Below, in pieces: positions 1-64,000 of a stretch of DNA of 64,000 nucleotides. A program made the translations under genes and the position numbers. The stretch is taken from the IMG/VR virus record IMGVR_UViG_3300032516_000003, positions 1,341 through 65,340 of that record; one strand, written 5' to 3'. The DNA comes from a virus. Numbering within the stretch: position 1 is the stretch's first letter; each line of letters begins with the position of its first letter. Below the pieces are notes generated by a model. The model was not told where the DNA came from. It did not search any database and was given only the letters and a program-made list of their open reading frames with translations.

Positions 1-49
1 GTAGCGCTGGATGTGTTTCTTGGTGAGGCGCTCGATGGTCTCCTTGGTG
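1..49 (-). CDS. hypothetical protein, 5' end only (continues left of window)
   Basis: ATG at 47-49 (minus) after GAGAGATGAGG SD-like stretch; reads MKLTKETIERLTKKHIQRY with GC-rich codon 3rd positions; overlaps stop of the upstream HTH gene (ATGA-type coupling). Confidence 0.35.
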
Positions 50-68
50 AGCTTCATGGCCTCATCTC

Positions 69-437
69 TCAGTTGCGCAGCTTGATGCGAGCCCGATTGC
101 CCTCCCGCTCCCACCCCACCACCCCGGCGTCTCGTAGATGTCGTACAGCGATGATGGCTGAGGAGGCAGCGATGTCGAGCGCCCGTGCCAGCTCCCGAAT
201 GCTGCTGGCCGTGCGATCGGCCTTCTTCTTGAGGTGGCGCACGATGTGTTCTTCGTGGGTCCCACTGAGCTCGCGCGAGTGCTGAGCCTTGCCCCGTGGT
301 CGGCGGGCTGAGGGCTGGATCTCGGAGGCTGACGGTTCGACGGCCTTCAGCTCGGAGGTCGGCAATTCCTCGCTGGGCAGCTCCTCCTCCACGCCGGCGG
401 GGTAGTCCTTGAGCCACTTCTCGAAGTCGTAGGTCAT
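69..437 (-). CDS. winged-helix/HTH DNA-binding protein (repressor-like), 122 aa
   Basis: AGGAGG SD 6 nt before ATG 435-437; C-terminal SIRELARALDIAASSAIIAVRHLRDAGVV looks like a MarR/ArsR-type HTH; faces the AT-richer control region 440-830. Confidence 0.7.
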   Translation of the reverse strand: MTYDFEKWLKDYPAGVEEELPSEELPTSELKAVEPSASEIQPSARRPRGKAQHSRELSGTHEEHIVRHLKKKADRTASSIRELARALDIAASSAIIAVRHLRDAGVVGWEREGNRARIKLRN

Positions 438-454
438 GCGTTCCTCCTTGCTCT

Positions 455-464
455 CCTTATACCA
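455..464 (-). promoter_or_regulatory. TGGTATAAGG extended -10-like box
   Basis: minus strand, ~20 nt before HTH-gene ATG. Confidence 0.4.
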
Positions 465-686
465 TCCTCGTCGGCCGGACAAAGACGTCCCAGGAGCTTC
501 CCAGTTGAGGGTCAGTACCTCTCTCCTACAGGGTCGGGTCACTGGCGGCACGGTTGTGTGATCAATTGGATGCAATGGTTCTCTCTTGGTAGAGGTGTAG
601 GTGTGTATGCTAAGTCATTGGAACTACGCCGGGTTTTGCCTAGTGTCAAATTGCCCACATATCAAGGGGTTAAGTGCGTTCAGATC

Positions 687-701
687 ACTATTTGAAATAG
701 T
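687..701. promoter_or_regulatory. palindromic operator-like site ACTATTTgAAATAGT
   Basis: 7-bp inverted repeat with 1-nt centre in the AT-rich divergent control region next to the HTH gene. Confidence 0.4.
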
Positions 702-712
702 AGAGTAGCATT

Positions 713-742
713 CAAGGGATAGCCACCCCCCCAAGGGATAGA
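713..742. repeat. direct repeat CAAGGGATAG x2 (713-722, 733-742)
   Basis: exact 10-mer twice, 10 nt apart. Confidence 0.5.
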
Positions 743-774
743 CCATGACCATTCCCCAGGTTCACATGACAGGC

Positions 775-822
775 CTTAGCAGGCACACACTAGACCTTGA
801 ACCCCCTTAGCAGGCACACACT
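775..822. repeat. direct repeat CCTTAGCAGGCACACACT x2 (775-792, 805-822)
   Basis: exact 18-mer twice, 12-nt spacer, just upstream of promoter 863-891. Confidence 0.6.
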
Positions 823-862
823 GTTCCAACAATGTACTCCGATCCCCTAGGAACAAAGGTGC

Positions 863-891
863 TTGACAGATCGGTAGGAATCGATCATACT
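863..891 (+). promoter_or_regulatory. sigma70-type promoter TTGACA-17-CATACT
   Basis: TTGACA 863-868, 17-nt spacer, CATACT 886-891; shares ATCGATCATA with promoter at 12885. Confidence 0.55.
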
Positions 892-930
892 GAGGTGGTG
901 AACCAGCGACCAGGAGCACTGGAGGCTGTC

Positions 931-1116
931 ATGTGCTGCCCACTCTGTACCGGCGTGCTGCAAGTGTCGATCCCGGCCATCGGGGACCAGGAACCAGTCA
1001 TGAGCTGCCAGGGCTGCAAGGTGGTCCTGACCAGTGACTTCCTGGGCCTGTACATGGACCAGGCTCTTGACCGCGAGCTCATCCACGAGCTCCACCGGGA
1101 GCTGAAGGCCGCCTAG
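931..1116 (+). CDS. small Zn-ribbon protein (CPLC...CQGC), 61 aa
   Basis: GGAGG 5 nt upstream of ATG 931; GC3 becomes high only from this ATG; downstream of TTGACA-17-CATACT promoter. Confidence 0.5.
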   Translation: MCCPLCTGVLQVSIPAIGDQEPVMSCQGCKVVLTSDFLGLYMDQALDRELIHELHRELKAA

Positions 1117-1236
1117 TCTTCCCCCTCCCTGTCCCAGGGCCTGTGGCTCTTCATTGCCTCCATCCCAGTAAGCTATCCCCTGCGAGAGTGTGTCTATTAG
1201 CGACCCCCTGTCATGTGAACCTGGGGTGATATTGGT

Positions 1237-1321
1237 GGGGTAGGATATATACCTACCTTTGATCAACAAGCCCCAGCTACACCTGGTCACACGAACCAGG
1301 GGTAGGAATTATTGGGGTAGG
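1237..1321. promoter_or_regulatory. three GGGGTAGG boxes (1237, 1299, 1314) plus GGTAGG-ATATATA-CCTACC hairpin
   Basis: iteron-like repeats upstream of HNH gene; related GGGTATAGG at 1355. Confidence 0.4.
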
Positions 1322-1394
1322 TGTATGTGCGCTGATCAATTCACCCTCCTTCCAGGGTATAGGTCCTGTACTCTACCTTGAAGGAGGTTAGATC

Positions 1395-2357
1395 ATGCCA
1401 CCTAAACGAGTCCCTGCGGTCGGGGAGCGCTTTGGAGTACTAGAAGTACTGGGGGAAGTTCCGCCGGGACCGGATTGGAAGACCCGCGTGCGAGTTTCCT
1501 GCCATTGCGGTCGCCCGGGGTGCCATCAAGAACGAGTTGTCATGGCCGCATGTCTCTACCGTGGCATGACCACCTCATGTGGAGCCACGGGGAAGGATCT
1601 GGCTGGTCAGCCATTCGGTTTGCTGAAAGTGATCAGCTTTGCCGGAAGGGACGAAAGGAATAGCCTTCTGTGGCTAGTGGAGTGCCGCTGCGGCCGGCAC
1701 AACTGCCGTCATCAGTTCACCGTGAGAGCCAGCCAGCTACTTGGTGCCAAGATCAGATGTTGTGGCGGAAGACGACGTATAACTGATCTAGGACGGACTC
1801 TGAGCCGACACTACAGTGCCTACAAGGGCAGTGCCAAGAAGCGCCGCCTGGAATTCACGCTCTCTCAGGAGGCGTTCGAGCAACTCTGCATTCAGCCCTG
1901 CTACTATTGTGGACTCCTTGATCAGAAGCCCATCTTTACCCAGAAGAAGGGCGACCACACCAGCCGCACAACCGGGCTGAATGGAATTGATAGAGTAGAC
2001 AATACGAGGGGCTACGAGATCACCAATTGTGTACCCTGCTGTGCTACCTGCAACCGCATCAAGTTGGCACTTCCCGAGCAAGCATTCGTCGACCACTGCC
2101 AGAGGGTGGCGACTCACCAGATTGGACAGGGCATGTACACCCAGGAGCAGCTGCGGGAGCTCCAGGCGGCGATCACCCAGAGGCAGGAGGAGGAACATGA
2201 GTTCAACCATGACCCAGTGCATACTCAGGGGACCCCAGAACCAGGTGGACACCCGATGGATCGAATCCCGGCTGGCCCAGAAGGAGAAGCAGCTGGTGGT
2301 CAAGGCTTCCGGCCAGGTGTGGGTGGTAGTGGAGGTGGGAGCGACCTGGCCAACTAA
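1395..2357 (+). CDS. HNH homing-type endonuclease with duplicated N-terminal Cys/His DNA-binding repeats
   Basis: GAAGGAGG SD; C-terminal GLNGIDRVDNTRGYEITNCVPCCATCNRIK HNH motif; two GxxFGxLxVL...CxCG repeats; last ~50 codons have low GC3 and are overlapped by next gene. Confidence 0.8.
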   Translation: MPPKRVPAVGERFGVLEVLGEVPPGPDWKTRVRVSCHCGRPGCHQERVVMAACLYRGMTTSCGATGKDLAGQPFGLLKVISFAGRDERNSLLWLVECRCGRHNCRHQFTVRASQLLGAKIRCCGGRRRITDLGRTLSRHYSAYKGSAKKRRLEFTLSQEAFEQLCIQPCYYCGLLDQKPIFTQKKGDHTSRTTGLNGIDRVDNTRGYEITNCVPCCATCNRIKLALPEQAFVDHCQRVATHQIGQGMYTQEQLRELQAAITQRQEEEHEFNHDPVHTQGTPEPGGHPMDRIPAGPEGEAAGGQGFRPGVGGSGGGSDLAN

Positions 2358-2463
2358 ACGGGTGTTGGACTATGAATGGGACTATGTGACCATGCCGACG
2401 GTCTCGGATGCCCTCACCGGGAAGGATGGGCGGAGAAGGCTCCCGGTGCGGCCTAAAGGGTGA
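2197..2463 (+). CDS. hypothetical protein, 88 aa
   Basis: perfect AGGAGGAGGAAC-ATG start inside the tail of the HNH ORF; GC3-rich in this frame while HNH frame loses GC3 bias. Confidence 0.45.
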   Translation: MSSTMTQCILRGPQNQVDTRWIESRLAQKEKQLVVKASGQVWVVVEVGATWPTKRVLDYEWDYVTMPTVSDALTGKDGRRRLPVRPKG

Positions 2464-2478
2464 AATTGACCCTTTCCC

Positions 2479-2488
2479 CTGGCATAAG
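2479..2488 (+). promoter_or_regulatory. TGGCATAAGG extended -10-like box
   Basis: 46 nt upstream of ATG 2534. Confidence 0.4.
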
Positions 2489-2533
2489 GCTTGTAGAGGT
2501 CGAGATCAACTTTCGCACCTCTAGGAGGCTGAC

Positions 2534-2950
2534 ATGCACGCACATGCTCGTTTCTGCGCATTCGTGAAGGGTGTGGCCATCGTGATTGGCGGTGACGCAT
2601 GCCACACGGTGGAGAGTCTGAAGAAGGCTCTCCGTGGACGCCGGGCCGAGTTAATTGGTCAGGACGTACTCCTGCAGGTCTACGGGGGTCCCGAGGTGGA
2701 CTTCACCGAGATCGCCTCGGTGAAAGTTCTGGTCACCCCGACCAAGATCCAGGTCCTGGACAACAGCTTCGGTGTCAGCCCTATCAAGTGCGGCTGGGCG
2801 TGGTTAGAGTTCGCCCTGAAGGCGGCCGCGGACTTGGAGCTGAAGTCTCGACCCTGGCCGATGACAGAAGCCCCCGTGGCCCCGCGGCCGCAGACGGCTG
2901 CAGAGCAGGTGGCGGGGGACTGGGTCAAGTTCGACAACTACCACCGCTAG
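2534..2950 (+). CDS. hypothetical protein, 138 aa
   Basis: AGGAGG SD, ATG 2534; TGGCATAAGG box 46 nt upstream; two terminator hairpins follow. Confidence 0.65.
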   Translation: MHAHARFCAFVKGVAIVIGGDACHTVESLKKALRGRRAELIGQDVLLQVYGGPEVDFTEIASVKVLVTPTKIQVLDNSFGVSPIKCGWAWLEFALKAAADLELKSRPWPMTEAPVAPRPQTAAEQVAGDWVKFDNYHR

Positions 2951-2954
2951 GAGG

Positions 2955-2972
2955 AGGGCCTTCGGGCCTTTT
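2955..2972 (+). terminator. intrinsic terminator hairpin AGGGCC-TTCG-GGCCTT + TTTT
   Basis: GC stem, tetraloop, T-run after gene 2534-2950. Confidence 0.6.
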
Positions 2973-3003
2973 AGTCCCTACACGTCGCCCAGGGACTATT
3001 TTG
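2973..3003 (+). terminator. second hairpin AGTCCCT-N11-AGGGACT + ATTTT
   Basis: 7-bp stem followed by T-run; tandem with 2955-2972. Confidence 0.5.
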
Positions 3004-3126
3004 GGGTCCTGATATGTCCTCGATCAAATAGATACAATAGTCCATAGCTGTTTACCATGTACGGGCCCCACTGTTCAAGTCATCCACTCAACGAGGGGCG
3101 GAAGCCCTAGTCCCCACCAGATCGAG

Positions 3127-3136
3127 GTATAAGAAG
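3127..3136 (+). promoter_or_regulatory. GGTATAAGAA -10-like box
   Basis: after double terminator, 18 nt before ATG 3154. Confidence 0.4.
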
Positions 3137-3153
3137 CATGAAAGGAGAACACC

Positions 3154-3240
3154 ATGCGTGTGATCTTCCAGAAGGCCCGTCTCATGGTCATCCTCGTTCC
3201 CCAGAACGGCGCCATCCAGGTCGCCTGGTTCAAGGGCTGA
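3154..3240 (+). CDS. small ORF, 28 aa (MRVIFQKARLMVILVPQNGAIQVAWFKG)
   Basis: AAAGGAGAA SD; TGA overlaps ATG of next gene (ctgACATG); below ORF-table size cutoff. Confidence 0.35.
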   Translation: MRVIFQKARLMVILVPQNGAIQVAWFKG

Positions 3241-3241
3241 C

Positions 3242-3457
3242 ATGCCCTGCGTCTACGTGAAGTTCCCACTGACCAACCCGCCGCTGGCCAGGTACTCGGA
3301 CCAGCGGTTCTCCTTCCACTTCCTTCGCGTCCCCTGCGTGGGGGAGATCGTCGACACCCGGGATGCCAAGTGGGTGGTGCACCGGGTGGTGCACCACGCC
3401 GGCGAAGACATCCTCCCGGACGCCACCGCGACCATCTTCGTCCGACTGGAGGAGTAG
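3242..3457 (+). CDS. hypothetical protein, 71 aa
   Basis: translationally coupled to upstream small ORF and directly abuts HD-domain gene. Confidence 0.5.
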   Translation: MPCVYVKFPLTNPPLARYSDQRFSFHFLRVPCVGEIVDTRDAKWVVHRVVHHAGEDILPDATATIFVRLEE

Positions 3458-4081
3458 ATGGCTCACATCGCCGATCTCATCCAAGCCTGCCGGGTCTGCT
3501 GCTGGCCGGCTCTCGTCACCCTGGTCCCCGAGCTCAAGACTCTGGAGGGCCAGTCCCAGCACCGGGGAGCTGGCGTCGATGTGGCTGAGCACACTCGCCT
3601 CATGCTGGTCCAGTGCCCCAAGGAGGATGATGTCCTGCTTCTTGCCTGCTTGCTGCACGACCTGGGGAAGCCCCAGACGGCCGAGCCCAACCGCAAGGGC
3701 GGCTGGCAATTCCCCGACCATGCCGCAGTCGGTGCCGCCATGGTCCAGCCGATTCTGGAGCGCTTCGACGGTGTGGACACTGACCTGAGCATCCGGCTGC
3801 ATGGCCTGGTGTTCGCCCACATGATGCCACATGGGGGCGAGATCTTGGACATGGGGCCGGACACCGAGCGCTTGATCGACCTGGCCGAGCTCGACTCGGG
3901 CTCCTTCCTCAACCGCTCGGTGGGCAAGGTCCGGGAGCGCTTCAATGCGCTGCGGGTCAAGCACCACCTCCCCGAGCGGCCCTTCCCCCCGCCAGAGCCC
4001 ATCTCCAGGGCTCTGGAGGAGTACCAACGAGTCTGCCTGCAGGGCAAGGAGCCGCGCTATGATGGACCTCAAGCGGCCTGA
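3458..4081 (+). CDS. HD-domain metal-dependent phosphohydrolase
   Basis: LLLACLLHDLGKP motif (H...HD...K) typical of HD superfamily; GGAG SD; ATG 3458. Confidence 0.75.
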   Translation: MAHIADLIQACRVCCWPALVTLVPELKTLEGQSQHRGAGVDVAEHTRLMLVQCPKEDDVLLLACLLHDLGKPQTAEPNRKGGWQFPDHAAVGAAMVQPILERFDGVDTDLSIRLHGLVFAHMMPHGGEILDMGPDTERLIDLAELDSGSFLNRSVGKVRERFNALRVKHHLPERPFPPPEPISRALEEYQRVCLQGKEPRYDGPQAA

Positions 4082-4207
4082 GATCGTCTGTCCCCACCGT
4101 GGGGACAGACGCCTTCCCTGGCTCTGGCTGCCCCGCCCCATGAAGTTCCCCCAGAAGCGTCGGCGGAAGATCCGGCTCATCCGGATCCGGCCGATCGTCT
4201 TCAACTA

Positions 4208-4227
4208 GGCCCTCGGGGCCTTTCCTT
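4208..4227 (+). terminator. hairpin GGCCC-TCG-GGGCC + TTTCCTT
   Basis: ends + strand HD-gene operon. Confidence 0.5.
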
Positions 4228-4246
4228 AGGATGCAGGCTAAGGAAA

Positions 4247-4265
4247 GGGGCCGGCTGCCGGCCCC
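4247..4265 (-). terminator. hairpin GGGGCCGG-CTG-CCGGCCCC (T-rich on minus side)
   Basis: ends minus gene 4275-4523; convergent terminator pair. Confidence 0.5.
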
Positions 4266-4274
4266 TTCTGCGGT

Positions 4275-4523
4275 TCACGGCAGTAGTCGGATGTTCCTGA
4301 TGCCGTCTACACACATGCTCCACAACGTCCTGAAGATGATGTAGCCATCGCGAAGGCCGAAGGTAGCCTGCCAGCGACTTCTCCCAGAGACTGCTTTGAC
4401 TGTCACTTCTGCGTTGCATACGTCGATGTAGGCTGAGACATCGGCGGTACGTAGCACCCCGCGGCTATCCTTGTACTGCAATGCGGGCCACTGCTGATCA
4501 CTATGCGGATTCGGGCAAGACAT
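4275..4523 (-). CDS. hypothetical protein, 82 aa
   Basis: AGGAGG SD before ATG 4523 (minus); convergent with HD operon, hairpin terminators 4208-4265 between them. Confidence 0.6.
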   Translation of the reverse strand: MSCPNPHSDQQWPALQYKDSRGVLRTADVSAYIDVCNAEVTVKAVSGRSRWQATFGLRDGYIIFRTLWSMCVDGIRNIRLLP

Positions 4524-4544
4524 GAAGGCACCTCCTGAATGACC

Positions 4545-4554
4545 TTCTTATACC
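4545..4554 (-). promoter_or_regulatory. GGGTATAAGA -10-like box
   Basis: minus strand, 22 nt upstream of ATG 4523. Confidence 0.4.
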
Positions 4555-4576
4555 CCAATAATGATCATTCGATCAG

Positions 4577-4586
4577 GTATAAGTCT
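4577..4586 (+). promoter_or_regulatory. AGGTATAAGT -10-like box
   Basis: 51 nt upstream of ATG 4637; divergent from 4545 box. Confidence 0.4.
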
Positions 4587-4636
4587 AGTAGAACAGAAGT
4601 TTTACTTTCGTCCGAAACGATCAGAAAGGAGGATCG

Positions 4637-5023
4637 ATGCGGTATCAGATCGTAGATGCCCTCTACGGCGTGCACATGAACACCGTGACCCCTCGGCTTG
4701 TCAGCGAACTTCTGGCGGAACACGGTTATGATCTTCGGGATCTGAAGCCCGGGGAGATGATCCCGATCTTCAACAACAGCTGGGAGTGGGGCGGACTCTG
4801 CGATAGCCGTACTCCGCCCCGCTTCAAGGTCGTCGTCAACGAAGACGGCCTGATCTACCTGAAACAGCCGGTCCACGAAGTGCTCGACCAGATCAGCGGG
4901 CCGCTGAAGTTCAGTATCTACATCCACGCCCACATCACCTGTCCAGCGAAGATCCGGGAGCAGCTGGCCAACTCGCTGGCGAAGCAGAGGCTTGCACTAC
5001 AGAACAAAAGGAGGAAAGCATGA
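4637..5023 (+). CDS. hypothetical protein, 128 aa
   Basis: AAAGGAGGA SD; AT-rich promoter region upstream with GGTATAAG box. Confidence 0.7.
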   Translation: MRYQIVDALYGVHMNTVTPRLVSELLAEHGYDLRDLKPGEMIPIFNNSWEWGGLCDSRTPPRFKVVVNEDGLIYLKQPVHEVLDQISGPLKFSIYIHAHITCPAKIREQLANSLAKQRLALQNKRRKA

Positions 5024-5481
5024 ACTGGAAGAAGATCAAAGGCCGGGGCACCGGCAGTCTCTTCAGCCTGCAGGATCGGCTGAAAATGATGCAGGACCGC
5101 ACGAACGGGCGCAATATCCTCGACATAGCAAAGGAGACCGGCTGCTCCCAGTCGACCCTCGTCACCATGACGGTTCTCATGGTGAAGGAGGGCTACCTCA
5201 GAAGGGTCGGCCACAAGAAGTACCGCATGACCGAGAAGGGGAAGGAGGCGCTGGCGGAGCGGCCGCGGCCGAAGATGGAACTGGTGGAGAGGCCGGGCGG
5301 GGTGGAGCTCAAGATCACGCCGGCCTCGCAGATGAAGGTGGAGGAGACTCCATCGGCGGCCATCAACGACAAGATGAAAAGCCTGGAGGAGGAACTCGCC
5401 TACCAGCAGGCCTCACGGCCGTTCCTCCTCAACATGGGGTGGAAAGTCAGGCTGATGATGGAACTGGAGAAGGCCAAGTGA
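5020..5481 (+). CDS. winged-helix DNA-binding protein
   Basis: AAAAGGAGGAAAGC-ATG; ILDIAKETGCSQSTLVTMTVLMVKEGYLRRVGHKKYRMTEKG is MarR/wHTH-like; ATGA coupling to upstream gene. Confidence 0.7.
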   Translation: MNWKKIKGRGTGSLFSLQDRLKMMQDRTNGRNILDIAKETGCSQSTLVTMTVLMVKEGYLRRVGHKKYRMTEKGKEALAERPRPKMELVERPGGVELKITPASQMKVEETPSAAINDKMKSLEEELAYQQASRPFLLNMGWKVRLMMELEKAK

Positions 5482-5711
5482 GGGTGATCCATCGAGGAGG
5501 ACACCCCGCCCAGGTCATCATCACCTCAGGTCCAGATCTGGAATCCGACGTCCGTTCGAACACGCCGGACTACCAGCCCGATCCCTGGGGTGACTACGAC
5601 CAGGAGAAGAACGGCTACACCAACTCGGAGACCCATGAGTTCTCCCCGGGTCCCGATCGCCCCGCTAAGAAACTCCCACCTCGCGGCCCCCGGGGCCGCT
5701 TCACCACCTGA
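5478..5711 (+). CDS. possible small gene (GTG start), 77 aa
   Basis: in-frame GTG overlapping stop of 5020 gene; GC3-rich; no clear SD; terminator hairpin follows at 5759-5776. Confidence 0.3.
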   Translation: MRVIHRGGHPAQVIITSGPDLESDVRSNTPDYQPDPWGDYDQEKNGYTNSETHEFSPGPDRPAKKLPPRGPRGRFTT

Positions 5712-5758
5712 AAGAGATGCTCACTCCTGGGGCATAAGGATCATGACAGGAGATGGTT

Positions 5759-5776
5759 ACCCCTTCGGGGGTTTCC
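5759..5776 (+). terminator. hairpin ACCCC-TTCG-GGGGT + TTCC
   Basis: after gene ending 5711; GGGCATAAGG box lies 25 nt upstream. Confidence 0.5.
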
Positions 5777-5790
5777 GTTAACCCGTAGAC

Positions 5791-6276
5791 CTACTTGAAG
5801 AGAAGACGGGCCGGCAACTGGGTCTGGTGCATCGGCGGCATGGCCTTGTGGACCGGGCGGGCCTTCAAGGCCTTCAGGGCCACCTCGGCGGGCTGGGAAG
5901 CTGGCGGAGGCTCGGGGCGACGCGGCTGCCCGACAGGCCGCGTTCTTGACCTCTCAGCCCGGCGAAGCTCGTCCTCGACCCGATGCCGCAGGCCGATCTC
6001 CAATACCGCGGCCCGTACCTGGTTGAGTGCCTCACCCTGCTCGTTGACCTGCTTGCGCAAGGCTTCGAGGTTGGCCGGTAGTTCCTTGTTGATCGTCTGG
6101 GCCACCTTCTGATACACCGCATCGACCGTCTTCTCGCTGGCCTTCTGCTGCCAGACCCCGAAGACACCTACGATCGCGGCCATGACGATCGGCACCAGGA
6201 GTTTCTCGATGGTCGTCTCCCAGATCTTGATCAGGAGGCCGTATAGGAAGGAGTGCTTCTTGGTCTCATCGCTCAT
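5791..6276 (-). CDS. membrane-anchored coiled-coil protein, 161 aa
   Basis: start MSDETKK at 6276; one TM helix (LLVPIVMAAIVGVFGVW) then heptad-rich helix and Pro-rich C-terminus; longer upstream extension has no SD. Confidence 0.55.
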   Translation of the reverse strand: MSDETKKHSFLYGLLIKIWETTIEKLLVPIVMAAIVGVFGVWQQKASEKTVDAVYQKVAQTINKELPANLEALRKQVNEQGEALNQVRAAVLEIGLRHRVEDELRRAERSRTRPVGQPRRPEPPPASQPAEVALKALKARPVHKAMPPMHQTQLPARLLFK

Positions 6277-6305
6277 GTGACCATAGTACAACAAGCGTAG
6301 GATTC

Positions 6306-6315
6306 TGGCATAAGA
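6306..6315 (+). promoter_or_regulatory. TGGCATAAGA extended -10-like box
   Basis: 28 nt upstream of ATG 6343. Confidence 0.4.
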
Positions 6316-6342
6316 AAGACATTCTACCCAGGAGGTTATCCC

Positions 6343-6654
6343 ATGGCCCTTAGTGGAGATCGCTGCGCCTGGTACCGCTGCACAGGCGAGATCGACGTCA
6401 TCTATGGTGCCTGCTTTGCCAAGAACGGGGAGCGGCTGAACATCCCGCTCTGTGAGCGACACTGGGGCAAGATCGCCGGCCTAGGATCAATCGAGGCGGG
6501 TGAGGTCTTGCAGAAGAGTGTGCCCAACATTCGGATCGACATCGGGAGGACTAATGAAGCCGCTCTACAAGACCACCATCGTCATCTGGTCCGAGTACGA
6601 CCCGACGGAGAAGTACGAGCTCAAGGAGCTCGCCAACGAGGCCGAGCAGGGTGA
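6343..6654 (+). CDS. hypothetical Cys-containing protein
   Basis: CAGGAGG SD; TGGCATAAGA box 28 nt upstream; last ~30 codons lose GC3 and are overlapped by next gene. Confidence 0.5.
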   Translation: MALSGDRCAWYRCTGEIDVIYGACFAKNGERLNIPLCERHWGKIAGLGSIEAGEVLQKSVPNIRIDIGRTNEAALQDHHRHLVRVRPDGEVRAQGARQRGRAG

Positions 6655-6751
6655 CGCCTACTGCAGCAAGATGCGGGCGACCCTGATCGACAAGCCCCAC
6701 GAGGACCCCGACTGGGACAACACCGAATTCTTCGACGACGTGGAGGATTGA
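6554..6751 (+). CDS. hypothetical acidic protein, 65 aa
   Basis: GGGAGG SD, ATG 6554; good GC3. Confidence 0.55.
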   Translation: MKPLYKTTIVIWSEYDPTEKYELKELANEAEQGDAYCSKMRATLIDKPHEDPDWDNTEFFDDVED

Positions 6752-6753
6752 TC

Positions 6754-7011
6754 ATGGCGTGCGCAAGGCTTAGTCACGAAGATCTGAGGGCCCTTCGAAA
6801 GCACGGCCACCCCAATTTCTGGGAGGTGGCCATCTACGGCAAGGCATCGCGCCCAGATTCTGTGACCGTAGAGTGTACCAAGTGTGGGGAGGTGCTGATT
6901 GAATTGGTGAGCTTGGACCTCGAACGGCAGAATCGAGAGCTCCTCCGCTACCTGAGGGAGTCGGGGAAGCGCATGGCCAAGGATTTCTTTCCGGATGCAG
7001 TCAAGCGATGA
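6754..7011 (+). CDS. hypothetical protein (CTKCGE zinc-knuckle like)
   Basis: GGAGGA 6 nt before ATG 6754 (TTG 6748 also possible). Confidence 0.6.
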   Translation: MACARLSHEDLRALRKHGHPNFWEVAIYGKASRPDSVTVECTKCGEVLIELVSLDLERQNRELLRYLRESGKRMAKDFFPDAVKR

Positions 7012-7078
7012 GCCAGACGACGTTCCCCCTGTCCCTGTGGTGCTGCCCTCACTGCCGTAGCGGTCACTGGAGGAGGCC

Positions 7079-7606
7079 ATGAGCGAAAAGAGACTGGTCA
7101 GAATCTACATCGGCGGGCAGGTCAGCCCCGAGACCGCCAGGACGCTGGTGGAGCGCATCAAGGCCATCCACGGGGCCCTGGATGACTACTGGTCCACTCC
7201 GCCCCAGGACGTCGACCAGCTGGTCGCTTACGCAGTCAAGGAGAAGTGGGTCGGACTGAGACATGAAGACTGGCCGCAGGCCTTCGAGGAGCTGGAGGAG
7301 TGGTGCCAGGAGGAGCGCATCCCCTACGACGAGGTCCTGCCGCCCTTCGGGGAGTTCCCAGGGGTCATCGCCTACTACCGCCCTGCCGCCCGAGTGGGAA
7401 CGAGACTGATGCCGCGGCTCAGGGTCAGCCGCAACTGTGACTTCTTCGGCAACCCCATCCTGGAGTGGAGGGAGGTCCGGAAGGTCCTGGAGATGCTGCG
7501 AACGCGCACCTTGGCGCGAGCACGAACCGCGAAGGCTGACTCCATGCTGGAGGAGCTTCTGGGCAAGGATGTCCATGAACTGCCGCCCTTCGAGATGCGG
7601 CCATGA
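7079..7606 (+). CDS. hypothetical protein, 175 aa
   Basis: GGAGGAGG SD; GC3-rich. Confidence 0.7.
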   Translation: MSEKRLVRIYIGGQVSPETARTLVERIKAIHGALDDYWSTPPQDVDQLVAYAVKEKWVGLRHEDWPQAFEELEEWCQEERIPYDEVLPPFGEFPGVIAYYRPAARVGTRLMPRLRVSRNCDFFGNPILEWREVRKVLEMLRTRTLARARTAKADSMLEELLGKDVHELPPFEMRP

Positions 7607-7887
7607 TCAAGAAGCAGATGGTGTGCTTCGATTGTGGGATGAAGATCGAAGCAAGCATCGTGCAGGCCAAGGCGCACGGATGGACGGTGTGGGTGGGAGG
7701 GGCTCGATGCAAGGCCTGCTCAGCGAAGGATGACTCCATCTCCGTCTTCATCTGGGGTGGGCCATGTAAAGGAGGGGGAGATCATAGCTGTGATGGCCCT
7801 GAGTACGAGGAAGCGCTGATGTCTACGGCTACCTGCTCGAAGTGTGGCATGCACCAGATCGACTACGACCTGCTGAGGATGCCGTGA
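7603..7887 (+). CDS. Cys-rich Zn-finger protein (CFDCGM...CKAC...CSKCGM)
   Basis: ATGA overlap with upstream gene. Confidence 0.6.
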   Translation: MIKKQMVCFDCGMKIEASIVQAKAHGWTVWVGGARCKACSAKDDSISVFIWGGPCKGGGDHSCDGPEYEEALMSTATCSKCGMHQIDYDLLRMP

Positions 7888-8057
7888 AGTACCAGGACAG
7901 CGAGTACCGCTGGCATCGGGAGCTCTGGCAGCGATTCCGCCGCGAGGTCCCCGATGACGAGACGGCGGAGAAGGTCTGCGCCATCGCAGTGGAGGAGATC
8001 GAGCGGATAATCGATCGCCATCACTGGAACAGCAACGGCATCAACTGGGACGACTGA
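7884..8057 (+). CDS. hypothetical protein (GTG start), 57 aa
   Basis: GAGGATG SD-like 4 nt before GTG 7884, which overlaps stop TGA of upstream gene. Confidence 0.4.
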   Translation: MKYQDSEYRWHRELWQRFRREVPDDETAEKVCAIAVEEIERIIDRHHWNSNGINWDD

Positions 8058-8065
8058 GGTGACCA

Positions 8066-8440
8066 ATGACCAATGCTGAGTGGTTTGTCTACGACCCGAT
8101 TGATGGCGCATCATTCTACGCGACTGAGGTGGAGGCCCGCGATCGAGCCGAAGCACTACTCGAAGAGGAGCGGGACGATTCGGGGGATGGCTGGAATGAG
8201 CATGTCAACCAGATCTGCTACGGGCGGGTCATGGGTCGAGTTGAGCAGATCAAGTGTGCGCCCGCCCCGGAAGGCAGTGGATTCGACGAGTACTGGGACT
8301 TTGCCCTCAAGACACTGGCTGACCCGGGAGGACAAGCCATGGCGGATGCGAGGGTGCTCGCCCACAGCTACAAGCATGACTCGAACCCGCCACAGGATGT
8401 GGTAGCCCGTGCCTTAGCGTACCCAGTGAGGTCAATCTGA
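8066..8440 (+). CDS. hypothetical acidic protein, 124 aa
   Basis: GAGGTGACCA-ATG. Confidence 0.6.
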   Translation: MTNAEWFVYDPIDGASFYATEVEARDRAEALLEEERDDSGDGWNEHVNQICYGRVMGRVEQIKCAPAPEGSGFDEYWDFALKTLADPGGQAMADARVLAHSYKHDSNPPQDVVARALAYPVRSI

Positions 8441-8455
8441 TTTGTGGAGGAGCGT

Positions 8456-8617
8456 ATGAGCAAGAATGGGATGATACCTGGACAGGAACCGTACACGCAG
8501 GAAGAGCTCCAGCGGCTACACAAGGCTCTGGAGGAGGCCTGTGAGGCAACAGAGTACTTCACTGAGGACGAACTGGAGGAGGCAGCCGATGAGTGTCGAC
8601 TTCCACGTCGAGGGTGA
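8456..8617 (+). CDS. small acidic ORF, 53 aa
   Basis: GTGGAGGAGCGT-ATG; below ORF-table cutoff. Confidence 0.4.
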   Translation: MSKNGMIPGQEPYTQEELQRLHKALEEACEATEYFTEDELEEAADECRLPRRG

Positions 8618-8930
8618 ACACTTCGACCCGGAGGCCCCTCAGAATCACTCGGTCTGGATCAATCTCTGCAACCGCAACGCTGGTGACCTCTTGAACTGGC
8701 TGGAGATTCCACGTGATGGGCTCTATGGTCAGATCAGGGGCACGGAGTTGGCAGCCAAGTGCCGCCGGCGGTTGTGGGACGTGCCACGGAATCACGACCA
8801 GGGACTGGAGACGGTCACCGACGGCCGGGTCACTGACTGCGGCCGCGAAGACGACTACCTGAGGACCCGCACCCGGTGGCTCCTGGCCATGGCTGAGCGG
8901 GCTGGAGAGAGGATGGTCTTGTTTGGCTAG
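8589..8930 (+). CDS. hypothetical protein, 113 aa
   Basis: GGAGGAGG SD before ATG 8589. Confidence 0.6.
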   Translation: MSVDFHVEGEHFDPEAPQNHSVWINLCNRNAGDLLNWLEIPRDGLYGQIRGTELAAKCRRRLWDVPRNHDQGLETVTDGRVTDCGREDDYLRTRTRWLLAMAERAGERMVLFG

Positions 8931-8974
8931 GAGATGGTACTATAGTCTCCATTCCCAACCATGGAGGGGTCCCG

Positions 8975-9298
8975 ATGAAAGTCACCTTGCGGGACAAGCT
9001 CGGCGCTGATCTGGACAAGCTCCGGCTGCAGCTTCCCGCGCAGGAAGAACCCAAACCACTCGTTGGTGTTGTCGTTCCCGATCCTCGCCCCAAGCCATCC
9101 GCAGACCCACTGCACGTTCATCTCAAGCGCGAAGCGAAAGAGCCCCACGACCCGGAACTTCTCCAGCAGATTGATGAGGGTCAACTCGTCGGAGAAATTC
9201 TCGACTGGCTCTTCGCCAAGGGCTACTTCAAGGACAGTGTCATTCGTACCTCCCTGATCGTTGCCCAGCGGGAGTTCTTCAAGGAGCGCGGACGATGA
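8975..9298 (+). CDS. hypothetical protein, 107 aa
   Basis: GGAGGGG SD. Confidence 0.6.
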   Translation: MKVTLRDKLGADLDKLRLQLPAQEEPKPLVGVVVPDPRPKPSADPLHVHLKREAKEPHDPELLQQIDEGQLVGEILDWLFAKGYFKDSVIRTSLIVAQREFFKERGR

Positions 9299-9969
9299 TC
9301 TCCGCCAGGGACTTCTACAAGCCCCTGATCTGGGTCGAGGGCATCATCGGTGCCGGCAAGTCGACCTTCGCTCGCGAGGTAGGAAGCCGCCTGGAGCTCC
9401 GCATTCTGGAAGAGCCGGTGGACTCCAACCCATACCTCAAGGTGTTCTACGAGGACCCAGCCAAGTATGCCTTCGGCATGCAGATCCATCTCCTGCACCG
9501 GCGGTACATCCAGCAGCGCCTGGCCGCGGATGAAGCCACCAGTCTGGGTGGATACAAGGGCGCCATCCTGGACCGCTCACTGTCAGGGGATCGAGTGTTC
9601 GCCAAGCTGCACCACGTGGCTGGCAACATCACCTACCTCGACTGGGTCACCTACGAGATGGCCTACAACTTCATGTGCCGCAGCCTGCTGCCGCCGACGT
9701 TGCTAGTCTTCCTCGATGTCCAGCCGGAGACGGCCTATGCGCGCATGAAGAAGCGTGATCGGACGGTAGAGGCCAAGGTGTCACTCGACTACCTAGTCGC
9801 CCTGCGCCAGGGCTACCAGGAGTTGCTGACCGAGGCTGAGCGCGGGCTGATGCCGTGGGCTCATGCGGTGCGCGTCACGCGTATCGTCTGGGACCCCGAC
9901 ATCATCACCGTCGGACACTGGGACGCTGTCGCTCGGACAGTTCTGGACGCGTGCCGCTTCCTCACTTGA
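9295..9969 (+). CDS. deoxynucleoside kinase (dNK/dGK family)
   Basis: P-loop GIIGAGKST near N-terminus, LDRSLSGDRVF and arginine-rich lid (ARMKKRDRTVE) as in the deoxynucleoside kinase family; ATGA coupled. Confidence 0.8.
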   Translation: MISARDFYKPLIWVEGIIGAGKSTFAREVGSRLELRILEEPVDSNPYLKVFYEDPAKYAFGMQIHLLHRRYIQQRLAADEATSLGGYKGAILDRSLSGDRVFAKLHHVAGNITYLDWVTYEMAYNFMCRSLLPPTLLVFLDVQPETAYARMKKRDRTVEAKVSLDYLVALRQGYQELLTEAERGLMPWAHAVRVTRIVWDPDIITVGHWDAVARTVLDACRFLT

Positions 9970-9970
9970 T

Positions 9971-9980
9971 CCGAGGTATA
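9971..9980 (+). promoter_or_regulatory. AGGTATAAGA -10-like box
   Basis: start of the 134-nt leader of gene 10104. Confidence 0.4.
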
Positions 9981-10103
9981 AGAGATGTAGGATCAAAGGA
10001 GGATAGCCATGAGAAGAGAGCACGCTCCTCGCGCTCTCGCTAGCCACGAAGCTCATCAACCACGTCGGCCAGGCGGTGGTCGATACGCAACTCAAGGTGA
10101 AAC

Positions 10104-10574
10104 ATGCCAAAGAGCAAGGTCAACGAGAAGAAGAAACGGGGTGACGGATCGGTCCAGCTCCTCGCCCGATTCGCGGGGCTGGGGTCCAAGGACTCGGAGG
10201 AGAACACCAAAGATCTGTTCTTCGCGGCGTTGAACAACGTCGGCTTCATGCGACTACTGATGTGGATCATCCGTGACTGGTTCTTCAGGAAGCTGCTGAA
10301 CTCCAGACCAGAGGGCTTCGGGAAGTATCCTACCTTCTGGCAGTTGATCGGGTTGGCGGTCTCGAAGATGTTCAAGCACAACCTGGAGCGAGGGGACAAC
10401 TACAAGAAGATGGAGGTGGCCGACATCCTGGGAAGGAAGCGGCGCGTCGATGCCCAGATCGAGGAAGCAGTCAACAACAACCGGCCCATCGCAGGGCTGG
10501 TGGCCGACTCCTACAACTACGGCTGGATGCTAGTGGAGAAACTGGGGGAAATGCAGCCTCCAGAGTTCGAGTGA
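10104..10574 (+). CDS. hypothetical protein, 156 aa
   Basis: good GC3; first ATG after in-frame stop; 134-nt leader with strong SD and atypical-codon ORF (see findings); terminator 10578-10607 follows. Confidence 0.7.
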   Translation: MPKSKVNEKKKRGDGSVQLLARFAGLGSKDSEENTKDLFFAALNNVGFMRLLMWIIRDWFFRKLLNSRPEGFGKYPTFWQLIGLAVSKMFKHNLERGDNYKKMEVADILGRKRRVDAQIEEAVNNNRPIAGLVADSYNYGWMLVEKLGEMQPPEFE

Positions 10575-10577
10575 TCA

Positions 10578-10607
10578 AGCGAGGCCCACAAGGGCCTCGC
10601 TTTCTTT
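10578..10607 (+). terminator. hairpin AGCGAGGCCC-ACAA-GGGCCTCGCT + TTCTTT
   Basis: 10-bp perfect stem plus T-run after gene 10104-10574. Confidence 0.65.
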
Positions 10608-10631
10608 AGCCCTGACACGGGGAGGCGAAGG

Positions 10632-10892
10632 ATGTTGAATGGCAAGCGGGAGAAGTTGTACAAGGCCTATCTGGAGATCATCCGAGACTGTCGGGTCATG
10701 AACAACCGATCGCAGGCTAAAGTAGCGAGGGCGGCCGGCCTGAGCGGGAAGTACGTCAACATGCTCGAACTCGGCCGCCGCTCGCCGGCATTGGAAAGTC
10801 TGCTGGCACTGTGTTCCGCTGCGGGAGTGGGTAGGGCCACGGCTACCCAGCTGGTGACCGAAGTGCTAGACTCATTCGACTGGGAAGAGTGA
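10632..10892 (+). CDS. XRE-family (Cro/CI-type) HTH regulator
   Basis: GGGAGG SD; RSQAKVARAAGLSGKYVNMLELGRRSP HTH_XRE pattern. Confidence 0.75.
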   Translation: MLNGKREKLYKAYLEIIRDCRVMNNRSQAKVARAAGLSGKYVNMLELGRRSPALESLLALCSAAGVGRATATQLVTEVLDSFDWEE

Positions 10893-11146
10893 TGGAGAAC
10901 CTGTGGAGAGTCGGCTTCATGCCGCGGGCACTGGAACTGGTCACCCTGATGTCGGGGTTGGTCGAGATCCTCGACGTCTACTGGCATGTCGAAGACAGCG
11001 CCCTGATCTTCTTGGTGAAGAGCAAGAGCCACGAGTTGTTCCGTCAGGACTCCTTGCGGGGTACCCCGACCAAGCGGGTGCAGATGTCCAACCAGCCGCT
11101 GTACGTCGACCTAGCTGGTCTCAACGAGACCCGCCAGGTCCAGTAG
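10889..11146 (+). CDS. hypothetical protein, 85 aa
   Basis: ATGA overlap with XRE gene. Confidence 0.55.
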   Translation: MMENLWRVGFMPRALELVTLMSGLVEILDVYWHVEDSALIFLVKSKSHELFRQDSLRGTPTKRVQMSNQPLYVDLAGLNETRQVQ

Positions 11147-12022
11147 CGAATTCGCCGCCCCACGCAGCGGATCTATGTCGGTCTTCTTGATCTCGTCCCA
11201 GTCCAGTGGTTGCTTGTCGATGTAGTTGGTGAGCTCGTCGGCCTTCGACTGCAGACCCTTCGCCGCGGTGATGAGAGCCTGCAGGTTGCGGATGACCACG
11301 ACCGTCGGGGACTGAGTGGTCTTGAGCTTCTTGTCCTTCAACCGTTCCTTGCTCTCCTCCTGAGTCTCTTCCAGCATCACCCGCAGTTCTTCCTGCTGCT
11401 GCTTCTTGGGTAGGCGTGTGAGGCGGTTGGCCTGGTCGATCGTGATGAGTCCACGGTCGAGAGCCCGGCTGGCGGAAGGACACAGGTTCGCCGCCCGCTT
11501 TAGCGTCTCGCGGGCCTTGCTAGGGCTCACGCCTAGTTCCTTCGCCAGTTCCTTCACTGCTGTCTCTCGTGGCAAGGTCGGCCGGCCTGGCGATGGCTTC
11601 GTGCCCGAGCGCTTGTGCCGCTCAGCTTCGTCGGCAGCCTTCTTGGCCGCCTCGGTTTCGAGCAACTCTCCATAGCGCTTGAGACCCCAGCGCAGTTCGC
11701 TTTCCTTGGGGCTGCGGCGGTGCAGGTTCTCGATGATCGACAGGATCTCGGCGGTGCGGTCGTCGACTTGAGCTACCGCACAACGCGCCTCCTTGATCCC
11801 CTCCGCCTTCATGGAGAGGTAGCGCACCCGGCCGGCCAGGAGCTCGTAGGTGCCACTGATCTTGCCCTTCACCTGCCGGACTAGCAGCTGGTGCAGCTGA
11901 CCGAACTTGGCGATGCTGCCACCAAGTTCATCGATGTCTTTCGGGGTGATCTCTCGCTGCCAGTGGACGGGGCTGATATGGATGGCAGCGAGTGGGATGA
12001 TCTTGTCCTTGTACGGTATCAT
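11111..12022 (-). CDS. ParB-like nuclease-domain protein
   Basis: AGGAGG SD before ATG 12022 (MIPYKDK); N-terminal IPLAAIHISPVHWQRE...LGGSIAKFGQLHQLLVRQV...YELLAGRVRYL matches ParB/Srx N-domain, then HTH (TAVKELAKELGVSPSKARETLKRA). Confidence 0.8.
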   Translation of the reverse strand: MIPYKDKIIPLAAIHISPVHWQREITPKDIDELGGSIAKFGQLHQLLVRQVKGKISGTYELLAGRVRYLSMKAEGIKEARCAVAQVDDRTAEILSIIENLHRRSPKESELRWGLKRYGELLETEAAKKAADEAERHKRSGTKPSPGRPTLPRETAVKELAKELGVSPSKARETLKRAANLCPSASRALDRGLITIDQANRLTRLPKKQQQEELRVMLEETQEESKERLKDKKLKTTQSPTVVVIRNLQALITAAKGLQSKADELTNYIDKQPLDWDEIKKTDIDPLRGAANSLLDLAGLVETS

Positions 12023-12053
12023 CAGCGCCTCCTGGGTAAAGGAGTGGGTGGGC

Positions 12054-12092
12054 ACACCCGTAGACATGCCCACCCACTCGCTCTCGGTCTAG
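12054..12092. promoter_or_regulatory. perfect 13-bp inverted repeat GAGTGGGTGGGCA-N12-TGCCCACCCACTC
   Basis: between histone-fold gene stop and ParB-like gene SD; no T-tract on either side. Confidence 0.5.
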
Positions 12093-12286
12093 AAGTCCTC
12101 CAGCCGCACCGTGGCACGGCCGTTGGCCTTGCAGCGTCCGATTGCTTCGTTGACCCTGTCGGCCATCCACTGGTGGATGCCTTCCGCTGTCTCGCCGGCG
12201 AGGCGCAGACCGGCATCGCTGATGAGCTCCTTGAGCGAGGACGTGACGATGAGACGGGGTGCTTCCTTCACTTCCTTCTTGGCCAT
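12089..12286 (-). CDS. histone-fold protein (archaeal/bacterial histone-like), 65 aa
   Basis: AGGAGGAAGCA-ATG; full-length collinear similarity to HMf-type histone fold (LISDAGLRLAGETAEG...NGRATVRLEDF vs IIKDAGAERVSDDAR...GRKTIKAEDIE). Confidence 0.7.
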   Translation of the reverse strand: MAKKEVKEAPRLIVTSSLKELISDAGLRLAGETAEGIHQWMADRVNEAIGRCKANGRATVRLEDF

Positions 12287-12325
12287 TGCTTCCTCCTGGG
12301 TGAACCGGGGACCATCCCCGGAGTC

Positions 12326-12754
12326 TCAGCACTGCTTGTTGACGGCGAACATCACGGATGCGCGAAGGATGTCCTCGCAGACCCGCCGGCGCATGACGTC
12401 CTCGTCCTTGATCGAGGGACGAACCACGTGTACATCGAAACAGGAATACGACTCCTTGTCAACCGCTTGCTTCCAGCGGTAGCTCTGGACGATCCACCCC
12501 TTCACTACCCGCGTCTCCTGCCTGGTCAGTGGTGGCAGATGCGGACCGGGGTCCTCCTTCAGCCACTCCACCATCACATAGATGTCCAGAGGTGATACCC
12601 AGAGTGCCGCCTTGAAGTCCCACTCCCTGTATCGCCAGACCTGGGCGAGCTCTGGTAGGGGGCCGTGGGTAGGGTGTAGTGGGTCTCCGATCGCCTCATC
12701 TGGCCACTCCCCCAGGGGCGGTATGATGATGTCATAGAGTAGCTTGGGCTGCAT
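12326..12754 (-). CDS. hypothetical protein, 142 aa
   Basis: GGGAGG SD before ATG 12754 (MQPKLLYD); first gene of the minus-strand trio. Confidence 0.6.
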   Translation of the reverse strand: MQPKLLYDIIIPPLGEWPDEAIGDPLHPTHGPLPELAQVWRYREWDFKAALWVSPLDIYVMVEWLKEDPGPHLPPLTRQETRVVKGWIVQSYRWKQAVDKESYSCFDVHVVRPSIKDEDVMRRRVCEDILRASVMFAVNKQC

Positions 12755-12884
12755 GTTACCTCCCAACGTCAGTGATGCTCTTATCACACATTCCTGTGGT
12801 GTTTTCTAAGGCCGGGAAATCCCAACGATCCTGTGGCATAAGCCCGGTACGCACTGCTGATCGCTAAATTGTTCACTTTGGGGC

Positions 12885-12913
12885 TTGACAAAGCCGTGGT
12901 GATCGATCATAGT
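12885..12913 (+). promoter_or_regulatory. sigma70-type promoter TTGACA-17-CATAGT
   Basis: upstream of H1-like gene; spacer/-10 GATCGATCATAGT nearly identical to promoter at 863. Confidence 0.55.
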
Positions 12914-12949
12914 GTTTCTGTCAAGGCCGATCAACCCAGGAGGTACGGC

Positions 12950-13456
12950 ATGTACAACACGGACCAGTGGAAGATCATGAAGCAGCTCGCCGGCTCACTC
13001 CCGAAGCGTGAGTCCCTCAAGATCGGGGACATCAAGGACAAGTGCTTCAAGTCTGCCCCCAACGACCGCGTGGTGCGGAACGCCATCCGCAAGCCGGTCG
13101 CCGAGGGCCACGTCGAGATCGCCGATCGTGGCGACTATCGGCTGACGGCGAAGGGCGCCGCCTTCTGCCAGAAGATGGAGAAGGAGGGCTTCAAGCCGGC
13201 GTCAGTGCGTCAGATGGCGAAGCCGTCTCAATCGATCAAGAAGAGTGCCAAGAAGGCCGCCCCGAAGAAGGTGGCCAAGAAGAGTGCCAAGAAGGCCGCC
13301 CCGAAGAAGGTGGCCAAGACCAACGGAGCCAAGGTCGAGTCCAAGCCGACCGAGAAGTCCCAGGCCCCCGAACCCAAGAAGAGCTCGGTCAAGATCCCCC
13401 GCCCCAAGAAGGACGAGTCGGCAGCTGCCGTTCCTCCGTCCACTCTCAGCTTCTAG
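12950..13456 (+). CDS. H1/Hc1-like DNA-binding protein: wHTH-like N-domain plus Lys/Ala/Pro repeat tail
   Basis: CAGGAGG SD, ATG 12950; tail KKSAKKAAPKKVAKKSAKKAAPKKVAK...KKSSVKIPRPKK; downstream of TTGACA-17-CATAGT promoter; terminator hairpin 13483-13513. Confidence 0.75.
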   Translation: MYNTDQWKIMKQLAGSLPKRESLKIGDIKDKCFKSAPNDRVVRNAIRKPVAEGHVEIADRGDYRLTAKGAAFCQKMEKEGFKPASVRQMAKPSQSIKKSAKKAAPKKVAKKSAKKAAPKKVAKTNGAKVESKPTEKSQAPEPKKSSVKIPRPKKDESAAAVPPSTLSF

Positions 13457-13482
13457 CAGCATCCTCCTACTGCTTGATCATC

Positions 13483-13513
13483 AAAGGCCTCACGAGGAGG
13501 CCTTTGGTGTTTC
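13483..13513 (+). terminator. hairpin AAAGGCCTC-N5-GAGGCCTTT + GGTGTTTC
   Basis: after H1-like gene. Confidence 0.55.
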
Positions 13514-13523
13514 AGGAGATCGC

Positions 13524-13727
13524 ATGGCCGACAAACCCGAGAACGAAGAACTCACTCGCTTGGCAGTGCTGATGATAAAGCGGCGTGATCAGATTTTGCT
13601 TCTGGACAAGCTCACCGCCCTAGAGAAACGACTGGACAAGTTGTGCCGCCGGATGAAGGACTGTGAGGAGCTAGTTGCCTGGTCACGGCGGCGTAGGCCG
13701 ATCAAGAAGACGAGGAGGAAGCGATGA
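13524..13727 (+). CDS. hypothetical small basic protein, 67 aa
   Basis: CAGGAGATCGC-ATG. Confidence 0.5.
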   Translation: MADKPENEELTRLAVLMIKRRDQILLLDKLTALEKRLDKLCRRMKDCEELVAWSRRRRPIKKTRRKR

Positions 13728-14179
13728 ACGAGAAGATCGATGTGATCGATGACCAGGAGCGACGCGCTCAGATCCTGCTGTTGGGGGACGCACTCTTTCA
13801 CTTGCTCTCAGAGCGGTTTTCGAGCTACTGTCTGGACAACGAGGGAGAACGCGCCGACCTATCGGTGGCACTCGCCGAGTGGCTGATCGTAGCGGACAAG
13901 ACGACCGAGATCACGCAGCAGATCACACTGCCGCGTGCAAAGAGCAGGGTAGGGTTCAATGTGGTCGATGAGGTGACAGGCAAGAGAATCGTCTACCTGG
14001 AACTCGAACGCGACCGGATGATGACCGATGGCGACTTTCTCCAGCTTCAGAACTTCTTCTGGACCACCATCGGCCTAGCGATCGTTGATCACCCTGAGGT
14101 CATCAGAACGCTGCAGGCCGCCGGCATCAAGGTCACCCGTGGTGGTGACGACGAGGGAGGACAGCTAGCACCCGCCTGA
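13724..14179 (+). CDS. hypothetical protein, 151 aa
   Basis: GGAGGAAG SD, ATGA coupling. Confidence 0.65.
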   Translation: MNEKIDVIDDQERRAQILLLGDALFHLLSERFSSYCLDNEGERADLSVALAEWLIVADKTTEITQQITLPRAKSRVGFNVVDEVTGKRIVYLELERDRMMTDGDFLQLQNFFWTTIGLAIVDHPEVIRTLQAAGIKVTRGGDDEGGQLAPA

Positions 14180-14211
14180 ACGCCGTCGGGCATCTCCGGC
14201 AGGAGGAACGA

Positions 14212-14664
14212 ATGCTGGAGATCACACTTGCAGCACTCCTACTGCTTCACCCAGACCCAGATTCGAACGCGGTACAGCACTACGCCCAGTACATCACGGA
14301 GGGGGGAGAACGGGTCGACATCGACCCGCTACTGGTAGTGGCGCTCATCCATCGGGAAGGCCGATGGAATCCCAAGGCTAAGAGTGGCAAAGGCGACTTC
14401 GGGCTGATGCAGATACGGGCACGGTCCTACAAGCGCTTCCGCAACAACCCCAAGAAGCTCCTTGACCCCCAGGTGAACATCACGGTAGGAATCGAGACTC
14501 TCGCCATGTGGCGAGAGTTCCACCAGAAGAACTGCGGCAAGAAGCGGCACGACTGGTGGGCGCACTATCAACACGGGATGCACGTAGGCAACAATCGATC
14601 AGCGCAGCGTGTCGAGCGACTGTGGCACTGGCTGCGTGAACGAACCAGGAGACATGAGACATGA
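14212..14664 (+). CDS. lytic transglycosylase (SLT domain) with N-terminal hydrophobic segment
   Basis: GGCAGGAGGAACGA-ATG; ALIHREGRWNPKAKSGKGDFGLMQI matches SLT catalytic region (E...S...GLMQ). Confidence 0.8.
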   Translation: MLEITLAALLLLHPDPDSNAVQHYAQYITEGGERVDIDPLLVVALIHREGRWNPKAKSGKGDFGLMQIRARSYKRFRNNPKKLLDPQVNITVGIETLAMWREFHQKNCGKKRHDWWAHYQHGMHVGNNRSAQRVERLWHWLRERTRRHET

Positions 14665-15422
14665 CCTTCCCCATCATCGGCCTCTGCGGTGTAGCAGGTG
14701 TCGGCAAGGACGTAGTGGCTGACTTCTTCGTCGAGAAGGGCTTCGCCAAGGTCGCCTTCAGCGATCCGATGAAGCGCTTCATCCAGTATCTCTTCAACCT
14801 CGATGACGAGCAGCTGTGGGGTCCCTCGAAGACCCGCAACGAGGAGATCACCTTCACTGAAGAGGAGTGGGTTGGCATCACCCAGCGCATGGAGCAGGAG
14901 GCCTGGGACTTCGTCGAGGAGACGCGGATGAAGTGCCAGGTGCCGGCTTTGCTCGGTCTCTGGGACTGGCTCGGGGTCCTCTACCACCAGCAGAAGATTT
15001 CGCCGCGCATCATCCTGCAGACGTTGGGCACCGAGTGGGGACGCACCCTAGATCTGCACGTCTGGACGGACTACCTGCATCGGGTAGTCCGCCCCCAAAT
15101 GGAGATAGGGTACACCTACTCGGCTCAGAAGGGAGTGGAGGAGCGACGGCAAGAGTTTGCCGGCATCATCATCCCAGATCACCGCTTCGCCAATGAGGTC
15201 ATGGCCACTCGTGAAGCCGGCGGCTACATGATTCGCGTACACCGACCTGGCCGGCCGCAAGAGATAACTCTCCCAGGCATCCAGGGGCACGCCAGTGAGA
15301 AGGAGCAGGAGACTCTGGCGGCTGACTTCTTCCACAGCGAACTCTTGATGCCGGAGGGGCTGGATCGAGCACATGCAGTTCTGGAGGACTTTTTCTTCAA
15401 GCGCCCGTGGGGTGTGGGCTAG
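14661..15422 (+). CDS. deoxynucleoside-monophosphate kinase (T4 gp1-like)
   Basis: IIGLCGVAGVGKDVVADFF vs T4 gp1 LIFLSGVKRSGKDTTADFI; IIIPDHRFANEV...MIRVHRPG vs YIVPDTRQDHEM...VIHVVRPG. Confidence 0.8.
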   Translation: MTFPIIGLCGVAGVGKDVVADFFVEKGFAKVAFSDPMKRFIQYLFNLDDEQLWGPSKTRNEEITFTEEEWVGITQRMEQEAWDFVEETRMKCQVPALLGLWDWLGVLYHQQKISPRIILQTLGTEWGRTLDLHVWTDYLHRVVRPQMEIGYTYSAQKGVEERRQEFAGIIIPDHRFANEVMATREAGGYMIRVHRPGRPQEITLPGIQGHASEKEQETLAADFFHSELLMPEGLDRAHAVLEDFFFKRPWGVG

Positions 15423-15428
15423 AGAGAC

Positions 15429-15459
15429 GGGGTGGGCCGGACGACACCGGCCCACCCCA
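15429..15459. terminator. hairpin GGGGTGGGCCGG-N7-CCGGCCCACCCC between convergent genes
   Basis: 12-bp perfect GC stem; weak T-tracts. Confidence 0.5.
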
Positions 15460-15465
15460 CCGAGA

Positions 15466-15870
15466 TCAGACCTTCTCAATCTCGTAGTTCGTGCGGTTCC
15501 CGTCTTTCGTCTCCTTGACCAGGACGGGGATCCCAGTTGGGAACTCCTCCCACATCTTCGCTTCGATCGCGGCGCGGTGTGCCTCGTCGAAGACGTCATC
15601 TCCCCTGTACTTGTGGCTGTGGTCGTTGTCGCGGAAAGGCACCCACAGGTGTGGGCGGCGCCCTTCCACGACTTCGACAATGACGGTGGGTGTCAGGAAA
15701 CCGTGCCGATGGAGCGTACCGTCATGACGTTCCTCGTCGATGGGCGGCAGGTAGCGAGTGTCGTGTCCAGAGACTACGCAGTTGTAGATCTTCACCGGGA
15801 TGGTCGCAGTCGTTTCCTTCTCGGACTTGTCCTTCTTGGTCGTTTCCTTCTTGGTGGTCTTCGTGGTCAT
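15466..15870 (-). CDS. hypothetical protein with Thr/Lys-rich N-terminus, 134 aa
   Basis: GGAGGACAGC-ATG; convergent to dNMP kinase with perfect 12-bp-stem hairpin 15429-15459 between; CGGTATAAGG box upstream. Confidence 0.65.
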   Translation of the reverse strand: MTTKTTKKETTKKDKSEKETTATIPVKIYNCVVSGHDTRYLPPIDEERHDGTLHRHGFLTPTVIVEVVEGRRPHLWVPFRDNDHSHKYRGDDVFDEAHRAAIEAKMWEEFPTGIPVLVKETKDGNRTNYEIEKV

Positions 15871-15912
15871 GCTGTCCTCCGGCTGAAGGCTGATGGTTCA
15901 CTTCGTGTTTAC

Positions 15913-15922
15913 CTTATACCGT
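15913..15922 (-). promoter_or_regulatory. CGGTATAAGG -10-like box
   Basis: minus strand, 43 nt upstream of ATG 15870. Confidence 0.4.
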
Positions 15923-15933
15923 GGGAGGATCAA

Positions 15934-16539
15934 ATGTTGATTGGGATCGATGAGGCCGGCATGGGCACCTTGGCCGGCCCCATGACTGCCGCAGTGGTGG
16001 TCCTGGCCGACGATGCACAGATCAAAGGTGTCCGTGACTCCAAGACCATGAACAACGAGCAGCGGGAGGAAGTCGCGGCCAGGATCATGACCGCAGCGTT
16101 GTTTTACCAGGTCGGTTCTCGGGAAGCTGAGGACATCGACAAGCGGGGGCTCTCCAAGTGCTGGCTGGAGCTGGTCCGCGAGCTGGCCATCGCAGCCAAG
16201 GCAGCCCTGTCCGAGCAGCTGATGGACAAGCCCACGAACGAGAAGATCATCCTAGACGGCAACCGGCTGATCGGGTTACCCTATGTGATACCCGTGGTCA
16301 AGGCCGATGCCACGCATCTCGCCGTCTCCGCCGCGTCGATCCTCGCCAAGTACAAGCAAGTGTGCGCAATGATCGACGCCCATAGGCTCTATCCAGCCTA
16401 CGGCTTCTTAGAACATCACGGCTACTGTACGATCAACCACAAGACCAAACTGAGGGAGCGGGGACCATGTCCAATCCATCGCAGGAGCTTCCGACCGGTG
16501 AGGGACCTTACTCGGTCTTCTGGTTCCGGACGCGGCTAG
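15934..16539 (+). CDS. rnhB: ribonuclease HII
   Basis: GTGGGAGGATCAA-ATG; IGIDEAGMGTLAGPMTAAVVVL, DSKTM, ASILAKY and C-terminal HRRSFRPV are RNase HII hallmarks. Confidence 0.9.
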   Translation: MLIGIDEAGMGTLAGPMTAAVVVLADDAQIKGVRDSKTMNNEQREEVAARIMTAALFYQVGSREAEDIDKRGLSKCWLELVRELAIAAKAALSEQLMDKPTNEKIILDGNRLIGLPYVIPVVKADATHLAVSAASILAKYKQVCAMIDAHRLYPAYGFLEHHGYCTINHKTKLRERGPCPIHRRSFRPVRDLTRSSGSGRG

Positions 16540-16718
16540 GGACGTTGTACACCATGCCGGACATGTTGCCACAGCATGTCGACGAGGCCCACCGGCAGCT
16601 GGACCTGCCGGTGACCAACATCACGTTGCGCAACATCAGTGATGTGGCTATGGTAGTACCGCGGCGGATCATCAAATCCGCCGGCGCCAATGATCGGTGC
16701 TTCTGGGAAGCCCCATGA
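16467..16718 (+). CDS. hypothetical protein, 83 aa
   Basis: GGGAGCGGGGACC-ATG; overlaps 3' end of rnhB. Confidence 0.5.
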   Translation: MSNPSQELPTGEGPYSVFWFRTRLGTLYTMPDMLPQHVDEAHRQLDLPVTNITLRNISDVAMVVPRRIIKSAGANDRCFWEAP

Positions 16719-17215
16719 TCTGCATCAATTGCGGCTGTGTGATCGGGCAGCAGTTCCTCTTCCAGGGCGTGGTGGTCTGTGGCGACTGCTACAAGATCGC
16801 CAGCCACTACCTGCAGCGGACCAAGACCGAGCTGCAGATGCTGGTCCAGACCTACATGGAGATGCTGCGCGTGGCGCTCATCAAGGGTCAGCTCCGGCCG
16901 CCGCGACTACCGGCCGGGGAGCTACCGCGGCGACAGTTCACCAAGGCATTCCAACAACTGTTGGAGGAGATCACCGATGCGGACCGAGCCAAGAAAACCA
17001 CGAATGGCGACGGCACAGTGCAGGGCCTGCGGAGCGAAGCGGAGGATACCCGACGTGAACTTCGAGCTGGGCACCATGCTGAAGCCGTACTCAGGGGGCG
17101 GGAACTACGGCCACTGCCTGAAGTGCAAGCGGGCCGGGACACTGATGATCATCGAGACTCCGCCACAGCCGGAGCCGACGCTGCCGACGGGATGGACCAA
17201 ATACCCAGGAGGTGA
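16715..17215 (+). CDS. Zn-ribbon protein (CINCGC...CGDC); C-terminus uncertain
   Basis: ATGA coupling; coding-like GC3 only to ~16990, remainder overlapped by next gene. Confidence 0.45.
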   Translation: MICINCGCVIGQQFLFQGVVVCGDCYKIASHYLQRTKTELQMLVQTYMEMLRVALIKGQLRPPRLPAGELPRRQFTKAFQQLLEEITDADRAKKTTNGDGTVQGLRSEAEDTRRELRAGHHAEAVLRGRELRPLPEVQAGRDTDDHRDSATAGADAADGMDQIPRR

Positions 17216-17222
17216 GACGTGA
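16977..17222 (+). CDS. Zn-ribbon protein (CRACGAK...CLKCKRAG), 81 aa
   Basis: GGAGGAG SD before ATG 16977. Confidence 0.5.
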   Translation: MRTEPRKPRMATAQCRACGAKRRIPDVNFELGTMLKPYSGGGNYGHCLKCKRAGTLMIIETPPQPEPTLPTGWTKYPGGET

Positions 17223-17674
17223 GTGCTTTCGAGATCTGGCTGGGCGAGCGGAAGATTGCGACTCCTACACAATACAGTTGGAACCAACCCTTCGTCCCAG
17301 GGTCGGCGCCGAGCGAGTGGCACGTGTGGCCGGGGATGAAGAGCATCGGCCTGTTCTACTTCCGGCGCCTGACCCTAGAGCCGCCGGTACTCTTTGAGCA
17401 TCTGTCCGGGGTGGGTCTGGCGGCCTTCCTGGACCATTGTGACTTCAAAGTCATCGGCGACGGACGCACCACCATCCACGAGGACCTACGCTACATTCAC
17501 GGGCGCAGTGAGGCCATGAAGGGCAATCCCCAGGTCAGCGCCGTGGTGCTGGCCAAGATAGAACCGGCGGAGGACTTCAATGAGCTCAAGTTCCGGACCC
17601 AGATCCCCAACATCTACCGCGAACTGCTGGCCCAGATGACTGGGGCTCCGACGGTCCCCGAACAGAAGACTTGA
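17219..17674 (+). CDS. hypothetical protein (GTG start), 151 aa
   Basis: GGAGGTGAGAC-GTG. Confidence 0.6.
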   Translation: MSAFEIWLGERKIATPTQYSWNQPFVPGSAPSEWHVWPGMKSIGLFYFRRLTLEPPVLFEHLSGVGLAAFLDHCDFKVIGDGRTTIHEDLRYIHGRSEAMKGNPQVSAVVLAKIEPAEDFNELKFRTQIPNIYRELLAQMTGAPTVPEQKT

Positions 17675-17699
17675 CAGGGACAGACACTGTCTGTATGAC
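17671..17699 (+). promoter_or_regulatory. promoter-like TTGACA-17-TATGAC with embedded palindrome ACAGACAcTGTCTGT (17680-17694)
   Basis: perfect 7-1-7 palindrome fills the spacer and overlaps -10: operator-in-promoter architecture. Confidence 0.45.
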
Positions 17700-17711
17700 T
17701 GATGGAGAGGC

Positions 17712-17996
17712 ATGAACTTGGCAGATTCGAAAGAGACGATCGCAGAGGCTGTCCTCCCCCCGAGGAAGCCTTTTCTTAGCCAAGATCAGCTTGATGAGCT
17801 CTGGAACGAGCGAGGCCTGAAGTACCGGGTCGACGAGTTCCATGTGGTGCTGCTGGAGCGAGGTCTGGGCGTTCACGTCGACCGGCCGATCTTCCGCAGC
17901 ACTTTCTACAGCATCCTGAAGCTGTTCCTCGTCGAAGGAGAGGCGAAGCGGGACCCCCGCTACATGCCCATCCCCCGCTTCCCTCGTGTCCAATGA
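17712..17996 (+). CDS. hypothetical protein, 94 aa
   Basis: GGAGAGGC-ATG; preceded by TTGACA-17-TATGAC promoter containing a 7-1-7 palindrome. Confidence 0.6.
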   Translation: MNLADSKETIAEAVLPPRKPFLSQDQLDELWNERGLKYRVDEFHVVLLERGLGVHVDRPIFRSTFYSILKLFLVEGEAKRDPRYMPIPRFPRVQ

Positions 17997-19108
17997 GCAA
18001 GGACGACAAGAACACGGTCAGCTTCAACAAGACGCCTGAGGAGGTCTTGCGGGCGCGGAAGAGCCAACAGGAACTGACCTCGGAGCAGAAGGCCTACCAG
18101 GAGCGCATGGCCAGCCTCAAGCAAGCTCGCCAGCCTCTGGGTGGTGCTCCGCCCGTACAGATCCCACCACTGGATGCCGAGCCCATGGAGCACTTCAAGG
18201 GCACCATGCAGGACCAGGCAGCAGCCCTGCGGGACCCCACCAATCCCCTCAGCCCCCTCTACGAGCCGCAGCTGGCCATGATGGGCCATCCCCTGGCACC
18301 TCTACCGCCCGAAGCTGCCCAGCAGCCAGGATTCCGCCCTGGTGTCGGCTCGATGTACGCCCACAACCAACCCGCCATCCCCCGAGTGCCGGCCAAGACC
18401 ATGGTGCCACCCAAGCCGGGTGAGCCCTACCGGCCGAGCCTGAGTCGCGAAACCGAAGAGAGCTTGCGGGCTCTGGCCGAGTTCCAGAGCAAGGCGCAGC
18501 ATACCCAGGAGGCTTCTGTGGACGAGACCAAGAAAGACGAGAAGAAGATCGACGAAGAGGCCTCCAAGCTGGAGAAGGCGGCCAAGGAAGGCGCTCCGGA
18601 GAAGGACTTCCTCAACGAGCTGAAGGGCCTGCTCGACAACCCCCAACAGTGGAACGCGCTCAACAACCCGGCCCGCCGCAAGGAGATCGAGGCTCGCTGC
18701 CGGCCGATGGACATCACGGACATCATCCTGCATGGTGAGGTCCGGCAAGAGGTGCCAATCCGCACCGGTCCCAAGCCTCTGGTCATCATCTATCGCTCAG
18801 TTTCAGTCGACGAAGACCTGGCGGTCAAGCGCATGATGTTCGGTGAGACCGGTGGCGATCGCTATCTGATCGACAAGTTCTCCCTCATGCAGCTGACTCT
18901 GGGCATCGTCTCGATCAACGGGGAGTCGCTGCCCACGCACCTCACCGAGGATCGGAAGTTCGACGAGAAGAAGTTCGACAACAAGTACCAGAAGCTACTG
19001 CGCTTCCCGATCCAGTTCATCGCGGATTTGGGGATACAGTATCAGTGGTTTGACGAGAGAGTCCGTGATCTCTTCGTCGGAACGACGGAGGCCGTAAAAA
19101 ATTCCTAG
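17993..19108 (+). CDS. hypothetical protein with Pro/Gln-rich middle region, 371 aa
   Basis: ATGA coupling; GC3-rich throughout. Confidence 0.7.
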   Translation: MSKDDKNTVSFNKTPEEVLRARKSQQELTSEQKAYQERMASLKQARQPLGGAPPVQIPPLDAEPMEHFKGTMQDQAAALRDPTNPLSPLYEPQLAMMGHPLAPLPPEAAQQPGFRPGVGSMYAHNQPAIPRVPAKTMVPPKPGEPYRPSLSRETEESLRALAEFQSKAQHTQEASVDETKKDEKKIDEEASKLEKAAKEGAPEKDFLNELKGLLDNPQQWNALNNPARRKEIEARCRPMDITDIILHGEVRQEVPIRTGPKPLVIIYRSVSVDEDLAVKRMMFGETGGDRYLIDKFSLMQLTLGIVSINGESLPTHLTEDRKFDEKKFDNKYQKLLRFPIQFIADLGIQYQWFDERVRDLFVGTTEAVKNS

Positions 19109-19140
19109 AGACTCCTCTGGGGTGGGCGCGAGCGAATCTC

Positions 19141-19500
19141 ATGTACGACATGATGAGCGAGCCCCCAAAGCCAGGCACTCCGTTGGAGTCTCTGATGCTT
19201 CTTGTCTGGCGGATGCGACAGGACATCGAGGTCCAGAAGACCAAGGCGATCGTCCAGGCCATTGTGGCGTCTGCATCGGAAGGGGAGGACGCGAACAAGA
19301 TGCTGATGACGGCCTGGGACCAGTACCTGGACGAGGTCTTCCCGTTCAAGCGTGGTCACCGGGTGAAGGCCGATCAGCTGGCGATCGAGTACCTCAAGCG
19401 GGAGGTGGCCCGCGGTCCGCTGCACGTCGTCCCCCTGCAGCCCCTGACCAAGGCCAAGAGTCGCCTGCGTGCCAGGAGCAAGAAGGTGCAGAATGAGTAG
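19141..19500 (+). CDS. hypothetical protein, 119 aa
   Basis: ORF with good GC3. Confidence 0.6.
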   Translation: MYDMMSEPPKPGTPLESLMLLVWRMRQDIEVQKTKAIVQAIVASASEGEDANKMLMTAWDQYLDEVFPFKRGHRVKADQLAIEYLKREVARGPLHVVPLQPLTKAKSRLRARSKKVQNE

Positions 19501-19882
19501 CGGCGTTCGGTTGTGCCCAAGCTGCGGCTCAGGAAAGATCACGGAGATCTCGACGGGCTCCTTGCAGCTCGACCCGGACGTGGAATGCACTAGCTGCGGC
19601 TGGAAGGGCCAGGGCCACGAGTTGATGTCTGCTCTCCAACCCCGGCAGCAGGAGATCGATCCTCAGCTACACATCGCCGAAGAAATCTCGCGGACCTATC
19701 TCCAGCTGCTAGCCAAAGAGGCAGGCAAGCCCATTGGCTTGGCAATGGTGAGTGCGGGAGTCATCGGCGTCAAGGACACCAGCAACCTGGGCCGCCTGAT
19801 CCGCGCTGCCTGCATGGGAGCCCACCGGGCCACTCTGGAAGAGATCGACAAGATTCAGGAGGAGCTGCACCATGGAGTCTGA
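19493..19882 (+). CDS. Zn-ribbon protein (CPSCGSG...CTSCGWKG), 129 aa
   Basis: AGAAGGTG SD, ATG 19493 overlapping upstream stop. Confidence 0.6.
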   Translation: MSSGVRLCPSCGSGKITEISTGSLQLDPDVECTSCGWKGQGHELMSALQPRQQEIDPQLHIAEEISRTYLQLLAKEAGKPIGLAMVSAGVIGVKDTSNLGRLIRAACMGAHRATLEEIDKIQEELHHGV

Positions 19883-20174
19883 AAACAACCCCTTCGCCGT
19901 CCAGCGACCTGAGCAGCATGCGGTGGGCGCAGCCAACGAGGTCTACTGCTGGATGCCGAACAGCGGTGACCGGGAATGCAACGCCACCTGCGTGGCCTAC
20001 GATCCCTCGCATGCTACCGAGGGCAAGTCCTGTGAGGTGTTGAACCATCTCGCGGCCATCATTGACGTCATGTCGCGGCGCACTGGACTGATGAAGAAGC
20101 TGGCTGTCGACCAACAGATCGATCGCGTGAAAGAAGCGATTGAGAAGATCCCGCAACCTCCGGAGGTGAAGTGA
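19872..20174 (+). CDS. hypothetical protein, 100 aa
   Basis: overlapping start, GC3-rich. Confidence 0.6.
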   Translation: MESENNPFAVQRPEQHAVGAANEVYCWMPNSGDRECNATCVAYDPSHATEGKSCEVLNHLAAIIDVMSRRTGLMKKLAVDQQIDRVKEAIEKIPQPPEVK

Positions 20175-20722
20175 TGCAAATCCTCAACGTCGGACAGGTC
20201 TGCGACCTGGAACACGGCGGCTTCACCAACCAGATGAGCGTGCGGCTGCGGGATGGTCGCGTGGTGATCATTACCACGGATGAGGACACGGTGGCGCAGC
20301 TGCTGAATGCCGCGGCCGCTGAGATGAGGAACATACCAACCAGTCCGGCAACCACGGAAGTCTCAGAACTCCCGCCCGACGTCCCAGCTGGTGACGTCTT
20401 CGGTGGCGATCTCCCAGATCCTGGGGAAGCGCTTGATCCCCCAGTGCCGCCAGCGACAGGTTCGCTGGATGTCAGGCCTGAACCCGAGTACCCGCGAGAC
20501 AAGCTTGGGAAGCCAATCATGCGTGATGTCGATGGACGCGGAGCGCTGGGGAAGGGCCACCCCAACAAGAAGGGACGAGTCGGCCTCTACCGCACCGTGC
20601 CGTCGGTGCCCACACGTACAGTGCCCATGGACGAGGCTGGCAACCCCATCGTGCCCGCAGAGCATCGGGTGGAGAATCAGGTTGCTGCCGAACTACCCGA
20701 TGAGGATGGCGAGTCGATCTGA
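20171..20722 (+). CDS. hypothetical protein, 183 aa
   Basis: ATGA coupling. Confidence 0.65.
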   Translation: MMQILNVGQVCDLEHGGFTNQMSVRLRDGRVVIITTDEDTVAQLLNAAAAEMRNIPTSPATTEVSELPPDVPAGDVFGGDLPDPGEALDPPVPPATGSLDVRPEPEYPRDKLGKPIMRDVDGRGALGKGHPNKKGRVGLYRTVPSVPTRTVPMDEAGNPIVPAEHRVENQVAAELPDEDGESI

Positions 20723-21402
20723 TGTGGTACTACGCCTGCGCCAGCTGTGGCACGTTCATCCGCGTCACCGGTGACGTTGAAGAACATCAGAAGCTGCTCA
20801 TCATCCACCCCATGTGGGAGCATGGCAGGAAGTGCTTCAACGAGGGATGTAGCGGACTGATCGTGGGCCCGATCGACACCAGCGTCCCGGCAATTCGCAA
20901 TGATATCGAGAACTTTAAGAAGGGGTGCCAACGCTTCCTCGATCTCGATCCCCAGCAATTGTTCCGGGCCCTCTGCGGCGGTGGCACGCCGGAAGAGGTG
21001 GAGGTCCGCGTGGAAGTAGTCCGGGCCTTTCTCCTTAGCTCCAAGATCATCAAGGTGATCGCGCATGAGATGATGGGTGATCACCGAGTCATCATGGATC
21101 GACTGTACCTCGATAATGGCACGATCCTCCACTTCGCGGGAACCGGCGCTGGTGCGCTGATCTACAAGGTGACCAAGGATGTCCAAGCAAGTAGTGGAAT
21201 GGGAGTACAACCGGAGGCCGGGGACGGAGTTGTACGACGGCCACCTGAGTGTGCTGACACCGTCAGCGCGGGAGAAGCGCGGCAAGGTGTACGAGGAGTT
21301 CTTCGGCGTCAGGATGGAGTGGATGCTGGAATCACTGCACGGCTTCCTCCAGACCTGGCCGGAGACGATGGTCCACGTGACCCGGAGACAGAAGGCGAGT
21401 GA
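20722..21402 (+). CDS. hypothetical protein with N-terminal Zn-ribbon (CASCGT...C..C); C-terminus uncertain
   Basis: GC3 bias lost after ~21180 where next gene starts. Confidence 0.55.
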   Translation: MWYYACASCGTFIRVTGDVEEHQKLLIIHPMWEHGRKCFNEGCSGLIVGPIDTSVPAIRNDIENFKKGCQRFLDLDPQQLFRALCGGGTPEEVEVRVEVVRAFLLSSKIIKVIAHEMMGDHRVIMDRLYLDNGTILHFAGTGAGALIYKVTKDVQASSGMGVQPEAGDGVVRRPPECADTVSAGEARQGVRGVLRRQDGVDAGITARLPPDLAGDDGPRDPETEGE

Positions 21403-21541
21403 TTTCCACAAGGAGCGCACGGCAACCACCACGTTGCCGTCGGAGTTAGTAGACCTGCTCCGGGAGCATCCCGTCAAGGCCTACGAGCACTTCAAGCCCA
21501 TAGTGGTACGATCGGAGGAAGACGATGCCAGTCAGGGGTAA
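21179..21541 (+). CDS. hypothetical protein, 120 aa
   Basis: AAGGTGACCAAGG-ATG. Confidence 0.55.
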   Translation: MSKQVVEWEYNRRPGTELYDGHLSVLTPSAREKRGKVYEEFFGVRMEWMLESLHGFLQTWPETMVHVTRRQKASDFHKERTATTTLPSELVDLLREHPVKAYEHFKPIVVRSEEDDASQG

Positions 21542-21827
21542 CAAGATCGAGCGCAGTGATGACATCAAGACCGTGGAGCATCTGATGCCACTGGAATTCT
21601 ACGTGGCCATCGGTGTCGTGGATGGCAACGGCATCAAGCGGAACCGGGTCGTCTTCCGCGCCAAGGGCACCAAGAACTTCTTCTTTGCCTTCCCCGAGGG
21701 CACCGAGGAGGCGATGAAGGGCCCGGCGCCATGGCTCCAGGAGCTACTGGAGAAGGAGATTGGGGATCACGCGGCCGACCTGCCGGTGGAGAAGGCAAGC
21801 GACATCCCGGTGGGCAGCCCACTCTAG
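21525..21827 (+). CDS. hypothetical protein, 100 aa
   Basis: GGAGGAAGACG-ATG. Confidence 0.6.
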   Translation: MPVRGNKIERSDDIKTVEHLMPLEFYVAIGVVDGNGIKRNRVVFRAKGTKNFFFAFPEGTEEAMKGPAPWLQELLEKEIGDHAADLPVEKASDIPVGSPL

Positions 21828-21836
21828 GAGGGTTCG

Positions 21837-22166
21837 ATGCGAGTCCTGAACGACTGGATCCACATCAAGCTGGACCCGGACGAGCAGATGGCGGGCAGCC
21901 TCTACAAGCCGCAGGGAGCCTACGACCACATCCTGCGTACTGCTGAGGTGCTGCAGGTGGGACCGGGGAAGCGGTGCAAGGACATCGACCAGCGTGAGCC
22001 CATGGGCCTGGAGCCTGGTGATGGTGTGGTGTTCATCCGCTTCGTGGCGGACAGCACTCGGACGGCTCAGAGCATCCAGGCGACGATCGGCAAGGATGAG
22101 GCGCTCATCCGTGTGGGCGATGTCATGCTGGTCTACGATCGGAAGGACCCACCGAGGTTCGGATGA
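21837..22166 (+). CDS. GroES-like co-chaperonin (Cpn10 fold)
   Basis: AGGAGGGTTCG-ATG; size 109 aa and pattern RVLND.I.IKLD...LYKP.....TAEVLQVGPG...GDGVVF....EALIRVGDVMLV parallels GroES RPLHDRVIV...GEVLAVG.G...GD.V.F...E.LI..E.DILAIV. Confidence 0.6.
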   Translation: MRVLNDWIHIKLDPDEQMAGSLYKPQGAYDHILRTAEVLQVGPGKRCKDIDQREPMGLEPGDGVVFIRFVADSTRTAQSIQATIGKDEALIRVGDVMLVYDRKDPPRFG

Positions 22167-22429
22167 AGCTCGCTATCGTCACCGACTTTGGCCAGACCCT
22201 AGAGCTGCGGTGGATGTGGCTCCCGGTGTTCATCAGCCAGAACTATGGTCTGATGACCGAGCTCAGAACTGCTTGGAAGAAGCAATACCCGGGCGGCATG
22301 CCGATGGAAACGCAGGAGCAGGCCGAGCGCGTAGCTCACCTGTTCGTCATAGGCTGGCTTCAGGAGAAACTCAAGATCGATGGGCTCGACAAGTACCTGC
22401 AGGCCATCGAGCACGTTAAGGAGACCTGA
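22163..22429 (+). CDS. hypothetical protein, 88 aa
   Basis: ATGA coupling. Confidence 0.6.
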   Translation: MKLAIVTDFGQTLELRWMWLPVFISQNYGLMTELRTAWKKQYPGGMPMETQEQAERVAHLFVIGWLQEKLKIDGLDKYLQAIEHVKET

Positions 22430-22430
22430 G

Positions 22431-23516
22431 ATGTTGTACACCAAGGCTCAGGCGAAGGAATTCTTCGGCGCGCTGCGAGAGTGCTCGGAGGAAGTGCTCA
22501 AGTACTACAAGCTCCCCACCGATCCGGGTTTCAAGACGCGGTCGTGGAAGGAGGGGCACGCCCAGGGGATCACCTTCCACTTCACTGCCGGCGTGACCTG
22601 GAAGGAGAGCGCCAACTGGCTGAACGGGTCCAGCAACAAGGGCAGTTCCTGTCACTTCATGGTCCTCGACCGGCGCATCGGCGAGGTGGACGCCATCGTC
22701 TCCAAGTACCCGGTGCTCGACGTGCTGCCGGTACTCGTGCTGCAGCTGGCCGACCTCAATCGGGGCACCTGGCATGCCGGCTGGGTCAACGGGATGAACC
22801 TCGGCATCGAGAACCGCAACGCGGGCCTCGTGAAGCAGGTCGGCGACCACTGGTGCTGGTGGCCCAACAACTGGACCGAGAAGTTCCCAGCTGAGGGCCT
22901 GGGCAAGACCCCGGTCAACATCGAGGGCCAGTGGTGGGAGCCGTTCACCTACGGCCAGGTGGCCGCCAACGTCATCCTTGGCCAGATGTTCTACTGCCTC
23001 TACGAAGGCGACATGGACGAGCGGTGGATGCTGCCCCACAGCGCTTCCGCGAAGACCAAGATGGACACCGGCAAGGCCTTCCCGCTGCAGCAGGTCCGGG
23101 CCGCGATCATCAACCAGACGCTGCTCCAGGACTTGGACTGGCTCCAGAACTACAAGGCCGATCCGATGTACATGGACGACTACGAGATGGAGCAGGACTG
23201 CGGCTTCCTCCAGCAGCTGGCCATCATGGAGGGAGACCTGTCGGAAGAGGCAGACCAGTGTCCGGCCCTGGACGCAGCAGATCTGTCATTGCTGGTCACC
23301 CCGGGGCCCTGGCAGCAGGAACTCGATGCCATCCGCCGGGCCCTGGCCAAGCTCTGGTACGTGGTCAGCGGCTCCGGCGAAGAGCTCGACGAGGACACCA
23401 GGCAGGCCATCAAAACCTTCCAGTACTCCCAGGACCTCACGGTGGACGGCATCCCCGGCGACAAGACGCAGGCGGCCCTCATGAAGCGCTTGAAGGACTT
23501 CCACTTGGAGACATAG
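22431..23516 (+). CDS. endolysin: N-acetylmuramoyl-L-alanine amidase (PGRP/Amidase_2) plus C-terminal peptidoglycan-binding domain
   Basis: GGAGACC SD; HFTAG...SCHF.V...W.W.W.AG..N..S.GIE amidase_2 pattern; C-terminal TRQAIKTFQYSQDLTVDGIPGDKTQAAL = PG_binding_1. Confidence 0.85.
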   Translation: MLYTKAQAKEFFGALRECSEEVLKYYKLPTDPGFKTRSWKEGHAQGITFHFTAGVTWKESANWLNGSSNKGSSCHFMVLDRRIGEVDAIVSKYPVLDVLPVLVLQLADLNRGTWHAGWVNGMNLGIENRNAGLVKQVGDHWCWWPNNWTEKFPAEGLGKTPVNIEGQWWEPFTYGQVAANVILGQMFYCLYEGDMDERWMLPHSASAKTKMDTGKAFPLQQVRAAIINQTLLQDLDWLQNYKADPMYMDDYEMEQDCGFLQQLAIMEGDLSEEADQCPALDAADLSLLVTPGPWQQELDAIRRALAKLWYVVSGSGEELDEDTRQAIKTFQYSQDLTVDGIPGDKTQAALMKRLKDFHLET

Positions 23517-23517
23517 C

Positions 23518-24096
23518 ATGAGCCGCCTCGATCGCCTCATCGAAGCTGAGCGCGCCCTGGTCCCGCGGAGCCGGTACGTGGACAAGAGCAAGAGTTGGTT
23601 CATGCGCTTCTTGAACTTGTTCGTGCGCTGGTTCAACCCGAGATTCATGACTGACTTCACCACCACACTCGGCGCCAAGAGCTTCTTCCCGCCGGCCCTG
23701 CTCGATCCCCGGGTGGTAGACGATCAGGCAGTGATGGTCGAGTGCCACGAGTTCATCCACAAGTGGGACTTCTGGCAGCATGAACTGACGTTCGTGGTCA
23801 AGTACCTGTTCAGCCGGAAATTCCGCCGTGACGCTGAGCTGCGCGGCTACACCATGACCATGTACTGGTACTGGCTGCGCTTCGGCACGCAGGTCGATCC
23901 AGAGACCTTCGTCAAGCATTTCACCAGCTCGGAGTACCTGTACATGGAGCGTGACCCCTACTACGTACGGGACGAGCTCTCTGCCAGACAGCAGTTGTTC
24001 ATCCAGTACGAGGATCAGTTCTTGCTCCAGCCAGGCTCCGAGCCATATCGGCTGGTCAAGAGCTTCCTCAAGATCGAGGGAATCCTTCATGCCTAG
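23518..24096 (+). CDS. hypothetical protein, 192 aa
   Basis: GGAGACA SD, abuts endolysin. Confidence 0.65.
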   Translation: MSRLDRLIEAERALVPRSRYVDKSKSWFMRFLNLFVRWFNPRFMTDFTTTLGAKSFFPPALLDPRVVDDQAVMVECHEFIHKWDFWQHELTFVVKYLFSRKFRRDAELRGYTMTMYWYWLRFGTQVDPETFVKHFTSSEYLYMERDPYYVRDELSARQQLFIQYEDQFLLQPGSEPYRLVKSFLKIEGILHA

Positions 24097-24265
24097 GAGG
24101 TCTGGAGGGACGCGGATCAATATCCGCCTCAATGCTCAGCTGGTCGAGTGGGCCAAGTCGTATGCCAAGCGGCGCGGCACAGACCTCACCAAGCTGATTC
24201 GCGAGTACTTCATCGCGCTCAAAGCCCATGACGAGCGCCAGGAAGCAGAAGCGGAGCAGATCTGA
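24089..24265 (+). CDS. ribbon-helix-helix (CopG/antitoxin-like) protein, 58 aa
   Basis: GAGGGAA SD; RINIRLNAQLVEWAKSYAKRRGTDLTKLIREYF is a typical RHH beta-strand plus two helices. Confidence 0.6.
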   Translation: MPRRSGGTRINIRLNAQLVEWAKSYAKRRGTDLTKLIREYFIALKAHDERQEAEAEQI

Positions 24266-24828
24266 TGGCAGGCATCGGACAGAAGATGGGTGGCAAGATC
24301 ACGCGCATCAGTGTGGCCTGCCCCGACGACATCGACGGCATCGTCGATCGCATTCGGCAGATCATCCTAATAGGTCAAGTCCAGACCATCACGCTCAAGA
24401 ACGGTGAGCCGATCGTCTACGAGCGTCTGGTCCAGCCCGGTGAGGAGATCAAGCCACAGGAGAGCACCGAGGGCTTCGCCGAGCTCACCCCCTTCGAAGT
24501 GGTACGCAACGTACCCATGGAGGAGTTCCGGATCGAGGAGTATGTCACCACGAAGCCGGCGCCACACCAGACCTTGGTCTGGTCCTTCATTCACCTGCAT
24601 CTGCAGGACTGGATTGTCACCCACATCCTGCTGGGGCAGGAGACCAACTTCTGGAAGTGGCTGGGGATGCCTCGGCGGGGACGGGGTCTGCAGACCACCC
24701 ACTTCCTCAACGCCCGAGTTGAAGAGGATAAGCAGGTCCCCGAGAACATCTACATCCTGTGTGGCGCCCGCACACGGCACGCCACGATCGCGGAGATCGG
24801 ATGCTCCCTGAAATGCTCGGCGGGGTAG
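24265..24828 (+). CDS. hypothetical protein, 187 aa (coupled to RHH gene)
   Basis: ATGA coupling. Confidence 0.6.
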   Translation: MAGIGQKMGGKITRISVACPDDIDGIVDRIRQIILIGQVQTITLKNGEPIVYERLVQPGEEIKPQESTEGFAELTPFEVVRNVPMEEFRIEEYVTTKPAPHQTLVWSFIHLHLQDWIVTHILLGQETNFWKWLGMPRRGRGLQTTHFLNARVEEDKQVPENIYILCGARTRHATIAEIGCSLKCSAG

Positions 24829-24953
24829 ATCGCCATCCGCGTGAGGGAAGGAGCAGATGTATGGGATCTGTCCCGGATGTACGGACTCTCCGTGATCACG
24901 ATCAGGCAGATAGCAAGAGGACAGCGAAGGCAAGGCATCGGATGAGGAGACCC

Positions 24954-25448
24954 ATGCGGAAGTTGACCGACAAGGTGGTTGAGGCGGGCATTATTCCCGA
25001 GAACGCGCTCAAGCTGATGAAGATGTGGGGCGTTCATGAGGAGCTGCCCGACTTCGTGCACAAGAAGGACATGACCTACGAGCAGCTGCTGCGGATGGTC
25101 GAGGAGATCGCCGCCCTGCTGGAGGAGAAGTCCGAAGTCCCGGAGATCAAGGAGACCGAGCTGGATCTGGAGCGGGTCTTCAAGGCAGATTCCGAGATGC
25201 TGCCGATCAGCGTCTTCATCGGTGACCGCTACGTGGACATCTACATGCTGGTGGCCCAGGACCGGGTGGGACGCTTCATCTTCGATCGGACCTACACCAA
25301 GCGGGCTGGCAACGTCGCCGTCCCGGGTACCAGGATCAAGAAGGAGAACGTGGTGTACGAGATCTTCGAGGTGGAGACTCGCTACAAGGCCGATGAACCC
25401 ACGTTCGATGTGTGCACGGTCAGGGAGGTGCCAAATGCCACGGTGTGA
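24954..25448 (+). CDS. hypothetical protein, 164 aa
   Basis: GAGGAGACCC-ATG at 24954; alternative start 24860 has lower GC3. Confidence 0.6.
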   Translation: MRKLTDKVVEAGIIPENALKLMKMWGVHEELPDFVHKKDMTYEQLLRMVEEIAALLEEKSEVPEIKETELDLERVFKADSEMLPISVFIGDRYVDIYMLVAQDRVGRFIFDRTYTKRAGNVAVPGTRIKKENVVYEIFEVETRYKADEPTFDVCTVREVPNATV

Positions 25449-25761
25449 GAAGTGTGAGAAGAGCGTTCCCAGCTTCGAACTGAAGTACGTCCGCGCCGAG
25501 GAGGGCAAGACCACACTGGCCTGCCAGACCTGCCGGACACCGACCGAGGTGATCTCCGGGAAGCACGAGACCGACCAGCAGCTCGCGGCGATCTCGCTGC
25601 ACCAGTACGAGACGGCGGAGGGGAAGAAGGACTACCGCGTCCGGGCCGAGATGACCCACGGTGGCCTGAACGTCGACTACCAGTTCACCTTCAACGAGGC
25701 GCGGGAGTTCTTCAAGGGCATCAAGGACAAGAAGAAGACCGCCGAGCTCAAGGCGGTGTAG
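25435..25761 (+). CDS. Zn-ribbon protein (CEKCEK...CQTCRT), 108 aa
   Basis: GGAGGTGCCAA-ATG. Confidence 0.6.
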   Translation: MPRCEKCEKSVPSFELKYVRAEEGKTTLACQTCRTPTEVISGKHETDQQLAAISLHQYETAEGKKDYRVRAEMTHGGLNVDYQFTFNEAREFFKGIKDKKKTAELKAV

Positions 25762-25763
25762 TC

Positions 25764-26138
25764 GTGGCCATCAAGAAATTCTCGAAGGAGTATCTCAGCG
25801 CTCTCAAGAGCCCGCATTTCAAGCGGGTCTGTGTGGGGGTCTTCGAGCGCGCCAACGGCATCTGCGAACGGTGCCACAAGCGTCCGGCAACAGACCCACA
25901 CCACAAGCACTACAACACGCTCGGACGTGAACGTCCGGAAGATCTTCTCGCCGTGTGCCGCCCCTGTCATGACATCCTGACGCGGGAAATGGAAGATGAG
26001 CGGGAGGAGCGCTATCAGAACGCACGCGTCGAGGGATGGGCAACCAAGAAGTACGGCCCAGACTGGTCGAGCTATCGCGACCCAGTCGAGGTCGAACAGG
26101 AGTTCGAGGCCTGGCTAGAACGGCGTGGAGAGTACTGA
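25764..26138 (+). CDS. small HNH-type nuclease
   Basis: GTG start; CERCHKRPATDPHHKHY...LLAVCRPCHDIL = CxxC...HH...CxxCH HNH motif. Confidence 0.7.
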   Translation: MAIKKFSKEYLSALKSPHFKRVCVGVFERANGICERCHKRPATDPHHKHYNTLGRERPEDLLAVCRPCHDILTREMEDEREERYQNARVEGWATKKYGPDWSSYRDPVEVEQEFEAWLERRGEY

Positions 26139-26542
26139 TGAGTTTCCTGGTGTGTGGGATCTACGAGGAGCGGCCGGATGTCTGCAAGAAGTACCCGGAA
26201 CGGGGATCGTACCAGCCGCAGGGCTGCACCTTCTACTTCACGGAAGAAGGGCGGAAAGGCGACTGCGATCCCCACTGCCAGGCAGCTTGCTGCATGCTAC
26301 CCCGAGCTGATGGACTCCCGGGAGGGGCTCCGCTACCTGAGATCGCCGGTGGACGACCCTGCAAGTACCTCATCACCGCCGACCAGCACCCCGCCATCTC
26401 CGGCAAGCGGAATGAAGCCGGACGACTCGATGACGGGACAGCTGGTCCCGGCCTTGGAGGCCATACGGAAGAAGATCAAGGAGGGTCTAATCCTGTCGAA
26501 CGCGTCCTTGCCGATCGAGGACCTGTCCATCCAGGTAGCTAA
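26138..26542 (+). CDS. Cys-cluster protein (CxxxxxxxxC...CDPHCQAACC; YkgJ/UPF0153-like)
   Basis: GGAGAG SD, ATGA coupling; coding-like GC3 only to ~26415. Confidence 0.55.
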   Translation: MSFLVCGIYEERPDVCKKYPERGSYQPQGCTFYFTEEGRKGDCDPHCQAACCMLPRADGLPGGAPLPEIAGGRPCKYLITADQHPAISGKRNEAGRLDDGTAGPGLGGHTEEDQGGSNPVERVLADRGPVHPGS

Positions 26543-27200
26543 GATCCTCAGGAACTGGGCCTTGCTGTACGGCCCAGAAGAAGCCGCCCGCATGGGCGAG
26601 GAGATGTTCACGAAGCACAAGATCAAGGTGACGGACTTACGGGGCGTACCGGGGATCAGTCGCTTGGTGCTGGTACCTACAGGAGAGAATGTGAATGCTC
26701 AAGGAAAAGGAAGCGATGGTGGAGAATTCGGTGAAGGCGATCAACGCCTTCTGTCGGGTGATGGAACTGCACACGAAGAACATCGCCCAGGGCGGGCCGT
26801 CGATCCTGACCAAGGGCACGCCGATGTGCCGGGCGGTGGATGCGGCCCAGGAGGGGCTGGCGAGGGAGGTCGAGTTCTTGTCCTTCCTCCGCGCGGGCAA
26901 CAAAGGGAAGGTCTCTCCCGAAGGCTGATCTCCCTGGAACTGACGGAGCACCGGAAGGACCTGACCGCCTTCGTGACCGCCTATGACTGCGTGCATCGCC
27001 GCGTCCAGGAGGTCAAGGACCATGGCCGGCTGATGAAGCTGGTGGACTGGTCCGGGACGGCGGCAGTCATGGGTGCGTTGGAGTTGTCGATCCACTCGAT
27101 CGAGCGGGTGGTGGAGGAGCTGGAGAACATACTCCTCCGCATCGATGGTGGGGCGATCCCGAACCTAGACGAGGATGACCATGGTCAAGATCGTACTTGA
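26412..27200 (+). CDS. frame-0 ORF with two coding-like segments (26412-26690, 26922-27200) separated by a low-GC3 Gly-rich stretch
   Basis: no stop in frame for 789 nt; middle 230 nt is coding-like only in the +1 frame (gene 26695-26928); one gene with an overprinted internal gene, or two compensating indels. Confidence 0.3.
   Translation: MKPDDSMTGQLVPALEAIRKKIKEGLILSNASLPIEDLSIQVAKILRNWALLYGPEEAARMGEEMFTKHKIKVTDLRGVPGISRLVLVPTGENVNAQGKGSDGGEFGEGDQRLLSGDGTAHEEHRPGRAVDPDQGHADVPGGGCGPGGAGEGGRVLVLPPRGQQREGLSRRLISLELTEHRKDLTAFVTAYDCVHRRVQEVKDHGRLMKLVDWSGTAAVMGALELSIHSIERVVEELENILLRIDGGAIPNLDEDDHGQDRT
26695..26928 (+). CDS. hypothetical protein, 77 aa, embedded in +1 frame of 26412-27200
   Basis: ACAGGAGAGAATGTGA-ATG; in-frame TGA immediately upstream; very high GC3. 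Confidence 0.55.
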   Translation: MLKEKEAMVENSVKAINAFCRVMELHTKNIAQGGPSILTKGTPMCRAVDAAQEGLAREVEFLSFLRAGNKGKVSPEG

Positions 27201-27657
27201 GGAACGCCTGTCCCAGGCGCTCAATGCCACCCGGGTGGTCGAGGTGGTGCGTTCCTCACAAGAGGACGGCTCCATCAAGTTGCTCTTCCGCGTGACGCAG
27301 AAGCGCGTCTGGCTGGCCATCCTGGAGTACGCCCTGGCGCGGGCCTCGACCTGGTCAGCACATATCTGCCAGCAGTACTTCATGCGTAACGGCAAGCTGG
27401 TCTACGGTTGGAACTTCATCCTCCGGCCGGCCGAAGGCGTGAATCTCGATGAGGCGGTGTCCGATGCCGGGCAGCTGCTGGTGCAGGCGGCCAGGACCGC
27501 GCCGCAGGTGATGGCCAAGACCGACGCCGACAGCTTCCCATTGGTGGGCTACAGCCCGCGCCGGACGGCCAAGCTGGTCTTCGACCCGCGTATGCCGGGA
27601 CCAGACAGGGGCGGGCCCAGTCACAAGGGCGCCTATCCCATTACCAGCAAGGGCTAG
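27181..27657 (+). CDS. hypothetical protein, 159 aa
   Basis: GAGGATG SD-like before second ATG. Confidence 0.6.
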   Translation: MVKIVLEERLSQALNATRVVEVVRSSQEDGSIKLLFRVTQKRVWLAILEYALARASTWSAHICQQYFMRNGKLVYGWNFILRPAEGVNLDEAVSDAGQLLVQAARTAPQVMAKTDADSFPLVGYSPRRTAKLVFDPRMPGPDRGGPSHKGAYPITSKG

Positions 27658-27658
27658 C

Positions 27659-28018
27659 ATGCTGCTGGTCCGGACCTACACGGCGCCGTCTCCGATTCAC
27701 GGCACTGGCCTGTTCGCAGCCGAACCCATTCCGGAAGGGACCGCCATCTGGGAGTTCACCCCAGGGCTAGATCAGTTGCTGTACCACCAGCCCGAGGGTG
27801 AGACGAAGGACTGGTCTTGGCGGGAAGAGGACTGCTGGGTGGTCCCCCAGGATGATGCCCGCTTCATCAACCACTCTCTCACCCCCAGTGGGAAAAGTGG
27901 TGGCAGTCGTCATGGAATCGACCGTGCTGCGCGGGACATCCTGCCTGGGGAAGAGATCACGCTGGACTACGCTACTTTCGATCTGGACTACCCAGAGTAC
28001 GAGCAGGCATTGAGGTAA
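27659..28018 (+). CDS. SET-domain protein (putative protein-lysine methyltransferase)
   Basis: SPIHGTGLFA..IPEGTAIWEF...ARFINHSLTPSGK....AARDILPGEEITLDY follows SET-domain landmarks (GxG, NHS, post-SET ExxY) as in minimal viral/bacterial SETs. Confidence 0.8.
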   Translation: MLLVRTYTAPSPIHGTGLFAAEPIPEGTAIWEFTPGLDQLLYHQPEGETKDWSWREEDCWVVPQDDARFINHSLTPSGKSGGSRHGIDRAARDILPGEEITLDYATFDLDYPEYEQALR

Positions 28019-28020
28019 TC

Positions 28021-28677
28021 ATGGGCGAGTTCTTCGGTCCTGAGGCCAGTCAAGAGCTGCAGAAGCGCATCGAGGAGAAGGGCGCCACCGAGCTGACCCC
28101 GGCTGAAGCTGTAGTGGTCAAGCAACAGCAGGAGGCGCTCGACAAGTTCTTCGCCCAGCGCATCCAGGCCACCTACAAGATCGAGGTCGAGTTTGGCAAG
28201 GGCCGCTCCACCTGGAAGCACTTCCCGGGCACGCTGTCACTCTACCTGAGCGGCACCAAGCTCCACGGTGGTGGGGACGAGAAGCTCTACCTCTGCCCCC
28301 GCGATGACTGTACTGGTGTAATCTTCCCGGGCGAGCGGCTGGGTGCCCAGGTCCACTGCCGCAAGTGCCAGATGATGTGGCCGGAGACCCAGCTGGTCGG
28401 TGAGATCTTCTACCGGCTCTCGCCCAACGATTGGTCTGTCGTGATCCACCGCTTCTTTGTCCGGCTGGACCACAATGCCGACATCTACCTCAAGTACCAC
28501 CCGACCGACATCCGCTACCAGACGGCCATGGAGCTCGCCCGGAAGCGCGGTGGCGAGGCGGTGAACAAGGCCCGGAACAACCGCGGCTTGCACATCTACC
28601 CCTTGAAGAACATCATCAAGGACACCAGCACCGGGGCCGATCTTCTGAAGCGGATCGAGGGCTTCATCAAGTCTTAG
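28021..28677 (+). CDS. hypothetical protein with Cys4 cluster (CPRDDC...CRKC), 218 aa
   Basis: GAGGTAATC-ATG. Confidence 0.65.
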   Translation: MGEFFGPEASQELQKRIEEKGATELTPAEAVVVKQQQEALDKFFAQRIQATYKIEVEFGKGRSTWKHFPGTLSLYLSGTKLHGGGDEKLYLCPRDDCTGVIFPGERLGAQVHCRKCQMMWPETQLVGEIFYRLSPNDWSVVIHRFFVRLDHNADIYLKYHPTDIRYQTAMELARKRGGEAVNKARNNRGLHIYPLKNIIKDTSTGADLLKRIEGFIKS

Positions 28678-28686
28678 GAGAGCACC

Positions 28687-28980
28687 GTGGCCGAGATCGT
28701 TTCCAAGCCAACCACGGACGGGTACCGCAACAACTACGTTCGCACGTTCACCAGAGTACGGGTCGACAGCTTCGATGGCATCTACATCTTCATCGCTAAA
28801 TGTGGCGACCAAGAGCTACTCAGGGAGCGGTTCTCTGGTAAGGAACTCACAGCATCGGCGGAGAACCTGAACGATCTCCTGGAGCGTTTCTGGGGCCACA
28901 TCCCTGGGTTGACGCCTGAGGAGGGCAAGGCGCTCATGATCGAGGCCGTCGAGGACATCAAGTGCCGGTATGTAGGTTAA
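28687..28980 (+). CDS. hypothetical protein (GTG start), 97 aa
   Basis: AGGAGAGCACC-GTG. Confidence 0.6.
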   Translation: MAEIVSKPTTDGYRNNYVRTFTRVRVDSFDGIYIFIAKCGDQELLRERFSGKELTASAENLNDLLERFWGHIPGLTPEEGKALMIEAVEDIKCRYVG

Positions 28981-29136
28981 GAATGCACAGCGCCGTCGGC
29001 ACATTCTGTACCGTCCACCCGCTGCGGCCCCGGTGGCGGGGATTTCAACCCTGCACCTCCTCCGACGAGGATCCCTTCGTGCGGCGGCCGTCGTGGCGAT
29101 CTTGTTGATCCACACCGGGAGCTGAGATCTTATACC

Positions 29137-29562
29137 ATGAGCAAGGCCAAGTTTCAGAGCGTCATGGAGCAACGCAACAACCTTCTCAACCTCCAGGCGG
29201 TGTGGACCGAGATCAAGGAGTACCTTGGCAAGTTCATGAACACGGATGCAACGCCGGCGAAACACGGCATTCGCACCAAGACGGCGGAGTTGGTGGTGCC
29301 CCAGGACATCATCAGCAACGTGATCAGCCACATCGAGGTCGAGTACCTCGGCAGTATCCAACAGCAGTTGGACACCATCGACAGGAGCGACGTCCATGTC
29401 CAAGAAGACCAGGGGAGTGAAGAACAAGGTGCCCGGAAGGCCACCCGTCAAGGCCGATCCCCACAAGCAGAAGGCCACCCTCGCCCAGTTCGCCACCCTC
29501 GCCCAAGAGGCGCAGCAGGCACACCAGCAGCTGGCGCAAAAGGCCAACCGGGCGATCGCTGA
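29137..29562 (+). CDS. hypothetical protein; C-terminus uncertain
   Basis: GC3 bias ends ~29395 where next gene starts. Confidence 0.5.
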   Translation: MSKAKFQSVMEQRNNLLNLQAVWTEIKEYLGKFMNTDATPAKHGIRTKTAELVVPQDIISNVISHIEVEYLGSIQQQLDTIDRSDVHVQEDQGSEEQGARKATRQGRSPQAEGHPRPVRHPRPRGAAGTPAAGAKGQPGDR

Positions 29563-29986
29563 GCTGTGGAAGAACCAGCAGGAGATCTTGCAGGGTCTGA
29601 GCGCGGCCGAGTTCAACCTTCGCACTCACCAGAAGGTGATGAACGCCATCTCGTTGGAGCTGGACTCGCTCAGCAAGAGAATGCCGATGCCTGTCGGGAT
29701 GGCCATCGACGCGGCTCCCTCCTTCCTGGTCAAGAAGGAATTTACTGTGGACGGACAGGCCAGTCTCAAGGTCGATTGGACCTTCTACCACAGGCAAGTG
29801 GAAGAAGAACTCAAGGCCATGCGTGAGGCGGAGAAGGCCGCGGCGAAGGAAGCGGCCGCAGTGGCAGAGAAGGCCAAGGACGAGGCCCCAGCTCCAGAGG
29901 CGCCCCCTGCCCCCGAATCTGGTACAGTAGGGGTTAAGGAAGACGGAGGCTCCGGGATTCCGGATGGGGCCACCGTCTTCGGCTAG
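29396..29986 (+). CDS. coiled-coil, Ala/Glu/Lys-rich protein, 196 aa
   Basis: GACAGGAGCGACGTCC-ATG. Confidence 0.6.
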   Translation: MSKKTRGVKNKVPGRPPVKADPHKQKATLAQFATLAQEAQQAHQQLAQKANRAIAELWKNQQEILQGLSAAEFNLRTHQKVMNAISLELDSLSKRMPMPVGMAIDAAPSFLVKKEFTVDGQASLKVDWTFYHRQVEEELKAMREAEKAAAKEAAAVAEKAKDEAPAPEAPPAPESGTVGVKEDGGSGIPDGATVFG

Positions 29987-29995
29987 GAGTCAACG

Positions 29996-30184
29996 ATGTC
30001 AGTGATCACGACGAAGAATCGGCCGAAGAGGCAGGTGGTTGTGAAGGATGCTGGCCATCCGGCAGCCTTCAACAAGATCCGCTGTCCCAAGTGCAGCCTG
30101 GGCTACGCCGTGAAGAGCATGACCGAGCCCGACAAGTTCACCTGTGAGCGTTGTCACACCACCTTCACGGTCGGCAAGCTCTAG
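29996..30184 (+). CDS. Zn-ribbon protein (CPKC...CERC), 62 aa
   Basis: AGGAGTCAACG-ATG; last + strand gene before the inverted island. Confidence 0.55.
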   Translation: MSVITTKNRPKRQVVVKDAGHPAAFNKIRCPKCSLGYAVKSMTEPDKFTCERCHTTFTVGKL

Positions 30185-31251
30185 GCCTGCGCCACCTCAG
30201 CCGGATCTTCCTCCGGACGAGGATTGAGGTCAGTCACTTCCTCCGACCCTAGTCGCTTCGCGCGCTTCCCCCGATTGATGTGATTGAGCATGAGCTGATA
30301 CAGCAGCTCACGGGCCTTGCCAGAGGCGCTGGACAGGTTCCGCACCTCGGGGTCGGACACCGGGAAGGACTGGATCTTGCGGACGATGTTCTTGTCGACG
30401 TGAAGCCGGGAGCCGTGCCAGAAGATCTGGTGACGGGAGAAGATGGTGGCCAGGCAGGAGAGGAAGGACAGCCGCAGGTAGGTTGCCCCCTCACGGAAGG
30501 TGATGACCTTGATACCCCAGCAGTCGTCGATGATCTCGAAGAACGTCCTGAGATTGTCACGGAAAACGAGCCGGCCGATCTTGGTCATGATAGTCTGGAG
30601 CCCGCCGCTGAGTTCCGTAATCGTCACGCTGCGGCCAGGACCGAGATGCGAGTGCAGGATGCCCCCGACCCGCATGAGGGAGAGGGCGCTGATGAGGTGG
30701 TCACGGGTGGCGCGCTGGGCCCAGCACACCCGGTTGTGCATGATGAAGGTCTTGTCGTGGCAGAGTCCGTAGAGCAGCTCAATCACCGGCATCGTCGTCC
30801 GCATGTTGCGGATCAGGATGTTCGGGCTCAGCTTGCTTCGATCGGCGTTCAGTGTCCGGAATCGATCTCGTTCCCACGCCTCCGTGGTACTGAAGTGGAC
30901 GGTAGCCCCGAGCTTGGGTGAAGCACCCGGCTTGGTCTTCATGAGGTGGCGAGCCGCACTGACCCGCTGGAGCCCGTCGATGATGAAGACCGGGTCCTGC
31001 AGGTAGAACGCGTCGCCCTTCTCCAGATAGGACTGTCCGCGCATGCCCAGGTCAATGTCGGGCACGGAAGAGCCGGCGTCGAATGCCTTGGCCAGCTTGC
31101 TGATGGTCGTCAGTGGCATCACTTCCCGCTGGTACTCGGCGATCTTCAGTACCGCCAACGAACCGGGGTCGAGGACACCACGCAGGATGATCTCCATGTC
31201 GGGGGTTTCATCCAGCGCGGCATGGATCAGTTTCACGCTTTCTCGGGTCAT
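30181..31251 (-). CDS. ParB/Srx-superfamily nuclease-like protein (DUF262/DndB-like, DGxxR motif)
   Basis: AGAGGAAGACC-ATG at 31251; N-terminal IAEYQRE... and FIIDGLQRVSAARHL resemble DUF262/DGQHR motifs (YQR... / DGQQR). Confidence 0.6.
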   Translation of the reverse strand: MTRESVKLIHAALDETPDMEIILRGVLDPGSLAVLKIAEYQREVMPLTTISKLAKAFDAGSSVPDIDLGMRGQSYLEKGDAFYLQDPVFIIDGLQRVSAARHLMKTKPGASPKLGATVHFSTTEAWERDRFRTLNADRSKLSPNILIRNMRTTMPVIELLYGLCHDKTFIMHNRVCWAQRATRDHLISALSLMRVGGILHSHLGPGRSVTITELSGGLQTIMTKIGRLVFRDNLRTFFEIIDDCWGIKVITFREGATYLRLSFLSCLATIFSRHQIFWHGSRLHVDKNIVRKIQSFPVSDPEVRNLSSASGKARELLYQLMLNHINRGKRAKRLGSEEVTDLNPRPEEDPAEVAQA

Positions 31252-31302
31252 GGTCTTCCTCTTTGGTGTGCTCATAATGAGCTTTGAGGTTGACGGGTTG
31301 GA

Positions 31303-31593
31303 CTACCATTCTGGATCAACGATTACGTCGTGCCAATCGATGATGTCCCAGTTCAGCCAGCGGGTGGTGAGGAGTTTGCCCTTCAAGGCCTCGTCCTTCT
31401 TCCACTCCGCGTGCTTCTCTTCGGTGGTCTGTCCACCACAGAGAGTGATCTCTCCCATGATGGTGAGGACTCCATCGCTGCGGAAGGAGTCTTCCTTGTC
31501 GATGCCGTAGTCGGAGAAGACGTTGAGGATCTTGTCCTCCTCACCTTCTTCGACCGGCTTGATCTCAATCTCCACTCGGTAGAAGCGGCTCAT
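31303..31593 (-). CDS. hypothetical acidic protein, 96 aa
   Basis: minus-strand ORF, GC3-rich, weak SD. Confidence 0.5.
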   Translation of the reverse strand: MSRFYRVEIEIKPVEEGEEDKILNVFSDYGIDKEDSFRSDGVLTIMGEITLCGGQTTEEKHAEWKKDEALKGKLLTTRWLNWDIIDWHDVIVDPEW

Positions 31594-31865
31594 GGCTGGC
31601 TCCGTGTGTCGCCTGTGAGGATCCACTTGCAGTACCAGCAGAGAGTGCGAGGGTCTTGTAGACCCAGCCGGTATCCGCAATTCTCACAGCGTGTTGGCTC
31701 GATGAGGTGCTCAGGCAGGGGGAGCTCGCTGAAGATCCTCGGCGTTACGCGCCGATGGACTCCGCAATCTGTGGTGACCTCGCCGATGATCTTCTCTCCC
31801 GGCTTGCGCCAGGGAGGGTTGTCGTCGGGGCTCACGGCTGCTCCAGCAGCAGTTGGCTCAGACAT
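31590..31865 (-). CDS. Zn-ribbon protein (CENCG...CWYCKW), 91 aa
   Basis: ATG 31865; ATGA-type overlap with 31303 gene. Confidence 0.5.
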   Translation of the reverse strand: MSEPTAAGAAVSPDDNPPWRKPGEKIIGEVTTDCGVHRRVTPRIFSELPLPEHLIEPTRCENCGYRLGLQDPRTLCWYCKWILTGDTRSQP

Positions 31866-32362
31866 GCGAGCTGCCACTCGCGCTCGATGTGGTAGTCGGC
31901 GGAGGCGGCGGCGGCGGCGGCGGAGGCGGCGGCGGAGTAGGCGGAGTAGGCGGAGGCGGCGGCGGAGGAGGCGGCGAAGGCGGAGGAGGCGGCGGCGGAG
32001 GAGGCGGCGGAGGAGGCGGCGGCGGAGGAGGCGGCGAAGGCGGAGGCGGAGGCGATGTCCAACTCATTCGGCGACACTGACCCAGGCCACTCCAGTGCCC
32101 GCCGAGTGAGTCGTAGGCATGCCTGCACCCGCCGGTCACGGTTGAGATGCCGCACCCGCTCCGCGACGACCAGCGCGTACCACCGCTGCGCGTCGAGGGG
32201 CAGCACAGTGACCAGCCACCACACGTCGATCTCGTCGAGTGCCGCGAGCAGTGACAGGTTCTCTACCGTCGGCTCGAAGCCCTTGGGAAACCGCCGACAG
32301 ACCGTGAGCACCTGTGGCTGGCAAGCATGGTGCGCGCACAACAACTCCTTCGTGATCTTCAT
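31832..32362 (-). CDS. hypothetical protein with N-terminal Cys/His-containing domain and Ala/Ser low-complexity tract encoded by (GGC/GGA)n
   Basis: CAGGAGGCTCTG-ATG at 32362; in-frame with 53-triplet repeat 31897-32055. Confidence 0.5.
   Translation of the reverse strand: MKITKELLCAHHACQPQVLTVCRRFPKGFEPTVENLSLLAALDEIDVWWLVTVLPLDAQRWYALVVAERVRHLNRDRRVQACLRLTRRALEWPGSVSPNELDIASASAFAASSAAASSAASSAAASSAFAASSAAASAYSAYSAAASAAAAAASADYHIEREWQLACLSQLLLEQP
31897..32055. repeat. (GGC/GGA)n trinucleotide tract, ~53 triplets
   Basis: GGCGGAGGCGGCGGC... in-frame on minus strand as Ala/Ser run. Confidence 0.8.
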
Positions 32363-32589
32363 CAGAGCCTCCTGGCGAGCCAGCGCTCCACCGCGCGCTG
32401 CGCCGGTGCTAGATGTACGTAGAGGCGCTCCCACGTCTCGGTGCCGTGCCAGGCATACGCTCGCCGGCCCTGGACGTGGGCGGCGACCATGCCGCCGTGG
32501 CCATCGCCGCCGACCATGAGGTCGGGGCCGTCCCAGTGCCATTCCAGCGTGAGCGCAGGGGAAGAGGGTCCTGTCTTGGCTTTTTTCAT
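32362..32589 (-). CDS. hypothetical protein, 75 aa
   Basis: GAAGGGAGGCGCGCG-ATG; stop overlaps next start. Confidence 0.5.
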   Translation of the reverse strand: MKKAKTGPSSPALTLEWHWDGPDLMVGGDGHGGMVAAHVQGRRAYAWHGTETWERLYVHLAPAQRAVERWLARRL

Positions 32590-32837
32590 CGCGCGCCTCC
32601 CTTCATGTGGCGCCGGGCGGCGAGCATGGCATCTTCGGCCTCAGTCGCAGGCGCGAAGCACTTCACCGTGAGGTAGAGCGTCCCGCACAACGCCTTGCGG
32701 TCGGCGATGGCGACGAGCGCATGGCGCAGCGCCCGTGCCAGCCGATCTTCCGCCTGGTCGGCATCGGCGCCGACGTTGTTCTCGGCGATCTCTACCAGTC
32801 GGTTGCGGATCTCACGCTCGGCTTCGTCGTCGGTCAT
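32586..32837 (-). CDS. hypothetical acidic protein, 83 aa
   Basis: TGCGGGAGGCGCGCG-ATG (same 14-nt initiation block as neighbour). Confidence 0.55.
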   Translation of the reverse strand: MTDDEAEREIRNRLVEIAENNVGADADQAEDRLARALRHALVAIADRKALCGTLYLTVKCFAPATEAEDAMLAARRHMKGGAR

Positions 32838-33085
32838 CGCGCGCCTCCCGCAGGGGGATTGAGCAAAGCGGCCGGCAGGTCGTCGAGCGTGTCGAGTAGC
32901 TCGCGCATATCGGCCCACGAAAGTACGAGGCCGGCGCACGGATCCACGAGCTTCCTCCCGCTATATTCGCCCATGAGCACCTCTGCTTCGCGACGCAGAA
33001 TGCTGATGTCCAGCGAGGTCACGCGCACGAGAATGTCCCCATGTTCGGTGTGACAGATCGTGCGCTCGTCGCCTGGGTTCAGCAT
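32834..33085 (-). CDS. hypothetical protein, 83 aa
   Basis: ATGA coupling; weak SD. Confidence 0.5.
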   Translation of the reverse strand: MLNPGDERTICHTEHGDILVRVTSLDISILRREAEVLMGEYSGRKLVDPCAGLVLSWADMRELLDTLDDLPAALLNPPAGGAR

Positions 33086-33270
33086 GATCTACCGCCCGCG
33101 GGGGGATCGAGGGCCAGTCGCAAATCCTTGACAAACCGCTTCATCACCCCCCAGTCACTCGGCGGTGTCACCGTGGCCCAGTAGACCAGCAGGTGTCTCA
33201 CCCGCTGCTCGCGCTCACGTAGTTCGTCGATCTCGCGGCGCAGTAGTCGCATGGCCTTTGGCTCGCTCAT
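33079..33270 (-). CDS. hypothetical protein, 63 aa
   Basis: ATGA coupling to upstream tiny gene. Confidence 0.5.
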
Positions 33271-33371
33271 GGCTTCACGGGCTCGTAGGTCGCCTCGAAG
33301 ATGTCTGGCTTGCAGGGGTAGCGCTCGCCCTTGACGCCGGTGATGATCCAGTCGCCGGGGATGCACGTCAT
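33267..33371 (-). CDS. tiny protein [34 protein letters not shown], 34 aa
   Basis: GGGAGGGAGAAGG SD; coupled on both sides. Confidence 0.45.
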
Positions 33372-33487
33372 CGTGCCTTCTCCCTCCCCTTGAGTTCCCT
33401 CTCCCTTTTGGTGAGGGCGCTCTCCAGGCCAGGAAGGTAGTTCTTCTTGATCCAATTCTCGTGCCGACGCTCGCGTGCTGCGTTCAT
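33368..33487 (-). CDS. tiny basic protein, 39 aa
   Basis: GTCAGGAGGCTAAGTTC-ATG. Confidence 0.4.
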
Positions 33488-33625
33488 GAACTTAGCCTCC
33501 TGACGTTGATGCCGTTGTGGTGGAGCATAGCGAGACAAGCCAAACAGCACTGGAACTCCGGATCTCTCTTCCGGTTCCCCTTGTAGCGGCCAGTTGACTT
33601 GCCTCGACAAACGGGGAACTGAACT

Positions 33626-34963
33626 TCACAGTTCTTCGTCGACGCATTCTTGGCAGAGCTTGTCGTCTCGCTGTCGCTGGTAGCGCGGGAAGTCGAGCGA
33701 GTTGGTCTTGTCACCTTGGCTCTTGTAGAACCGCGAATCATACTTCACCTCCACACAGATCGGGTACTTCTGGGTTGCGAGTCGTTCCCGCTCTTCGTCG
33801 GTGAAGCCAGAGCAGTCGGCGATATAGGTCTCTTCTCCTTTCTTGTTGAGCTGGTAGAGACTGAGCGTGCCGACCTTGCCCATGTTCTTGCCGGTCCCCC
33901 AGGTCCCCAGCGGCCGCTCTTTGGTGCCCGCGTCCGGATCCCAGTAGGCGCGGAAGTCATCGGTCTGGGCCCGCTTCATCTTGAAGGCACAGGCCGGTCG
34001 ATGGGCCTTGCCGTCGAACGAGTAGCTGTAGTCGCCGATGACCGCCGACGCCTGGTAGCAGACCCAGCCTTCGTAGTTCTCGTTCTCGGCCAGCTCCATG
34101 GCCTCCTTCACCGAGCCCTCGAAGAGCTCCAGGGTGTAGAGGAGGCGGCCCTTGGCTCGATCATCGCGGTAGTCGATGAACTTGTCCCCGAGCGTATTAT
34201 CGATCAGGTGCGCGAGCTCCAGGCAGGTGTGATCGGCCTCCAGGTGCAGGGACTTCCAGAAGGGGATGCGGTAGAGGTAGAATTTCATCCACCCCCGCTC
34301 CTTCTGCCGGTCGGTGGACTTCTGGGGCAGCTTGCAACGCATGATCTCCGAGCACTTGCCGAGGTCGCGCTTGGTGTTACCATCGCCCATGAAGGCCTCG
34401 AACATCAGGATGGTGCAGAACGGGATCTTGAGCTCCTTGATGGCCTTGACCAGATGTGGGAAGTGGTCGGACATGATGTCCATTCGCCGACTGTACAGCA
34501 CGACCTTCCCGTCAGCCTGGACCTGGGCGATCACTGTCATGCCATTCACCTTGCGCGTGAACAGCAGGTCATCCTTCGCTTCCAGAGCCGCGATGTAGTC
34601 CCCGTTGACCTTGTTCCGCGGCTTGGAGAAGCAGAGCTTCTTGGGTAGCCTCTCACCCCAGTCGATCGTCGTCTGAATGGCGCCGCCGACCAGCGGCTGA
34701 CCATCCAGGCCAACCTCGACGTAGCCTTCCTCGGTCTTCTTGCGGATGTCCCGATCCAGGTTGAACTGGGCGTTCGCGTAGGAGTCGACGTAGGCCTTGG
34801 TGTCCTCCTTGCCCTTGGGGCCGGGACGATCTTTCGTCCGGCCATGCTCCTTCCGCTTGCCGTCGACTACCGCGCCCCAGACGGTGCAAACGAAGTCGTC
34901 TTCGAGCCAGGTCTGCCAGAACCGCTCGGCGGAACGACCTTGTCTCTGCCGGAATTCTCTCAT
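33626..34963 (-). CDS. ATP-dependent polynucleotide ligase-like nucleotidyltransferase (Rnl2-like KxNG motif I)
   Basis: GGAGGGAG SD; motif I RKVNGMTV (KxNG as in Rnl2-type RNA ligases, vs KxDG in DNA ligases), motif IV-like EGWVCY, motif V AFKMKR. Confidence 0.7.
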   Translation of the reverse strand: MREFRQRQGRSAERFWQTWLEDDFVCTVWGAVVDGKRKEHGRTKDRPGPKGKEDTKAYVDSYANAQFNLDRDIRKKTEEGYVEVGLDGQPLVGGAIQTTIDWGERLPKKLCFSKPRNKVNGDYIAALEAKDDLLFTRKVNGMTVIAQVQADGKVVLYSRRMDIMSDHFPHLVKAIKELKIPFCTILMFEAFMGDGNTKRDLGKCSEIMRCKLPQKSTDRQKERGWMKFYLYRIPFWKSLHLEADHTCLELAHLIDNTLGDKFIDYRDDRAKGRLLYTLELFEGSVKEAMELAENENYEGWVCYQASAVIGDYSYSFDGKAHRPACAFKMKRAQTDDFRAYWDPDAGTKERPLGTWGTGKNMGKVGTLSLYQLNKKGEETYIADCSGFTDEERERLATQKYPICVEVKYDSRFYKSQGDKTNSLDFPRYQRQRDDKLCQECVDEEL

Positions 34964-35217
34964 GACTCCCTCCGAGTAAGTAGTTGTTCAAGGGCGCGCT
35001 CGATCTTTTGCAGGTCCTTTAGCGACTGCTTGCCGAGCTCCACCGGTCGGGCAGATACGATCCACGCCGTCAACTGCTCATCCCAATCCCCCGCCATCAT
35101 ATTCTCTGGCCAGTTCGCAGGATTCTGGTTCCGCTGTTGGGTCCAATACAGCCTGAACTTCTCGATTTCCATGTGGGCGAGTCTCACGTACTCATCCAAG
35201 GTCAATTGTTTGGCCAT
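34960..35217 (-). CDS. hypothetical protein, 85 aa; first gene of inverted operon
   Basis: CAGGAGGATATCCC-ATG; TGGTATAAGA box 24 nt upstream (minus strand). Confidence 0.6.
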   Translation of the reverse strand: MAKQLTLDEYVRLAHMEIEKFRLYWTQQRNQNPANWPENMMAGDWDEQLTAWIVSARPVELGKQSLKDLQKIERALEQLLTRRES

Positions 35218-35240
35218 GGGATATCCTCCTGAAAGCGAAG

Positions 35241-35250
35241 GTCTTATACC
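35241..35250 (-). promoter_or_regulatory. TGGTATAAGA extended -10-like box
   Basis: minus strand, 24 nt upstream of first gene of inverted operon. Confidence 0.45.
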
Positions 35251-35274
35251 AGCATTCTGTGCTACCATGCGGCC

Positions 35275-35484
35275 ATGATCGCCAAGACTGTGGAAGTCCA
35301 ACTAGACACCTTCGATCCTGACATCCTCACCAAGCCCAAGGAGCAGATCAGCGTCGCGATGGATGCGGAGATCAGGCAGTTCAACCAGACCATGCTGCGA
35401 GCGGGGTTGCAGATGCTAAGCGCCTACGAGCGCACGATCTTGAAGACGTATCTCGCCTATAAGTTGGGCATCCAGCTAAAGTAG
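35275..35484 (+). CDS. hypothetical protein, 69 aa
   Basis: GC3-rich ORF; weak SD. Confidence 0.45.
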   Translation: MIAKTVEVQLDTFDPDILTKPKEQISVAMDAEIRQFNQTMLRAGLQMLSAYERTILKTYLAYKLGIQLK

Positions 35485-35622
35485 GTTCCCGCTGGCCATC
35501 GCCGGTTCTATCTCGCCTCGCTCGTGGCGGGCGGCCTCACCGGCTGCGGTCACCATGCACCTGGTGCGCTCTCCAGGCACATCGCCTTATGCCACCGACC
35601 GTGTGCCGTCTTGCAGGCGATG

Positions 35623-35631
35623 GTAGTATAA
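35623..35631 (+). promoter_or_regulatory. AGTATAAGA -10-like box
   Basis: 24 nt upstream of tape-measure-like gene ATG. Confidence 0.4.
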
Positions 35632-35654
35632 GAGCAATGCGTTAGGAGCCGAGC

Positions 35655-38600
35655 ATGCCCATCTCCTCACACCAAATTGGGGGTCTCATCGGTGGCCAGC
35701 AGGCCATGTTCGGGAATTTCCATTCCTACGCTCAGCAGATCAGTCCCTATGGCCAGCAGGGTCCTGTTGGCTACTCCAACCCCATGGCTGGCATGGGCGA
35801 GATGATGCAGCCTCCGCCAGCACCGCACGCCGAACTGCAACGGATGGGTGAGCAGTTCGGCACCGGCGCGGTGGGGATGATGGGCCACATCCCGGGCGCG
35901 ATGGGGATGATGGGGGTGGCCGGCGGCATCGGTGGCTTGATGGGCAGCCGAGCCCTAGGCGCGGTAGGTGGTGCGGCTTCGATGCTAGATCCCTTCTCCG
36001 CCGGAATTGGCGGCTTCGCGCGGGGCATCGGCTGGCAGAGTGGCGCCGGCATCGGGGCGAATCTAGGCCGATTGGGATCGATGGGTATCGGTGGTATTGC
36101 CCGCGCCGGCGTGGCTGGCCTAGGTGGAGCAGCGCTCGCGGCAGCCCCGGCGATGTTGGCCACGGAGGCCATTCGGTACGGGGCCGGCCAGATGGTCCAG
36201 GGTGCTCAGTACCAGAACCAGGTTGGCAACGTCCTCCAGAACCAGTTTCGCTTCCTCAGCCCCGGCGGTGGCACCGGCGGCTACGGCTTCAGCGGCCAGG
36301 AGCGCAAGGGCATCTCCGACATGATGCGGGAGATGGGTCACAAGGAGATGATGTCCACTCCCAGCGAGATGCTGCGATTGCTGCAGCAGGGCGCCGGGAT
36401 GGGGATGTTCAAGGCTGTCTCTGACGCCAAGGAGTTCAAGAAGAAGTTCCAGGAGATGGTGGGCACGGTCAAGGAAGTGGCCAAGGTGATGAACACGAGC
36501 CTGGAGGGGGCGATGCCCTTCCTGGCCCAGGCGCGACAGCAGGGCTTCTGGACGCCGCAGGACATCCTACGCAACGCCACCATGGCCCGCTCGACGGCCG
36601 CCGCCACCGGGATGTCAGTGGCACAAGTGCAGGGCATGATGGGTCAGGGAGCCCAGATGGCGCGTGCTGTGGGCGCTCAAGGGCGGGCAGGTGCCAGGGG
36701 CATGGCTCGGTCTTTGGAAACAGCTGCGGCCATGGTCGGCGGTCCAGGCAGGGCCGGTATGCTTTCCGAAGAGCAAGTCGGGGAGCTCACCGGGGGAATG
36801 CAAGGACCCGAAGCCGTTGCTGCTCTTGCTCAGAACATGCAGGAGGCCTCAACCCGCTTCGCACGGAGCAACGTGGCCCGCTGGACCATAGCAGCCCTTG
36901 GGAGGGACAAGTTTAGCCAACTTGATCCCGCCAAAGTACGAGCTCTCTCCGAGGGGAGGATCTCGATCGGTCAGATAGGCGGCGGGGCACGCGGCAACAT
37001 CGGTCGTCAAGGCGCTGCCAACTTCGTGATGAACGAGGAGCGTCTTCGTGGGCAACTGATTGAGATGGGTCCCCAGGCACAGATGGGCTTTGCCGCTGGT
37101 CTCGTCGGTGAGCGCTTGTACAGTGAGAAGCCGATGGACCAGTACGTCGTGCGCCGCATGTTGAAGCGTTTCGGTATTGCGCAGACCAGCCAAGAAGCCG
37201 ATGCCAAGGCTAAGATCATGCGCGACCTTCCGCGGATGATGCAGGAGATGAAAGTACGCAGCACGCTGGAGATGGATCAGACGGAACGAAACCAAGAGGA
37301 TCAACTCAGTCGCTCGTGGGATGGTGTCAAGCGCCAGATGGGCAAGTGGTGGGATGCCAACGTGAAGGAGCCGCTGCAGAAGGCTGGCGCCGATATGGCT
37401 CATTCGGCCAGTGAGTGGTTCGAGCGGGCCTCGGACCGGATGTTTGGTCGGGTGCAGAAACGCCATCAGATCGGGGCTGTCTCCCAGATGGGTGGGCGGG
37501 CCATGAGCGAATACGCTCTGACCGGCAACACCCGGCAGATGGAGATCGCATTCGGTGAACGTGGAAGTGCAAAGATAGGTGGTGGAGCTGGAGCTCTGGG
37601 CCTGACAGGCTTTGATGCAGGCATGGGGAACGCGTTTGGTGGCCAGGGAGTTCTGCGCGGTGCGCAGAATCTGTACTCCGGCGCCATGGGGATGGGGTTC
37701 AACAAGACCAACGCCAACATCGAGTGGCTGGCCAGAATGGGTGTGAAGGAAGGGGCGGTTGGGACGGAGGCGGAACGCCAGGCGTTGCTCAAGCAGGGTG
37801 GGTATCTAAGCGGCCGTACCAGCGGCGGTCCTGGAGTTGGTGCCTACCGTGTGATGGCCGAGGCTGATGTGAAGAAGGCGGTCAGCGGCTATCAGGCGGC
37901 AGTTGGTGGAGACATCACCGAGGAGCGGGCCAAGGGATTGGGCTATGACTCTGCCAAGGAGGCCAAGGTCGCCCTAGAGAAGGGCAAGCGGATCATGGGT
38001 GATCCATCCTTGGGCTTGAAGATGCAGCGCATTGCCCGGGAGACCGGCAAGTCCGGTCGCGAGCTGCTGGAGGAATACACTCGTCGTGCCCAGAAGGGTG
38101 AGTTCGGCGAAGACGCGAAGTCCTTCCTCGGTCAAGGTGACCGAGCTGAGCAAGTCCATCGTCTCCATGCCGCCATGGACCAAAAGACACGGGAGGGCTA
38201 TGGCGGCGGTGATCTGCGCGGCGAAGCCCCCAGTCAGATCGATCCTTTCCGTATGACGGAGAAGCAGCTGGCTGAGCACACGGAGAAGCAGGAAGCTCGC
38301 CTGGCCGAAGCTGCTGGTGGGGAGGGCGGAGGGCCCATGAAATGGGTCCGTCGTGGCGTAGAGGCGCTCGACAAGGCAGCAGCCTTCGCTGGCGGTCCTC
38401 TGGCAGATCTCGCTTCCTCCATGGGCCTCACGACCACAGGCTTGGCCAAGAAGCTCATGCCCAAGGCGGTGACGCAGGAGTCGGTGGGCAAGCTGCGCGA
38501 GAAGGGTGGTCCGATGATGGACGAGGCCATCCGGACTCTCGCCAATGACAAAGCTACCCCAGAGGAGAAAACGAAGGCCCGGCAGTTCTTGAAGGACTTC

Positions 38601-39557
38601 AGATCGGAAAACAAGGATCTGCCGGATGACCAAGCGCGGGCACTGGAGGTCATGGGCGGCGAAGGTGGCAATCGGCAGGAGGCCGACGCTGCGATGAAGG
38701 GCATCGCTGGCGCCATCGGCACACGTGATCAACAAGCTGTCGCAGCACTGGTCGGTCGCCGCGTCAATCGTATGAAGCAGAACATGGGCGAGCAGTACGA
38801 TCAGGCCATGGCCCTGACCACGGCTGTTGGTGCTGAGGCTTCGGGTCTCACCGGCATCGGCAAGGAGGTTGAGGGTCTGGTGAAGGGTGCTGGCACGGAA
38901 GATCCGTACAAGACCCAGGACCGGCTTTCCAAGATCGCAGCTGCAGCCTCGAAGATGGATCCCAAGCAGCTGGCTGAGTTCAAGGAGAAGTTCGCTGGGG
39001 TGCCCGGGGCGGAGATGATCAGTGAGGCCTTGGAAGGTGGCACTCAGGCCAAGGAGACCAGCAAGGCGTTGGTGACTGGCGGCAAGGGTGGCATGGGCCG
39101 CGCCTACCAGTTGGTGCAGGAACTTACCGGCAGGAAGCTGACGACGGCGCAGTACAGAGCGTTGCAGAAGGGCGACAAGAAGGCAGCCGAAGCCCTGCTG
39201 AGCGGTGTTGAGGGTGGCCGCAAAGAGATGGCCGAGAAGCTCTTCGGCGCCATCGGTTCGCAGGACGAAGCAGCGGCGACGGACGTCCAGTCCCGGATGG
39301 CCGGCGAGCGGGCCGGCGGGGCCCTCACCGGGGTCAAGCGGCGGACGCCGGAAGAGGTTGCGGAGGACATCGCCAAGAAGGCCAAGGGTGGGGAGATGTT
39401 TGGCCGCCTAGGCAGCGGCGAGGGAATGCACCAGCAGATGCTCATCACCAACCGGCTGCTGGGGGATATCGCGGCGAAGGTTGGCAAAGAAGGCAACACA
39501 GGTGCCCCAGCCGAGAAGCCCGTGGGTGGAGCACAGAAGAAAACAGAAGTGAGGTAG
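35655..39557 (+). CDS. tape-measure-like protein (1300 aa, Gly/Ala/Met/Gln-rich, helical repeats)
   Basis: TTAGGAGCCGAGC-ATG; size, low complexity and position ahead of Dit-/Tal-sized genes. Confidence 0.6.
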   Translation: MPISSHQIGGLIGGQQAMFGNFHSYAQQISPYGQQGPVGYSNPMAGMGEMMQPPPAPHAELQRMGEQFGTGAVGMMGHIPGAMGMMGVAGGIGGLMGSRALGAVGGAASMLDPFSAGIGGFARGIGWQSGAGIGANLGRLGSMGIGGIARAGVAGLGGAALAAAPAMLATEAIRYGAGQMVQGAQYQNQVGNVLQNQFRFLSPGGGTGGYGFSGQERKGISDMMREMGHKEMMSTPSEMLRLLQQGAGMGMFKAVSDAKEFKKKFQEMVGTVKEVAKVMNTSLEGAMPFLAQARQQGFWTPQDILRNATMARSTAAATGMSVAQVQGMMGQGAQMARAVGAQGRAGARGMARSLETAAAMVGGPGRAGMLSEEQVGELTGGMQGPEAVAALAQNMQEASTRFARSNVARWTIAALGRDKFSQLDPAKVRALSEGRISIGQIGGGARGNIGRQGAANFVMNEERLRGQLIEMGPQAQMGFAAGLVGERLYSEKPMDQYVVRRMLKRFGIAQTSQEADAKAKIMRDLPRMMQEMKVRSTLEMDQTERNQEDQLSRSWDGVKRQMGKWWDANVKEPLQKAGADMAHSASEWFERASDRMFGRVQKRHQIGAVSQMGGRAMSEYALTGNTRQMEIAFGERGSAKIGGGAGALGLTGFDAGMGNAFGGQGVLRGAQNLYSGAMGMGFNKTNANIEWLARMGVKEGAVGTEAERQALLKQGGYLSGRTSGGPGVGAYRVMAEADVKKAVSGYQAAVGGDITEERAKGLGYDSAKEAKVALEKGKRIMGDPSLGLKMQRIARETGKSGRELLEEYTRRAQKGEFGEDAKSFLGQGDRAEQVHRLHAAMDQKTREGYGGGDLRGEAPSQIDPFRMTEKQLAEHTEKQEARLAEAAGGEGGGPMKWVRRGVEALDKAAAFAGGPLADLASSMGLTTTGLAKKLMPKAVTQESVGKLREKGGPMMDEAIRTLANDKATPEEKTKARQFLKDFRSENKDLPDDQARALEVMGGEGGNRQEADAAMKGIAGAIGTRDQQAVAALVGRRVNRMKQNMGEQYDQAMALTTAVGAEASGLTGIGKEVEGLVKGAGTEDPYKTQDRLSKIAAAASKMDPKQLAEFKEKFAGVPGAEMISEALEGGTQAKETSKALVTGGKGGMGRAYQLVQELTGRKLTTAQYRALQKGDKKAAEALLSGVEGGRKEMAEKLFGAIGSQDEAAATDVQSRMAGERAGGALTGVKRRTPEEVAEDIAKKAKGGEMFGRLGSGEGMHQQMLITNRLLGDIAAKVGKEGNTGAPAEKPVGGAQKKTEVR

Positions 39558-39560
39558 CTG

Positions 39561-39773
39561 ATGGCATGTCGACAAGAGGTGAGCAAGCGGTACATGGTGG
39601 CCAACGGCCGCGTGGTCACCGTCTACGTCCGCAACGGCATCGTGCCGGAAGATCCTCTGATCAGTGGAGCCCGGTGCAAGGCCTTGTCGGTGCGTACCGG
39701 TGAGGTCAACGACGCCAAGCGGGTGTCGCGCACGATCAAGGACTACCTGATCAAGACTAACATCTCCATCTAG
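39561..39773 (+). CDS. hypothetical small protein, 70 aa
   Basis: ORF directly after TMP-like gene. Confidence 0.5.
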   Translation: MACRQEVSKRYMVANGRVVTVYVRNGIVPEDPLISGARCKALSVRTGEVNDAKRVSRTIKDYLIKTNISI

Positions 39774-39781
39774 GAGCTGAC

Positions 39782-41005
39782 ATGGCCGATCCGGTGTTCG
39801 TGGAGTTGCAGACCGACGCCTTTGCCGAGAACTTCGATCGGTTCAAGTTCAGGCCGGCCAACGGCGGCGTGCGGCGGCCGGTTCGTGGCTTCGAGATCAA
39901 GGAAGACACCTACGGGATGATCAAGGTCATCCGTGCCGACGGGACCATGATCCCCCTGACCGATGCCGCCGGCCCACTCTCACCCTCTTCTGGCAGCGAG
40001 ACCGGTGCCGGCTCGGGTGTACCCCAGCAGGGAGCGACAAAGCCGCGTACTGGAGCCACCTACAACTACTCCAACTTCATCATCCAGAGCGTCGTGGAGA
40101 GCCGGCAGGAGAAGGCCCAGGTCCTGGAGACCTTCGGTGACACCTTCGTGTTCTTCTTCGGTGAGCGGCCGCGCATCCTGCAGGTCAGTGGCATCCTGAT
40201 GAACACTCTGGACTTCAACTGGCGTACGGAGTTCTGGTACAACTACGAGAACACCCTCCGCGGCACCAAGCTCGTCGAGCAGAACGCCCGCATCTACCTC
40301 TTCTACGACGATCTGGTCGTGGAGGGGTACATGCTGGGCGCCAATGCTCAAGACCTGGCGGAGAACCCGTACCACATCCCGTTCAGCTTCCAGCTCTTTG
40401 TCACCAATCACCAGTACCTCGGCAACATTGGCCAGGAGGACTATCCGATCACTCACGCGGTCAACCTCAAGCCGCTGCTCACGGCGACGGAGGTCATGGA
40501 AGCCAAGAACATCCTCAAGTCGCTGGGCATCCAGACGCAGAAGACCGACACGCTGGTGGGCTCGTTGCTCGACTCATTCCGCTCCATGAGTTCTGGTGGA
40601 CTCACCGTCAAGGCCCCATTGATTGAAGGCGTCAGTTTGAGCCTCCAGTCGGCGGCCACGATGTTCTTAGACGTGGCCAAGACCTTCTTCGGCATGTTGA
40701 TCCCTTCTCGCCTGATGCCGTACCGCACCAAGCTGCGCGACAATCGGGATGAGTTCATGAACAACTACGAGTGGGGCTACATCTCCGATGATCGGGTGAC
40801 CAAGGCCATCCTTGATCAGCAATTCGCCAGCATGTTCGCGGTGGGAGGAGCCATCGTGGCTGATCTGGTAGGCGTCGGCATCAATGCGCTCGTGCCAGGA
40901 GTAGGTTGCCCGTTGCTGGAGGCCACGCATGGCCTATTCGCCACGAGTTCACCGATGCCGGTATACAACACCTTCGCGATCCGGACGACTGGATACGGAC
41001 AATGA
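39782..41005 (+). CDS. distal-tail (Dit)-like structural protein, 407 aa
   Basis: TAGGAGCTGAC-ATG; position after TMP. Confidence 0.6.
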   Translation: MADPVFVELQTDAFAENFDRFKFRPANGGVRRPVRGFEIKEDTYGMIKVIRADGTMIPLTDAAGPLSPSSGSETGAGSGVPQQGATKPRTGATYNYSNFIIQSVVESRQEKAQVLETFGDTFVFFFGERPRILQVSGILMNTLDFNWRTEFWYNYENTLRGTKLVEQNARIYLFYDDLVVEGYMLGANAQDLAENPYHIPFSFQLFVTNHQYLGNIGQEDYPITHAVNLKPLLTATEVMEAKNILKSLGIQTQKTDTLVGSLLDSFRSMSSGGLTVKAPLIEGVSLSLQSAATMFLDVAKTFFGMLIPSRLMPYRTKLRDNRDEFMNNYEWGYISDDRVTKAILDQQFASMFAVGGAIVADLVGVGINALVPGVGCPLLEATHGLFATSSPMPVYNTFAIRTTGYGQ

Positions 41006-44000
41006 CCGGCGGCCACTCTCTTGGTCTTCGCTGCTTCCTGGAGGGCATTGAGATCCCGGTCATCGGGGCCAACGTCACTGTCGTTGCCAATGCGCCGGTA
41101 GCTGCCCAGATCCAGGTGATCGGCACCGACCGGTTGCTGACCATCATGCCGCGTACGGTCGTTCACCTGTTCTTCTACGACTACGTCGATGCCGCCAACC
41201 CGCTCAGCCAGGAGGACATCAACAACGCCGGCCTCGACCCAGCTGATCAAGAGCTGTCCAAGTACCGGCTGCTCTTCATGGGCGAGGTGCAGGGCATTGG
41301 CTTCCAGAAGAATTCAGCGGAGCGGGCCGCCATCTTGAACTGCGTCGACTTCTCCAACTACTGGGACACCACCTACCAGTACAACTTCGGTGGCCAGCTC
41401 TTCGGTGGCCAGCAGCAAGCAGCCTTCATCGGGGCCAACGCCAACCTCTTCACAAGCCCTCTGGGTCATGGTGTCGGCACCTTCGCCGCGCTACTGCAAG
41501 GCAAGTCGGCCAACTTCCCCAAGATGAAGGGTCTGCTCGCCGGCGTCGTGCGGTGCCTCGAAGCAATCGGTGGCTGCTACTACGGCAAGGACACCTTCAA
41601 GGGTGCCAACGACTTCACTTCCCTGGCCGAGCTGCGGCTGAAGATCTTGCAGCAGATCACGGCCGCGGAGTTGGATGACAGCACCGCCAAGCTGTTCGCG
41701 CGCAAGGCCTTCAACATGTGGATGAACCAGCAGATGCAGGGGCTGGGCAAGCTGGTGACCTTCCGGGGTGTGGTGCAGATCCTCGACCAGTTCATCTTCC
41801 ATGAGATCTACCCCAATCCCTGCGCCCGCTACATTCCCGAGCAGCAGGTGCAGCAGCAGCAGGCCTACTACGCGGACGCCGCCACCGATCCACGCTTCCG
41901 CAGCATCTATGATGCTTACCGCAAGCTGATCAAGCTACTCAAGTCGGCGAAGAGCAACCTCAGCCCCATCGCCATCACCGAGAAAGAGATCAAGGCCGCG
42001 GCCTCTGATCTATCTCAGGCCGGAAGAGTGCTGGATTCACTCATCGCCAATGAGGCCTCGCGCTTTACCAGTGGCATCGGCGCGCAGATGCTTTCCGTGA
42101 ACCCGGAGGTGGAGCTGGCGCGAACCTGGAAGGTGCTGGGGGGCAGTTCGCATATCAATCCGGTGGATGTGTCTACTGCACTTGACGTGATGGCTCGTAG
42201 GGCAGCCTTGGGCTACATCGACACGGCGTTGAAAAACCTGCAGAGTGCGGTCACTGGCAAGGCGATCAAGAAGCAGAAGATGGTCACCACCACGCAGCGT
42301 AGTCGGGTCAATAACCAGATCTTGCGGCCTGACATCTGGTTCGTACCTCCGCCGCGCTGCAACGTCCTCTTCCCCGAGATGTACGAGAGCTTCCAATGGC
42401 AGCGCAACTTCCTGCGGGAGGTCTCTCGCATGGAGCTGCAGACTACGCATGAGATTCTTGGGGATGATGCGCTCTTCAACGGCCGCTACTACGCTCCTGA
42501 CGTCGCTGACATGCGGAAGGGGGTGAAGCTCTCCTCCCGAAACTTCTCCAGGCTGACCATGGAGCACGAGCTCTACACAGGGATCATCCCCATGTACGAG
42601 AAGCTGAGCGAGGCCAACCTATTCGCCATGGGCAGCAAGCAGGTGAACGTCGGGGGCGCCAAGGTCGGCTACGCCCAGCGGGCCGTCAACTTCATGTACT
42701 TCAAGCACCGCTTCGCCTCGCGGCAGATGGGAGCCAGTGGCCGCTTCAATCCGTGGTTCGTGGCTGGGTTCCCGGGGCTCTTGATTGACAAGCCGATGGA
42801 CGCGGTGAACCTGGCGATCTCCGGCCTACCGGTGGAAGACGCCCTGAAGGTGCTCGACTTCCAGCCGGACGACCCGTCGGAGATCACCAGAGCGGTGCTG
42901 CTGCAGAAGCTGGTGCCGATGCAGTACATGGGCATGTGTGCACAGCTGACACACAATCTCAGCCAGCAGGGTGGCCGCACGGAGTATGCCTTCACTCAGG
43001 CGCGAGTCCATCGTGAGGATGCCGAGTTCTTGGGCGTGGACAAGGCCACGGTCAACAAGAAGGTGGGTACTGGCTCGCGGACCTATGTGGTCAGTGCCGC
43101 GGTCACCAAGCCGCCAACCAAGGGGATGCTCGGCAGATATGGCGGTCCGCTCTCTTCAGTGAAGGATGTATCTTCCTCGTACAAGGGCCGCTACCTTACT
43201 GGCTTGCGGGACACGCGCAAGTTCCTTGGCACTGGCTCCAGCAGTGCCATCGCGCAGGAGTATTACCCAATCGATGGCGCGAAGGTGAAAGCCTACGAAG
43301 TCAAGGAGAGCTTCGACCGGCGAGCCAGAGTGAAGATCAATAAGCCCATCGAGGACGCCATCCGGCCACCCTGGATCTGGGACGGCTGGACCAACCTGAA
43401 GATCGGCGACACGTACCTGCAGTTCTTCGGCACCAACGCAATCACCGACATCGAGGGCTTCACTGCCACCGGCACGGCCGCAATCAATGCCATCGGCTCG
43501 GGCCTGGCCGAAGACTACGGCATGGTGATCGAGTCGTCTCAAGGAGTGGCCCAGGGCAGCGGCGTCAATCCCATGACTGCGCCTCAGACCCCACTCACAC
43601 CATTCTCGGGGGCGGCTCCCAACTACGGCCCACCTACGGCTGGACTGGGAGCACCATCGACGCCGAACCAACGGCCCCCGTCCACCAGTCTCTCGGCCTA
43701 CGACCAGAAGATCTCCGCGGCCACAATCCTCGCCATCGAGAAGGAACGGACGATCGAGAACGCGGTGGACTATCTGGTGCGGCTGTACAGTTACCTCAAG
43801 GCCAACAGCCTGGACGTGGGCCAGTTCCTACGCAACTACTCCTGGCGCCCAGTGGCGACGTTGGTGGACATCCTGGGCTCTTCCAAGTTCACCATCAGGC
43901 CAGATCCAGCCGATCCCGACAAGTTCGTCACCAGCGGACAAGAGGGCTTCCACAGCCGGGCCTTCAGTGATGAAGCCAACCTCTTCGGGCTAGTAGATCC

Positions 44001-44187
44001 GCAGGTGGGCAACATTCTGGGACTCAAGCGACCACCAAGCGGCATGAATCTGATAGGTCGCTACCTCATGTCTATGACAGATCCACACTATTCGGCGGTG
44101 GCGAAACTCGATGTTCGAGGTGCCCGACGCAAGGTGGTGCGGGAGTACGTGAACGAACTCACCAATTCCCGAGGCTTGCTGGGATAG
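41002..44187 (+). CDS. large tail/baseplate protein (Tal-like), 1061 aa
   Basis: ATGA coupling to Dit-like gene; size and position. Confidence 0.65.
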   Translation: MTGGHSLGLRCFLEGIEIPVIGANVTVVANAPVAAQIQVIGTDRLLTIMPRTVVHLFFYDYVDAANPLSQEDINNAGLDPADQELSKYRLLFMGEVQGIGFQKNSAERAAILNCVDFSNYWDTTYQYNFGGQLFGGQQQAAFIGANANLFTSPLGHGVGTFAALLQGKSANFPKMKGLLAGVVRCLEAIGGCYYGKDTFKGANDFTSLAELRLKILQQITAAELDDSTAKLFARKAFNMWMNQQMQGLGKLVTFRGVVQILDQFIFHEIYPNPCARYIPEQQVQQQQAYYADAATDPRFRSIYDAYRKLIKLLKSAKSNLSPIAITEKEIKAAASDLSQAGRVLDSLIANEASRFTSGIGAQMLSVNPEVELARTWKVLGGSSHINPVDVSTALDVMARRAALGYIDTALKNLQSAVTGKAIKKQKMVTTTQRSRVNNQILRPDIWFVPPPRCNVLFPEMYESFQWQRNFLREVSRMELQTTHEILGDDALFNGRYYAPDVADMRKGVKLSSRNFSRLTMEHELYTGIIPMYEKLSEANLFAMGSKQVNVGGAKVGYAQRAVNFMYFKHRFASRQMGASGRFNPWFVAGFPGLLIDKPMDAVNLAISGLPVEDALKVLDFQPDDPSEITRAVLLQKLVPMQYMGMCAQLTHNLSQQGGRTEYAFTQARVHREDAEFLGVDKATVNKKVGTGSRTYVVSAAVTKPPTKGMLGRYGGPLSSVKDVSSSYKGRYLTGLRDTRKFLGTGSSSAIAQEYYPIDGAKVKAYEVKESFDRRARVKINKPIEDAIRPPWIWDGWTNLKIGDTYLQFFGTNAITDIEGFTATGTAAINAIGSGLAEDYGMVIESSQGVAQGSGVNPMTAPQTPLTPFSGAAPNYGPPTAGLGAPSTPNQRPPSTSLSAYDQKISAATILAIEKERTIENAVDYLVRLYSYLKANSLDVGQFLRNYSWRPVATLVDILGSSKFTIRPDPADPDKFVTSGQEGFHSRAFSDEANLFGLVDPQVGNILGLKRPPSGMNLIGRYLMSMTDPHYSAVAKLDVRGARRKVVREYVNELTNSRGLLG

Positions 44188-44211
44188 CCCATGAGGGGGT
44201 ATAACAGGAGC

Positions 44212-44505
44212 ATGGATCAGTGGCTGCCGTCCTTCGTGGATGAGCTGGAGAAGATTGCTGTCAGTCGCCACTTGTCCACTTATGGGCCGCAGTCTCGCAA
44301 GGGTCGGCGTCCCATCCGCGTCAAGAGAATGATCGAGAAGGACACTGCCTTCTGGAACAACCGTGCCAAGGCCAAGCTGGAGAAGGCCGAGACGCGGGAT
44401 GATGACCAGGCCAAGTACTACGAGCACGAAGGCTACCGGCAGTACACCAGCACGCCGGAATCTGGTGACGACGGCAGCCAGCGCTACTTCGCCAGCGGCG
44501 CCTAA
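44212..44505 (+). CDS. hypothetical protein, 97 aa (SFVDELEKI N-terminus)
   Basis: ACAGGAGC-ATG. Confidence 0.55.
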   Translation: MDQWLPSFVDELEKIAVSRHLSTYGPQSRKGRRPIRVKRMIEKDTAFWNNRAKAKLEKAETRDDDQAKYYEHEGYRQYTSTPESGDDGSQRYFASGA

Positions 44506-44514
44506 GGAGTGGCC

Positions 44515-45108
44515 ATGTACCAGTCGTTCTTCGACGAGTTGCAGAAGATCTCCGCGGCTACTGAGCCCAAGAAAGAGGAACCGGGCACGGGAACCATGCG
44601 TGGGGCGGTGGCGGCTCGTCCCTGGGTGACTTCGGCGGCCAAGGGTGCACTACCTACGGCCAGCCTGGCGGCGCTCCTGCCGGTGAACCCCAAGATTCGG
44701 CCAGGGGCGGAGACGGCAGAGATCATGGCCGCGCAGGTGAAGGCCATGAAGCGGAAGTCCAAGGTGATCGCCGGCGCAGCTGCTCTGGGCACTGCCGCTG
44801 GGTTGGCCGACAAGTACATGAAGGACTGGGCAGCCAAACATCCACGCGCCAAGGTCACCAAGAAGTTCGAAGGTCAGCTGCAGCGAGAGAAGGGACAGTT
44901 CAAGACCGGCGCCATGGCGGGCGATCTCCGGCGGAAGGGACTGGGTGGCGTGACCGAGCCCCCTTTTCCGACTGAGGACAGCAAGCAGGTAGCCGAGGGC
45001 CAGCTCAACAGCTCTCAGCAGCAGGCCAGCTTCGCGACGCATACACTGCCCCGCCACCTGGTGCGGCCAGGGCCCTCAATCAATCAGACTGCTGCGCTCC
45101 CGAGGTAG
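44515..45108 (+). CDS. hypothetical protein, 197 aa (SFFDELQKI N-terminus)
   Basis: AAGGAGTGGCC-ATG. Confidence 0.6.
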   Translation: MYQSFFDELQKISAATEPKKEEPGTGTMRGAVAARPWVTSAAKGALPTASLAALLPVNPKIRPGAETAEIMAAQVKAMKRKSKVIAGAAALGTAAGLADKYMKDWAAKHPRAKVTKKFEGQLQREKGQFKTGAMAGDLRRKGLGGVTEPPFPTEDSKQVAEGQLNSSQQQASFATHTLPRHLVRPGPSINQTAALPR

Positions 45109-45110
45109 GC

Positions 45111-45881
45111 ATGAACCCGGTGACGGAGTTCTTGGGCCTGCAGGAGGGAGCCGAGAAGCAAGCGGCCACTGACCTGAAGGGCAAGCAGGTCCGGGAGCTG
45201 GAACTGTGGCACACCTGGCAGCAGGGTGGCAAGCAGCCTGACCATCTCCGCCCGCTGATCCAGTCGCTGCGTCCCTTCATCAAGAGCCAGGCTGACCTAT
45301 GGGCCACCCGCAACCGCGACATCCCGCCGGCGGCCATCCGCGCCGAGTTCATGAATCAGGCAGTGGCGGCCCTGGAGACCTACGATCCATCCAGAGCCGC
45401 GCTCAACACCCACATCGGCCACCGGCTCAAGAAGGCCCAGCGCTTCGTCACCTCGTACCAGAACCCAGCCCGCATCCCCGAGAACCGCATCTACCGGGTT
45501 CGTGACCTACAGGATGCCACCACGCATCTGGATCAACAGTTCGGCCGGCCACCCACGCAGCTGGAGATTGCTGATCATCTCAAGTGGTCTCCACGGCAGG
45601 TGGACCTGCTGCAGCGGGAGATCCGCAAGGCGCGGCCAACTAGTCAGTTCAGTTCGGACCCCTTCAAGACCACGCCCTCTCGCCACCAGGAGGTCTTGCG
45701 ACTGTTGCCCTACGAGCTCAGTTCCGATGAGCGCGCGGTCTTCGAGCACCTGTACGGCATCGGCGGCAAGCCGAAGCTGGAGCCGGGACAGATCGCGCAG
45801 ACGTTGAACATGAGCGCTCCCAAGGTCTCGCGGCTGAAGAAGTCCATCGCCGAAAAATACTCCCGTTACGCAGGCGTGTGA
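45111..45881 (+). CDS. sigma-70-family sigma factor (regions 2-4 like)
   Basis: GAGGTAGGC-ATG; C-terminal LSSDERAVFEHLYGIGGKPKLEPGQIAQTLNMSAPKVSRLKKSIAEKY fits region 4.2 HTH; central QLEIADHLKWSPRQVDLL fits region 3. Confidence 0.7.
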   Translation: MNPVTEFLGLQEGAEKQAATDLKGKQVRELELWHTWQQGGKQPDHLRPLIQSLRPFIKSQADLWATRNRDIPPAAIRAEFMNQAVAALETYDPSRAALNTHIGHRLKKAQRFVTSYQNPARIPENRIYRVRDLQDATTHLDQQFGRPPTQLEIADHLKWSPRQVDLLQREIRKARPTSQFSSDPFKTTPSRHQEVLRLLPYELSSDERAVFEHLYGIGGKPKLEPGQIAQTLNMSAPKVSRLKKSIAEKYSRYAGV

Positions 45882-46402
45882 TGATTGAAGAGTGGCGCAG
45901 CATAACAGATCACCACAACTACGAGGTCAGTAGTCTGGGTAGGATTCGTCGAGTAGGTCGAGCGAGATCAGCGCGTGTAGGCAGGATCCTTGCAGGAGGC
46001 GTGACTTGGAATGGCTACCGCTTCTTCACCGCCAGTTGCCACTGCGAACGAACTAACGTGTACGTGCACATAGCCGTGGCTCAAGCGTTCTTGGGCCCCC
46101 GACCCTCTGGCAGAGTGGTTAACCACAAGAATGGGGTCAAACTTGACTGTAGAGTAGCCAACTTGGAGTACATCACACAGAGCGAAAACATCAAACACGC
46201 TCTAGCGTTGGGGACACATCCGCGTGGCTCAGCCCGAACTCAAGCCAAACTTCACGAAAATGACGTGCTGCTGGCCTGGGAGTTGAAGAGCGACGGATGG
46301 GGACCTACCAAGATAGGACGAGCTCTCGGAGTCACCCAATCGATTATTTCTGACATATTCCGTGGCAAGCGTTGGATGCACGTCCAATACACGGGGGGCT
46401 GA
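45878..46402 (+). CDS. HNH homing endonuclease (NUMOD4-like N-term, HNH, C-terminal HTH)
   Basis: EEWRSITDHHNYEVSSLGRIRR; HIAVAQAF...NHKNGVKLDCRVANLEYITQSEN; C-terminal LLAWELKSDGWGPTKIGRALGVTQSIISDIFRGKRW. Confidence 0.85.
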   Translation: MMIEEWRSITDHHNYEVSSLGRIRRVGRARSARVGRILAGGVTWNGYRFFTASCHCERTNVYVHIAVAQAFLGPRPSGRVVNHKNGVKLDCRVANLEYITQSENIKHALALGTHPRGSARTQAKLHENDVLLAWELKSDGWGPTKIGRALGVTQSIISDIFRGKRWMHVQYTGG

Positions 46403-46403
46403 G

Positions 46404-46628
46404 ATGGCGACGAACCAAATCCAAGCTGACCGTGACAAGCGCCTCGACAACCTGAAGAAGGCCACGGACAAGTGGGCCCAGGACGAGACGGACCGCCTCA
46501 ACTACGAGAAGGACTTCCTCAAGTCAGTGCTCAAGGGCCGCACTGGCGCCGGTCGGCTGGCCACCCAGAATGTCGTGGACACCTGGGGCATCGTGGTGGA
46601 CGCCATCAAGAACTTCCTGGAGGGCTAG
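46404..46628 (+). CDS. hypothetical protein, 74 aa
   Basis: ATG right after HNH stop. Confidence 0.5.
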   Translation: MATNQIQADRDKRLDNLKKATDKWAQDETDRLNYEKDFLKSVLKGRTGAGRLATQNVVDTWGIVVDAIKNFLEG

Positions 46629-46631
46629 ACC

Positions 46632-48203
46632 GTGGCTGTCACCTCCAGACGTCTACTGGCTGCAGGGGGCTGGATCTATGTCTACGACATCCAGGGTCGG
46701 AACGGAGTAGTCGTCAGTGCCCAGACCTACCAAGATACCGGCAACAACGTCCTCCAAGCCTGCACAGCCTCTGGCAACGACTTGCGGGTGTACCTGCGGG
46801 CCAGTTATCCCCTGGTGAACGTCCATGGCGTGGCCGGCACTCTTACACGCGCCCCTGACTCTGGGTTCTATACCGGCTACGTCGATATCACGCTGACTGC
46901 CGCCGGAAACATCATCGCCAAGGTCACCACTCCCGACAGCACCGAAGGCCCGCATGACACTGTCATTGTCGCCGTGGAGATCGCCCCGGCGATCCTCACC
47001 CTGAGTTTCATTGGCGGCTACCCGGGATCGCAGACCGAGCTCAAGGCGGGAGATGCCTTTCAGATCCATGGCACCACTGATCGTCCTTGCGTAGGCGTCG
47101 AGATTCTCGACTTCGAGGCATGCCAACACGCAGTGCTGACTTTCGCCTCGACCACATCGTTCACCGTGGCCGGGGTGATCGCCGACCGTGGCACCGCCGC
47201 CGTAGCACGACCAGCACGATTGCGCGCCCGCAACGCTGCAGGAGCCTACGGAGCAACCCGCGACACCAACTCTGGTGGCGGCTCCGTCGACGGCACCGAC
47301 GTAGTGAAATGCAACAACCTGCATCCGACCGTAATATTCGGAACGATCACCTACCCGACTGGCCAGACGGCACTCAAGAACTCCGAGTCGGCCTCTGTCG
47401 TCGTCGTGACGGCCAACTTGGATACGATTCTCTACGACAGCCCCAACAGTCAGTTGGCGATCACCGACCCTACGGCCATCGGGTCGCCCAAGATCGTGAC
47501 CCGCATCGCCGGGAACTACAATGTCGCCACGAACAACCTGCGAGCAGAGGCAGTCCGGTCGGCGAACAATGCCCATACCATCGCACAGACGGTGGTCCGC
47601 ATCGCGCACATAGCGGCCGTCATCGTGGTGACGGAACCTTATGCACGCCTGCGGGCCGGCAACCCCAACGGAGACTACACCTGCTCGATCTCCAGTGATC
47701 AGGAGCTCCCAGTAGCTCCGTCGCTACTCTCGTCGGCCAGCCCCAACTCGGGCGTGCTGCAGGGTGCAGGTTGGGTAGGTGGCCTGCTGCTCTATACCAG
47801 GGTCATGCGCGTAACGCCTACGGACGTCTCTGGCACCTATGGTTGGCGCGATCTGTCGGCGACCAATCGGGCGGGGATCGTCACTACCTCCATCACCGGA
47901 GATGCGAACTACGTCATCGGGGGCTTCACCGCTCGCAGTGTGACATTCCCTGCGTTCAGCCAGACTACTCTCCTAGGAGTTGCCGTCATCGACTATGCGA
48001 AGTTGAGGGCTGGCATCTTCACGGCGACCAATCAGCCGTCGATCAAGAATCCAACGCTAGGCAACCACGACGATCTGCTGAACACGTACACCATCGAAGC
48101 GCTGGGGGTGAACCCGACGACGATCTTTTGGAACGATGTCGCTGCGGCTAACTCGAACAGCAGCGGCACCGCACAGCTGCTCGACATCGAGGAGCTAGTC
48201 TGA
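46632..48203 (+). CDS. beta-rich structural (tail/fibre-associated) protein, 523 aa
   Basis: Thr/Ser/Gly/Val-rich composition in structural block. Confidence 0.65.
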   Translation: MAVTSRRLLAAGGWIYVYDIQGRNGVVVSAQTYQDTGNNVLQACTASGNDLRVYLRASYPLVNVHGVAGTLTRAPDSGFYTGYVDITLTAAGNIIAKVTTPDSTEGPHDTVIVAVEIAPAILTLSFIGGYPGSQTELKAGDAFQIHGTTDRPCVGVEILDFEACQHAVLTFASTTSFTVAGVIADRGTAAVARPARLRARNAAGAYGATRDTNSGGGSVDGTDVVKCNNLHPTVIFGTITYPTGQTALKNSESASVVVVTANLDTILYDSPNSQLAITDPTAIGSPKIVTRIAGNYNVATNNLRAEAVRSANNAHTIAQTVVRIAHIAAVIVVTEPYARLRAGNPNGDYTCSISSDQELPVAPSLLSSASPNSGVLQGAGWVGGLLLYTRVMRVTPTDVSGTYGWRDLSATNRAGIVTTSITGDANYVIGGFTARSVTFPAFSQTTLLGVAVIDYAKLRAGIFTATNQPSIKNPTLGNHDDLLNTYTIEALGVNPTTIFWNDVAAANSNSSGTAQLLDIEELV

Positions 48204-48214
48204 TGTCGCTCTTC

Positions 48215-48880
48215 TCACTCAACGTGAGCCCAAGACCGTCGGTGAATGATCGACAGGATCACCTGCTTCGAGACACGGTACTGCTTGGCCAGTTTGAGAG
48301 AGCTGAGTTCTCCGATGGCGTAGGTGCTGCGGATAGTCCGCACGTTGTTCTCAGTGAGTTTGGAACGAGGATTGTTCTCTCCCTGAAGAGCCTCGGGATG
48401 TTCTTGGTAATGTTGGCGCAGACTATCGCGACGCTGCTTTTCGGACTTCTCTGTGTGTGCAGCGTACCAGGCTTCTCCTCGGCAAGTGTTCTCCGGATGA
48501 GTGTATCGGCCATTGTTCTTGCCTGTGCGTTTGTGTCCACCTCCACGACTTTTGGCATCGCGGTCGGCGTTATTATCAGCCGCAGTTCCAGAGAACAAAT
48601 GATCCGGCCGTATGCACTTGGGATTGTCGCATGTGTGGCAGCAGTGCAGTCCTGGTTGCTTTCCGTATTCCAAGAAGTACGAGACTCTATGAACCAAGTA
48701 CGACTTGAGGAAGCTCGTCCGACCCAGACAAGTCCAGCCGTACCCGTCTCTCGTGAGTCTTCCCTGCCACTCCCAACATTCGCCACTCGGGCCAAGCCCT
48801 GGTTCCTTGCTTACAAAGCCCCAAAAGGCGTCAACTTGGAGTCGGCTGAGTGGAGGTATTTCTCGAACGCCGTCTGGCAT
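48215..48880 (-). CDS. HNH homing endonuclease, antisense to the structural operon
   Basis: CAGGAGAAAATGCA-ATG at 48880; GYGWTCLGRTSFLKSYLVHRVSYFLEYG...HCCHTCDNPKCIRPDHL; C-terminal HTH. Confidence 0.8.
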   Translation of the reverse strand: MPDGVREIPPLSRLQVDAFWGFVSKEPGLGPSGECWEWQGRLTRDGYGWTCLGRTSFLKSYLVHRVSYFLEYGKQPGLHCCHTCDNPKCIRPDHLFSGTAADNNADRDAKSRGGGHKRTGKNNGRYTHPENTCRGEAWYAAHTEKSEKQRRDSLRQHYQEHPEALQGENNPRSKLTENNVRTIRSTYAIGELSSLKLAKQYRVSKQVILSIIHRRSWAHVE

Positions 48881-48930
48881 TGCATTTTCTCCTGTCCCCG
48901 ACTGTATAGCACGGCAGGAAGGGGATAACA

Positions 48931-49446
48931 ATGCCTACCAGTTTTGAATTTTTCGTCAATACTGAGCTGCCGCAGCGTGCGGTCATGCTCACCGCCTACA
49001 ACACGGGCGGGTACACAGGCGACCCTCGCTCGGCGACGCTGGACAAGATCAAGTACGCGCCAAAGGGTACTTGGTTCATCGATGAAGCTACTGGTGACCT
49101 GTGGCAGAAGCTCATTCAGATTAACCCAGCCGCTTGGGTCCAGCGATCAACGCTATCAGCACTGACCGAAGCAACCCATCATGTCCTTGACGATCAAGTC
49201 CACAACTTGGCTGAAACTTACGTCAAGGAGATCACCCGGACTATCGAGGGAGTCACAGAAGTCCTGTGTCGTACTACCGGGTCAATTCCTATCCGTCGGA
49301 CATTGCTCACGCGAGCCACGGGGGTGCTGACCCAGGTTGAGCGCATACAGTATAATGCTGCTGGTGCTGAGGTCCATCGGATGACAGGCGTCATCACACG
49401 GGCAGCCGGTAAGATCAGTTCGATAGCCTGGACCTACTCAGGGTGA
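48931..49446 (+). CDS. hypothetical structural protein, 171 aa
   Basis: GGAAGGGGATAACA-ATG. Confidence 0.65.
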   Translation: MPTSFEFFVNTELPQRAVMLTAYNTGGYTGDPRSATLDKIKYAPKGTWFIDEATGDLWQKLIQINPAAWVQRSTLSALTEATHHVLDDQVHNLAETYVKEITRTIEGVTEVLCRTTGSIPIRRTLLTRATGVLTQVERIQYNAAGAEVHRMTGVITRAAGKISSIAWTYSG

Positions 49447-49480
49447 GGAAAGACCTCCAGCCTAGAAAGCGACGGACACT

Positions 49481-50404
49481 ATGGCATGGGTAACGTTCAC
49501 TTGTTCTGGGACTCTGTTCCAGCAGACTTTGGCGGATCGCGCCGTGACCAACGGCTGGGTAAGGAGTGAGGCCGGGTACGACTGGATCAAGCCAGCTGCC
49601 TCCACCAACGTCGCCCTGGCGAGGATCACGCAGCTCGGCGCCATCCGCATCTACACCGAAGTCAGTGCCACCGGCTATCTCTACACCATCCTCGAACCCT
49701 CCGTCCGAGAGTCCTACGATCTCGGGACGCATACGGGGATCGGCCTTGGCTGGACTGGCTGGGGCAACCCCATCTATTGGGCTGGCCGGTCGGAGAACGA
49801 CTTGGCACGGGATTACACCTTCGAGGGTTGGATCGATTCCAACTGCATCTTCGGAAACGTGAAACCCGACGCGTCGATCACAGCAGCCACCACGTTCCCG
49901 ATCTTCTTCTGCGTCACCAAGGGATTCGACGGCGTGAACCGTCTGGTGGGGCTGGACATGCTCCCCTCCGGGGCGGCGTATCGCTGCAACGCCCGGCTCA
50001 TCTACGCCACGGACGCGCTCAACTACTGGAAGGCGGTGCAATCCGGCGGGCTCGGAGTCTGGGGGTTCGACAGCAAGGCTCGCTTGTCGAAGCTCTACGC
50101 CTTCCGTGGTGGGGTGCTCGTGGCGGACGCGATCAACCCAGCAGCCATCATCGCCAGCTTCGAGGATCCGGTGACGGGAATACCCTACGTCCTGTGCAGT
50201 CAGAACCAGGGTGTCGAGGTCTACAACGACGAGTGCGTCCTGACCATCGGTGTCACGGACTACTACTACCGGTGCCTCTACCCCACGCTGACGCCTCCGC
50301 ACACGGTGATGATGACCAGCAAGTTCTCCAACTTCAACTCTGCCGTGGCTCCTTCTCGCATCGTCACGGACAAGATACTGACCTACTGGGTCAGGAGGGC
50401 ATGA
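49481..50404 (+). CDS. hypothetical structural protein, 307 aa
   Basis: long GC3-rich ORF, weak SD. Confidence 0.65.
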   Translation: MAWVTFTCSGTLFQQTLADRAVTNGWVRSEAGYDWIKPAASTNVALARITQLGAIRIYTEVSATGYLYTILEPSVRESYDLGTHTGIGLGWTGWGNPIYWAGRSENDLARDYTFEGWIDSNCIFGNVKPDASITAATTFPIFFCVTKGFDGVNRLVGLDMLPSGAAYRCNARLIYATDALNYWKAVQSGGLGVWGFDSKARLSKLYAFRGGVLVADAINPAAIIASFEDPVTGIPYVLCSQNQGVEVYNDECVLTIGVTDYYYRCLYPTLTPPHTVMMTSKFSNFNSAVAPSRIVTDKILTYWVRRA

Positions 50405-50574
50405 TGACAAACTGCAACAAGTGCGCGAAGGAGCTCGCCGAGAAAGAAGTGGCGGCCTACTACGACTTCCCGCCAGGGACGAAGCAGCACCTCTGTCAGG
50501 AGTGCTACGATCAGTACCGGGTCGCCTGCGCTGAGCAAGGAGCGGCAACCGAGGACGCGGAGTGGGTTGGTTAG
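50401..50574 (+). CDS. Zn-ribbon protein (CNKC...CQEC), 57 aa
   Basis: AGGAGGGC-ATG, ATGA coupling. Confidence 0.5.
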   Translation: MMTNCNKCAKELAEKEVAAYYDFPPGTKQHLCQECYDQYRVACAEQGAATEDAEWVG

Positions 50575-53039
50575 ATCCAGCGTGGGGCTATCGGAAGGCC
50601 CACTACGTCGGACCGGCAGCCGGAGCCGGCACGGACTACCAAGTGCGCGTGGTGGCGCACTTCGGTGCCGGGGCCGACGGTGGTGAGGACGTCTACCTCG
50701 ACAGCAAGGGCAAGACGGACTTTGGCGACCTGCGCTTCACGGACAACACCGGTGTCACCCCGCTGAGCTACTGGATCGAAAAGAAGATCGATAGTGACTA
50801 CGCCATCGTCTGGGTCAAGATCAGCGACGACCTGAGCGTGTACGACAAGCGCATCTACGTCTACTACGGGAACGCGGGCGCAGCTTCGGCCGCCGACGGT
50901 GATGGCACCTTCATCTTCTTCGACGACTTCGAGACCGATCTCGCCAAGTGGAGTGCCGTCGGCCAGTTGGAGGGACCGTGGTCCGAGTGTACTTTTCAGC
51001 ATCACATCGCCCGTACCGCAGACGGAACGATCCACGTAATCACCAATTCGGTCTTCAACACCGGCTCCGGCAACTCCTACATCAAGCATTCCCTGAGCCG
51101 GGACGGCGGGGCGACCTGGGCTACCATCAACGTGGCCACGACTACTCCCGGCGTGCTCGATCTACCGTCCATGGTAACCGACGCCGGCGACAACTTGCAC
51201 ATGGCCCGAGGGTACTTCGCCGGGGGAAACAACGGGCGCATCTATTACCGGAAGGCTCTGGTCGACAAGACCAACCCGAGCCTGTGGGTGTGGAACTGGC
51301 AAACCGAGAAGACGGTCGCGGCGATCACCAACGGCGGACCGCCAGACATCGCGGTGGACACGAACGGATACATTCACGTCGTCTACGAGCGAAACCTCAC
51401 AACCAAAGGTCAATGGGCGCGGTCGATTGACGGAGGTACGACTTGGACGCTGGAGGACTTCTCTACGATTCCCGGCCTTGGCACTAGCCAGGGCTACATC
51501 ACCGCCAGCATCGACAAGGACAGCCAGAACAACCTGTACCTCGGGCTCGGTCCGTTTCTCGGCTCTGAGCGGCATCCCAAGTTCTACGTCGAGAAGATCA
51601 GCTACTTGGGCGGCACGTCTTGGTCGCAAGGGGCAGTCGTGCCGGTCACCGCTGACGACGCGACCTTCGGGCAGTTGGTCGTTCTCCCCGACGACCGCAT
51701 CTTCGTCCTCTACGGCATCGACACGTCTCCGTCCATTGTCTGCCGGAAGTCGACGAACCCGCGCGATGAAACGGTGTGGGACGCAGAGGTCTTGGTCGCG
51801 AACGGGACGGCGGCGGTCAACCGCGACTTCACGTTTGCCTACACCGACTCAAGCAACTTCAAGGTGGTCTACCTCACGGACCAGTGGCACAGCGACCTGG
51901 ACTTGGTCCTGACCGCGTCATCCGATGGTGGAGCTACCTGGGGAGCCGCAACTCAACTCACGGATTACGCGGTTCCCAAGCGAGGTCCCAACTCGTTGCG
52001 GCAGACCGTCGGCGGCAACATCTTGTTGATCTACCGGGAGTACGCCACCTGGGAGCAGAAGTACGGAAGCATCTTGTTCCTGACGGATGCGCCGGCCTTG
52101 GTGCAGATTTACGGGTCGTCGCCGACGCTCTCGGCGGACCACGCCTACTCTGGGAACCGGAGCGTGAAGTTCCTCCCCGCCGTAGCGACGACTCTTCAGA
52201 AGATCGGCGGTCCAACGTCCAACCACGCAGTTCACGTCCATCTGTACGATCAGGTGTCTCCCTCGACGGAGTACACGGTCTTCTCCTTCGACGCGGGGGA
52301 AGCCGAGGTGTCGTACCTCGGCATAGTCACCGACGGCGCCAACTACGAGTACATGCTTGGTGGAGCAACCTACGACAGCGGAGTCGTGCGGACAGTGGGG
52401 TGGCACGAGTTCGTGGCCCGAATGTCGCCGGGCCTCAAGGAGTTCCTCATCGACGGCAATCTCATGCCCGTCACTGGAGCAGGGAACTACGGTGCAATCA
52501 TCATCCTCATCGGTGCGGCAACCAGCGCGGTGAACTCGTACTGGGACACGGTGTTCGAGACAAAGTTCGTCAGCCCCGAACCCGCCCACGGCCTCTGGGG
52601 AGCGGAGGAGGCGAGTCCCGGAGGTACGATATACGTCGCTGAAGACGTGGTCCCGACCTTCGCATCGGGAGCGCACCTCACTGAAGAGACAGTGTTTACC
52701 CTGCCAGAGCAGGCGCACCTTGTGGAAGAGATTGTCGCCGTCCTGTCGACGCAACGGCTACGTCTCGCTGAAGATCTGCTGCTAGAGCTTCTGCTTTCCC
52801 CCTTTCACACTCCGGCCTTCCTGGCGGAGGAGATCGTGTTTGCCCTGTCGACGCAACGGTTACGTCTCGCTGAAGATCTGCTGCTAGAGCTTCTGCTTTC
52901 CCCACACACCCCTGCTTTCCTCGTGGAGGATGTGGTACTAGCACTGCTGGCGCAGAGGCGATTCAAGGTCGTGCACGAGTTTGGGGCGGAGGGTGGCGTC
53001 GGTGGCATCTCCCGCAGTAGAATCGGGGCGAGATCGTAG
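50562..53039 (+). CDS. tail-associated BNR/sialidase-like glycosidase (N-terminal DUF2341-like domain, >=3 S-x-D-G-G-x-T-W repeats, C-terminal tandem repeat)
   Basis: GTG start with GAGGA SD; SRDGGATWA, SIDGGTTWT, SSDGGATWG BNR motifs; 103-bp tandem duplication 52730-52935. Confidence 0.7.
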   Translation: MGWLDPAWGYRKAHYVGPAAGAGTDYQVRVVAHFGAGADGGEDVYLDSKGKTDFGDLRFTDNTGVTPLSYWIEKKIDSDYAIVWVKISDDLSVYDKRIYVYYGNAGAASAADGDGTFIFFDDFETDLAKWSAVGQLEGPWSECTFQHHIARTADGTIHVITNSVFNTGSGNSYIKHSLSRDGGATWATINVATTTPGVLDLPSMVTDAGDNLHMARGYFAGGNNGRIYYRKALVDKTNPSLWVWNWQTEKTVAAITNGGPPDIAVDTNGYIHVVYERNLTTKGQWARSIDGGTTWTLEDFSTIPGLGTSQGYITASIDKDSQNNLYLGLGPFLGSERHPKFYVEKISYLGGTSWSQGAVVPVTADDATFGQLVVLPDDRIFVLYGIDTSPSIVCRKSTNPRDETVWDAEVLVANGTAAVNRDFTFAYTDSSNFKVVYLTDQWHSDLDLVLTASSDGGATWGAATQLTDYAVPKRGPNSLRQTVGGNILLIYREYATWEQKYGSILFLTDAPALVQIYGSSPTLSADHAYSGNRSVKFLPAVATTLQKIGGPTSNHAVHVHLYDQVSPSTEYTVFSFDAGEAEVSYLGIVTDGANYEYMLGGATYDSGVVRTVGWHEFVARMSPGLKEFLIDGNLMPVTGAGNYGAIIILIGAATSAVNSYWDTVFETKFVSPEPAHGLWGAEEASPGGTIYVAEDVVPTFASGAHLTEETVFTLPEQAHLVEEIVAVLSTQRLRLAEDLLLELLLSPFHTPAFLAEEIVFALSTQRLRLAEDLLLELLLSPHTPAFLVEDVVLALLAQRRFKVVHEFGAEGGVGGISRSRIGARS
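52730..52935 (+). repeat. ~103-bp tandem duplication inside BNR-protein gene
   Basis: CTGTCGACGCAACGG(C/T)TACGTCTCGCTGAAGATCTGCTGCTAGAGCTTCTGCTTTCCCC twice. Confidence 0.75.
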
Positions 53040-53040
53040 C

Positions 53041-53439
53041 ATGGATGCAAGGCAACTAGGTTCCACGGTACACCCCGTCGTCTGGCTGATGGTGGACGCG
53101 ACTGATCATGTAGTACCCAAGCTCGGACTCACACCTACCGTCGTCATCTCCAAGGATGGCGCTCCGTTCGCGGCTCCCGTGGGCACCGTAGTGGAGATCG
53201 GCAACGGCTGGTACAAACTTGCGGGTGCCGCAGCAGATCGCAGTGCCCTAGGGGAGTTGATCATTCATGCCGAAGCGGTGGGGGCTGACCCAGCCGACGT
53301 ACGTGTCACGATTGTCGAGTTCGATCCGTTCGTCGATGTCTCGGCCATCAAAGCCAAGACGGACAATCTCCCGGCTGATCCAGCAAGTGAGGGGACTGTC
53401 AACGGAGTAGCGGACCTAGTAGTTGCATTTGGCCCCTAA
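53041..53439 (+). CDS. hypothetical protein, 132 aa
   Basis: ATG immediately after upstream stop. Confidence 0.6.
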   Translation: MDARQLGSTVHPVVWLMVDATDHVVPKLGLTPTVVISKDGAPFAAPVGTVVEIGNGWYKLAGAAADRSALGELIIHAEAVGADPADVRVTIVEFDPFVDVSAIKAKTDNLPADPASEGTVNGVADLVVAFGP

Positions 53440-53493
53440 TGGCAGCATTGAACAGGCTGCTAGCCTAACCCAGGAAGAAGTGAGAGGGCTCTC

Positions 53494-53757
53494 ATGAGCA
53501 ATGACCAGACCCCGCCTGACGGACATGAGTTGTTCCCCGAGGCCGGGATCGAGCTCATCGGTAGCCTCTCGCTAGATGAGAAACTCGATAAGATCATCGT
53601 GCTGTTGGAGAAGAGCGAACGGGATCGACAGGAGATGAAGGTGCGCCTGGAGCAAGTCGAACACAACCTGGACATGCTCCGGGCTGCCTACCAGCAGCAT
53701 GGCCTTCGCCTTGGTGAACTGTTCGCCCGCCTCGACGACCTCTGGAAGCATGTCTGA
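53494..53757 (+). CDS. coiled-coil protein, 87 aa
   Basis: GAGAGGG SD. Confidence 0.55.
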   Translation: MSNDQTPPDGHELFPEAGIELIGSLSLDEKLDKIIVLLEKSERDRQEMKVRLEQVEHNLDMLRAAYQQHGLRLGELFARLDDLWKHV

Positions 53758-53815
53758 CGGTAGCGTTGAACGGGCCCGCTAACCGGGTGTAGAGTCTAGG
53801 AGAAGGAGTAGCGGA

Positions 53816-55543
53816 ATGCCAATCCCTGTCGCTCAAGCGGGCCCTACTCAGGCGTGGCTGGCCTCCTCGTTGCCGAAGACCGTCACCCTCGCTGGTGGCG
53901 CTACCAACCCGCCAATCCTCAGTTGGGAATGGACGATGCTGTCCGTACCCCCGGGCTCGACGGCCAACGTGGGGGTCAATGGCAATTTCACCGACGGGGT
54001 CGCCACCGTCCAGAACCCCAGTTTCATCTGCGACGTCGTTGGCGGCTATGTCCTGCAGCTGCGCGCTCGGAACTCCTTCGGCTGGAGTCTACCCAACAAG
54101 GACTTGGACGGCGGTCAGACGATCATCTACATCGAGACGGCCCGCTTCCAGCTGCGACTGCCTGGCTACAAGGAGTACCGCTACGACGCGGCTCTCAACA
54201 CCGACCTCCTGACGTTGGAGAGCGCGATCATCACCGATCACGGCCTGCTCGACGTCACCTCGCTCACACACGACGACCATGGGCAGTATGCACTCCTCGC
54301 AGGTCGTGCCGGTGGGCAGACACTCATTGGTGGCACTGGCACCACTGACAAGCTGATCCTCCAGGCGACGAACAACGTCGCCGCGGCCAGTGGCTCCAAC
54401 GTAGTGCTTCGGGTGGGTTCGAGTGGGTCGCTAATCGACGCCCTCACTGTGGCCTACGATGGCAGCATCACCGTGACCGGCACCGTGAGTGGCGTCACGC
54501 CTACTGACCCAGCGCATCTCACCACCAAGCTCTACGTCGACGGGCTCATCACTGGCTTGAACTGGAAGGCCATGGTACGCCTGGCCTCCACCGTCGCCGG
54601 TGGCAACGTCACGCTGAATGGGGACCAGGCCATCGACGGCTTCACCACGACCGAGCTGGACCGCGTCCTCCTCAAGAACCAGACCAGCCCCATCGAGAAC
54701 GGCATCTGGATTGCGCACACTGGCGCCGCCTGGACCCGCGCTGCTGACATGCCGGCCGGCAGTCATGCCAGTACGGTTACGGTCTTCGTCGACATCGGCA
54801 CGCTCAACGAGGATGTCTCCTGGTTCTGTCTGACCGACAAGCCCAACGACATCGTTGGCACCCACGCGCTGTCTTTCCAGGTCTTCTCCAACACCCTCTC
54901 GATGCACAACGCCCTCACCGGCCTCGATGGCGGCACGAGCGGGCAGTACTACCACCTGACGTCCGCGCAGCACACTGCGTTGACCAACACGTTCACGGTC
55001 GGCATGGGTGGCACCGGCACCTCTACACAGTTCACAGAGGGCTCGGTAGTCTTCGCGGGAGCCTCTGGTGTCTACAGTCAGAACAATGCCAAGCTGACTT
55101 GGGACAACGCCAATTTCCGGCTGAGCATCACCGGAGACCTCACGGTCACCGGAGCTCTCGGCCTCTACTCCTACACCGCCGGAGAGACTCTGGCCCAGTA
55201 TGACGTCGTCTACGCCTACTGTGAAGCGGGCACCTCGGGCCGACTCAAGAAGGCCACGAACGCGGCCGAGAGTACCTCTCGGGTCGTGGGAGTAGTCGTC
55301 ACTGGCAACACCGCCGGCAACGCGGCCACCATCGTCATGGCGGGGGTCTACAAGATGACCTTCACCGGCACCACGCCCGCCATCACGCACTTCGGCCAGC
55401 CGGTGTACCTGAGCGCGACGGCAGGGGCGGTGACCCTGACGGCGCCGGGAGCCGGCACAGTCCTGTTGCGGGTGGGCTACCTAGTGGGCATCGGCGCCCA
55501 GGCCGAGGTCAGCATCCACATCGGCGACGAGTTCCAGCAGTGA
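53816..55543 (+). CDS. tail fibre protein, 575 aa
   Basis: TAGGAGAAGGAGTAGCGGA-ATG; Thr/Gly/Ala-rich beta composition. Confidence 0.7.
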   Translation: MPIPVAQAGPTQAWLASSLPKTVTLAGGATNPPILSWEWTMLSVPPGSTANVGVNGNFTDGVATVQNPSFICDVVGGYVLQLRARNSFGWSLPNKDLDGGQTIIYIETARFQLRLPGYKEYRYDAALNTDLLTLESAIITDHGLLDVTSLTHDDHGQYALLAGRAGGQTLIGGTGTTDKLILQATNNVAAASGSNVVLRVGSSGSLIDALTVAYDGSITVTGTVSGVTPTDPAHLTTKLYVDGLITGLNWKAMVRLASTVAGGNVTLNGDQAIDGFTTTELDRVLLKNQTSPIENGIWIAHTGAAWTRAADMPAGSHASTVTVFVDIGTLNEDVSWFCLTDKPNDIVGTHALSFQVFSNTLSMHNALTGLDGGTSGQYYHLTSAQHTALTNTFTVGMGGTGTSTQFTEGSVVFAGASGVYSQNNAKLTWDNANFRLSITGDLTVTGALGLYSYTAGETLAQYDVVYAYCEAGTSGRLKKATNAAESTSRVVGVVVTGNTAGNAATIVMAGVYKMTFTGTTPAITHFGQPVYLSATAGAVTLTAPGAGTVLLRVGYLVGIGAQAEVSIHIGDEFQQ

Positions 55544-55552
55544 GGAGACAAG

Positions 55553-55969
55553 ATGTCCCAATACGACAGCCTCGTCATCAAGTCCGGCATCCCGACCGTC
55601 ATCGGGACCGACACCTTGCGTGCTGATCGCGGAGCACCTGCGGGACTGACGACGACTGGGCTGGCTTCAGGAGATGCCTGCCAGATCTCCGGGGCGCTCA
55701 CCCTTCAGAAGGCGGTGAACACCAGCACGAGTCCGATCATCGGCATCTACGATGGGGTGTCAGGCTCGGTGGTGCGAGAGGGTGTAGTCGTCGCCACGTT
55801 CTCGGATAGCTGTCCTGCTGCCGGCAGTGCCGTCTACCTGTCCTCCACGGCGGGGCAACTCACGGGAACCAAGCCAACCACCGACTACTTGCATGAAGTA
55901 GGGGTAGTGATCGACGCCTCGACGTGCAAGGTGTTACTGCAACCGAAGCCAGTGATCATGCTGTCGTAG
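55553..55969 (+). CDS. hypothetical protein, 138 aa; paralog of N-terminal domain of next gene
   Basis: shares QYDxLVIKSG...DTDTLRAD...AGLTTTGL.GDACQ.SG.LTL.KA..TS.P.IG.YD.V.GSVVREGVV with 55978 gene. Confidence 0.65.
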   Translation: MSQYDSLVIKSGIPTVIGTDTLRADRGAPAGLTTTGLASGDACQISGALTLQKAVNTSTSPIIGIYDGVSGSVVREGVVVATFSDSCPAAGSAVYLSSTAGQLTGTKPTTDYLHEVGVVIDASTCKVLLQPKPVIMLS

Positions 55970-55977
55970 AGGAACGT

Positions 55978-57468
55978 ATGGCGAACCAGTATGACCCACT
56001 CGTCATCAAGTCCGGCCTCGCGGGAGTCCTCGACACCGACACGCTCCGCGCCGACCTGATCGCCCATGCCGGCCTGACGACCACGGGCCTGACTGCGGGT
56101 GATGCTTGTCAGGTCTCGGGGAATCTAACCCTTGGTAAGGCCGCCAAGACCTCACGCCCTCTTATCTTCGGCGTCTACGATGAGGTGACGGGTTCGGTGG
56201 TGCGCGAAGGGGTAGTCGCGGCTGGCTTCATCTCCGGCCTAACGATCGCCGCTGGCGATACGGCGTACCTCTCAGACACTGCTGGCAAACTGACGAACGT
56301 AAAACCAACACTGGGTGCCGCAATCAAAGCGGGCGTCGTCGTCGATGCCTCGATCTACGGCAGCCCCGACTACTTCTGCAAGCTCTTGCTACAACCAGAG
56401 TGGCCGGTAGGCTTAGCCGTACCAGGCCAGGTCATCGTAGTAGGTGGTGGGTCCTCTGATCCAGGAACGGGAGCTACCGAAGTATACAACGAGGACACCG
56501 CTCAGTGGTCGTTGTTGGGACAGCTGCACACCCCTAGGATCAACCCCAACATAGTGATCTTACCTGATAGACGTATATTGGCCATTGGGGGTAGAAACAC
56601 CGGTGATGCTGCCTTGAGTACGACGGAGATCCTGGTCGGAAGCTATTGGACCACCATCTCCCCCCTCAACACCGCCCGCAAGTCTGCCTGCTGCTGTGTA
56701 CTGGCGGATGGTCGTGTGCTCATTACTGGTGGTCTTACTGGGACCAGTACATGGGTTTACACATCAGAAGTGTGGGATCCAAGTACCGAACTGTGGAGCT
56801 ATGTCGCGTCATCTGATCGACGAGTCTGTCAGACAGAGGCGGTGTTACTGAACAACGGCAAGGTACTAGTTTCAGGTGGTTTCTATTCTACCACCTACCA
56901 CTGGGACGCTAGAATCTACGACCCTGCTGATGATTCGTGGATAGCCTCCACGAATGATATGTCCAGGCAGCGGGCCTTCTTTCCGTCAATCATTCTCTCG
57001 GATGGCAGGGTCTTACTGGCCGGAGGATATTATCTTAGTGGGGGCACCTACACTCCTGCGTGTGATACTTACGATCCCGCAACCAACTCGTTCACCGCCA
57101 CGGGGAACCTACCAGAAGGTCGAGCACAATCGGCACTGGTGGTGCTGGCAGATGGACAGGTCTTCTGGGCTGGTGGTTATGTTGGCGGAGGCTTCAGCAG
57201 AGCAAGCGCAGCTATCTGGAATCCTAGTACAGGACTCTGGACGGCTACTGGTAGTATGACCCGTACCCGTTCCGGGTTCAATCTTGAGAATCGACTGGCA
57301 GCCTTTAGACTTAGTAACGGTAATGTGCTAATACCGAATAATCTAAACGGTGTTTCTAGTTACTCTGCGTATGACATCTTCAATGGCAGTACTTGCAGTT
57401 CACCCGGAGGTAGCCTTGTAAGTAGGCAGAGTCGCCCCGCGGCAGGTGTGTGGTTTCCTCCAGCGTGA
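55978..57468 (+). CDS. Kelch-repeat beta-propeller protein (receptor-binding candidate), 496 aa
   Basis: GTAGAGGAACGT-ATG; repeated DGRVLITGG / NGKVLVSGG / DGRVLLAGG / DGQVFWAGG blades. Confidence 0.75.
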   Translation: MANQYDPLVIKSGLAGVLDTDTLRADLIAHAGLTTTGLTAGDACQVSGNLTLGKAAKTSRPLIFGVYDEVTGSVVREGVVAAGFISGLTIAAGDTAYLSDTAGKLTNVKPTLGAAIKAGVVVDASIYGSPDYFCKLLLQPEWPVGLAVPGQVIVVGGGSSDPGTGATEVYNEDTAQWSLLGQLHTPRINPNIVILPDRRILAIGGRNTGDAALSTTEILVGSYWTTISPLNTARKSACCCVLADGRVLITGGLTGTSTWVYTSEVWDPSTELWSYVASSDRRVCQTEAVLLNNGKVLVSGGFYSTTYHWDARIYDPADDSWIASTNDMSRQRAFFPSIILSDGRVLLAGGYYLSGGTYTPACDTYDPATNSFTATGNLPEGRAQSALVVLADGQVFWAGGYVGGGFSRASAAIWNPSTGLWTATGSMTRTRSGFNLENRLAAFRLSNGNVLIPNNLNGVSSYSAYDIFNGSTCSSPGGSLVSRQSRPAAGVWFPPA

Positions 57469-57483
57469 GATCGAGGTGAAGAG

Positions 57484-60120
57484 ATGGCGTCCGCATACCC
57501 AGTCTACTCTCCCGCTTCGGCCCCTGGCCTGGCGCGGTTCCTCGACGCCGACACCTGCAAGGTCGGCATCCTCCAGGTGACCTCATTTACCTTGGGCTCG
57601 GTGATCTTCGCAGGAGCCAGTGGACTGCTGGCCCAGGACAACTCCAACCTGTTCTGGGATGCGACCAACAAGCGGCTGGGGATCGGTGCTGCAGCGGCCC
57701 CGAGTGCTACGCTGCATGTCGTCCAACCGGTGATCACCACCGGCTCTCCCACTATTCTCTGGTTCACAGGTGGGGCACACACGACATTGACGGTCATAGA
57801 AGTCACCGACATCTATTTCAACCTCGCACGTACGGTGACATTCACCACCGGAGGCGGCACCATAGCCGCACAACGAGCGGTCTACATCAACGCCCCAACC
57901 TATGCGGCTGGTGCAGCAACGACGCTCACCTATGCCGCCACCATGGCGATTATCGGAGCACCCGTCAAGGGCTCCAATGTCACCCTCACAGCTACGCACG
58001 GACTCTACATCGGAGCAGGAGCCGTCAGCACGGCAACAGCAAGCTATGGCCTCACAGTCAATGCCCAGACCGGGGCAACCGCCAACTATGCAGCCCAGTT
58101 CGTGGGGGGCAACGTCGGCATCGGCATCGCGGCGCCGACGGCAAACCTCCACGTGGCTCAGACAGTCACGGCGACGGGGGCGCTCAAGGGTATCGTCTAT
58201 GTCGGAGCGGTTAACACCAACCAGACCCTCTCCACAGAGATCCCCTCCGTCACCATCACGACGGCAGGCCGCCAATGGGCGACCGGGGCGTTGTCATGGC
58301 AACGGGAGATCCTGATCTCTGAGCCCACTTACTCATTCGTCGGGGCCAGCGTGATCGCGGACGCAGTGACGGTGATGCTCGGTGGCGCTCCGATCGCCCA
58401 CACCAACGCCACCTTGACGCGCTCGCATGCCATTTACATCGGCGCGACGGATGTCACCAACGCCGGGGCCTGCGGCACGAGCTATGCTTTGACTGTCAAC
58501 GCCATGACCGGCGCGACCGCGAACTACTGCGCCCAGTTCATCGGGGGCAACGTCGGCATCAACGATGCCGCGCCCACCTACGTGCTCTCCATCGGCAAGA
58601 GCGCCTCGTACTCCGAACTCCTGGTCGGCGACGCCATCGAGACCACGGTAGCGGATGGAACAGTGCGCCTCACCTGGGGCAACACCGCTGGTAATGTCAC
58701 GCTCAAGATGGGCCAGTCTTCAACAGCCGACCTGATCGTCGCGTGGAACTACAACGCGACGCCAGCTAACGCCTACGCCGAGATCACGACCCATTCCACT
58801 TCAGCGTGTCCGTTGGCTCTGCAAACCTTCACGGGCGGCAAGGTCGGCATCGGCATAACAGCACCGTTGAGTACGCTACATGTTCAACAGACCGCAGCAG
58901 CTACGGGCGCGTTGAAGGGTTTCATCTACACAGGTGCGGTTAACACCAACCAGACCCTTTCCACAGAGATTCCGGCGGTCACCATCACCACGGCGGGGCG
59001 GCAGTGGGCCACTGGGGCACTCACTACGCAGCGAGAAGTGCTGATCACTCAGCCTACCTACTCCTTCGTGGGTGCCAGCACGATCACAGATGCCGCGACC
59101 CTAGGTATCGACGGGGCACCGATCCTCTCTACCAATGCCACCATCACCCGTGCCCACGCGCTCCTCATCCAGGCGGGTGCAGTAGGAGCAGTAGCTGCCA
59201 GTTACGGTCTGACAGTCAACGCTCAGACGGGCGGCACGGCCAACTACTGCGCTCAGTTCATCGGGGGCAACGTCGGCATCGGCACCGCCAGCCCTACCGC
59301 CGCTCTGCACCTCAAGGCCGGCACCACGGCTGCCAGCACCGCGCCGCTGAAGCTCACCTCCGGGGACCTGATGACCGCACCGGAGGCGGGAGCCATCGAG
59401 TTCCTCACCGACACCTTCTACGGGACGATCACCACCGGGGTGGCCCGCAAGGCGTTCGCCTTTGCCGCCGATGTGGTGCCCACCAGCCGGACCATCACGG
59501 CGGGCACTGGGCTCTCGGGGGGTGGAGATCTGACCGCCAACCGCACCCTCTCGGTGGACCAGAGCTTCGCGCCGACCTGGACGGGGAAGCACACCTTCGC
59601 CAACGACATCGACTTCGGGTCGGGAGCGAATCGGGTACTCAAGATCGCCGACAATGATAGCCTGCGCAGCTTAACCGTGAAGACCGGAGACGAGGTCACT
59701 CCCAGCACGGGATCTGGCGATTTCCTCCTGGACGTCGGAGCTGCTGCCGCTTCTGCAGGGAAATTGAAGCTTGGTGCTACCAACGCCGCCGAAGTCTGGC
59801 TCGTAGCTTCGGGCAAGAAACTCGGCTTCTTCGGTACCACTGCCGCGGTACAGGCTTCGGCCTATACCCAAACCTACACGACGGCAGACAAGACGCAAGC
59901 GAACTTGACCTCCGCCACGCTCACGGACAGCTCTGGCGGATCTCCGGGGACCACCCTGGCGGCGATCACCGGCGGTGGCATCGCGTGTGAGAACGCCACC
60001 AAGGATGCCGTCGCTTCTCTAGCAGCGCAGGTCAATGCGTTGCGGGTTGACCTGGAGGACGTGAAGCAGATCACCAACTCGCTCATTGATGACTTGCAAG
60101 CTTACGGACTTGCGCAGTAG
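57484..60120 (+). CDS. long tail fibre with three internal ~270-aa repeats, 878 aa
   Basis: repeated ANYAAQFVGGNVGIGIAAPTANLHVAQT...NTNQTLSTEIPSVTITTAGRQWATGAL blocks. Confidence 0.75.
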   Translation: MASAYPVYSPASAPGLARFLDADTCKVGILQVTSFTLGSVIFAGASGLLAQDNSNLFWDATNKRLGIGAAAAPSATLHVVQPVITTGSPTILWFTGGAHTTLTVIEVTDIYFNLARTVTFTTGGGTIAAQRAVYINAPTYAAGAATTLTYAATMAIIGAPVKGSNVTLTATHGLYIGAGAVSTATASYGLTVNAQTGATANYAAQFVGGNVGIGIAAPTANLHVAQTVTATGALKGIVYVGAVNTNQTLSTEIPSVTITTAGRQWATGALSWQREILISEPTYSFVGASVIADAVTVMLGGAPIAHTNATLTRSHAIYIGATDVTNAGACGTSYALTVNAMTGATANYCAQFIGGNVGINDAAPTYVLSIGKSASYSELLVGDAIETTVADGTVRLTWGNTAGNVTLKMGQSSTADLIVAWNYNATPANAYAEITTHSTSACPLALQTFTGGKVGIGITAPLSTLHVQQTAAATGALKGFIYTGAVNTNQTLSTEIPAVTITTAGRQWATGALTTQREVLITQPTYSFVGASTITDAATLGIDGAPILSTNATITRAHALLIQAGAVGAVAASYGLTVNAQTGGTANYCAQFIGGNVGIGTASPTAALHLKAGTTAASTAPLKLTSGDLMTAPEAGAIEFLTDTFYGTITTGVARKAFAFAADVVPTSRTITAGTGLSGGGDLTANRTLSVDQSFAPTWTGKHTFANDIDFGSGANRVLKIADNDSLRSLTVKTGDEVTPSTGSGDFLLDVGAAAASAGKLKLGATNAAEVWLVASGKKLGFFGTTAAVQASAYTQTYTTADKTQANLTSATLTDSSGGSPGTTLAAITGGGIACENATKDAVASLAAQVNALRVDLEDVKQITNSLIDDLQAYGLAQ

Positions 60121-60183
60121 TATGCCGTTGTGGGCCGGTTCGCTAAGTGGCTGAAACAGAACCCTAACAAGAGAGGTAAGCGA

Positions 60184-60555
60184 ATGCCGATCAAGTACAT
60201 CGCCATCCCAGATCCGATCACCCTGGTGGAGCCGACGACCAAGGAGCCGCTGAAGGACGAGAAGGGCGAGACCAAGCCAGTCGCCTTCTCCGACTTCATC
60301 GGCAAGCAGCTCTTCAACCCGATGTGGGCCGAGAACTACAAGAACATCAAGAGCGCCAAGGCCATCGACAAGGCGTTCTCCAACGGCAGCGGGGTTGCCC
60401 AGCTCGCCGAGGAGGACTGGAAGAAGCTGAAGGATCTGGTCGAGAACCCCAAGAGTGGCTACGGCTACCACGCCGCTGTCATGCCCCAGCTCCTCCCCTT
60501 CCTCGAAGCCATCGTAGAAGCCAAGGACGCCCCGCCCGAAGAGAAGAAGGACTGA
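60184..60555 (+). CDS. hypothetical protein, 123 aa
   Basis: AGAGGTAAGCGA-ATG. Confidence 0.55.
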   Translation: MPIKYIAIPDPITLVEPTTKEPLKDEKGETKPVAFSDFIGKQLFNPMWAENYKNIKSAKAIDKAFSNGSGVAQLAEEDWKKLKDLVENPKSGYGYHAAVMPQLLPFLEAIVEAKDAPPEEKKD

Positions 60556-60562
60556 TCGTCGC

Positions 60563-61201
60563 GTGTCTGGCTTCGGTACCCAGTTCGGTGTTGGATGGTA
60601 CGGCCTGGAGTTGGATGAAGGCCTTCTGATCTTTCCAGGCCTGATGACGGGAGTGACGCTCATGCCCAAGACCCAGTTCCAGTCGACTGAGAAGCTCCGC
60701 GTCCGCCTGCCACCGTTCCTCAACAAGAACGACTGGTCCTACATCATGGGTACCGACCAGGCGACCATCTCCGTGAAGTGCCCCGACAACGCCGTGCTGA
60801 CGTCGGGCTCTGGGGGCGTGCCAGCCGCCTCCTACGACAGCGACATGAAGATGTGGTCACTCGATCTCGACGTGAGCTACTACACGGCGCACCACGCCTC
60901 CGCGACCAACGAGTGGAAGGTCTACGCCATCAGTGATGACGCCAGCTACGTGCCCCAGTGGGCTTCCTACTTCTGGGGTGACTACGTCGATGACATCACG
61001 GCGGTGAAGACGCTGGTGACCGCGATGGGAGGCGACGTCGCGATCTTGAAGAAGATCGCCACTGGTCGGTGGCGCGTCACCTCCGGGAACCAGTTCATCA
61101 TCTACGATACGGACGGCTCTACGGTCCTGTATCGCTTCAACTTGAAGGACCTCATGGGCCTGCCGACCAGCGACAACATCTACGAGCGCGTTCCGGTGTA
61201 G
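60563..61201 (+). CDS. hypothetical protein (GTG start), 212 aa
   Basis: GC3-rich ORF. Confidence 0.6.
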   Translation: MSGFGTQFGVGWYGLELDEGLLIFPGLMTGVTLMPKTQFQSTEKLRVRLPPFLNKNDWSYIMGTDQATISVKCPDNAVLTSGSGGVPAASYDSDMKMWSLDLDVSYYTAHHASATNEWKVYAISDDASYVPQWASYFWGDYVDDITAVKTLVTAMGGDVAILKKIATGRWRVTSGNQFIIYDTDGSTVLYRFNLKDLMGLPTSDNIYERVPV

Positions 61202-61291
61202 CCACGGCAGCGCCTGTCGGGGTACACTCGTAGAAGGAGGTCTTCGTGCACCAGGCACGGAGCCATGGAGCCCAGTGCATAAGGGCTATTG

Positions 61292-61567
61292 ATGGACCCC
61301 GCTACCATCAAACTTCTAGTGCAGTTGGGGACTTACGGCCCACTTGGAATCATGGCCGCACTAGGTTTCCTACTCTTTCTCTTCGAGCGCCGCAAGAACG
61401 AGAAGCTCACGGAGAAGTTGCTGGAAGTCAGTCTGGCGAGCATCCAAGCAGCATCGGAGCACAGCAAAGCCTATGCGCCGCTGGAGCGGGTGTTCGACCG
61501 TGCGATCGACGTGCTTGCTGATCAGAGGTCTTTTTTGGAGAGGGGACATGAAAACTCCAAAGGCTGA
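61292..61567 (+). CDS. small membrane protein with one TM helix (holin-like candidate), 91 aa
   Basis: GPLGIMAALGFLLFLF hydrophobic helix then charged helical C-terminus. Confidence 0.5.
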   Translation: MDPATIKLLVQLGTYGPLGIMAALGFLLFLFERRKNEKLTEKLLEVSLASIQAASEHSKAYAPLERVFDRAIDVLADQRSFLERGHENSKG

Positions 61568-61907
61568 TCCCAGCTCCATCGGCAACATCCTCCTCCGCAT
61601 GAAGCTGGTCACCCGGGACCAGCTCGACGCCATCACCGAGGAACAGCACCACATGCGAGAAGATCACATGATGGGCAACCTCATGGTGGTGAAGGGCTGG
61701 ATCACGAGGGAGCAGCTGGAGCTCGCCCTGGCGGCGCAGAAGGGGATGCGGACTGGTGGGCGCAACGGACAGGCTCTGGCAGTAGCCGAGCTCTGCCTGG
61801 CGCACTCCAAGTCTAGTACAGAACATCGGGCCCGAGTACTGGAGAAGGGCGCCGTCGTCGAACAGACTTTCATGAGCATGCGCCTCGCTGGTACTCGTCG
61901 GGCCTAG
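61548..61907 (+). CDS. hypothetical protein, 119 aa
   Basis: GGAGAGGGGAC-ATG. Confidence 0.55.
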   Translation: MKTPKADPSSIGNILLRMKLVTRDQLDAITEEQHHMREDHMMGNLMVVKGWITREQLELALAAQKGMRTGGRNGQALAVAELCLAHSKSSTEHRARVLEKGAVVEQTFMSMRLAGTRRA

Positions 61908-61951
61908 CCAAAGCCTCGGGAAGCTAGTAGGATCGCTGATAAGGCCTGGCC

Positions 61952-62491
61952 ATGTCAGCGGTCTACAGCGTCGGGGACATCGTTCCTCTGGCTCTTCTGC
62001 TGGAGGATGGCAACGAGACTCAGTATCCCCAGGCCGAGGTCTACGCGGCCGGTGGCACGTCCCCGCTGGCGACGCTTGACCTAGTGCACAAGGCCCGGGG
62101 CCGGTACGAGGCCAACTACACGCTCACTGCCGCCGGCGTGCGCACGGTTGTCTTCATCACCTACGCGGACACGGCTCATACGGTCGAGAACATTACCTAC
62201 TCACGCGAGCAGGAGCAGCTCATCATCACGCAGTATGGCATTGATGATCTCGCACTTCAGCTCATACGGGTGTTGGGCCTGGTCCACGAGAACGCCTTCA
62301 TCGACAACACCGTACACGATACCCTCGACCAGCTGGTGGCCGCCCGGGTACGGGTCTTCGACTCCAAGGAACACTGTGAAGCCGCCACCGATGGTGGCTA
62401 CGAAACCTTGGGTCTTGTTGCCACCTACGAGATCGCTACCACGTACGAGTCCCAGGGCCGCATGGGCACCTACCGGATGAAGAAGGTGTGA
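61952..62491 (+). CDS. hypothetical protein, 179 aa
   Basis: GC3-rich ORF. Confidence 0.6.
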   Translation: MSAVYSVGDIVPLALLLEDGNETQYPQAEVYAAGGTSPLATLDLVHKARGRYEANYTLTAAGVRTVVFITYADTAHTVENITYSREQEQLIITQYGIDDLALQLIRVLGLVHENAFIDNTVHDTLDQLVAARVRVFDSKEHCEAATDGGYETLGLVATYEIATTYESQGRMGTYRMKKV

Positions 62492-62492
62492 C

Positions 62493-62795
62493 ATGGCCAC
62501 TGGTGTCGCCATCGCCACTCGCGGCATGATCAATTACTTCTACTACCAGGAAGAGCATTTGGTCAGCCTCGACAAGCCGCAATTCCGCCAAGCGGTCGAG
62601 GTGCGGCCCAAGATCCGCTACGCCGGGACGCCACCGGTCGGCGCTATCACCGCACCCCACATCACAGCCACGCTGGAGCTGAAGCCGGAATCCATCGGGG
62701 TCACGGCTCCAGCGCCGCCCGCTGACGACATGAAGCCGGTCCCGGTCGTGGCGATCAACTTGCGGCCGGTCATCAAGAAAATCGAGGAAGAGTGA
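62493..62795 (+). CDS. hypothetical protein, 100 aa
   Basis: AGAAGGTGTGAC-ATG. Confidence 0.55.
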   Translation: MATGVAIATRGMINYFYYQEEHLVSLDKPQFRQAVEVRPKIRYAGTPPVGAITAPHITATLELKPESIGVTAPAPPADDMKPVPVVAINLRPVIKKIEEE

Positions 62796-63739
62796 TGGCC
62801 GTCATCAAGATCAAGCTCTTCGTCCCGGAGATTGCCAACGTCCTCACGCTGTTCAACAAGATCCAGGTGCAGCGGTCCGAGGCGGGCACCCCCTACACGG
62901 ATGCCAAGTTCATCACCGCCGACACGGCCGCCAAGCCCGAGCTGCAGGGCACCACCGAGGGTCCATTCACCATCCAGGGGCAGTCGCTCAAGCTCAAGGT
63001 GGACGGGGGAGCCGAACAGAATATCACTTTCGTGTCTGCCAACCCGGCGGTCATCAGTCGCATCGTCGATGAGATCAACACGGACCTCACGGGCGTAACC
63101 GCCTCTTCGGTCGGAGGCAAGCTGAAGCTACAAGGTGACCTGGCAGGGACCTTCGGCATCCTGGAGCTCACGGGAGGCACGGCGCTTACGACCCTGGGCT
63201 TCACGACCGGCCAGAAGGACAATGGTGAAGATGCCCACATCTCGCTGCAGTCGGGCGTGGACTCGTACGAGTACGACGATGGCAGCGGCGCGGCGAGCTA
63301 CTGGTACCGCACCCGCTTCTACCATACGACCTCAGGGGTCTACAGCTCCTGGTCGGACTGGATGCAGGGGTCGACTGGCGGCGCCATCACGGCCAGCTTG
63401 CTCACGGTGGGGAAGATCAAGCTGGCCAACATCGATGGCACAGCCATGGTCAACTGTCGGGTCACGATCGTCAACGTCTTCAATCCGCTCTCGGCCGGAG
63501 GCTACTTCCTGGCTGGGGCTAGCAAGAGCTTCCTGACAGACGGCATGGGTCAGGGCGAGATCACGCTGGTGAAGGGTTCCATGGTGGATGTCATTCTCGA
63601 AGGCACCTCTGTGACTCGCCGGATCGTGGTACCATCCTCAGGCACGGAGTTCGATCTGATGGATGCCACACTGGTGCAGGATGACCCGTTCAACATCCAG
63701 GTGCCGGACCTGCCAGCGGCCGCGCGAAGGAGTCTGTGA
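62795..63739 (+). CDS. hypothetical structural protein, 314 aa
   Basis: GAGGAAGAGTG-ATG, ATGA coupling. Confidence 0.65.
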   Translation: MAVIKIKLFVPEIANVLTLFNKIQVQRSEAGTPYTDAKFITADTAAKPELQGTTEGPFTIQGQSLKLKVDGGAEQNITFVSANPAVISRIVDEINTDLTGVTASSVGGKLKLQGDLAGTFGILELTGGTALTTLGFTTGQKDNGEDAHISLQSGVDSYEYDDGSGAASYWYRTRFYHTTSGVYSSWSDWMQGSTGGAITASLLTVGKIKLANIDGTAMVNCRVTIVNVFNPLSAGGYFLAGASKSFLTDGMGQGEITLVKGSMVDVILEGTSVTRRIVVPSSGTEFDLMDATLVQDDPFNIQVPDLPAAARRSL

Positions 63740-64000
63740 TGCTTCCGGTCTACTCCTTCTTCGACGAGTTGCAGAAGATCGCCTTCGGTCCGACCGAGAT
63801 GCGGAAGGTCCTTTCGCTGAGCGCCAAGAAGGCCCTCAAGATGCCGGCGGGCCAGCTGCCAGTGGGTTCGGTGGCCTTCCCGAAGTCGATCGTTCCGGCG
63901 CAGCGTGGCGCGGTTCAGACAGCTCTCAGTGCGGGGCAGATTTCCCCTGAACAAGCCTCGTCCTTCCTGCAGGTAGCCCGACACGGTGAGGGCAAGATGG
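63739..64000 (+). CDS. hypothetical protein, 3' end cut by window (SFFDELQKI N-terminus, third paralog)
   Basis: ATGA coupling; carries 24-nt exact repeat of 44528-44551. Confidence 0.55.
   Translation, partial: MLPVYSFFDELQKIAFGPTEMRKVLSLSAKKALKMPAGQLPVGSVAFPKSIVPAQRGAVQTALSAGQISPEQASSFLQVARHGEGKM

Follow-up and report, generated by a model that had tools for sequence, protein, structure and literature searches.

Introduction

The closest described relatives of the viral protein considered here are the putative immunity proteins that make up the Imm5/Imm5_like superfamily (PF14423, PF21805) and are assigned to polymorphic toxin systems; Imm5 is characterized by an 'R, D' signature and a mostly alpha-helical fold (Zhang et al. 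2012, PMC3482391). The protein resembles them in the profile-level homology of its N-terminal domain, in its all-alpha fold, and in a conserved Asp/Arg pair, whereas it differs from them in falling below the Pfam threshold and in being encoded within an operon that resembles those of phage early genes, with neither toxin nor polyimmunity neighbors; the links to toxins that are on record for Imm5 (DYW deaminases, CdiA-CT) were not seen here. We found no experimental work in the literature on Imm5_like or on any member of the branch to which this protein belongs.

The middle of the gene is occupied by a trinucleotide repeat, for which the type I fish antifreeze proteins offer an instructive comparison: a single Ala codon is used there at 63–76%, genomic GC provides no explanation for this preference, and the coding sequence is highly mutable, presumably via unequal recombination (PMC3855684). 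Ala-rich amphipathic helices and a strong single-Ala-codon preference are common to both, but the codon bias is more extreme in the present case, reaching 100% in the window (by which we mean the whole 64-kb stretch of DNA that was analyzed, part of a ~194-kb genome) and 90% or more in 37 of 62 relatives, and the helices are here modeled as an intramolecular hairpin on a conserved domain, in a virus and for a role that has nothing to do with ice. Bacterial contingency loci likewise contain an intragenic simple-sequence tract whose length differs among near-identical genomes, although in our case the outcome is a graded change of a protein module in multiples of 3 nt, with no phase variation.

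Human FMR1 contains a (CGG)n repeat with AGG interruptions, and the plus strand of the window tract similarly shows 29 CGG interrupted by 19 AGG and forms modest hairpins as a single strand; the tract is, however, densely interrupted (pure runs of at most 6 units), coding, 159 bp long, and phage-borne, and its instability proceeds via higher-order units of 12 to 60 nt. With the variable regions of diversity-generating retroelements (DGRs) it shares diversity at codon positions 1 and 2, a stop-proof third base, and a virus-encoded putative binding protein as the product, but it is internally repetitive and length-variable, lacks a template repeat in the 64-kb window, and varies at G and C rather than at A. 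Finally, Fellouse, Wiesmann and Sidhu reportedly constructed, in 2004, synthetic binding libraries based on a Tyr/Ala/Asp/Ser 'four-amino-acid code' specified by the KMT codon. The repeats of the family described below consist mostly of the same Ala/Tyr/Asp/Ser set, encoded by (G/T)(C/A)Y codons, which yield the same set as KMT, with the difference that the residues are placed on helices and not in antibody loops; the analogy is one of composition only.

Organization of the Locus

The features of the locus are listed below in window coordinates.

31832..32362, minus strand: Imm5-like gene, 176 aa, divergent (ORF and translation, homologs, leave-one-out family profile)
32362-32360 and 31834-31832, minus strand: start codon ATG and stop codon TGA; the protein begins MKITKELLCAHHACQPQ
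32368..32373, minus strand: Shine-Dalgarno AGGAGG, 5 nt upstream of the ATG (read from the sequence)
32072..32362, minus strand: N-terminal domain (aa 1-97), all-alpha, the family's conserved core (alignments, AF2, N-domain-only profile)
31886..32059, minus strand: 58 consecutive NNC codons (102-159), position 3 invariant, positions 1 and 2 varying
31897..32055: (GGC/GGA)n tract, (GCC/TCC)n on the coding strand; aa 104-155 = ASASAFAASSAAASSAASSAAASSAFAASSAAASAYSAYSAAASAAAAAASA (TRF, codon counts)
31952..31986: 35-nt exact direct repeat, copy 1, the longest exact internal repeat; bounds a 60-bp indel together with copy 2
32012..32046: 35-nt exact direct repeat, copy 2, 60 nt from copy 1
31835..31885, minus strand: conserved C-terminal segment, aa 160-176, EREWQLACLSQLLLEQP, the counterpart of the family motif K-I-L-x-Y-G-I-x-L-L that is predicted to close the hairpin (alignments)
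32362..32589, minus strand: upstream ORF, 75 aa; its stop overlaps the gene's ATG (TGATG)
31590..31835, minus strand: downstream ORF, 81 aa, CxxC...CxxC, zinc-ribbon-like; starts with a GTG that overlaps the gene's stop (GTGA) (gene calls on L003 and L001)

The near-pure trinucleotide array reported at 31897-32055 in a preliminary description of this DNA is real, and it lies in frame within the 176-aa minus-strand gene. It constitutes the top tandem array of the 64-kb window (TRF period 12/15, score 177–197), reads as 29 CGG, 19 AGG, 3 CGA, and 2 AGT in the CGG register and as 31 GCC (Ala), 17 TCC (Ser), 2 TTC (Phe), and 2 TAC (Tyr) in the coding register, and contains no pure run of a single unit longer than 6 units (18 nt). 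NNC codons make up 25% of the remainder of the gene and 43.5% of ten reference genes, and the run of 58 such codons is far above chance expectation (P = 3e-35 to 1e-21). The open reading frames that cross the tract on the plus strand, one poly-Arg (31330..32109) and one poly-Gly (31853..32080), have no homologs, which were found for the minus-strand frame only; they are by-products of the repeat, as had been surmised. The AGGAGG Shine-Dalgarno sequence was likewise correctly recognized, although its position is 32373..32368 and not 32362.

The overlap between the stop codon of the upstream 75-aa ORF, for which Pfam, PHROG, and PADLOC gave no match, and the start codon of the 176-aa gene suggests that the two may be translationally coupled, while the downstream 81-aa ORF gave weak Zn_ribbon matches and nothing else. 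The window as a whole is that of a phage, with tail sheath (1e-93), ligase, and tail fiber genes, and the loci related to the 176-aa gene are phage-like as well. No toxin or defense matches were obtained among the neighboring genes of the window, and no conserved neighbor or toxin partner gene recurs across 85 related loci. Within the window there are no Ala or Ser phage tRNAs and no paralogs of the 176-aa protein, which is the sole window ORF to match the family HMMs.

Family Membership

Searches of Pfam, NCBIfam, and PADLOC with the window protein produced no match, Imm5 and Imm5_like being absent even at E ≤ 1; PHROGs produced a weak match to a family of unknown function, and neither the window DNA nor the protein matched anything among GenBank phages. 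Membership is apparent from profiles. A profile of the N-terminal domain only, with the repeat absent from the query, retrieved 3,292 representatives with a cutoff of E ≤ 1e-3 and 1,535 with one of E ≤ 1e-10, and 150 of the 153 inspected matches have a tail, 25 aa or longer, in which the median Ala content is 39%, compared with 10% in the N-domain. In these inspected matches the Ala-rich tail is followed by the conserved K-I-L-x-Y-G-I-x-L-L motif, and tail length ranges from 0 to 138 aa among the inspected members. The Pfam model Imm5_like (PF21805), which reaches into the Ala-rich region, is found in 115 of 122 homologs at E ≤ 1e-3, with Imm5 found in 18 and DUF6931 in 50, and the giant poly-Imm5_like 'polyimmunity' proteins are matched by the same N-domain profile.

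The window protein itself was connected to this family in two ways. A leave-one-out profile built from distant members only matches it colinearly with a modest 22.1 bits (E = 6e-9, for a test of one sequence) and matches its N-domain alone with 13.3 bits, and phmmer, run against 5.8e9 sequences, links it to P0004 (E = 2.7e-6) and P0005 (E = 7.7e-4), both of which carry PF21805. The residues conserved in the family are A13, C14, W48, Y62, A67, V70, D76, R78, and P93, and among these D76 and R78 are invariant in family alignment A1, which matches the 'R, D' signature of Imm5 and counts in favor of family membership. A genome-contig profile search with alignment A5 returned 3 loci only. At the level of sequence homology, these comparisons show the window protein to be a divergent member of the Imm5/Imm5_like superfamily of putative immunity proteins, from a large and mainly virus-borne branch. 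The characterization of its N-domain as a Cys/His domain finds no support, since C14 is the only one of its Cys and His residues that is conserved in the family, and the statement that such tracts are unusual in phages holds for cultured phages (1 match in 50,697 records) but not for metagenomic viruses, in which the family is abundant.

Predicted Structure of the Repeat

The non-Ala positions of the repeat show positive autocorrelation at lags of 3, 4, 7, and 11, a helical periodicity, and the residues that dominate the family repeats are Ala, Tyr, Asp, and Ser. For a typical member, P0272, AF2 predicted a structure with a pLDDT of 90.4 and a pTM of 0.79, in which the repeat (pLDDT 72–97) forms two antiparallel helices, 99-138 and 144-182, with the C-terminal segment as the end of the latter. 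The window protein was likewise predicted to be all helical, with repeat helices 98-130 and 137-173, at a pLDDT of 66–92 over residues 1-120 and of 43–63 beyond approximately residue 125. Its repeat is unusually rich in Ser (17 of 52 residues), which lowers helix propensity, so that a more flexible segment is possible in this particular member. Fold searches returned generic helical-bundle matches only. On the basis of these models, the repeat, which is a conserved architectural element of the family, would form a long antiparallel alpha-hairpin.

Codon Monotony and Substitution Pattern

All 31 Ala residues of the repeat are encoded by GCC (P = 1.7e-11) and all 17 Ser residues by TCC (P = 8e-12), while the gene outside the repeat contains 0 GCC and 0 TCC. 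Codon bias as the cause of the purity of the DNA is thus ruled out (P ~1e-11 each), given that the rest of the gene avoids the very same codons. The 37 of 62 related loci in which at least 90% of the repeat Ala residues use one codon range from 31 to 64% GC. Across the family repeats codon position 3 is invariant, and the changes are distributed accordingly: 27 are synonymous only, 168 affect position 1 only, 194 position 2 only, and 263 both. G>T makes up 72% at position 1, and C>A makes up 75% at position 2. As an explanation, a general G:C>T:A mutation bias is insufficient, because C>A occurs 4 times as a synonymous change at position 3 versus 497 times at position 2. A role of the tract in mRNA structure was also rejected, the sense strand being less structured than shuffled sequences (z = +4). 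We found no description in the literature of this family-wide pattern, in which a hairpin is encoded by a single-codon microsatellite with a fixed position 3 and with indels exceeding substitutions.

Length Alleles

Three natural alleles of the gene, taken from ENA and JGI assemblies that are all short-read metagenomes, differ solely within the tract: one of 176 aa, one of 156 aa with a 60-bp deletion, and another of 156 aa that combines this deletion with a shifted Ser codon, the third coming from an independent JGI assembly. The 60 nt are missing from L001 and L091, and the indel is bounded by the 35-nt direct repeats; over 1,543 nt, the window differs from L001 by 3 substitutions, 2 of which lie in the tract, in addition to the 60-nt indel. 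The same tendency is seen in the wider family, where repeat length differs in all five pairs whose N-domains are at least 97% identical (by 12, 27, 60, 126, and 162 nt), and in a close subfamily, where the repeat is hypervariable and its flanks are conserved. All of the length differences are divisible by 3, and the reading frame stays complete in every allele. The cultured Methanosarcina virus MetMV, whose genome is finished, has perfect repeats of 30 bp x3 and ~63 bp x2 at the same position.

These observations support slippage-type instability of the tract, and they show that indels outpace substitutions in the repeat. The earlier expectation that the array would be unstable in frame between relatives was therefore borne out, by the three alleles of the gene and by the five close pairs. 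The suggestion of a contingency locus fared less well: length polymorphism among close relatives is indeed present, but there is no on/off switch, the frame is always kept, and no pure run exceeds 6 units.

Alternative Explanations

The preliminary description had called the repeat a linker, and we consider it rather unlikely that it is a passive and flexible one, that is, a disordered low-complexity spacer subject to neutral slippage drift and without a structural or recognition role. Such a spacer would suit the Ser-rich composition of the window repeat, the low AF2 confidence for residues 131-176, the freedom of repeat length to vary among relatives, and the wide range of the family tails (0–138 aa), yet the module is kept in 150 of 153 members found without the repeat in the query, the periodicity at 3/4/7/11 is unexpected for a disordered spacer, and the repeat of the typical member is confidently modeled as a two-helix hairpin, in which the supposed C-terminal segment of ~17 aa is the end of the second helix and no separate domain. 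Moreover, nonsynonymous changes vastly outnumber synonymous ones and are biased to Tyr, Ser, and Asp, which points to selection on residue identity. That the tract or its length differences arose by collapse, expansion, or chimerism during short-read assembly is a concern because all of the alleles are from short reads, because the two contigs with the short allele are only 1.75–1.79 kb long, and because collapse is plausible for those family pairs that differ by perfect units of 126 and 162 nt; nevertheless, we find an assembly artefact barely credible. The longest exact internal repeat is 35 nt, its two copies together span 95 nt, and all k-mers of at least 39 nt across the tract are unique, so that the copy number is resolvable from reads and from graphs with k=141. 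In addition, the 176-aa allele is represented in JGI as well as in ENA data, the contigs ENA L001 and JGI L091, which were assembled separately, share the 156-aa deletion and one of them has extra substitutions, the reading frame is intact in all versions, and the same repeat module is present in the finished MetMV genome.

Two further explanations place the origin of the pattern in a dedicated mutator or in the DNA itself. A DGR or another targeted mutator could rewrite codon positions 1 and 2 and spare position 3, thereby producing a library of binders, and several observations agree with such programmed diversification: variation is limited to the first two positions, the fixed third base ensures that NNC and NNT codons never become stops, a logic also followed by the AAY codons of DGR variable regions, and the prevailing changes are G>T at the first position and C>A at the second, with just 4 synonymous C>A cases at the third. 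DGRs, however, target adenines, and the bases that vary here are G and C; a relaxed blastn search with the tract and its flanks across the 64-kb window of the ~194-kb genome found self-matches and a weak similarity of 31–60 nt at 29826-29886, with no template-like second copy of either. For want of a template repeat in the window and with the wrong bases mutated, a DGR was set aside, and programmed diversification in general appears very improbable, since the alleles differ by indels of whole units between direct repeats, which is the outcome expected of slippage, and no conserved neighbor, such as a reverse transcriptase, lies beside the family members at the 85 related loci. We likewise give next to no credence to the notion that the locus is a DNA-level element, either non-B DNA (G-quadruplex or hairpin) or a plus-strand gene, to which the minus-strand protein would be incidental. 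The G-rich plus strand does fold somewhat better as ssDNA than its shuffles (-34.8 kcal/mol, z = -2.5), contains 45 overlapping two-tetrad GG motifs, and has long ORFs, but the latter are homolog-free poly-Arg and poly-Gly frames. With a G-quadruplex taken to require four or more stretches of three or more G, or else a G4Hunter score well above 1.2–1.5, the earlier idea of such a structure on the plus strand finds no support: no G run is longer than 2, no canonical motif occurs, and the G4Hunter mean of 1.04 and peak of 1.20 are unexceptional in a window that has ~88 other clusters at 1.2 or higher. Furthermore, members with 31–48% GC encode the module with GCT/GCA and without G-richness, which indicates that the protein is what is conserved.

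Proposed Model and Implications

We consider it probable that the tract encodes a variable-length, Ala/Ser-rich alpha-helical hairpin, which would be the distinguishing central module of a large branch, mainly virus-borne, within the Imm5/Imm5_like superfamily and would be remodeled in frame by slippage or recombination. The architecture would comprise an all-alpha N-domain of ~100 aa, an Ala-rich repeat of ~25–140 aa folded into two antiparallel helices, and a short C-terminal helix that closes the base of the hairpin. The repeat DNA may be regarded as a microsatellite or minisatellite within a gene, made up of one Ala codon (here GCC) and its position-1 and position-2 derivatives TCC, TTC, TAC, and GAC, which slippage during replication, or unequal recombination at short direct repeats, would continually remodel, with whole codons gained or lost and with the length and surface of the hairpin changing while the frame remains unbroken. 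Selection would then maintain Ser, Tyr, Asp, and Phe along a single face of the helix, which would act as a binding surface that evolves quickly. According to this model, the repeat is a rapidly evolving recognition module and no on/off contingency switch; we infer that the window protein binds toxins by way of this fast-changing hairpin, and it may neutralize a toxin or a defense effector during infection.

A bolder proposal, which we regard as doubtful, is that the Imm5-like branch represents a natural, virus-encoded 'minimal-code' binder system, with a conserved scaffold that presents an alpha-hairpin, the surface of which consists nearly exclusively of Ala/Tyr/Ser/Asp specified by (G/T)(C/A)Y codons, and with a microsatellite that is deliberately unstable and possibly actively diversified. 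If this were true, phage populations would keep generating hairpins with new lengths and surfaces against polymorphic host toxins or defense effectors, and the system would be a functional counterpart, driven by slippage, to DGRs or antibody CDRs, and the near absence of synonymous change alongside abundant change at positions 1 and 2, in thousands of members, would be its footprint.

For the locus itself, the speculative reading as a contingency locus or linker is replaced by that of a predicted structural hairpin whose length changes are demonstrated in nature, and the wider pattern is one of thousands of mostly viral proteins with a helical hairpin encoded by a single-codon microsatellite. 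Should the hairpin be a recognition surface, it would provide viruses of bacteria and archaea with a simple, retroelement-free means of diversifying binders, and it would offer a ready-made natural scaffold for binders with a minimal alphabet. In practical terms, the length of the tract can serve as a marker for strain-level phage tracking.

The repeat tract and its gene

The phage carries an Imm5-like gene in which an unstable single-codon repeat encodes the central module, and the length of this module varies in frame among otherwise near-identical phages. The near-pure trinucleotide array announced in the preliminary description is indeed present, 159 bp long and in frame in a minus-strand ORF, and it is the top-scoring tandem array of the 64-kb window (Tandem Repeats Finder, period 12/15, score 177-197). 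The features concerned are:

31897-32055, minus strand in the coding sense: the (GCC/TCC)n tract
32362-31832, minus strand: window protein gene, ATG at 32362, TGA at 31834-31832, from the ORF and its 176-aa translation
32373-32368, minus strand: AGGAGG Shine-Dalgarno sequence, 5 nt ahead of the ATG

The Shine-Dalgarno sequence had been rightly recognized but placed at 32362. The translated protein reads MKITKELLCAHHACQPQ...ASASAFAASSAAASSAASSAAASSAFAASSAAASAYSAYSAAASAAAAAASADYHIEREWQLACLSQLLLEQP, and an identical protein is also recorded on a 193.7-kb metagenomic contig. A TGATG overlap joins an upstream 75-aa ORF to the gene and a GTGA overlap joins the gene to a downstream 81-aa Zn-ribbon-like ORF, from which the gene is predicted to be translationally coupled to both neighbours.

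Family membership

The window protein has no direct match in Pfam, NCBIfam, or PADLOC; its distant homologs from sequence searches all carry an Ala/Ser/Tyr/Trp-rich repeat in the same position, and two of them match the Pfam family Imm5_like (PF21805). To prevent circularity, a profile was built from N-domains only, with the repeat left out, and searched against 1.84 billion representatives, which gave 3,292 matches at E<=1e-3 and 1,535 at E<=1e-10. Of the 153 matches inspected, 150 continue past the N-domain with a tail of 25 aa or more; over the 153, tail length has a median of 75 aa and a range of 0-138. Ala is the commonest tail residue (median 39%, versus 10% in the N-domain), and Tyr, Asp, and Ser come next. 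A conserved K-I-L-x-Y-G-I-x-L-L motif closes the family tail, and the window protein has ...QLACLSQLLLE... as its equivalent. Among 122 homologs compared with Pfam, 115 match PF21805 Imm5_like, 50 DUF6931, and 18 Imm5, and a leave-one-out profile made from distant members only is colinear with the window protein (22 bits for the whole, 13 bits for the N-domain alone). Two residues, D76 and R78, never vary in the alignment of the window protein and its homologs, in line with the Imm5 signature given as 'mostly alpha; R, D' (Zhang et al. 2012, PMC3482391). The gene is accordingly placed in the Imm5-like superfamily, an already known kind of which it is a new and divergent representative, with a coding tandem repeat that is a defining module of its branch and not the "linker" first proposed, given that the N-domain-only query recovers a tail of this type.

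The family also occurs in an archaeal virus, the Methanosarcina virus MetMV (MK170447.1, 47296-47967), as well as on two contigs of about 41 kb, L008 and L009, which are binned as Methanosarcinales and Methanoperedens MAGs and are probably viral genomes; the family therefore spans viruses of bacteria and archaea. The N-domain-only profile also found two giant proteins, P0007 (2410 aa) with 11 tandem Imm5_like domains and P0008 (3069 aa) with 7, both with Imm6-like stretches and the latter with a NUDIX domain, which are 'polyimmunity'-type relatives of the N-domain core. The ~30-residue head of the family (MKITKELLxKxGAC..G..WF) is also found at the start of proteins with wholly different repeats on two IMG/VR contigs, namely MORN_2 repeats at L004:3060-3821 (Pfam 1e-21), with a second head-bearing gene immediately downstream from 4001 to the contig end, and a GVNGSY-type hexapeptide repeat with no Pfam match at L005:4001-4741. 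This suggests an N-terminal module common to several proteins and fused to interchangeable repeat domains.

Length variation

In-frame variation between related phages, anticipated from the tract itself, is found in the 90%-identity cluster of the window protein, which holds three alleles.

Length alleles of the window gene
176 aa: window, recorded from both JGI and ENA
156 aa: JGI contig L091
156 aa with shifted Ser: ENA contig L001

Alignment of the window with L001 over 1,543 nt shows three substitutions, two of them in the tract (Fisher P = 0.013), and a single 60-nt indel, which lies inside the tract and is bounded by the two copies of a 35-nt exact direct repeat (31952 and 32012); L091 has the deletion of L001 and lacks the substitutions. 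The two 35-nt copies together span 95 nt and all k-mers of at least 39 nt across the tract are unique, so that the copy number is resolvable by short reads.

Across the family, repeat length differs in all five pairs whose N-domain DNA is at least 97% identical, by 12, 27, 60, 126, and 162 nt, all multiples of 3, the perfect 126- and 162-nt differences being possible assembler collapses; two of the five pairs show no substitutions. In a close subfamily the flanks are conserved and the repeat between them is hypervariable, and in the finished genome of MetMV, a cultured virus, the module takes the form of perfect 30-bp x3 and ~63-bp x2 repeats.

Codon purity and origin of the repeat

All 31 Ala codons of the tract are GCC (P = 1.7e-11) and all 17 Ser codons TCC (P = 8e-12), against a reference usage in ten window genes of 45% and 22%, respectively; outside the tract, the same gene uses GCC for 0 of 10 Ala and TCC for 0 of 4 Ser codons. 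These P values and the zero use elsewhere in the gene rule out codon bias as the source of the purity. Codons 102-159 form 58 consecutive NNC codons, versus 25% NNC in the rest of the gene (P 1e-21 to 3e-35).

The same holds in related loci, where a single codon makes up at least 90% of repeat Ala codons in 37 of 62 (genomic GC 31-64%), often 100%, as with 56/56 GCT in a 31%-GC locus and 63/63 GCC in a 47%-GC locus, and where the N-domains have mixed codons, unlike the repeats. The 47%-GC locus (L031:600-905) is the clearest case of a repeat composition decoupled from that of its genome: an AT-rich gene abruptly enters ~300 bp of GCC/TAC/ACC/GAC/TCC and then reverts. The third codon position is nearly invariant across family repeats, with non-Ala codons sharing the base. 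Changes from the dominant Ala codon affect position 1 only in 168 cases, position 2 only in 194, and both in 263, with just 27 synonymous changes at position 3 only. G>T accounts for 72% of position-1 and C>A for 75% of position-2 changes, hence the (G/T)(C/A)Y set of Ala, Ser, Asp, and Tyr; general mutation bias alone is insufficient, since synonymous C>A at position 3 is seen in just 4 cases. The simplest reading is that the coding repeat would have been born from a microsatellite, with rapid turnover homogenizing its codons and selection retaining particular non-Ala residues.

Predicted structure and possible role

In 202 family proteins, non-Ala repeat positions are positively autocorrelated at lags 3, 4, 7, and 11 and negatively at 2, 5, and 9, which is the pattern characteristic of a helix that has a single non-Ala face. 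The AlphaFold2 model of a typical member, P0272 (120-sequence alignment; mean pLDDT 90.4, pTM 0.79), shows the repeat as two helices of roughly 40 residues (99-138 and 144-182); the chain turns at mid-repeat, and the hairpin base holds the conserved C-terminal motif. The window protein is modelled with the same topology (helices 98-130 and 137-173), with low confidence past about residue 125, possibly owing to its unusually Ser-rich repeat. No specific structural match was found among solved or viral predicted structures.

We consider it rather probable that the module folds as an alpha-hairpin and that its length and non-Ala face would act as a fast-evolving recognition surface. Synthetic 'four-amino-acid code' binders reportedly use the alphabet Ala, Tyr, Ser, and Asp, which they have in common with the family repeats, a suggestive analogy. 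A more tentative proposal, doubtful on present grounds and based only on the computational annotation of Imm5, is that during infection the protein would bind a toxin or defence effector and neutralize it; a literature search turned up no experiments on Imm5_like. The family-wide hairpin, single-codon, position-3-invariant, and indel-dominated, appears to be undescribed in the searched literature, and the pattern merits follow-up.

Other readings fare less well. A "contingency locus" captures the length variation but not on/off switching, the frame always being kept and pure runs not exceeding 6 units. The suspected G-quadruplex finds no support: the tract has no G3 runs, and its G4Hunter score (mean 1.04, max 1.20) is matched by about 88 other window clusters at or above 1.2; its + strand forms modest hairpins only (z = -2.5), and the mRNA-sense strand is unstructured (z = +4). 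A diversity-generating retroelement (DGR) target is rejected as far as the window goes: it contains no second copy that could serve as a template, and variation in the repeats falls on G and C instead of A. At 29826-29886, inside the limits of a 196-aa gene predicted on the other strand, a short GCGGCGAAGGAA-type repeat of period 12 weakly resembles the tract (71-87% over 31-60 nt), with too little length and similarity for a template copy. Membership of a fixed toxin-immunity pair is likewise rejected, no neighbour being conserved across 85 loci; neighbours in related loci are phage replication and structural genes.

Phage surroundings

A tail sheath PHROG match (1e-93), together with tail fibre, virion protein, and ATP-dependent ligase matches, identifies the window as phage DNA. 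Reference collections cover this phage poorly. A megablast search of GenBank phages with 31000-33500 gave no match, and neither Pfam nor PHROG matched the large ORFs at 30181-31275 (-, 364 aa), 35655-39557 (+, 1300 aa), 40906-44187 (+, 1093 aa), and 57484-60120 (+, 878 aa). The 193.7-kb ENA contig (L003) is 100% identical to window positions 28832-33269, with a mosaic junction at 33269/33270, and its positions 1-449 match the window nowhere; L001 is ~99.8% identical down to 31169 and unrelated thereafter (L001:1484-1788). Given these sharp junctions, the repeat gene lies among small genes in a block prone to recombination. The virion/tail-fibre region encodes a DUF2341/BNR-like protein (50562-53036, 825 aa) and a Kelch-repeat beta-propeller protein (55924-57465, Kelch_6 2e-25), such propellers being, to our knowledge, uncommon in phage structural modules. 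The second-strongest tandem repeat of the window, at 13237-13319, consists of 2.1 copies of a 39-nt unit, CAAGAAGAGTGCCAAGAAGGCCGCCCCGAAGAAGGTGGC, at 100% identity (TRF), with a nested AAGAAG periodicity of 12-15 nt.

Follow-up and report, generated by a model that had tools for sequence, protein, structure and literature searches.

What is a sigma factor gene doing in the middle of a phage operon for virion proteins, and which promoters might its product recognize? The question is raised by a 64,000-nucleotide stretch of phage DNA (the window; positions 1,341 to 65,340 of the IMG/VR record IMGVR_UViG_3300032516_000003), in which an open reading frame for 256 residues with an ATG start lies on the + strand, as first described in a preliminary description of this DNA. 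The gene belongs to a family that we call sigma-A, and it and its domains, in window coordinates, are as follows.

45111..45881, + strand: sigma-70-family gene of the sigma-A family (open reading frame; Pfam, NCBIfam and PHROG; profile against the PDB; AlphaFold and Foldseek)
45189..45461, + strand: sigma2 domain, about residues 27-117, regions 1.2 and 2.1-2.4 (helices; alignment with RpoD and SigA)
45480..45620, + strand: sigma3 domain, about residues 124-170 (Pfam Sigma70_r3; three helices)
45681..45872, + strand: sigma4 domain with the region 4.2 helix-turn-helix, about residues 191-254 (weak Pfam Sigma70_r4; four helices; invariant columns)

The preliminary description had proposed a sigma-70-family factor without region 1.1, and this identification was borne out, the Pfam Sigma70_r3 match, a family profile, an AlphaFold model and a Foldseek search all being in agreement. 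In the HMM search for sigma domains, Sigma70_r3 scored 35 bits, above its gathering cutoff of 25.3 (residues 131-174), and the same domain is precomputed for nearly all of the 120 sigma-A homologues listed; Sigma70_r4 gave a weak match of 16 bits, under its cutoff (residues 202-246), and Sigma70_r2 was not called on the window protein and was weak on gp10 of Salmonella phage Arash, a homologue discussed below. The NCBIfam alignments of the window protein to RpoD, FliA/WhiG and SigB/F/G were partial, weak and far under the cutoffs (FliA_WhiG, 27 bits against 189.6, at residues 81-174; SigBFG, 21.6 bits against 234). A profile of 69 family members matched solved chains of RpoD, SigA, SigF, SigB, RpoS and FliA with E values of about 1e-8 over regions 2.2-3.1, residues 84-112 of the window protein being aligned to regions 2.2-2.4 of RpoD and SigA, and the best match to a solved chain, that of RpoD, extended into region 4 as far as residue 244.

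The AlphaFold model of the window protein (pLDDT 82.9) is all-helical, with a four-helix sigma2 domain (helices at residues 3-38, 43-67, 73-90 and 98-117), a three-helix sigma3 domain and, following a disordered linker at residues 175-187, a four-helix sigma4 domain. The top PDB matches of this model in Foldseek were sigma factors, all of them, over about 250 columns, and the best structural matches were the models of Bacillus subtilis SigD and SigB. Region 1.1 is absent from the 256 residues and, in region 2.3, the segment LNTHIGHRLKKA aligns to FSTYATWWIRQA of RpoD with the WW dyad missing. We regard it as near certain that the protein is a true but divergent member of the sigma-70 family with a group 3 architecture that dispenses with region 1.1. 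The group 3 likeness is one of architecture; the protein is not a member of the FliA_WhiG or SigBFG subfamilies.

A large protein database contains 155 sigma-A homologues, nearly all of 250-260 residues, which come from contigs of uncultured phages reaching 191 kb in length; among cultured phages, members occur only in Arash (gp10) and in the Vibrio phages D69 (VPHD69_0011), D148 and D181. The family is confined to phages. The alignment of 69 members has 34 invariant columns, the invariant residues of region 4.2 being S235, K238, S240, R241 and K243, and the pattern points to strong purifying selection across the three domains expected to bind DNA and the core polymerase. Arash gp10 is 28% identical to the window protein (tblastn E value 2e-20) and is annotated as ‘RNA polymerase sigma factor RpoS’; homologues had also been annotated as sigma factors by JGI. 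A search for phage genomes nearly identical to the window at the DNA level gave no match.

The genes around the sigma factor form a single block, and the members needed here are listed below.

35655..48203, + strand: virion-protein operon containing the sigma gene (gap table; conserved gene order)
46404..46628, + strand: conserved 74-residue open reading frame, directly after the sigma gene in all relatives (synteny tables)
46632..48203, + strand: tail sheath gene, last in the operon (phrog_15433, E value 1.3e-93)

The operon comprises, in order, genes for proteins of 1300, 70, 407, 1093, 104 and 199 residues, the sigma gene, an HNH endonuclease gene, the gene for the 74-residue protein and the sheath gene, with intergenic gaps of 11 nt or less throughout 35655-48203, and the sigma gene starts 9.5 kb into it. 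Because the gaps are so short, and because scans of the operon block for sigma70-type promoters and for terminators gave chance-level results, we place the sigma gene in mid-operon, co-transcribed with the virion genes, and the arrangement implies that it is co-expressed with the structural genes. The order of genes around it is the same in six relatives of 40-62% GC, relatives have a hairpin 3' of the sheath gene, and the sigma-A family is fixed in the virion-protein operon of a large, almost entirely uncultured clade of phages of about 180-190 kb whose GC content spans the same 40-62%. The region from 1 to 35 kb of the window carries nucleotide-metabolism and replication-type genes on both strands. 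The preliminary description had spoken of a ‘tail-morphogenesis block’, which is apt for the side adjoining the sheath gene and slightly loose for the other side, where the neighbours are large unannotated proteins of virion type. Two giant proteins upstream of the sigma gene were considered as hidden polymerases and rejected, as they have neither a conserved DxDGD-type motif nor a Pfam or PHROG match.

Two endonuclease genes interrupt the arrangement seen in the relatives.

45878..46402, + strand: gene for a homing endonuclease with HNH_3, NUMOD4 and a C-terminal helix-turn-helix (Pfam, PHROG)
48215..48931, - strand: second HNH endonuclease gene (Pfam, PHROG)

The first of these matches HNH_3 (E value 1.3e-13), NUMOD4 (E value 5.7e-7), a weak C-terminal helix-turn-helix and phrog_59 (E value 9.5e-43). 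The start called by the ORF tool is the GTG at 45878; the likely start is the ATG at 45881, which has one base in common with the stop codon of the sigma gene (TGA, 45879-45881). The endonuclease gene is missing after the sigma gene in six relatives (L002, L171-L174 and L373), the HNH-free relatives include P0001 (92% identical) and P0002 (87%), its GC3 is 0.58 compared with 0.82 for the sigma gene, and the HNH gene of the window repeats the junction sequence of L002 at its 3' end. The view that it was a homing-type insertion beside a conserved gene therefore stands and, from these comparisons, the gene is a recent selfish insertion, placed at the very 3' end of the sigma gene, which it does not disrupt. 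It has the same set of domains as free-standing HNH_3/NUMOD4 phage homing endonucleases and, like them, it sits where two genes meet, next to a conserved one, shows presence/absence polymorphism between close relatives and has an unusual base composition; in these respects we see no notable difference from them. The second HNH gene occupies the site of the hairpin that follows the sheath gene in the relatives.

A sigma factor among late genes had been taken to imply a distinct late-promoter consensus, other than the TGGYATAAG boxes of this DNA, that directs transcription of the tail genes, and a conserved motif was to be expected upstream of the genes at 46632, 48931, 53816 and 57484. We found no shared motif upstream of these four genes beyond the level of random positions, and none before the tail genes when 21 upstream regions, drawn from six related genomes, were pooled. 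At three of the four the upstream space is nearly nil (a gap of 3 nt, one of 15 nt and, in the third case, overlap with the HNH gene on the minus strand), the gene at 53816, with a gap of 58 nt, being the only exception, and the sequence TAAAAT does not occur in the window. The proposal of a separate tail-gene consensus thus found no support, and it is the TGGYATAAG-type box itself that accompanies sigma-A in three lineages.

The boxes in the window are the following.

35624..35632, + strand: TAGTATAAG, a box with one mismatch, 22 nt 5' of the first ATG of the operon
35586..35594, - strand: TGGCATAAG box, oriented away from the operon
35243..35251, - strand: TGGTATAAG box, with a ribosome-binding site and an ATG after it
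456..29137, both strands: further GGYATAAG boxes, starting at 456, 2481, 3126, 4547, 4576, 5731, 6307, 9975, 12835, 15913 and 29129

The core GGYATAAG occurs 13 times in the window compared with 0.97 copies expected, a number reached in 0 of 100 shuffles; no copy lies beyond 35.6 kb, an AGGAGG and a start codon come after most of them, and all boxed sites that we examined, among them sites chosen with that base only partly left free, have the same final G. The positions of the TGGTATAAG box and of the TGGCATAAG box are both kept in L002, L171 and L172, the latter box as TGGGATAAG in L171, and L172, with boxes at the kept positions, has a GC content of 42%. The TAGTATAAG site is present as TAGTATAGG in L002 and is not kept in L171 or L172. 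A search for a -35 partner of the window's boxes gave GAAAnn in about half of the sites, which is not significant and can only be called suggestive, and k-mer enrichment under a maximal-order Markov model was uninformative, the motif cores being masked by the model. The stretch 3' of the box at 35593 was considered as a conserved RNA, and this was rejected, the consensus fold being weak, with no Rfam match and no tRNA.

The cultured phages offer a comparison at a distance. Arash and D69 have sigma-A at the same place, between a virion protein of about 1100 residues with one or more small open reading frames and a structural gene of sheath size, and they share the TG(G/T)TATAAG box with the window clade; by BLAST, almost nothing else in the Arash block resembles that of the window. 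Unlike the window clade as found, the Arash-like phages encode a polymerase of their own, made up of beta fused to the N-terminal half of beta' (gp206 in Arash) and a separate C-terminal part of beta' (gp216), and a second sigma factor, which we call sigma-B (Arash gp196 and VPHD69_0246), with a canonical TYAGWW and a position among non-structural genes. The four cultured records that carry sigma-A are the same four that carry a full-length gp206-type RNAP. A further phage, ‘Moraphage’ (PMC12619734), was set aside, since it represents another lineage, which is T4-like.

Two classes of promoter can be distinguished in these phages. In Arash, the nine copies of GGTATAAG are all intergenic (9/9), where intergenic DNA makes up about 5.7% of the sequence; they mark regions in front of non-structural genes, and one of them lies just upstream of gp9-gp10, about 300 nt 5' of gp10. 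In D69, TG[G/T]TATAAG is likewise intergenic in 8/8 copies; these share the coding strand with non-structural genes, and a GTTCAAT resembling a -35 element lies 15 nt upstream. The other class, a late-class box (G/C)CTAAAATA that resembles the T4 late promoter TATAAATA, precedes structural genes in both phages, including those for the portal, beta'-C and a tail fibre, and the RNAP genes of Arash sit behind such boxes. The sequence GCTAAAA was rejected as a general Arash promoter, because most of its copies lie in coding sequence; it is convincing only as the CTAAAATA subset before structural genes. The Arash-like phages have two sigma factors and two promoter classes. The first box persists over a range of 42-61% GC and in phages whose hosts, Salmonella and Vibrio among them, differ widely, and it travels with sigma-A through three lineages that have little else in common and are unlike in host, in GC content and in whether they possess an RNAP. 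This co-occurrence lends indirect support to sigma-A as a factor that may bind core polymerase and direct promoter-specific initiation.

Proteins of Arash virions have been identified by mass spectrometry (PMC10585845), and gp10 was found there with 100% coverage, 24 unique peptides and 467 spectra, together with beta (3516 spectra) and beta'-C (1210 spectra), while the second sigma, Gp196, was not among the virion proteins listed. Clearly non-structural enzymes were also present in the preparation (PMC10585845), so its purity is uncertain and we regard the evidence for packaging as moderate. The Arash RNAP belongs to the late class and is packaged, so that a packaged sigma would be needed for the early promoters; the detection in particles of sigma-A, and not of sigma-B, favours the pairing of sigma-A with the TGGTATAAG type of box and of sigma-B with CTAAAATA. 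This assignment is confounded by the opposite pairing, in which sigma-B reads the TATAAT-like box, and which fits the box at gp9-gp10, the residues of sigma-B and the host-type promoter of the sigma-B gene (TTGACT-17-TACTAT in Arash). Two observations weigh on the same side: sigma-B has the canonical -10-reading residues with which it could read a TATAAT-like box and sigma-A is without the WW dyad, and the Arash box some 300 nt before gp10 is what would be seen if sigma-A were made from a middle gene and turned on the late ones. We put the chance that sigma-A is the reader of the TGGYATAAG box at even.

Which polymerase sigma-A would work with in the window clade depends on whether these phages encode one. 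There is no RNAP-like open reading frame from -45 to +19 kb of the sigma gene in the window, and no RNA_pol Pfam match in four loci of relatives. Two motif scans of IMG/VR were made, one for beta' (D[FY]SGR...D[FY]DGD; 69 matching contigs) and one for beta (HGNKG...NPx4SRxNxGQ; 99 matching contigs), and neither recovered any of the five window-clade contigs, which span 95-191 kb and include ones of 168 and 191 kb. As positive controls, both scans recovered the RNAPs of Arash-like phages, and the beta scan also a beta subunit 33% identical to that of Arash; such scans would miss a phage polymerase that was very divergent, split or made of a single subunit. A third scan, for beta' with NRAPTL...DFDGD, was uninformative, with at least 120 matches, those listed being to giant viruses and jumbo phages. 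Searches for an Arash-type RNAP with a single protein and with a profile returned only Arash-like contigs, of at least 51% identity, because the patterns were too clade-specific. Two RNAP matches whose metagenomes also yielded sigma-bearing contigs were rejected as not linked to the clade: L346, at 30% GC, and L363, at 64% GC, which is of different composition and has no open reading frames in common with the window-clade loci.

On these scans, the window clade very probably has no bacterial-type beta/beta', and since no phage beta/beta' was found we consider the host core polymerase, with a similarly high degree of confidence, to be the partner of sigma-A there. Sigma-B was not found in the window, and among the best 120 of 568 matches to it none was linked to window-clade contigs. 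Jumbo phages have been reported to have either an RNAP or a sigma factor and not both, with a group 2 described as ‘sigma but no RNAP’ and no sigma in any group 1 jumbo phage (PMC7824862). The window clade fits the published pattern of sigma without RNAP, whereas the Arash-like phages, which have both, break it.

The reading that we prefer is that sigma-A is a sigma factor of the structural operon, probably virion-associated, with the TG(G/T)YATAAG boxes as its cognate promoters and the host core polymerase as its partner; as a whole we give this a probability of roughly 0.45. Since its gene is fixed in the virion operon, sigma-A would be made alongside the virion proteins and not ahead of them. 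By analogy with gp10, which is abundant in Arash virions, the window protein would be virion-associated and present at the start of the next infection, although for the window clade we hold packaging to be somewhat short of an even chance. At the start of infection sigma-A would then steer RNA polymerase to promoters that belong to the phage, lie before non-structural genes of early type and have TG(G/T)YATAAG as their extended -10 element. The polymerase would most likely be the host core in the window clade and probably the phage's own packaged beta/beta' enzyme in the Arash-like phages. The strictest form of the proposal, in which the sigma is packaged without a phage polymerase, is injected with the DNA, captures host core and starts the infection at TGGYATAAG, we consider rather unlikely.

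Sigma-A might instead be a classical late sigma that takes the place of the host sigma on core polymerase late in infection and acts at undetected late promoters of the virion and tail genes, its presence in Arash virions being carry-over. A late role is usual for phage sigmas, such as T4 gp55 and SPO1 gp33/34, the divergent region 2.3 would suit an unusual -10 element, and Arash and D69 do have the late-class CTAAAATA box upstream of their structural genes; the GGTATAAG box near gp9-gp10 and the host-type sigma-B promoter could be joined into a cascade that runs from host sigma70 to sigma-B, from there to the boxes, and through sigma-A to the late genes. Such a sigma, however, would lie 9.5 kb inside the operon that it must activate, with no promoter of its own, and neither the window nor the pooled relatives have a motif shared by tail and virion genes, nor the window a TAAAAT. 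In Arash, moreover, a packaged polymerase with sigma-A would then transcribe the late genes first. We think this explanation doubtful, at something less than one chance in three.

The window phage might also have a multisubunit polymerase of its own outside the window, too divergent or too split for the scans, with sigma-A as its specificity subunit; the association of sigma-A with a full-length gp206-type RNAP in all four cultured records, and the gene position and -10 box held in common with the Arash-like phages, speak for it, but two independent double-motif scans miss all five window-clade contigs, and neither the 64 kb around the sigma gene nor the four loci of relatives show any sign of such an enzyme; we consider it improbable. 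Alternatively, the boxes might serve as extended -10 promoters for the host primary sigma, or be recognized by another phage factor, sigma-A having its target elsewhere or being a decoy or a structural DNA-binding protein. TGnTATAAG does match the extended -10 consensus TGnTATAAT at 8/9 positions, there is no significant -35 element in the window, and sigma-A is without the aromatic residues that melt the -10 element. Primary sigmas, however, require T(-7), and it is there that the invariant final G of the box stands; nor would this account for a box that persists from 42 to 61% GC in phages of Salmonella and of Vibrio, or for the apparent strong purifying selection on each of the three sigma-A domains for DNA and core binding. 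We allow this group of explanations a small probability.

Phage sigma factors are well known, and the gene in the window would by itself be an ordinary find. What is noteworthy is that sigma-A is locked in the virion operon, that a homologue is abundant in virions and that the box travels with the family, and also that the Arash lineage pairs sigma-A with its own beta/beta', against the published either-or rule (PMC7824862), where in the other lineage the sigma apparently stands by itself. Were the sigma to reach the cell in the particle, it would provide a new route of immediate host takeover and, in the Arash-like phages, sigma-A would become the first known example of a sigma-70-family specificity subunit in a phage-encoded multisubunit polymerase that is packaged in virions. 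The system would also be open to direct test, with a single small protein, a box of 9 bp and the core polymerase of the host.

Among known systems, the group 3 sigmas (FliA/SigD sigma-28, SigB and SigF) resemble the window protein in their length of about 250 residues, in their sigma2-sigma4 domains and in the absence of region 1.1. They differ from it in their scores against the curated models and in the aromatic residues of region 2.3, which are replaced here, and sigma-A is phage-specific, with no flagellar or stress-response context. T4 gp55, SPO1 gp28 and gp33/34 and phiEco32 gp36 are also phage sigmas that steer polymerase to phage promoters, and in T4, SPO1 and phiEco32 the sigma genes are expressed ahead of the genes that they control; the sigma-A gene, in contrast, lies in mid-operon among virion genes and has a homologue in virions. 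The likeness to the N4 virion RNAP and to the virion RNAPs of phiKZ and AR9 lies in the position of the gene among structural genes, in the presence of the Arash homologue and its polymerase in particles, and in probable phage-specific promoters before genes of early type. Those phages deliver a polymerase without a sigma-70-family subunit, whereas the candidate cargo here is a sigma, apparently without a phage polymerase. If it is indeed packaged without a polymerase and injected with the DNA, sigma-A would represent a mechanism of early takeover intermediate between injecting one's own polymerase, as in N4 and phiKZ, and encoding a sigma for later use, as in T4.

In every relative, the gene for sigma-A, the sigma-70-family protein of window ORF 45111-45881, is followed directly on its 3' side by a conserved ORF of 74-77 aa, separated from it by no more than 4 nt or by a short overlap. 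No family match was found for this ORF, whose product may work with the sigma as a partner or against it as an anti-sigma. An apparent intergenic gap 5' of the 825-aa gene is occupied by a small Cys-rich ORF.

Small ORFs of the window
46404-46628, plus strand: conserved ORF of 74-77 aa
~50400-50574, plus strand: Cys-rich, zinc-ribbon-like ORF (…CNKC…CQEC…)

About 100 nt of the window (35485-35585), downstream of a minus-strand TGGCATAAG box, is non-coding and near-identical in L002, a relative locus. At its start is a hairpin (TGCCTGG...CCAGGTGCA). Its consensus fold is weak and it matched neither Rfam nor any tRNA; it could be a leader or antisense RNA.

The window's genome carries several selfish nucleases, and the second HNH endonuclease gene occupies the exact place of the strong hairpin that follows the sheath gene in relatives.

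Nuclease genes, and the hairpin in relatives
Window 48215-48931, minus (opposite) strand: second HNH endonuclease gene
Window 1395-2357, plus strand: third nuclease ORF, whose PHROG match is endonuclease VII/HNH-like
L002 13633-13706 and L171 13300-13366: strong hairpin after the sheath gene

Across the sigma-A clade, GC content ranges from 40 to 62% while gene order is kept (L172 and L174 against the window), which implies that the hosts may be very different. In Arash gp206, part of the phage-encoded RNA polymerase, beta and the N-terminal half of beta' form a single 1525-aa fusion (L004:5094-9671), whereas its relatives, ~52% identical, have separate beta (~1135 aa) and beta'-N ORFs (loci L023-L040); in this comparison the portal gene always precedes the beta and beta'-N genes, several copies of which are interrupted by insertions. 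On a 64%-GC viral contig (L363, IMGVR_UViG_3300045747_000648), beta is only 33% identical to gp206, indicating a probable further, deeper phage clade with bacterial-type RNA polymerase.

Arash-like phages have a second sigma factor, sigma-B, which contains the canonical TYAGWW, is encoded within the non-structural region and has no homologue in the window. The Arash and D69 copies are 42% identical, and sigma-B is not among the Arash virion proteome proteins.

Sigma-B genes
L372:3657-4694: Arash gp196
L371:33188-33964, minus strand: D69 VPHD69_0246

In front of the Arash gene stand TTGACT and TACTAT, 17 nt apart (L372:3780-3833), by their sequence a putative near-consensus host sigma70 promoter.

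Every D69 TG[G/T]TATAAG box, the promoter-like element before non-structural genes, has a short GGAG...CTCC hairpin ~10 nt on its 3' side, suggesting that transcripts from these boxes would share a conserved 5' stem-loop. Arash and D69 also have a second class of promoter-like box, (G/C)CTAAAATA(T), placed 25-50 nt 5' of structural genes (L003, L004, L370 and L371); at two places it stands back-to-back with an oppositely oriented GGTATAAG box (CTTATACCCTAAAATA).

Promoter-like boxes
L371 8298, 9347, 10900, 35569 and 35857, minus strand: D69 TG[G/T]TATAAG boxes with hairpin
Arash record position 128082: (G/C)CTAAAATA(T), example at the portal gene
D69 0253, 0258 and 0052: further examples of (G/C)CTAAAATA(T)

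This second class of Arash and D69 resembles the T4 late promoter, TATAAATA.
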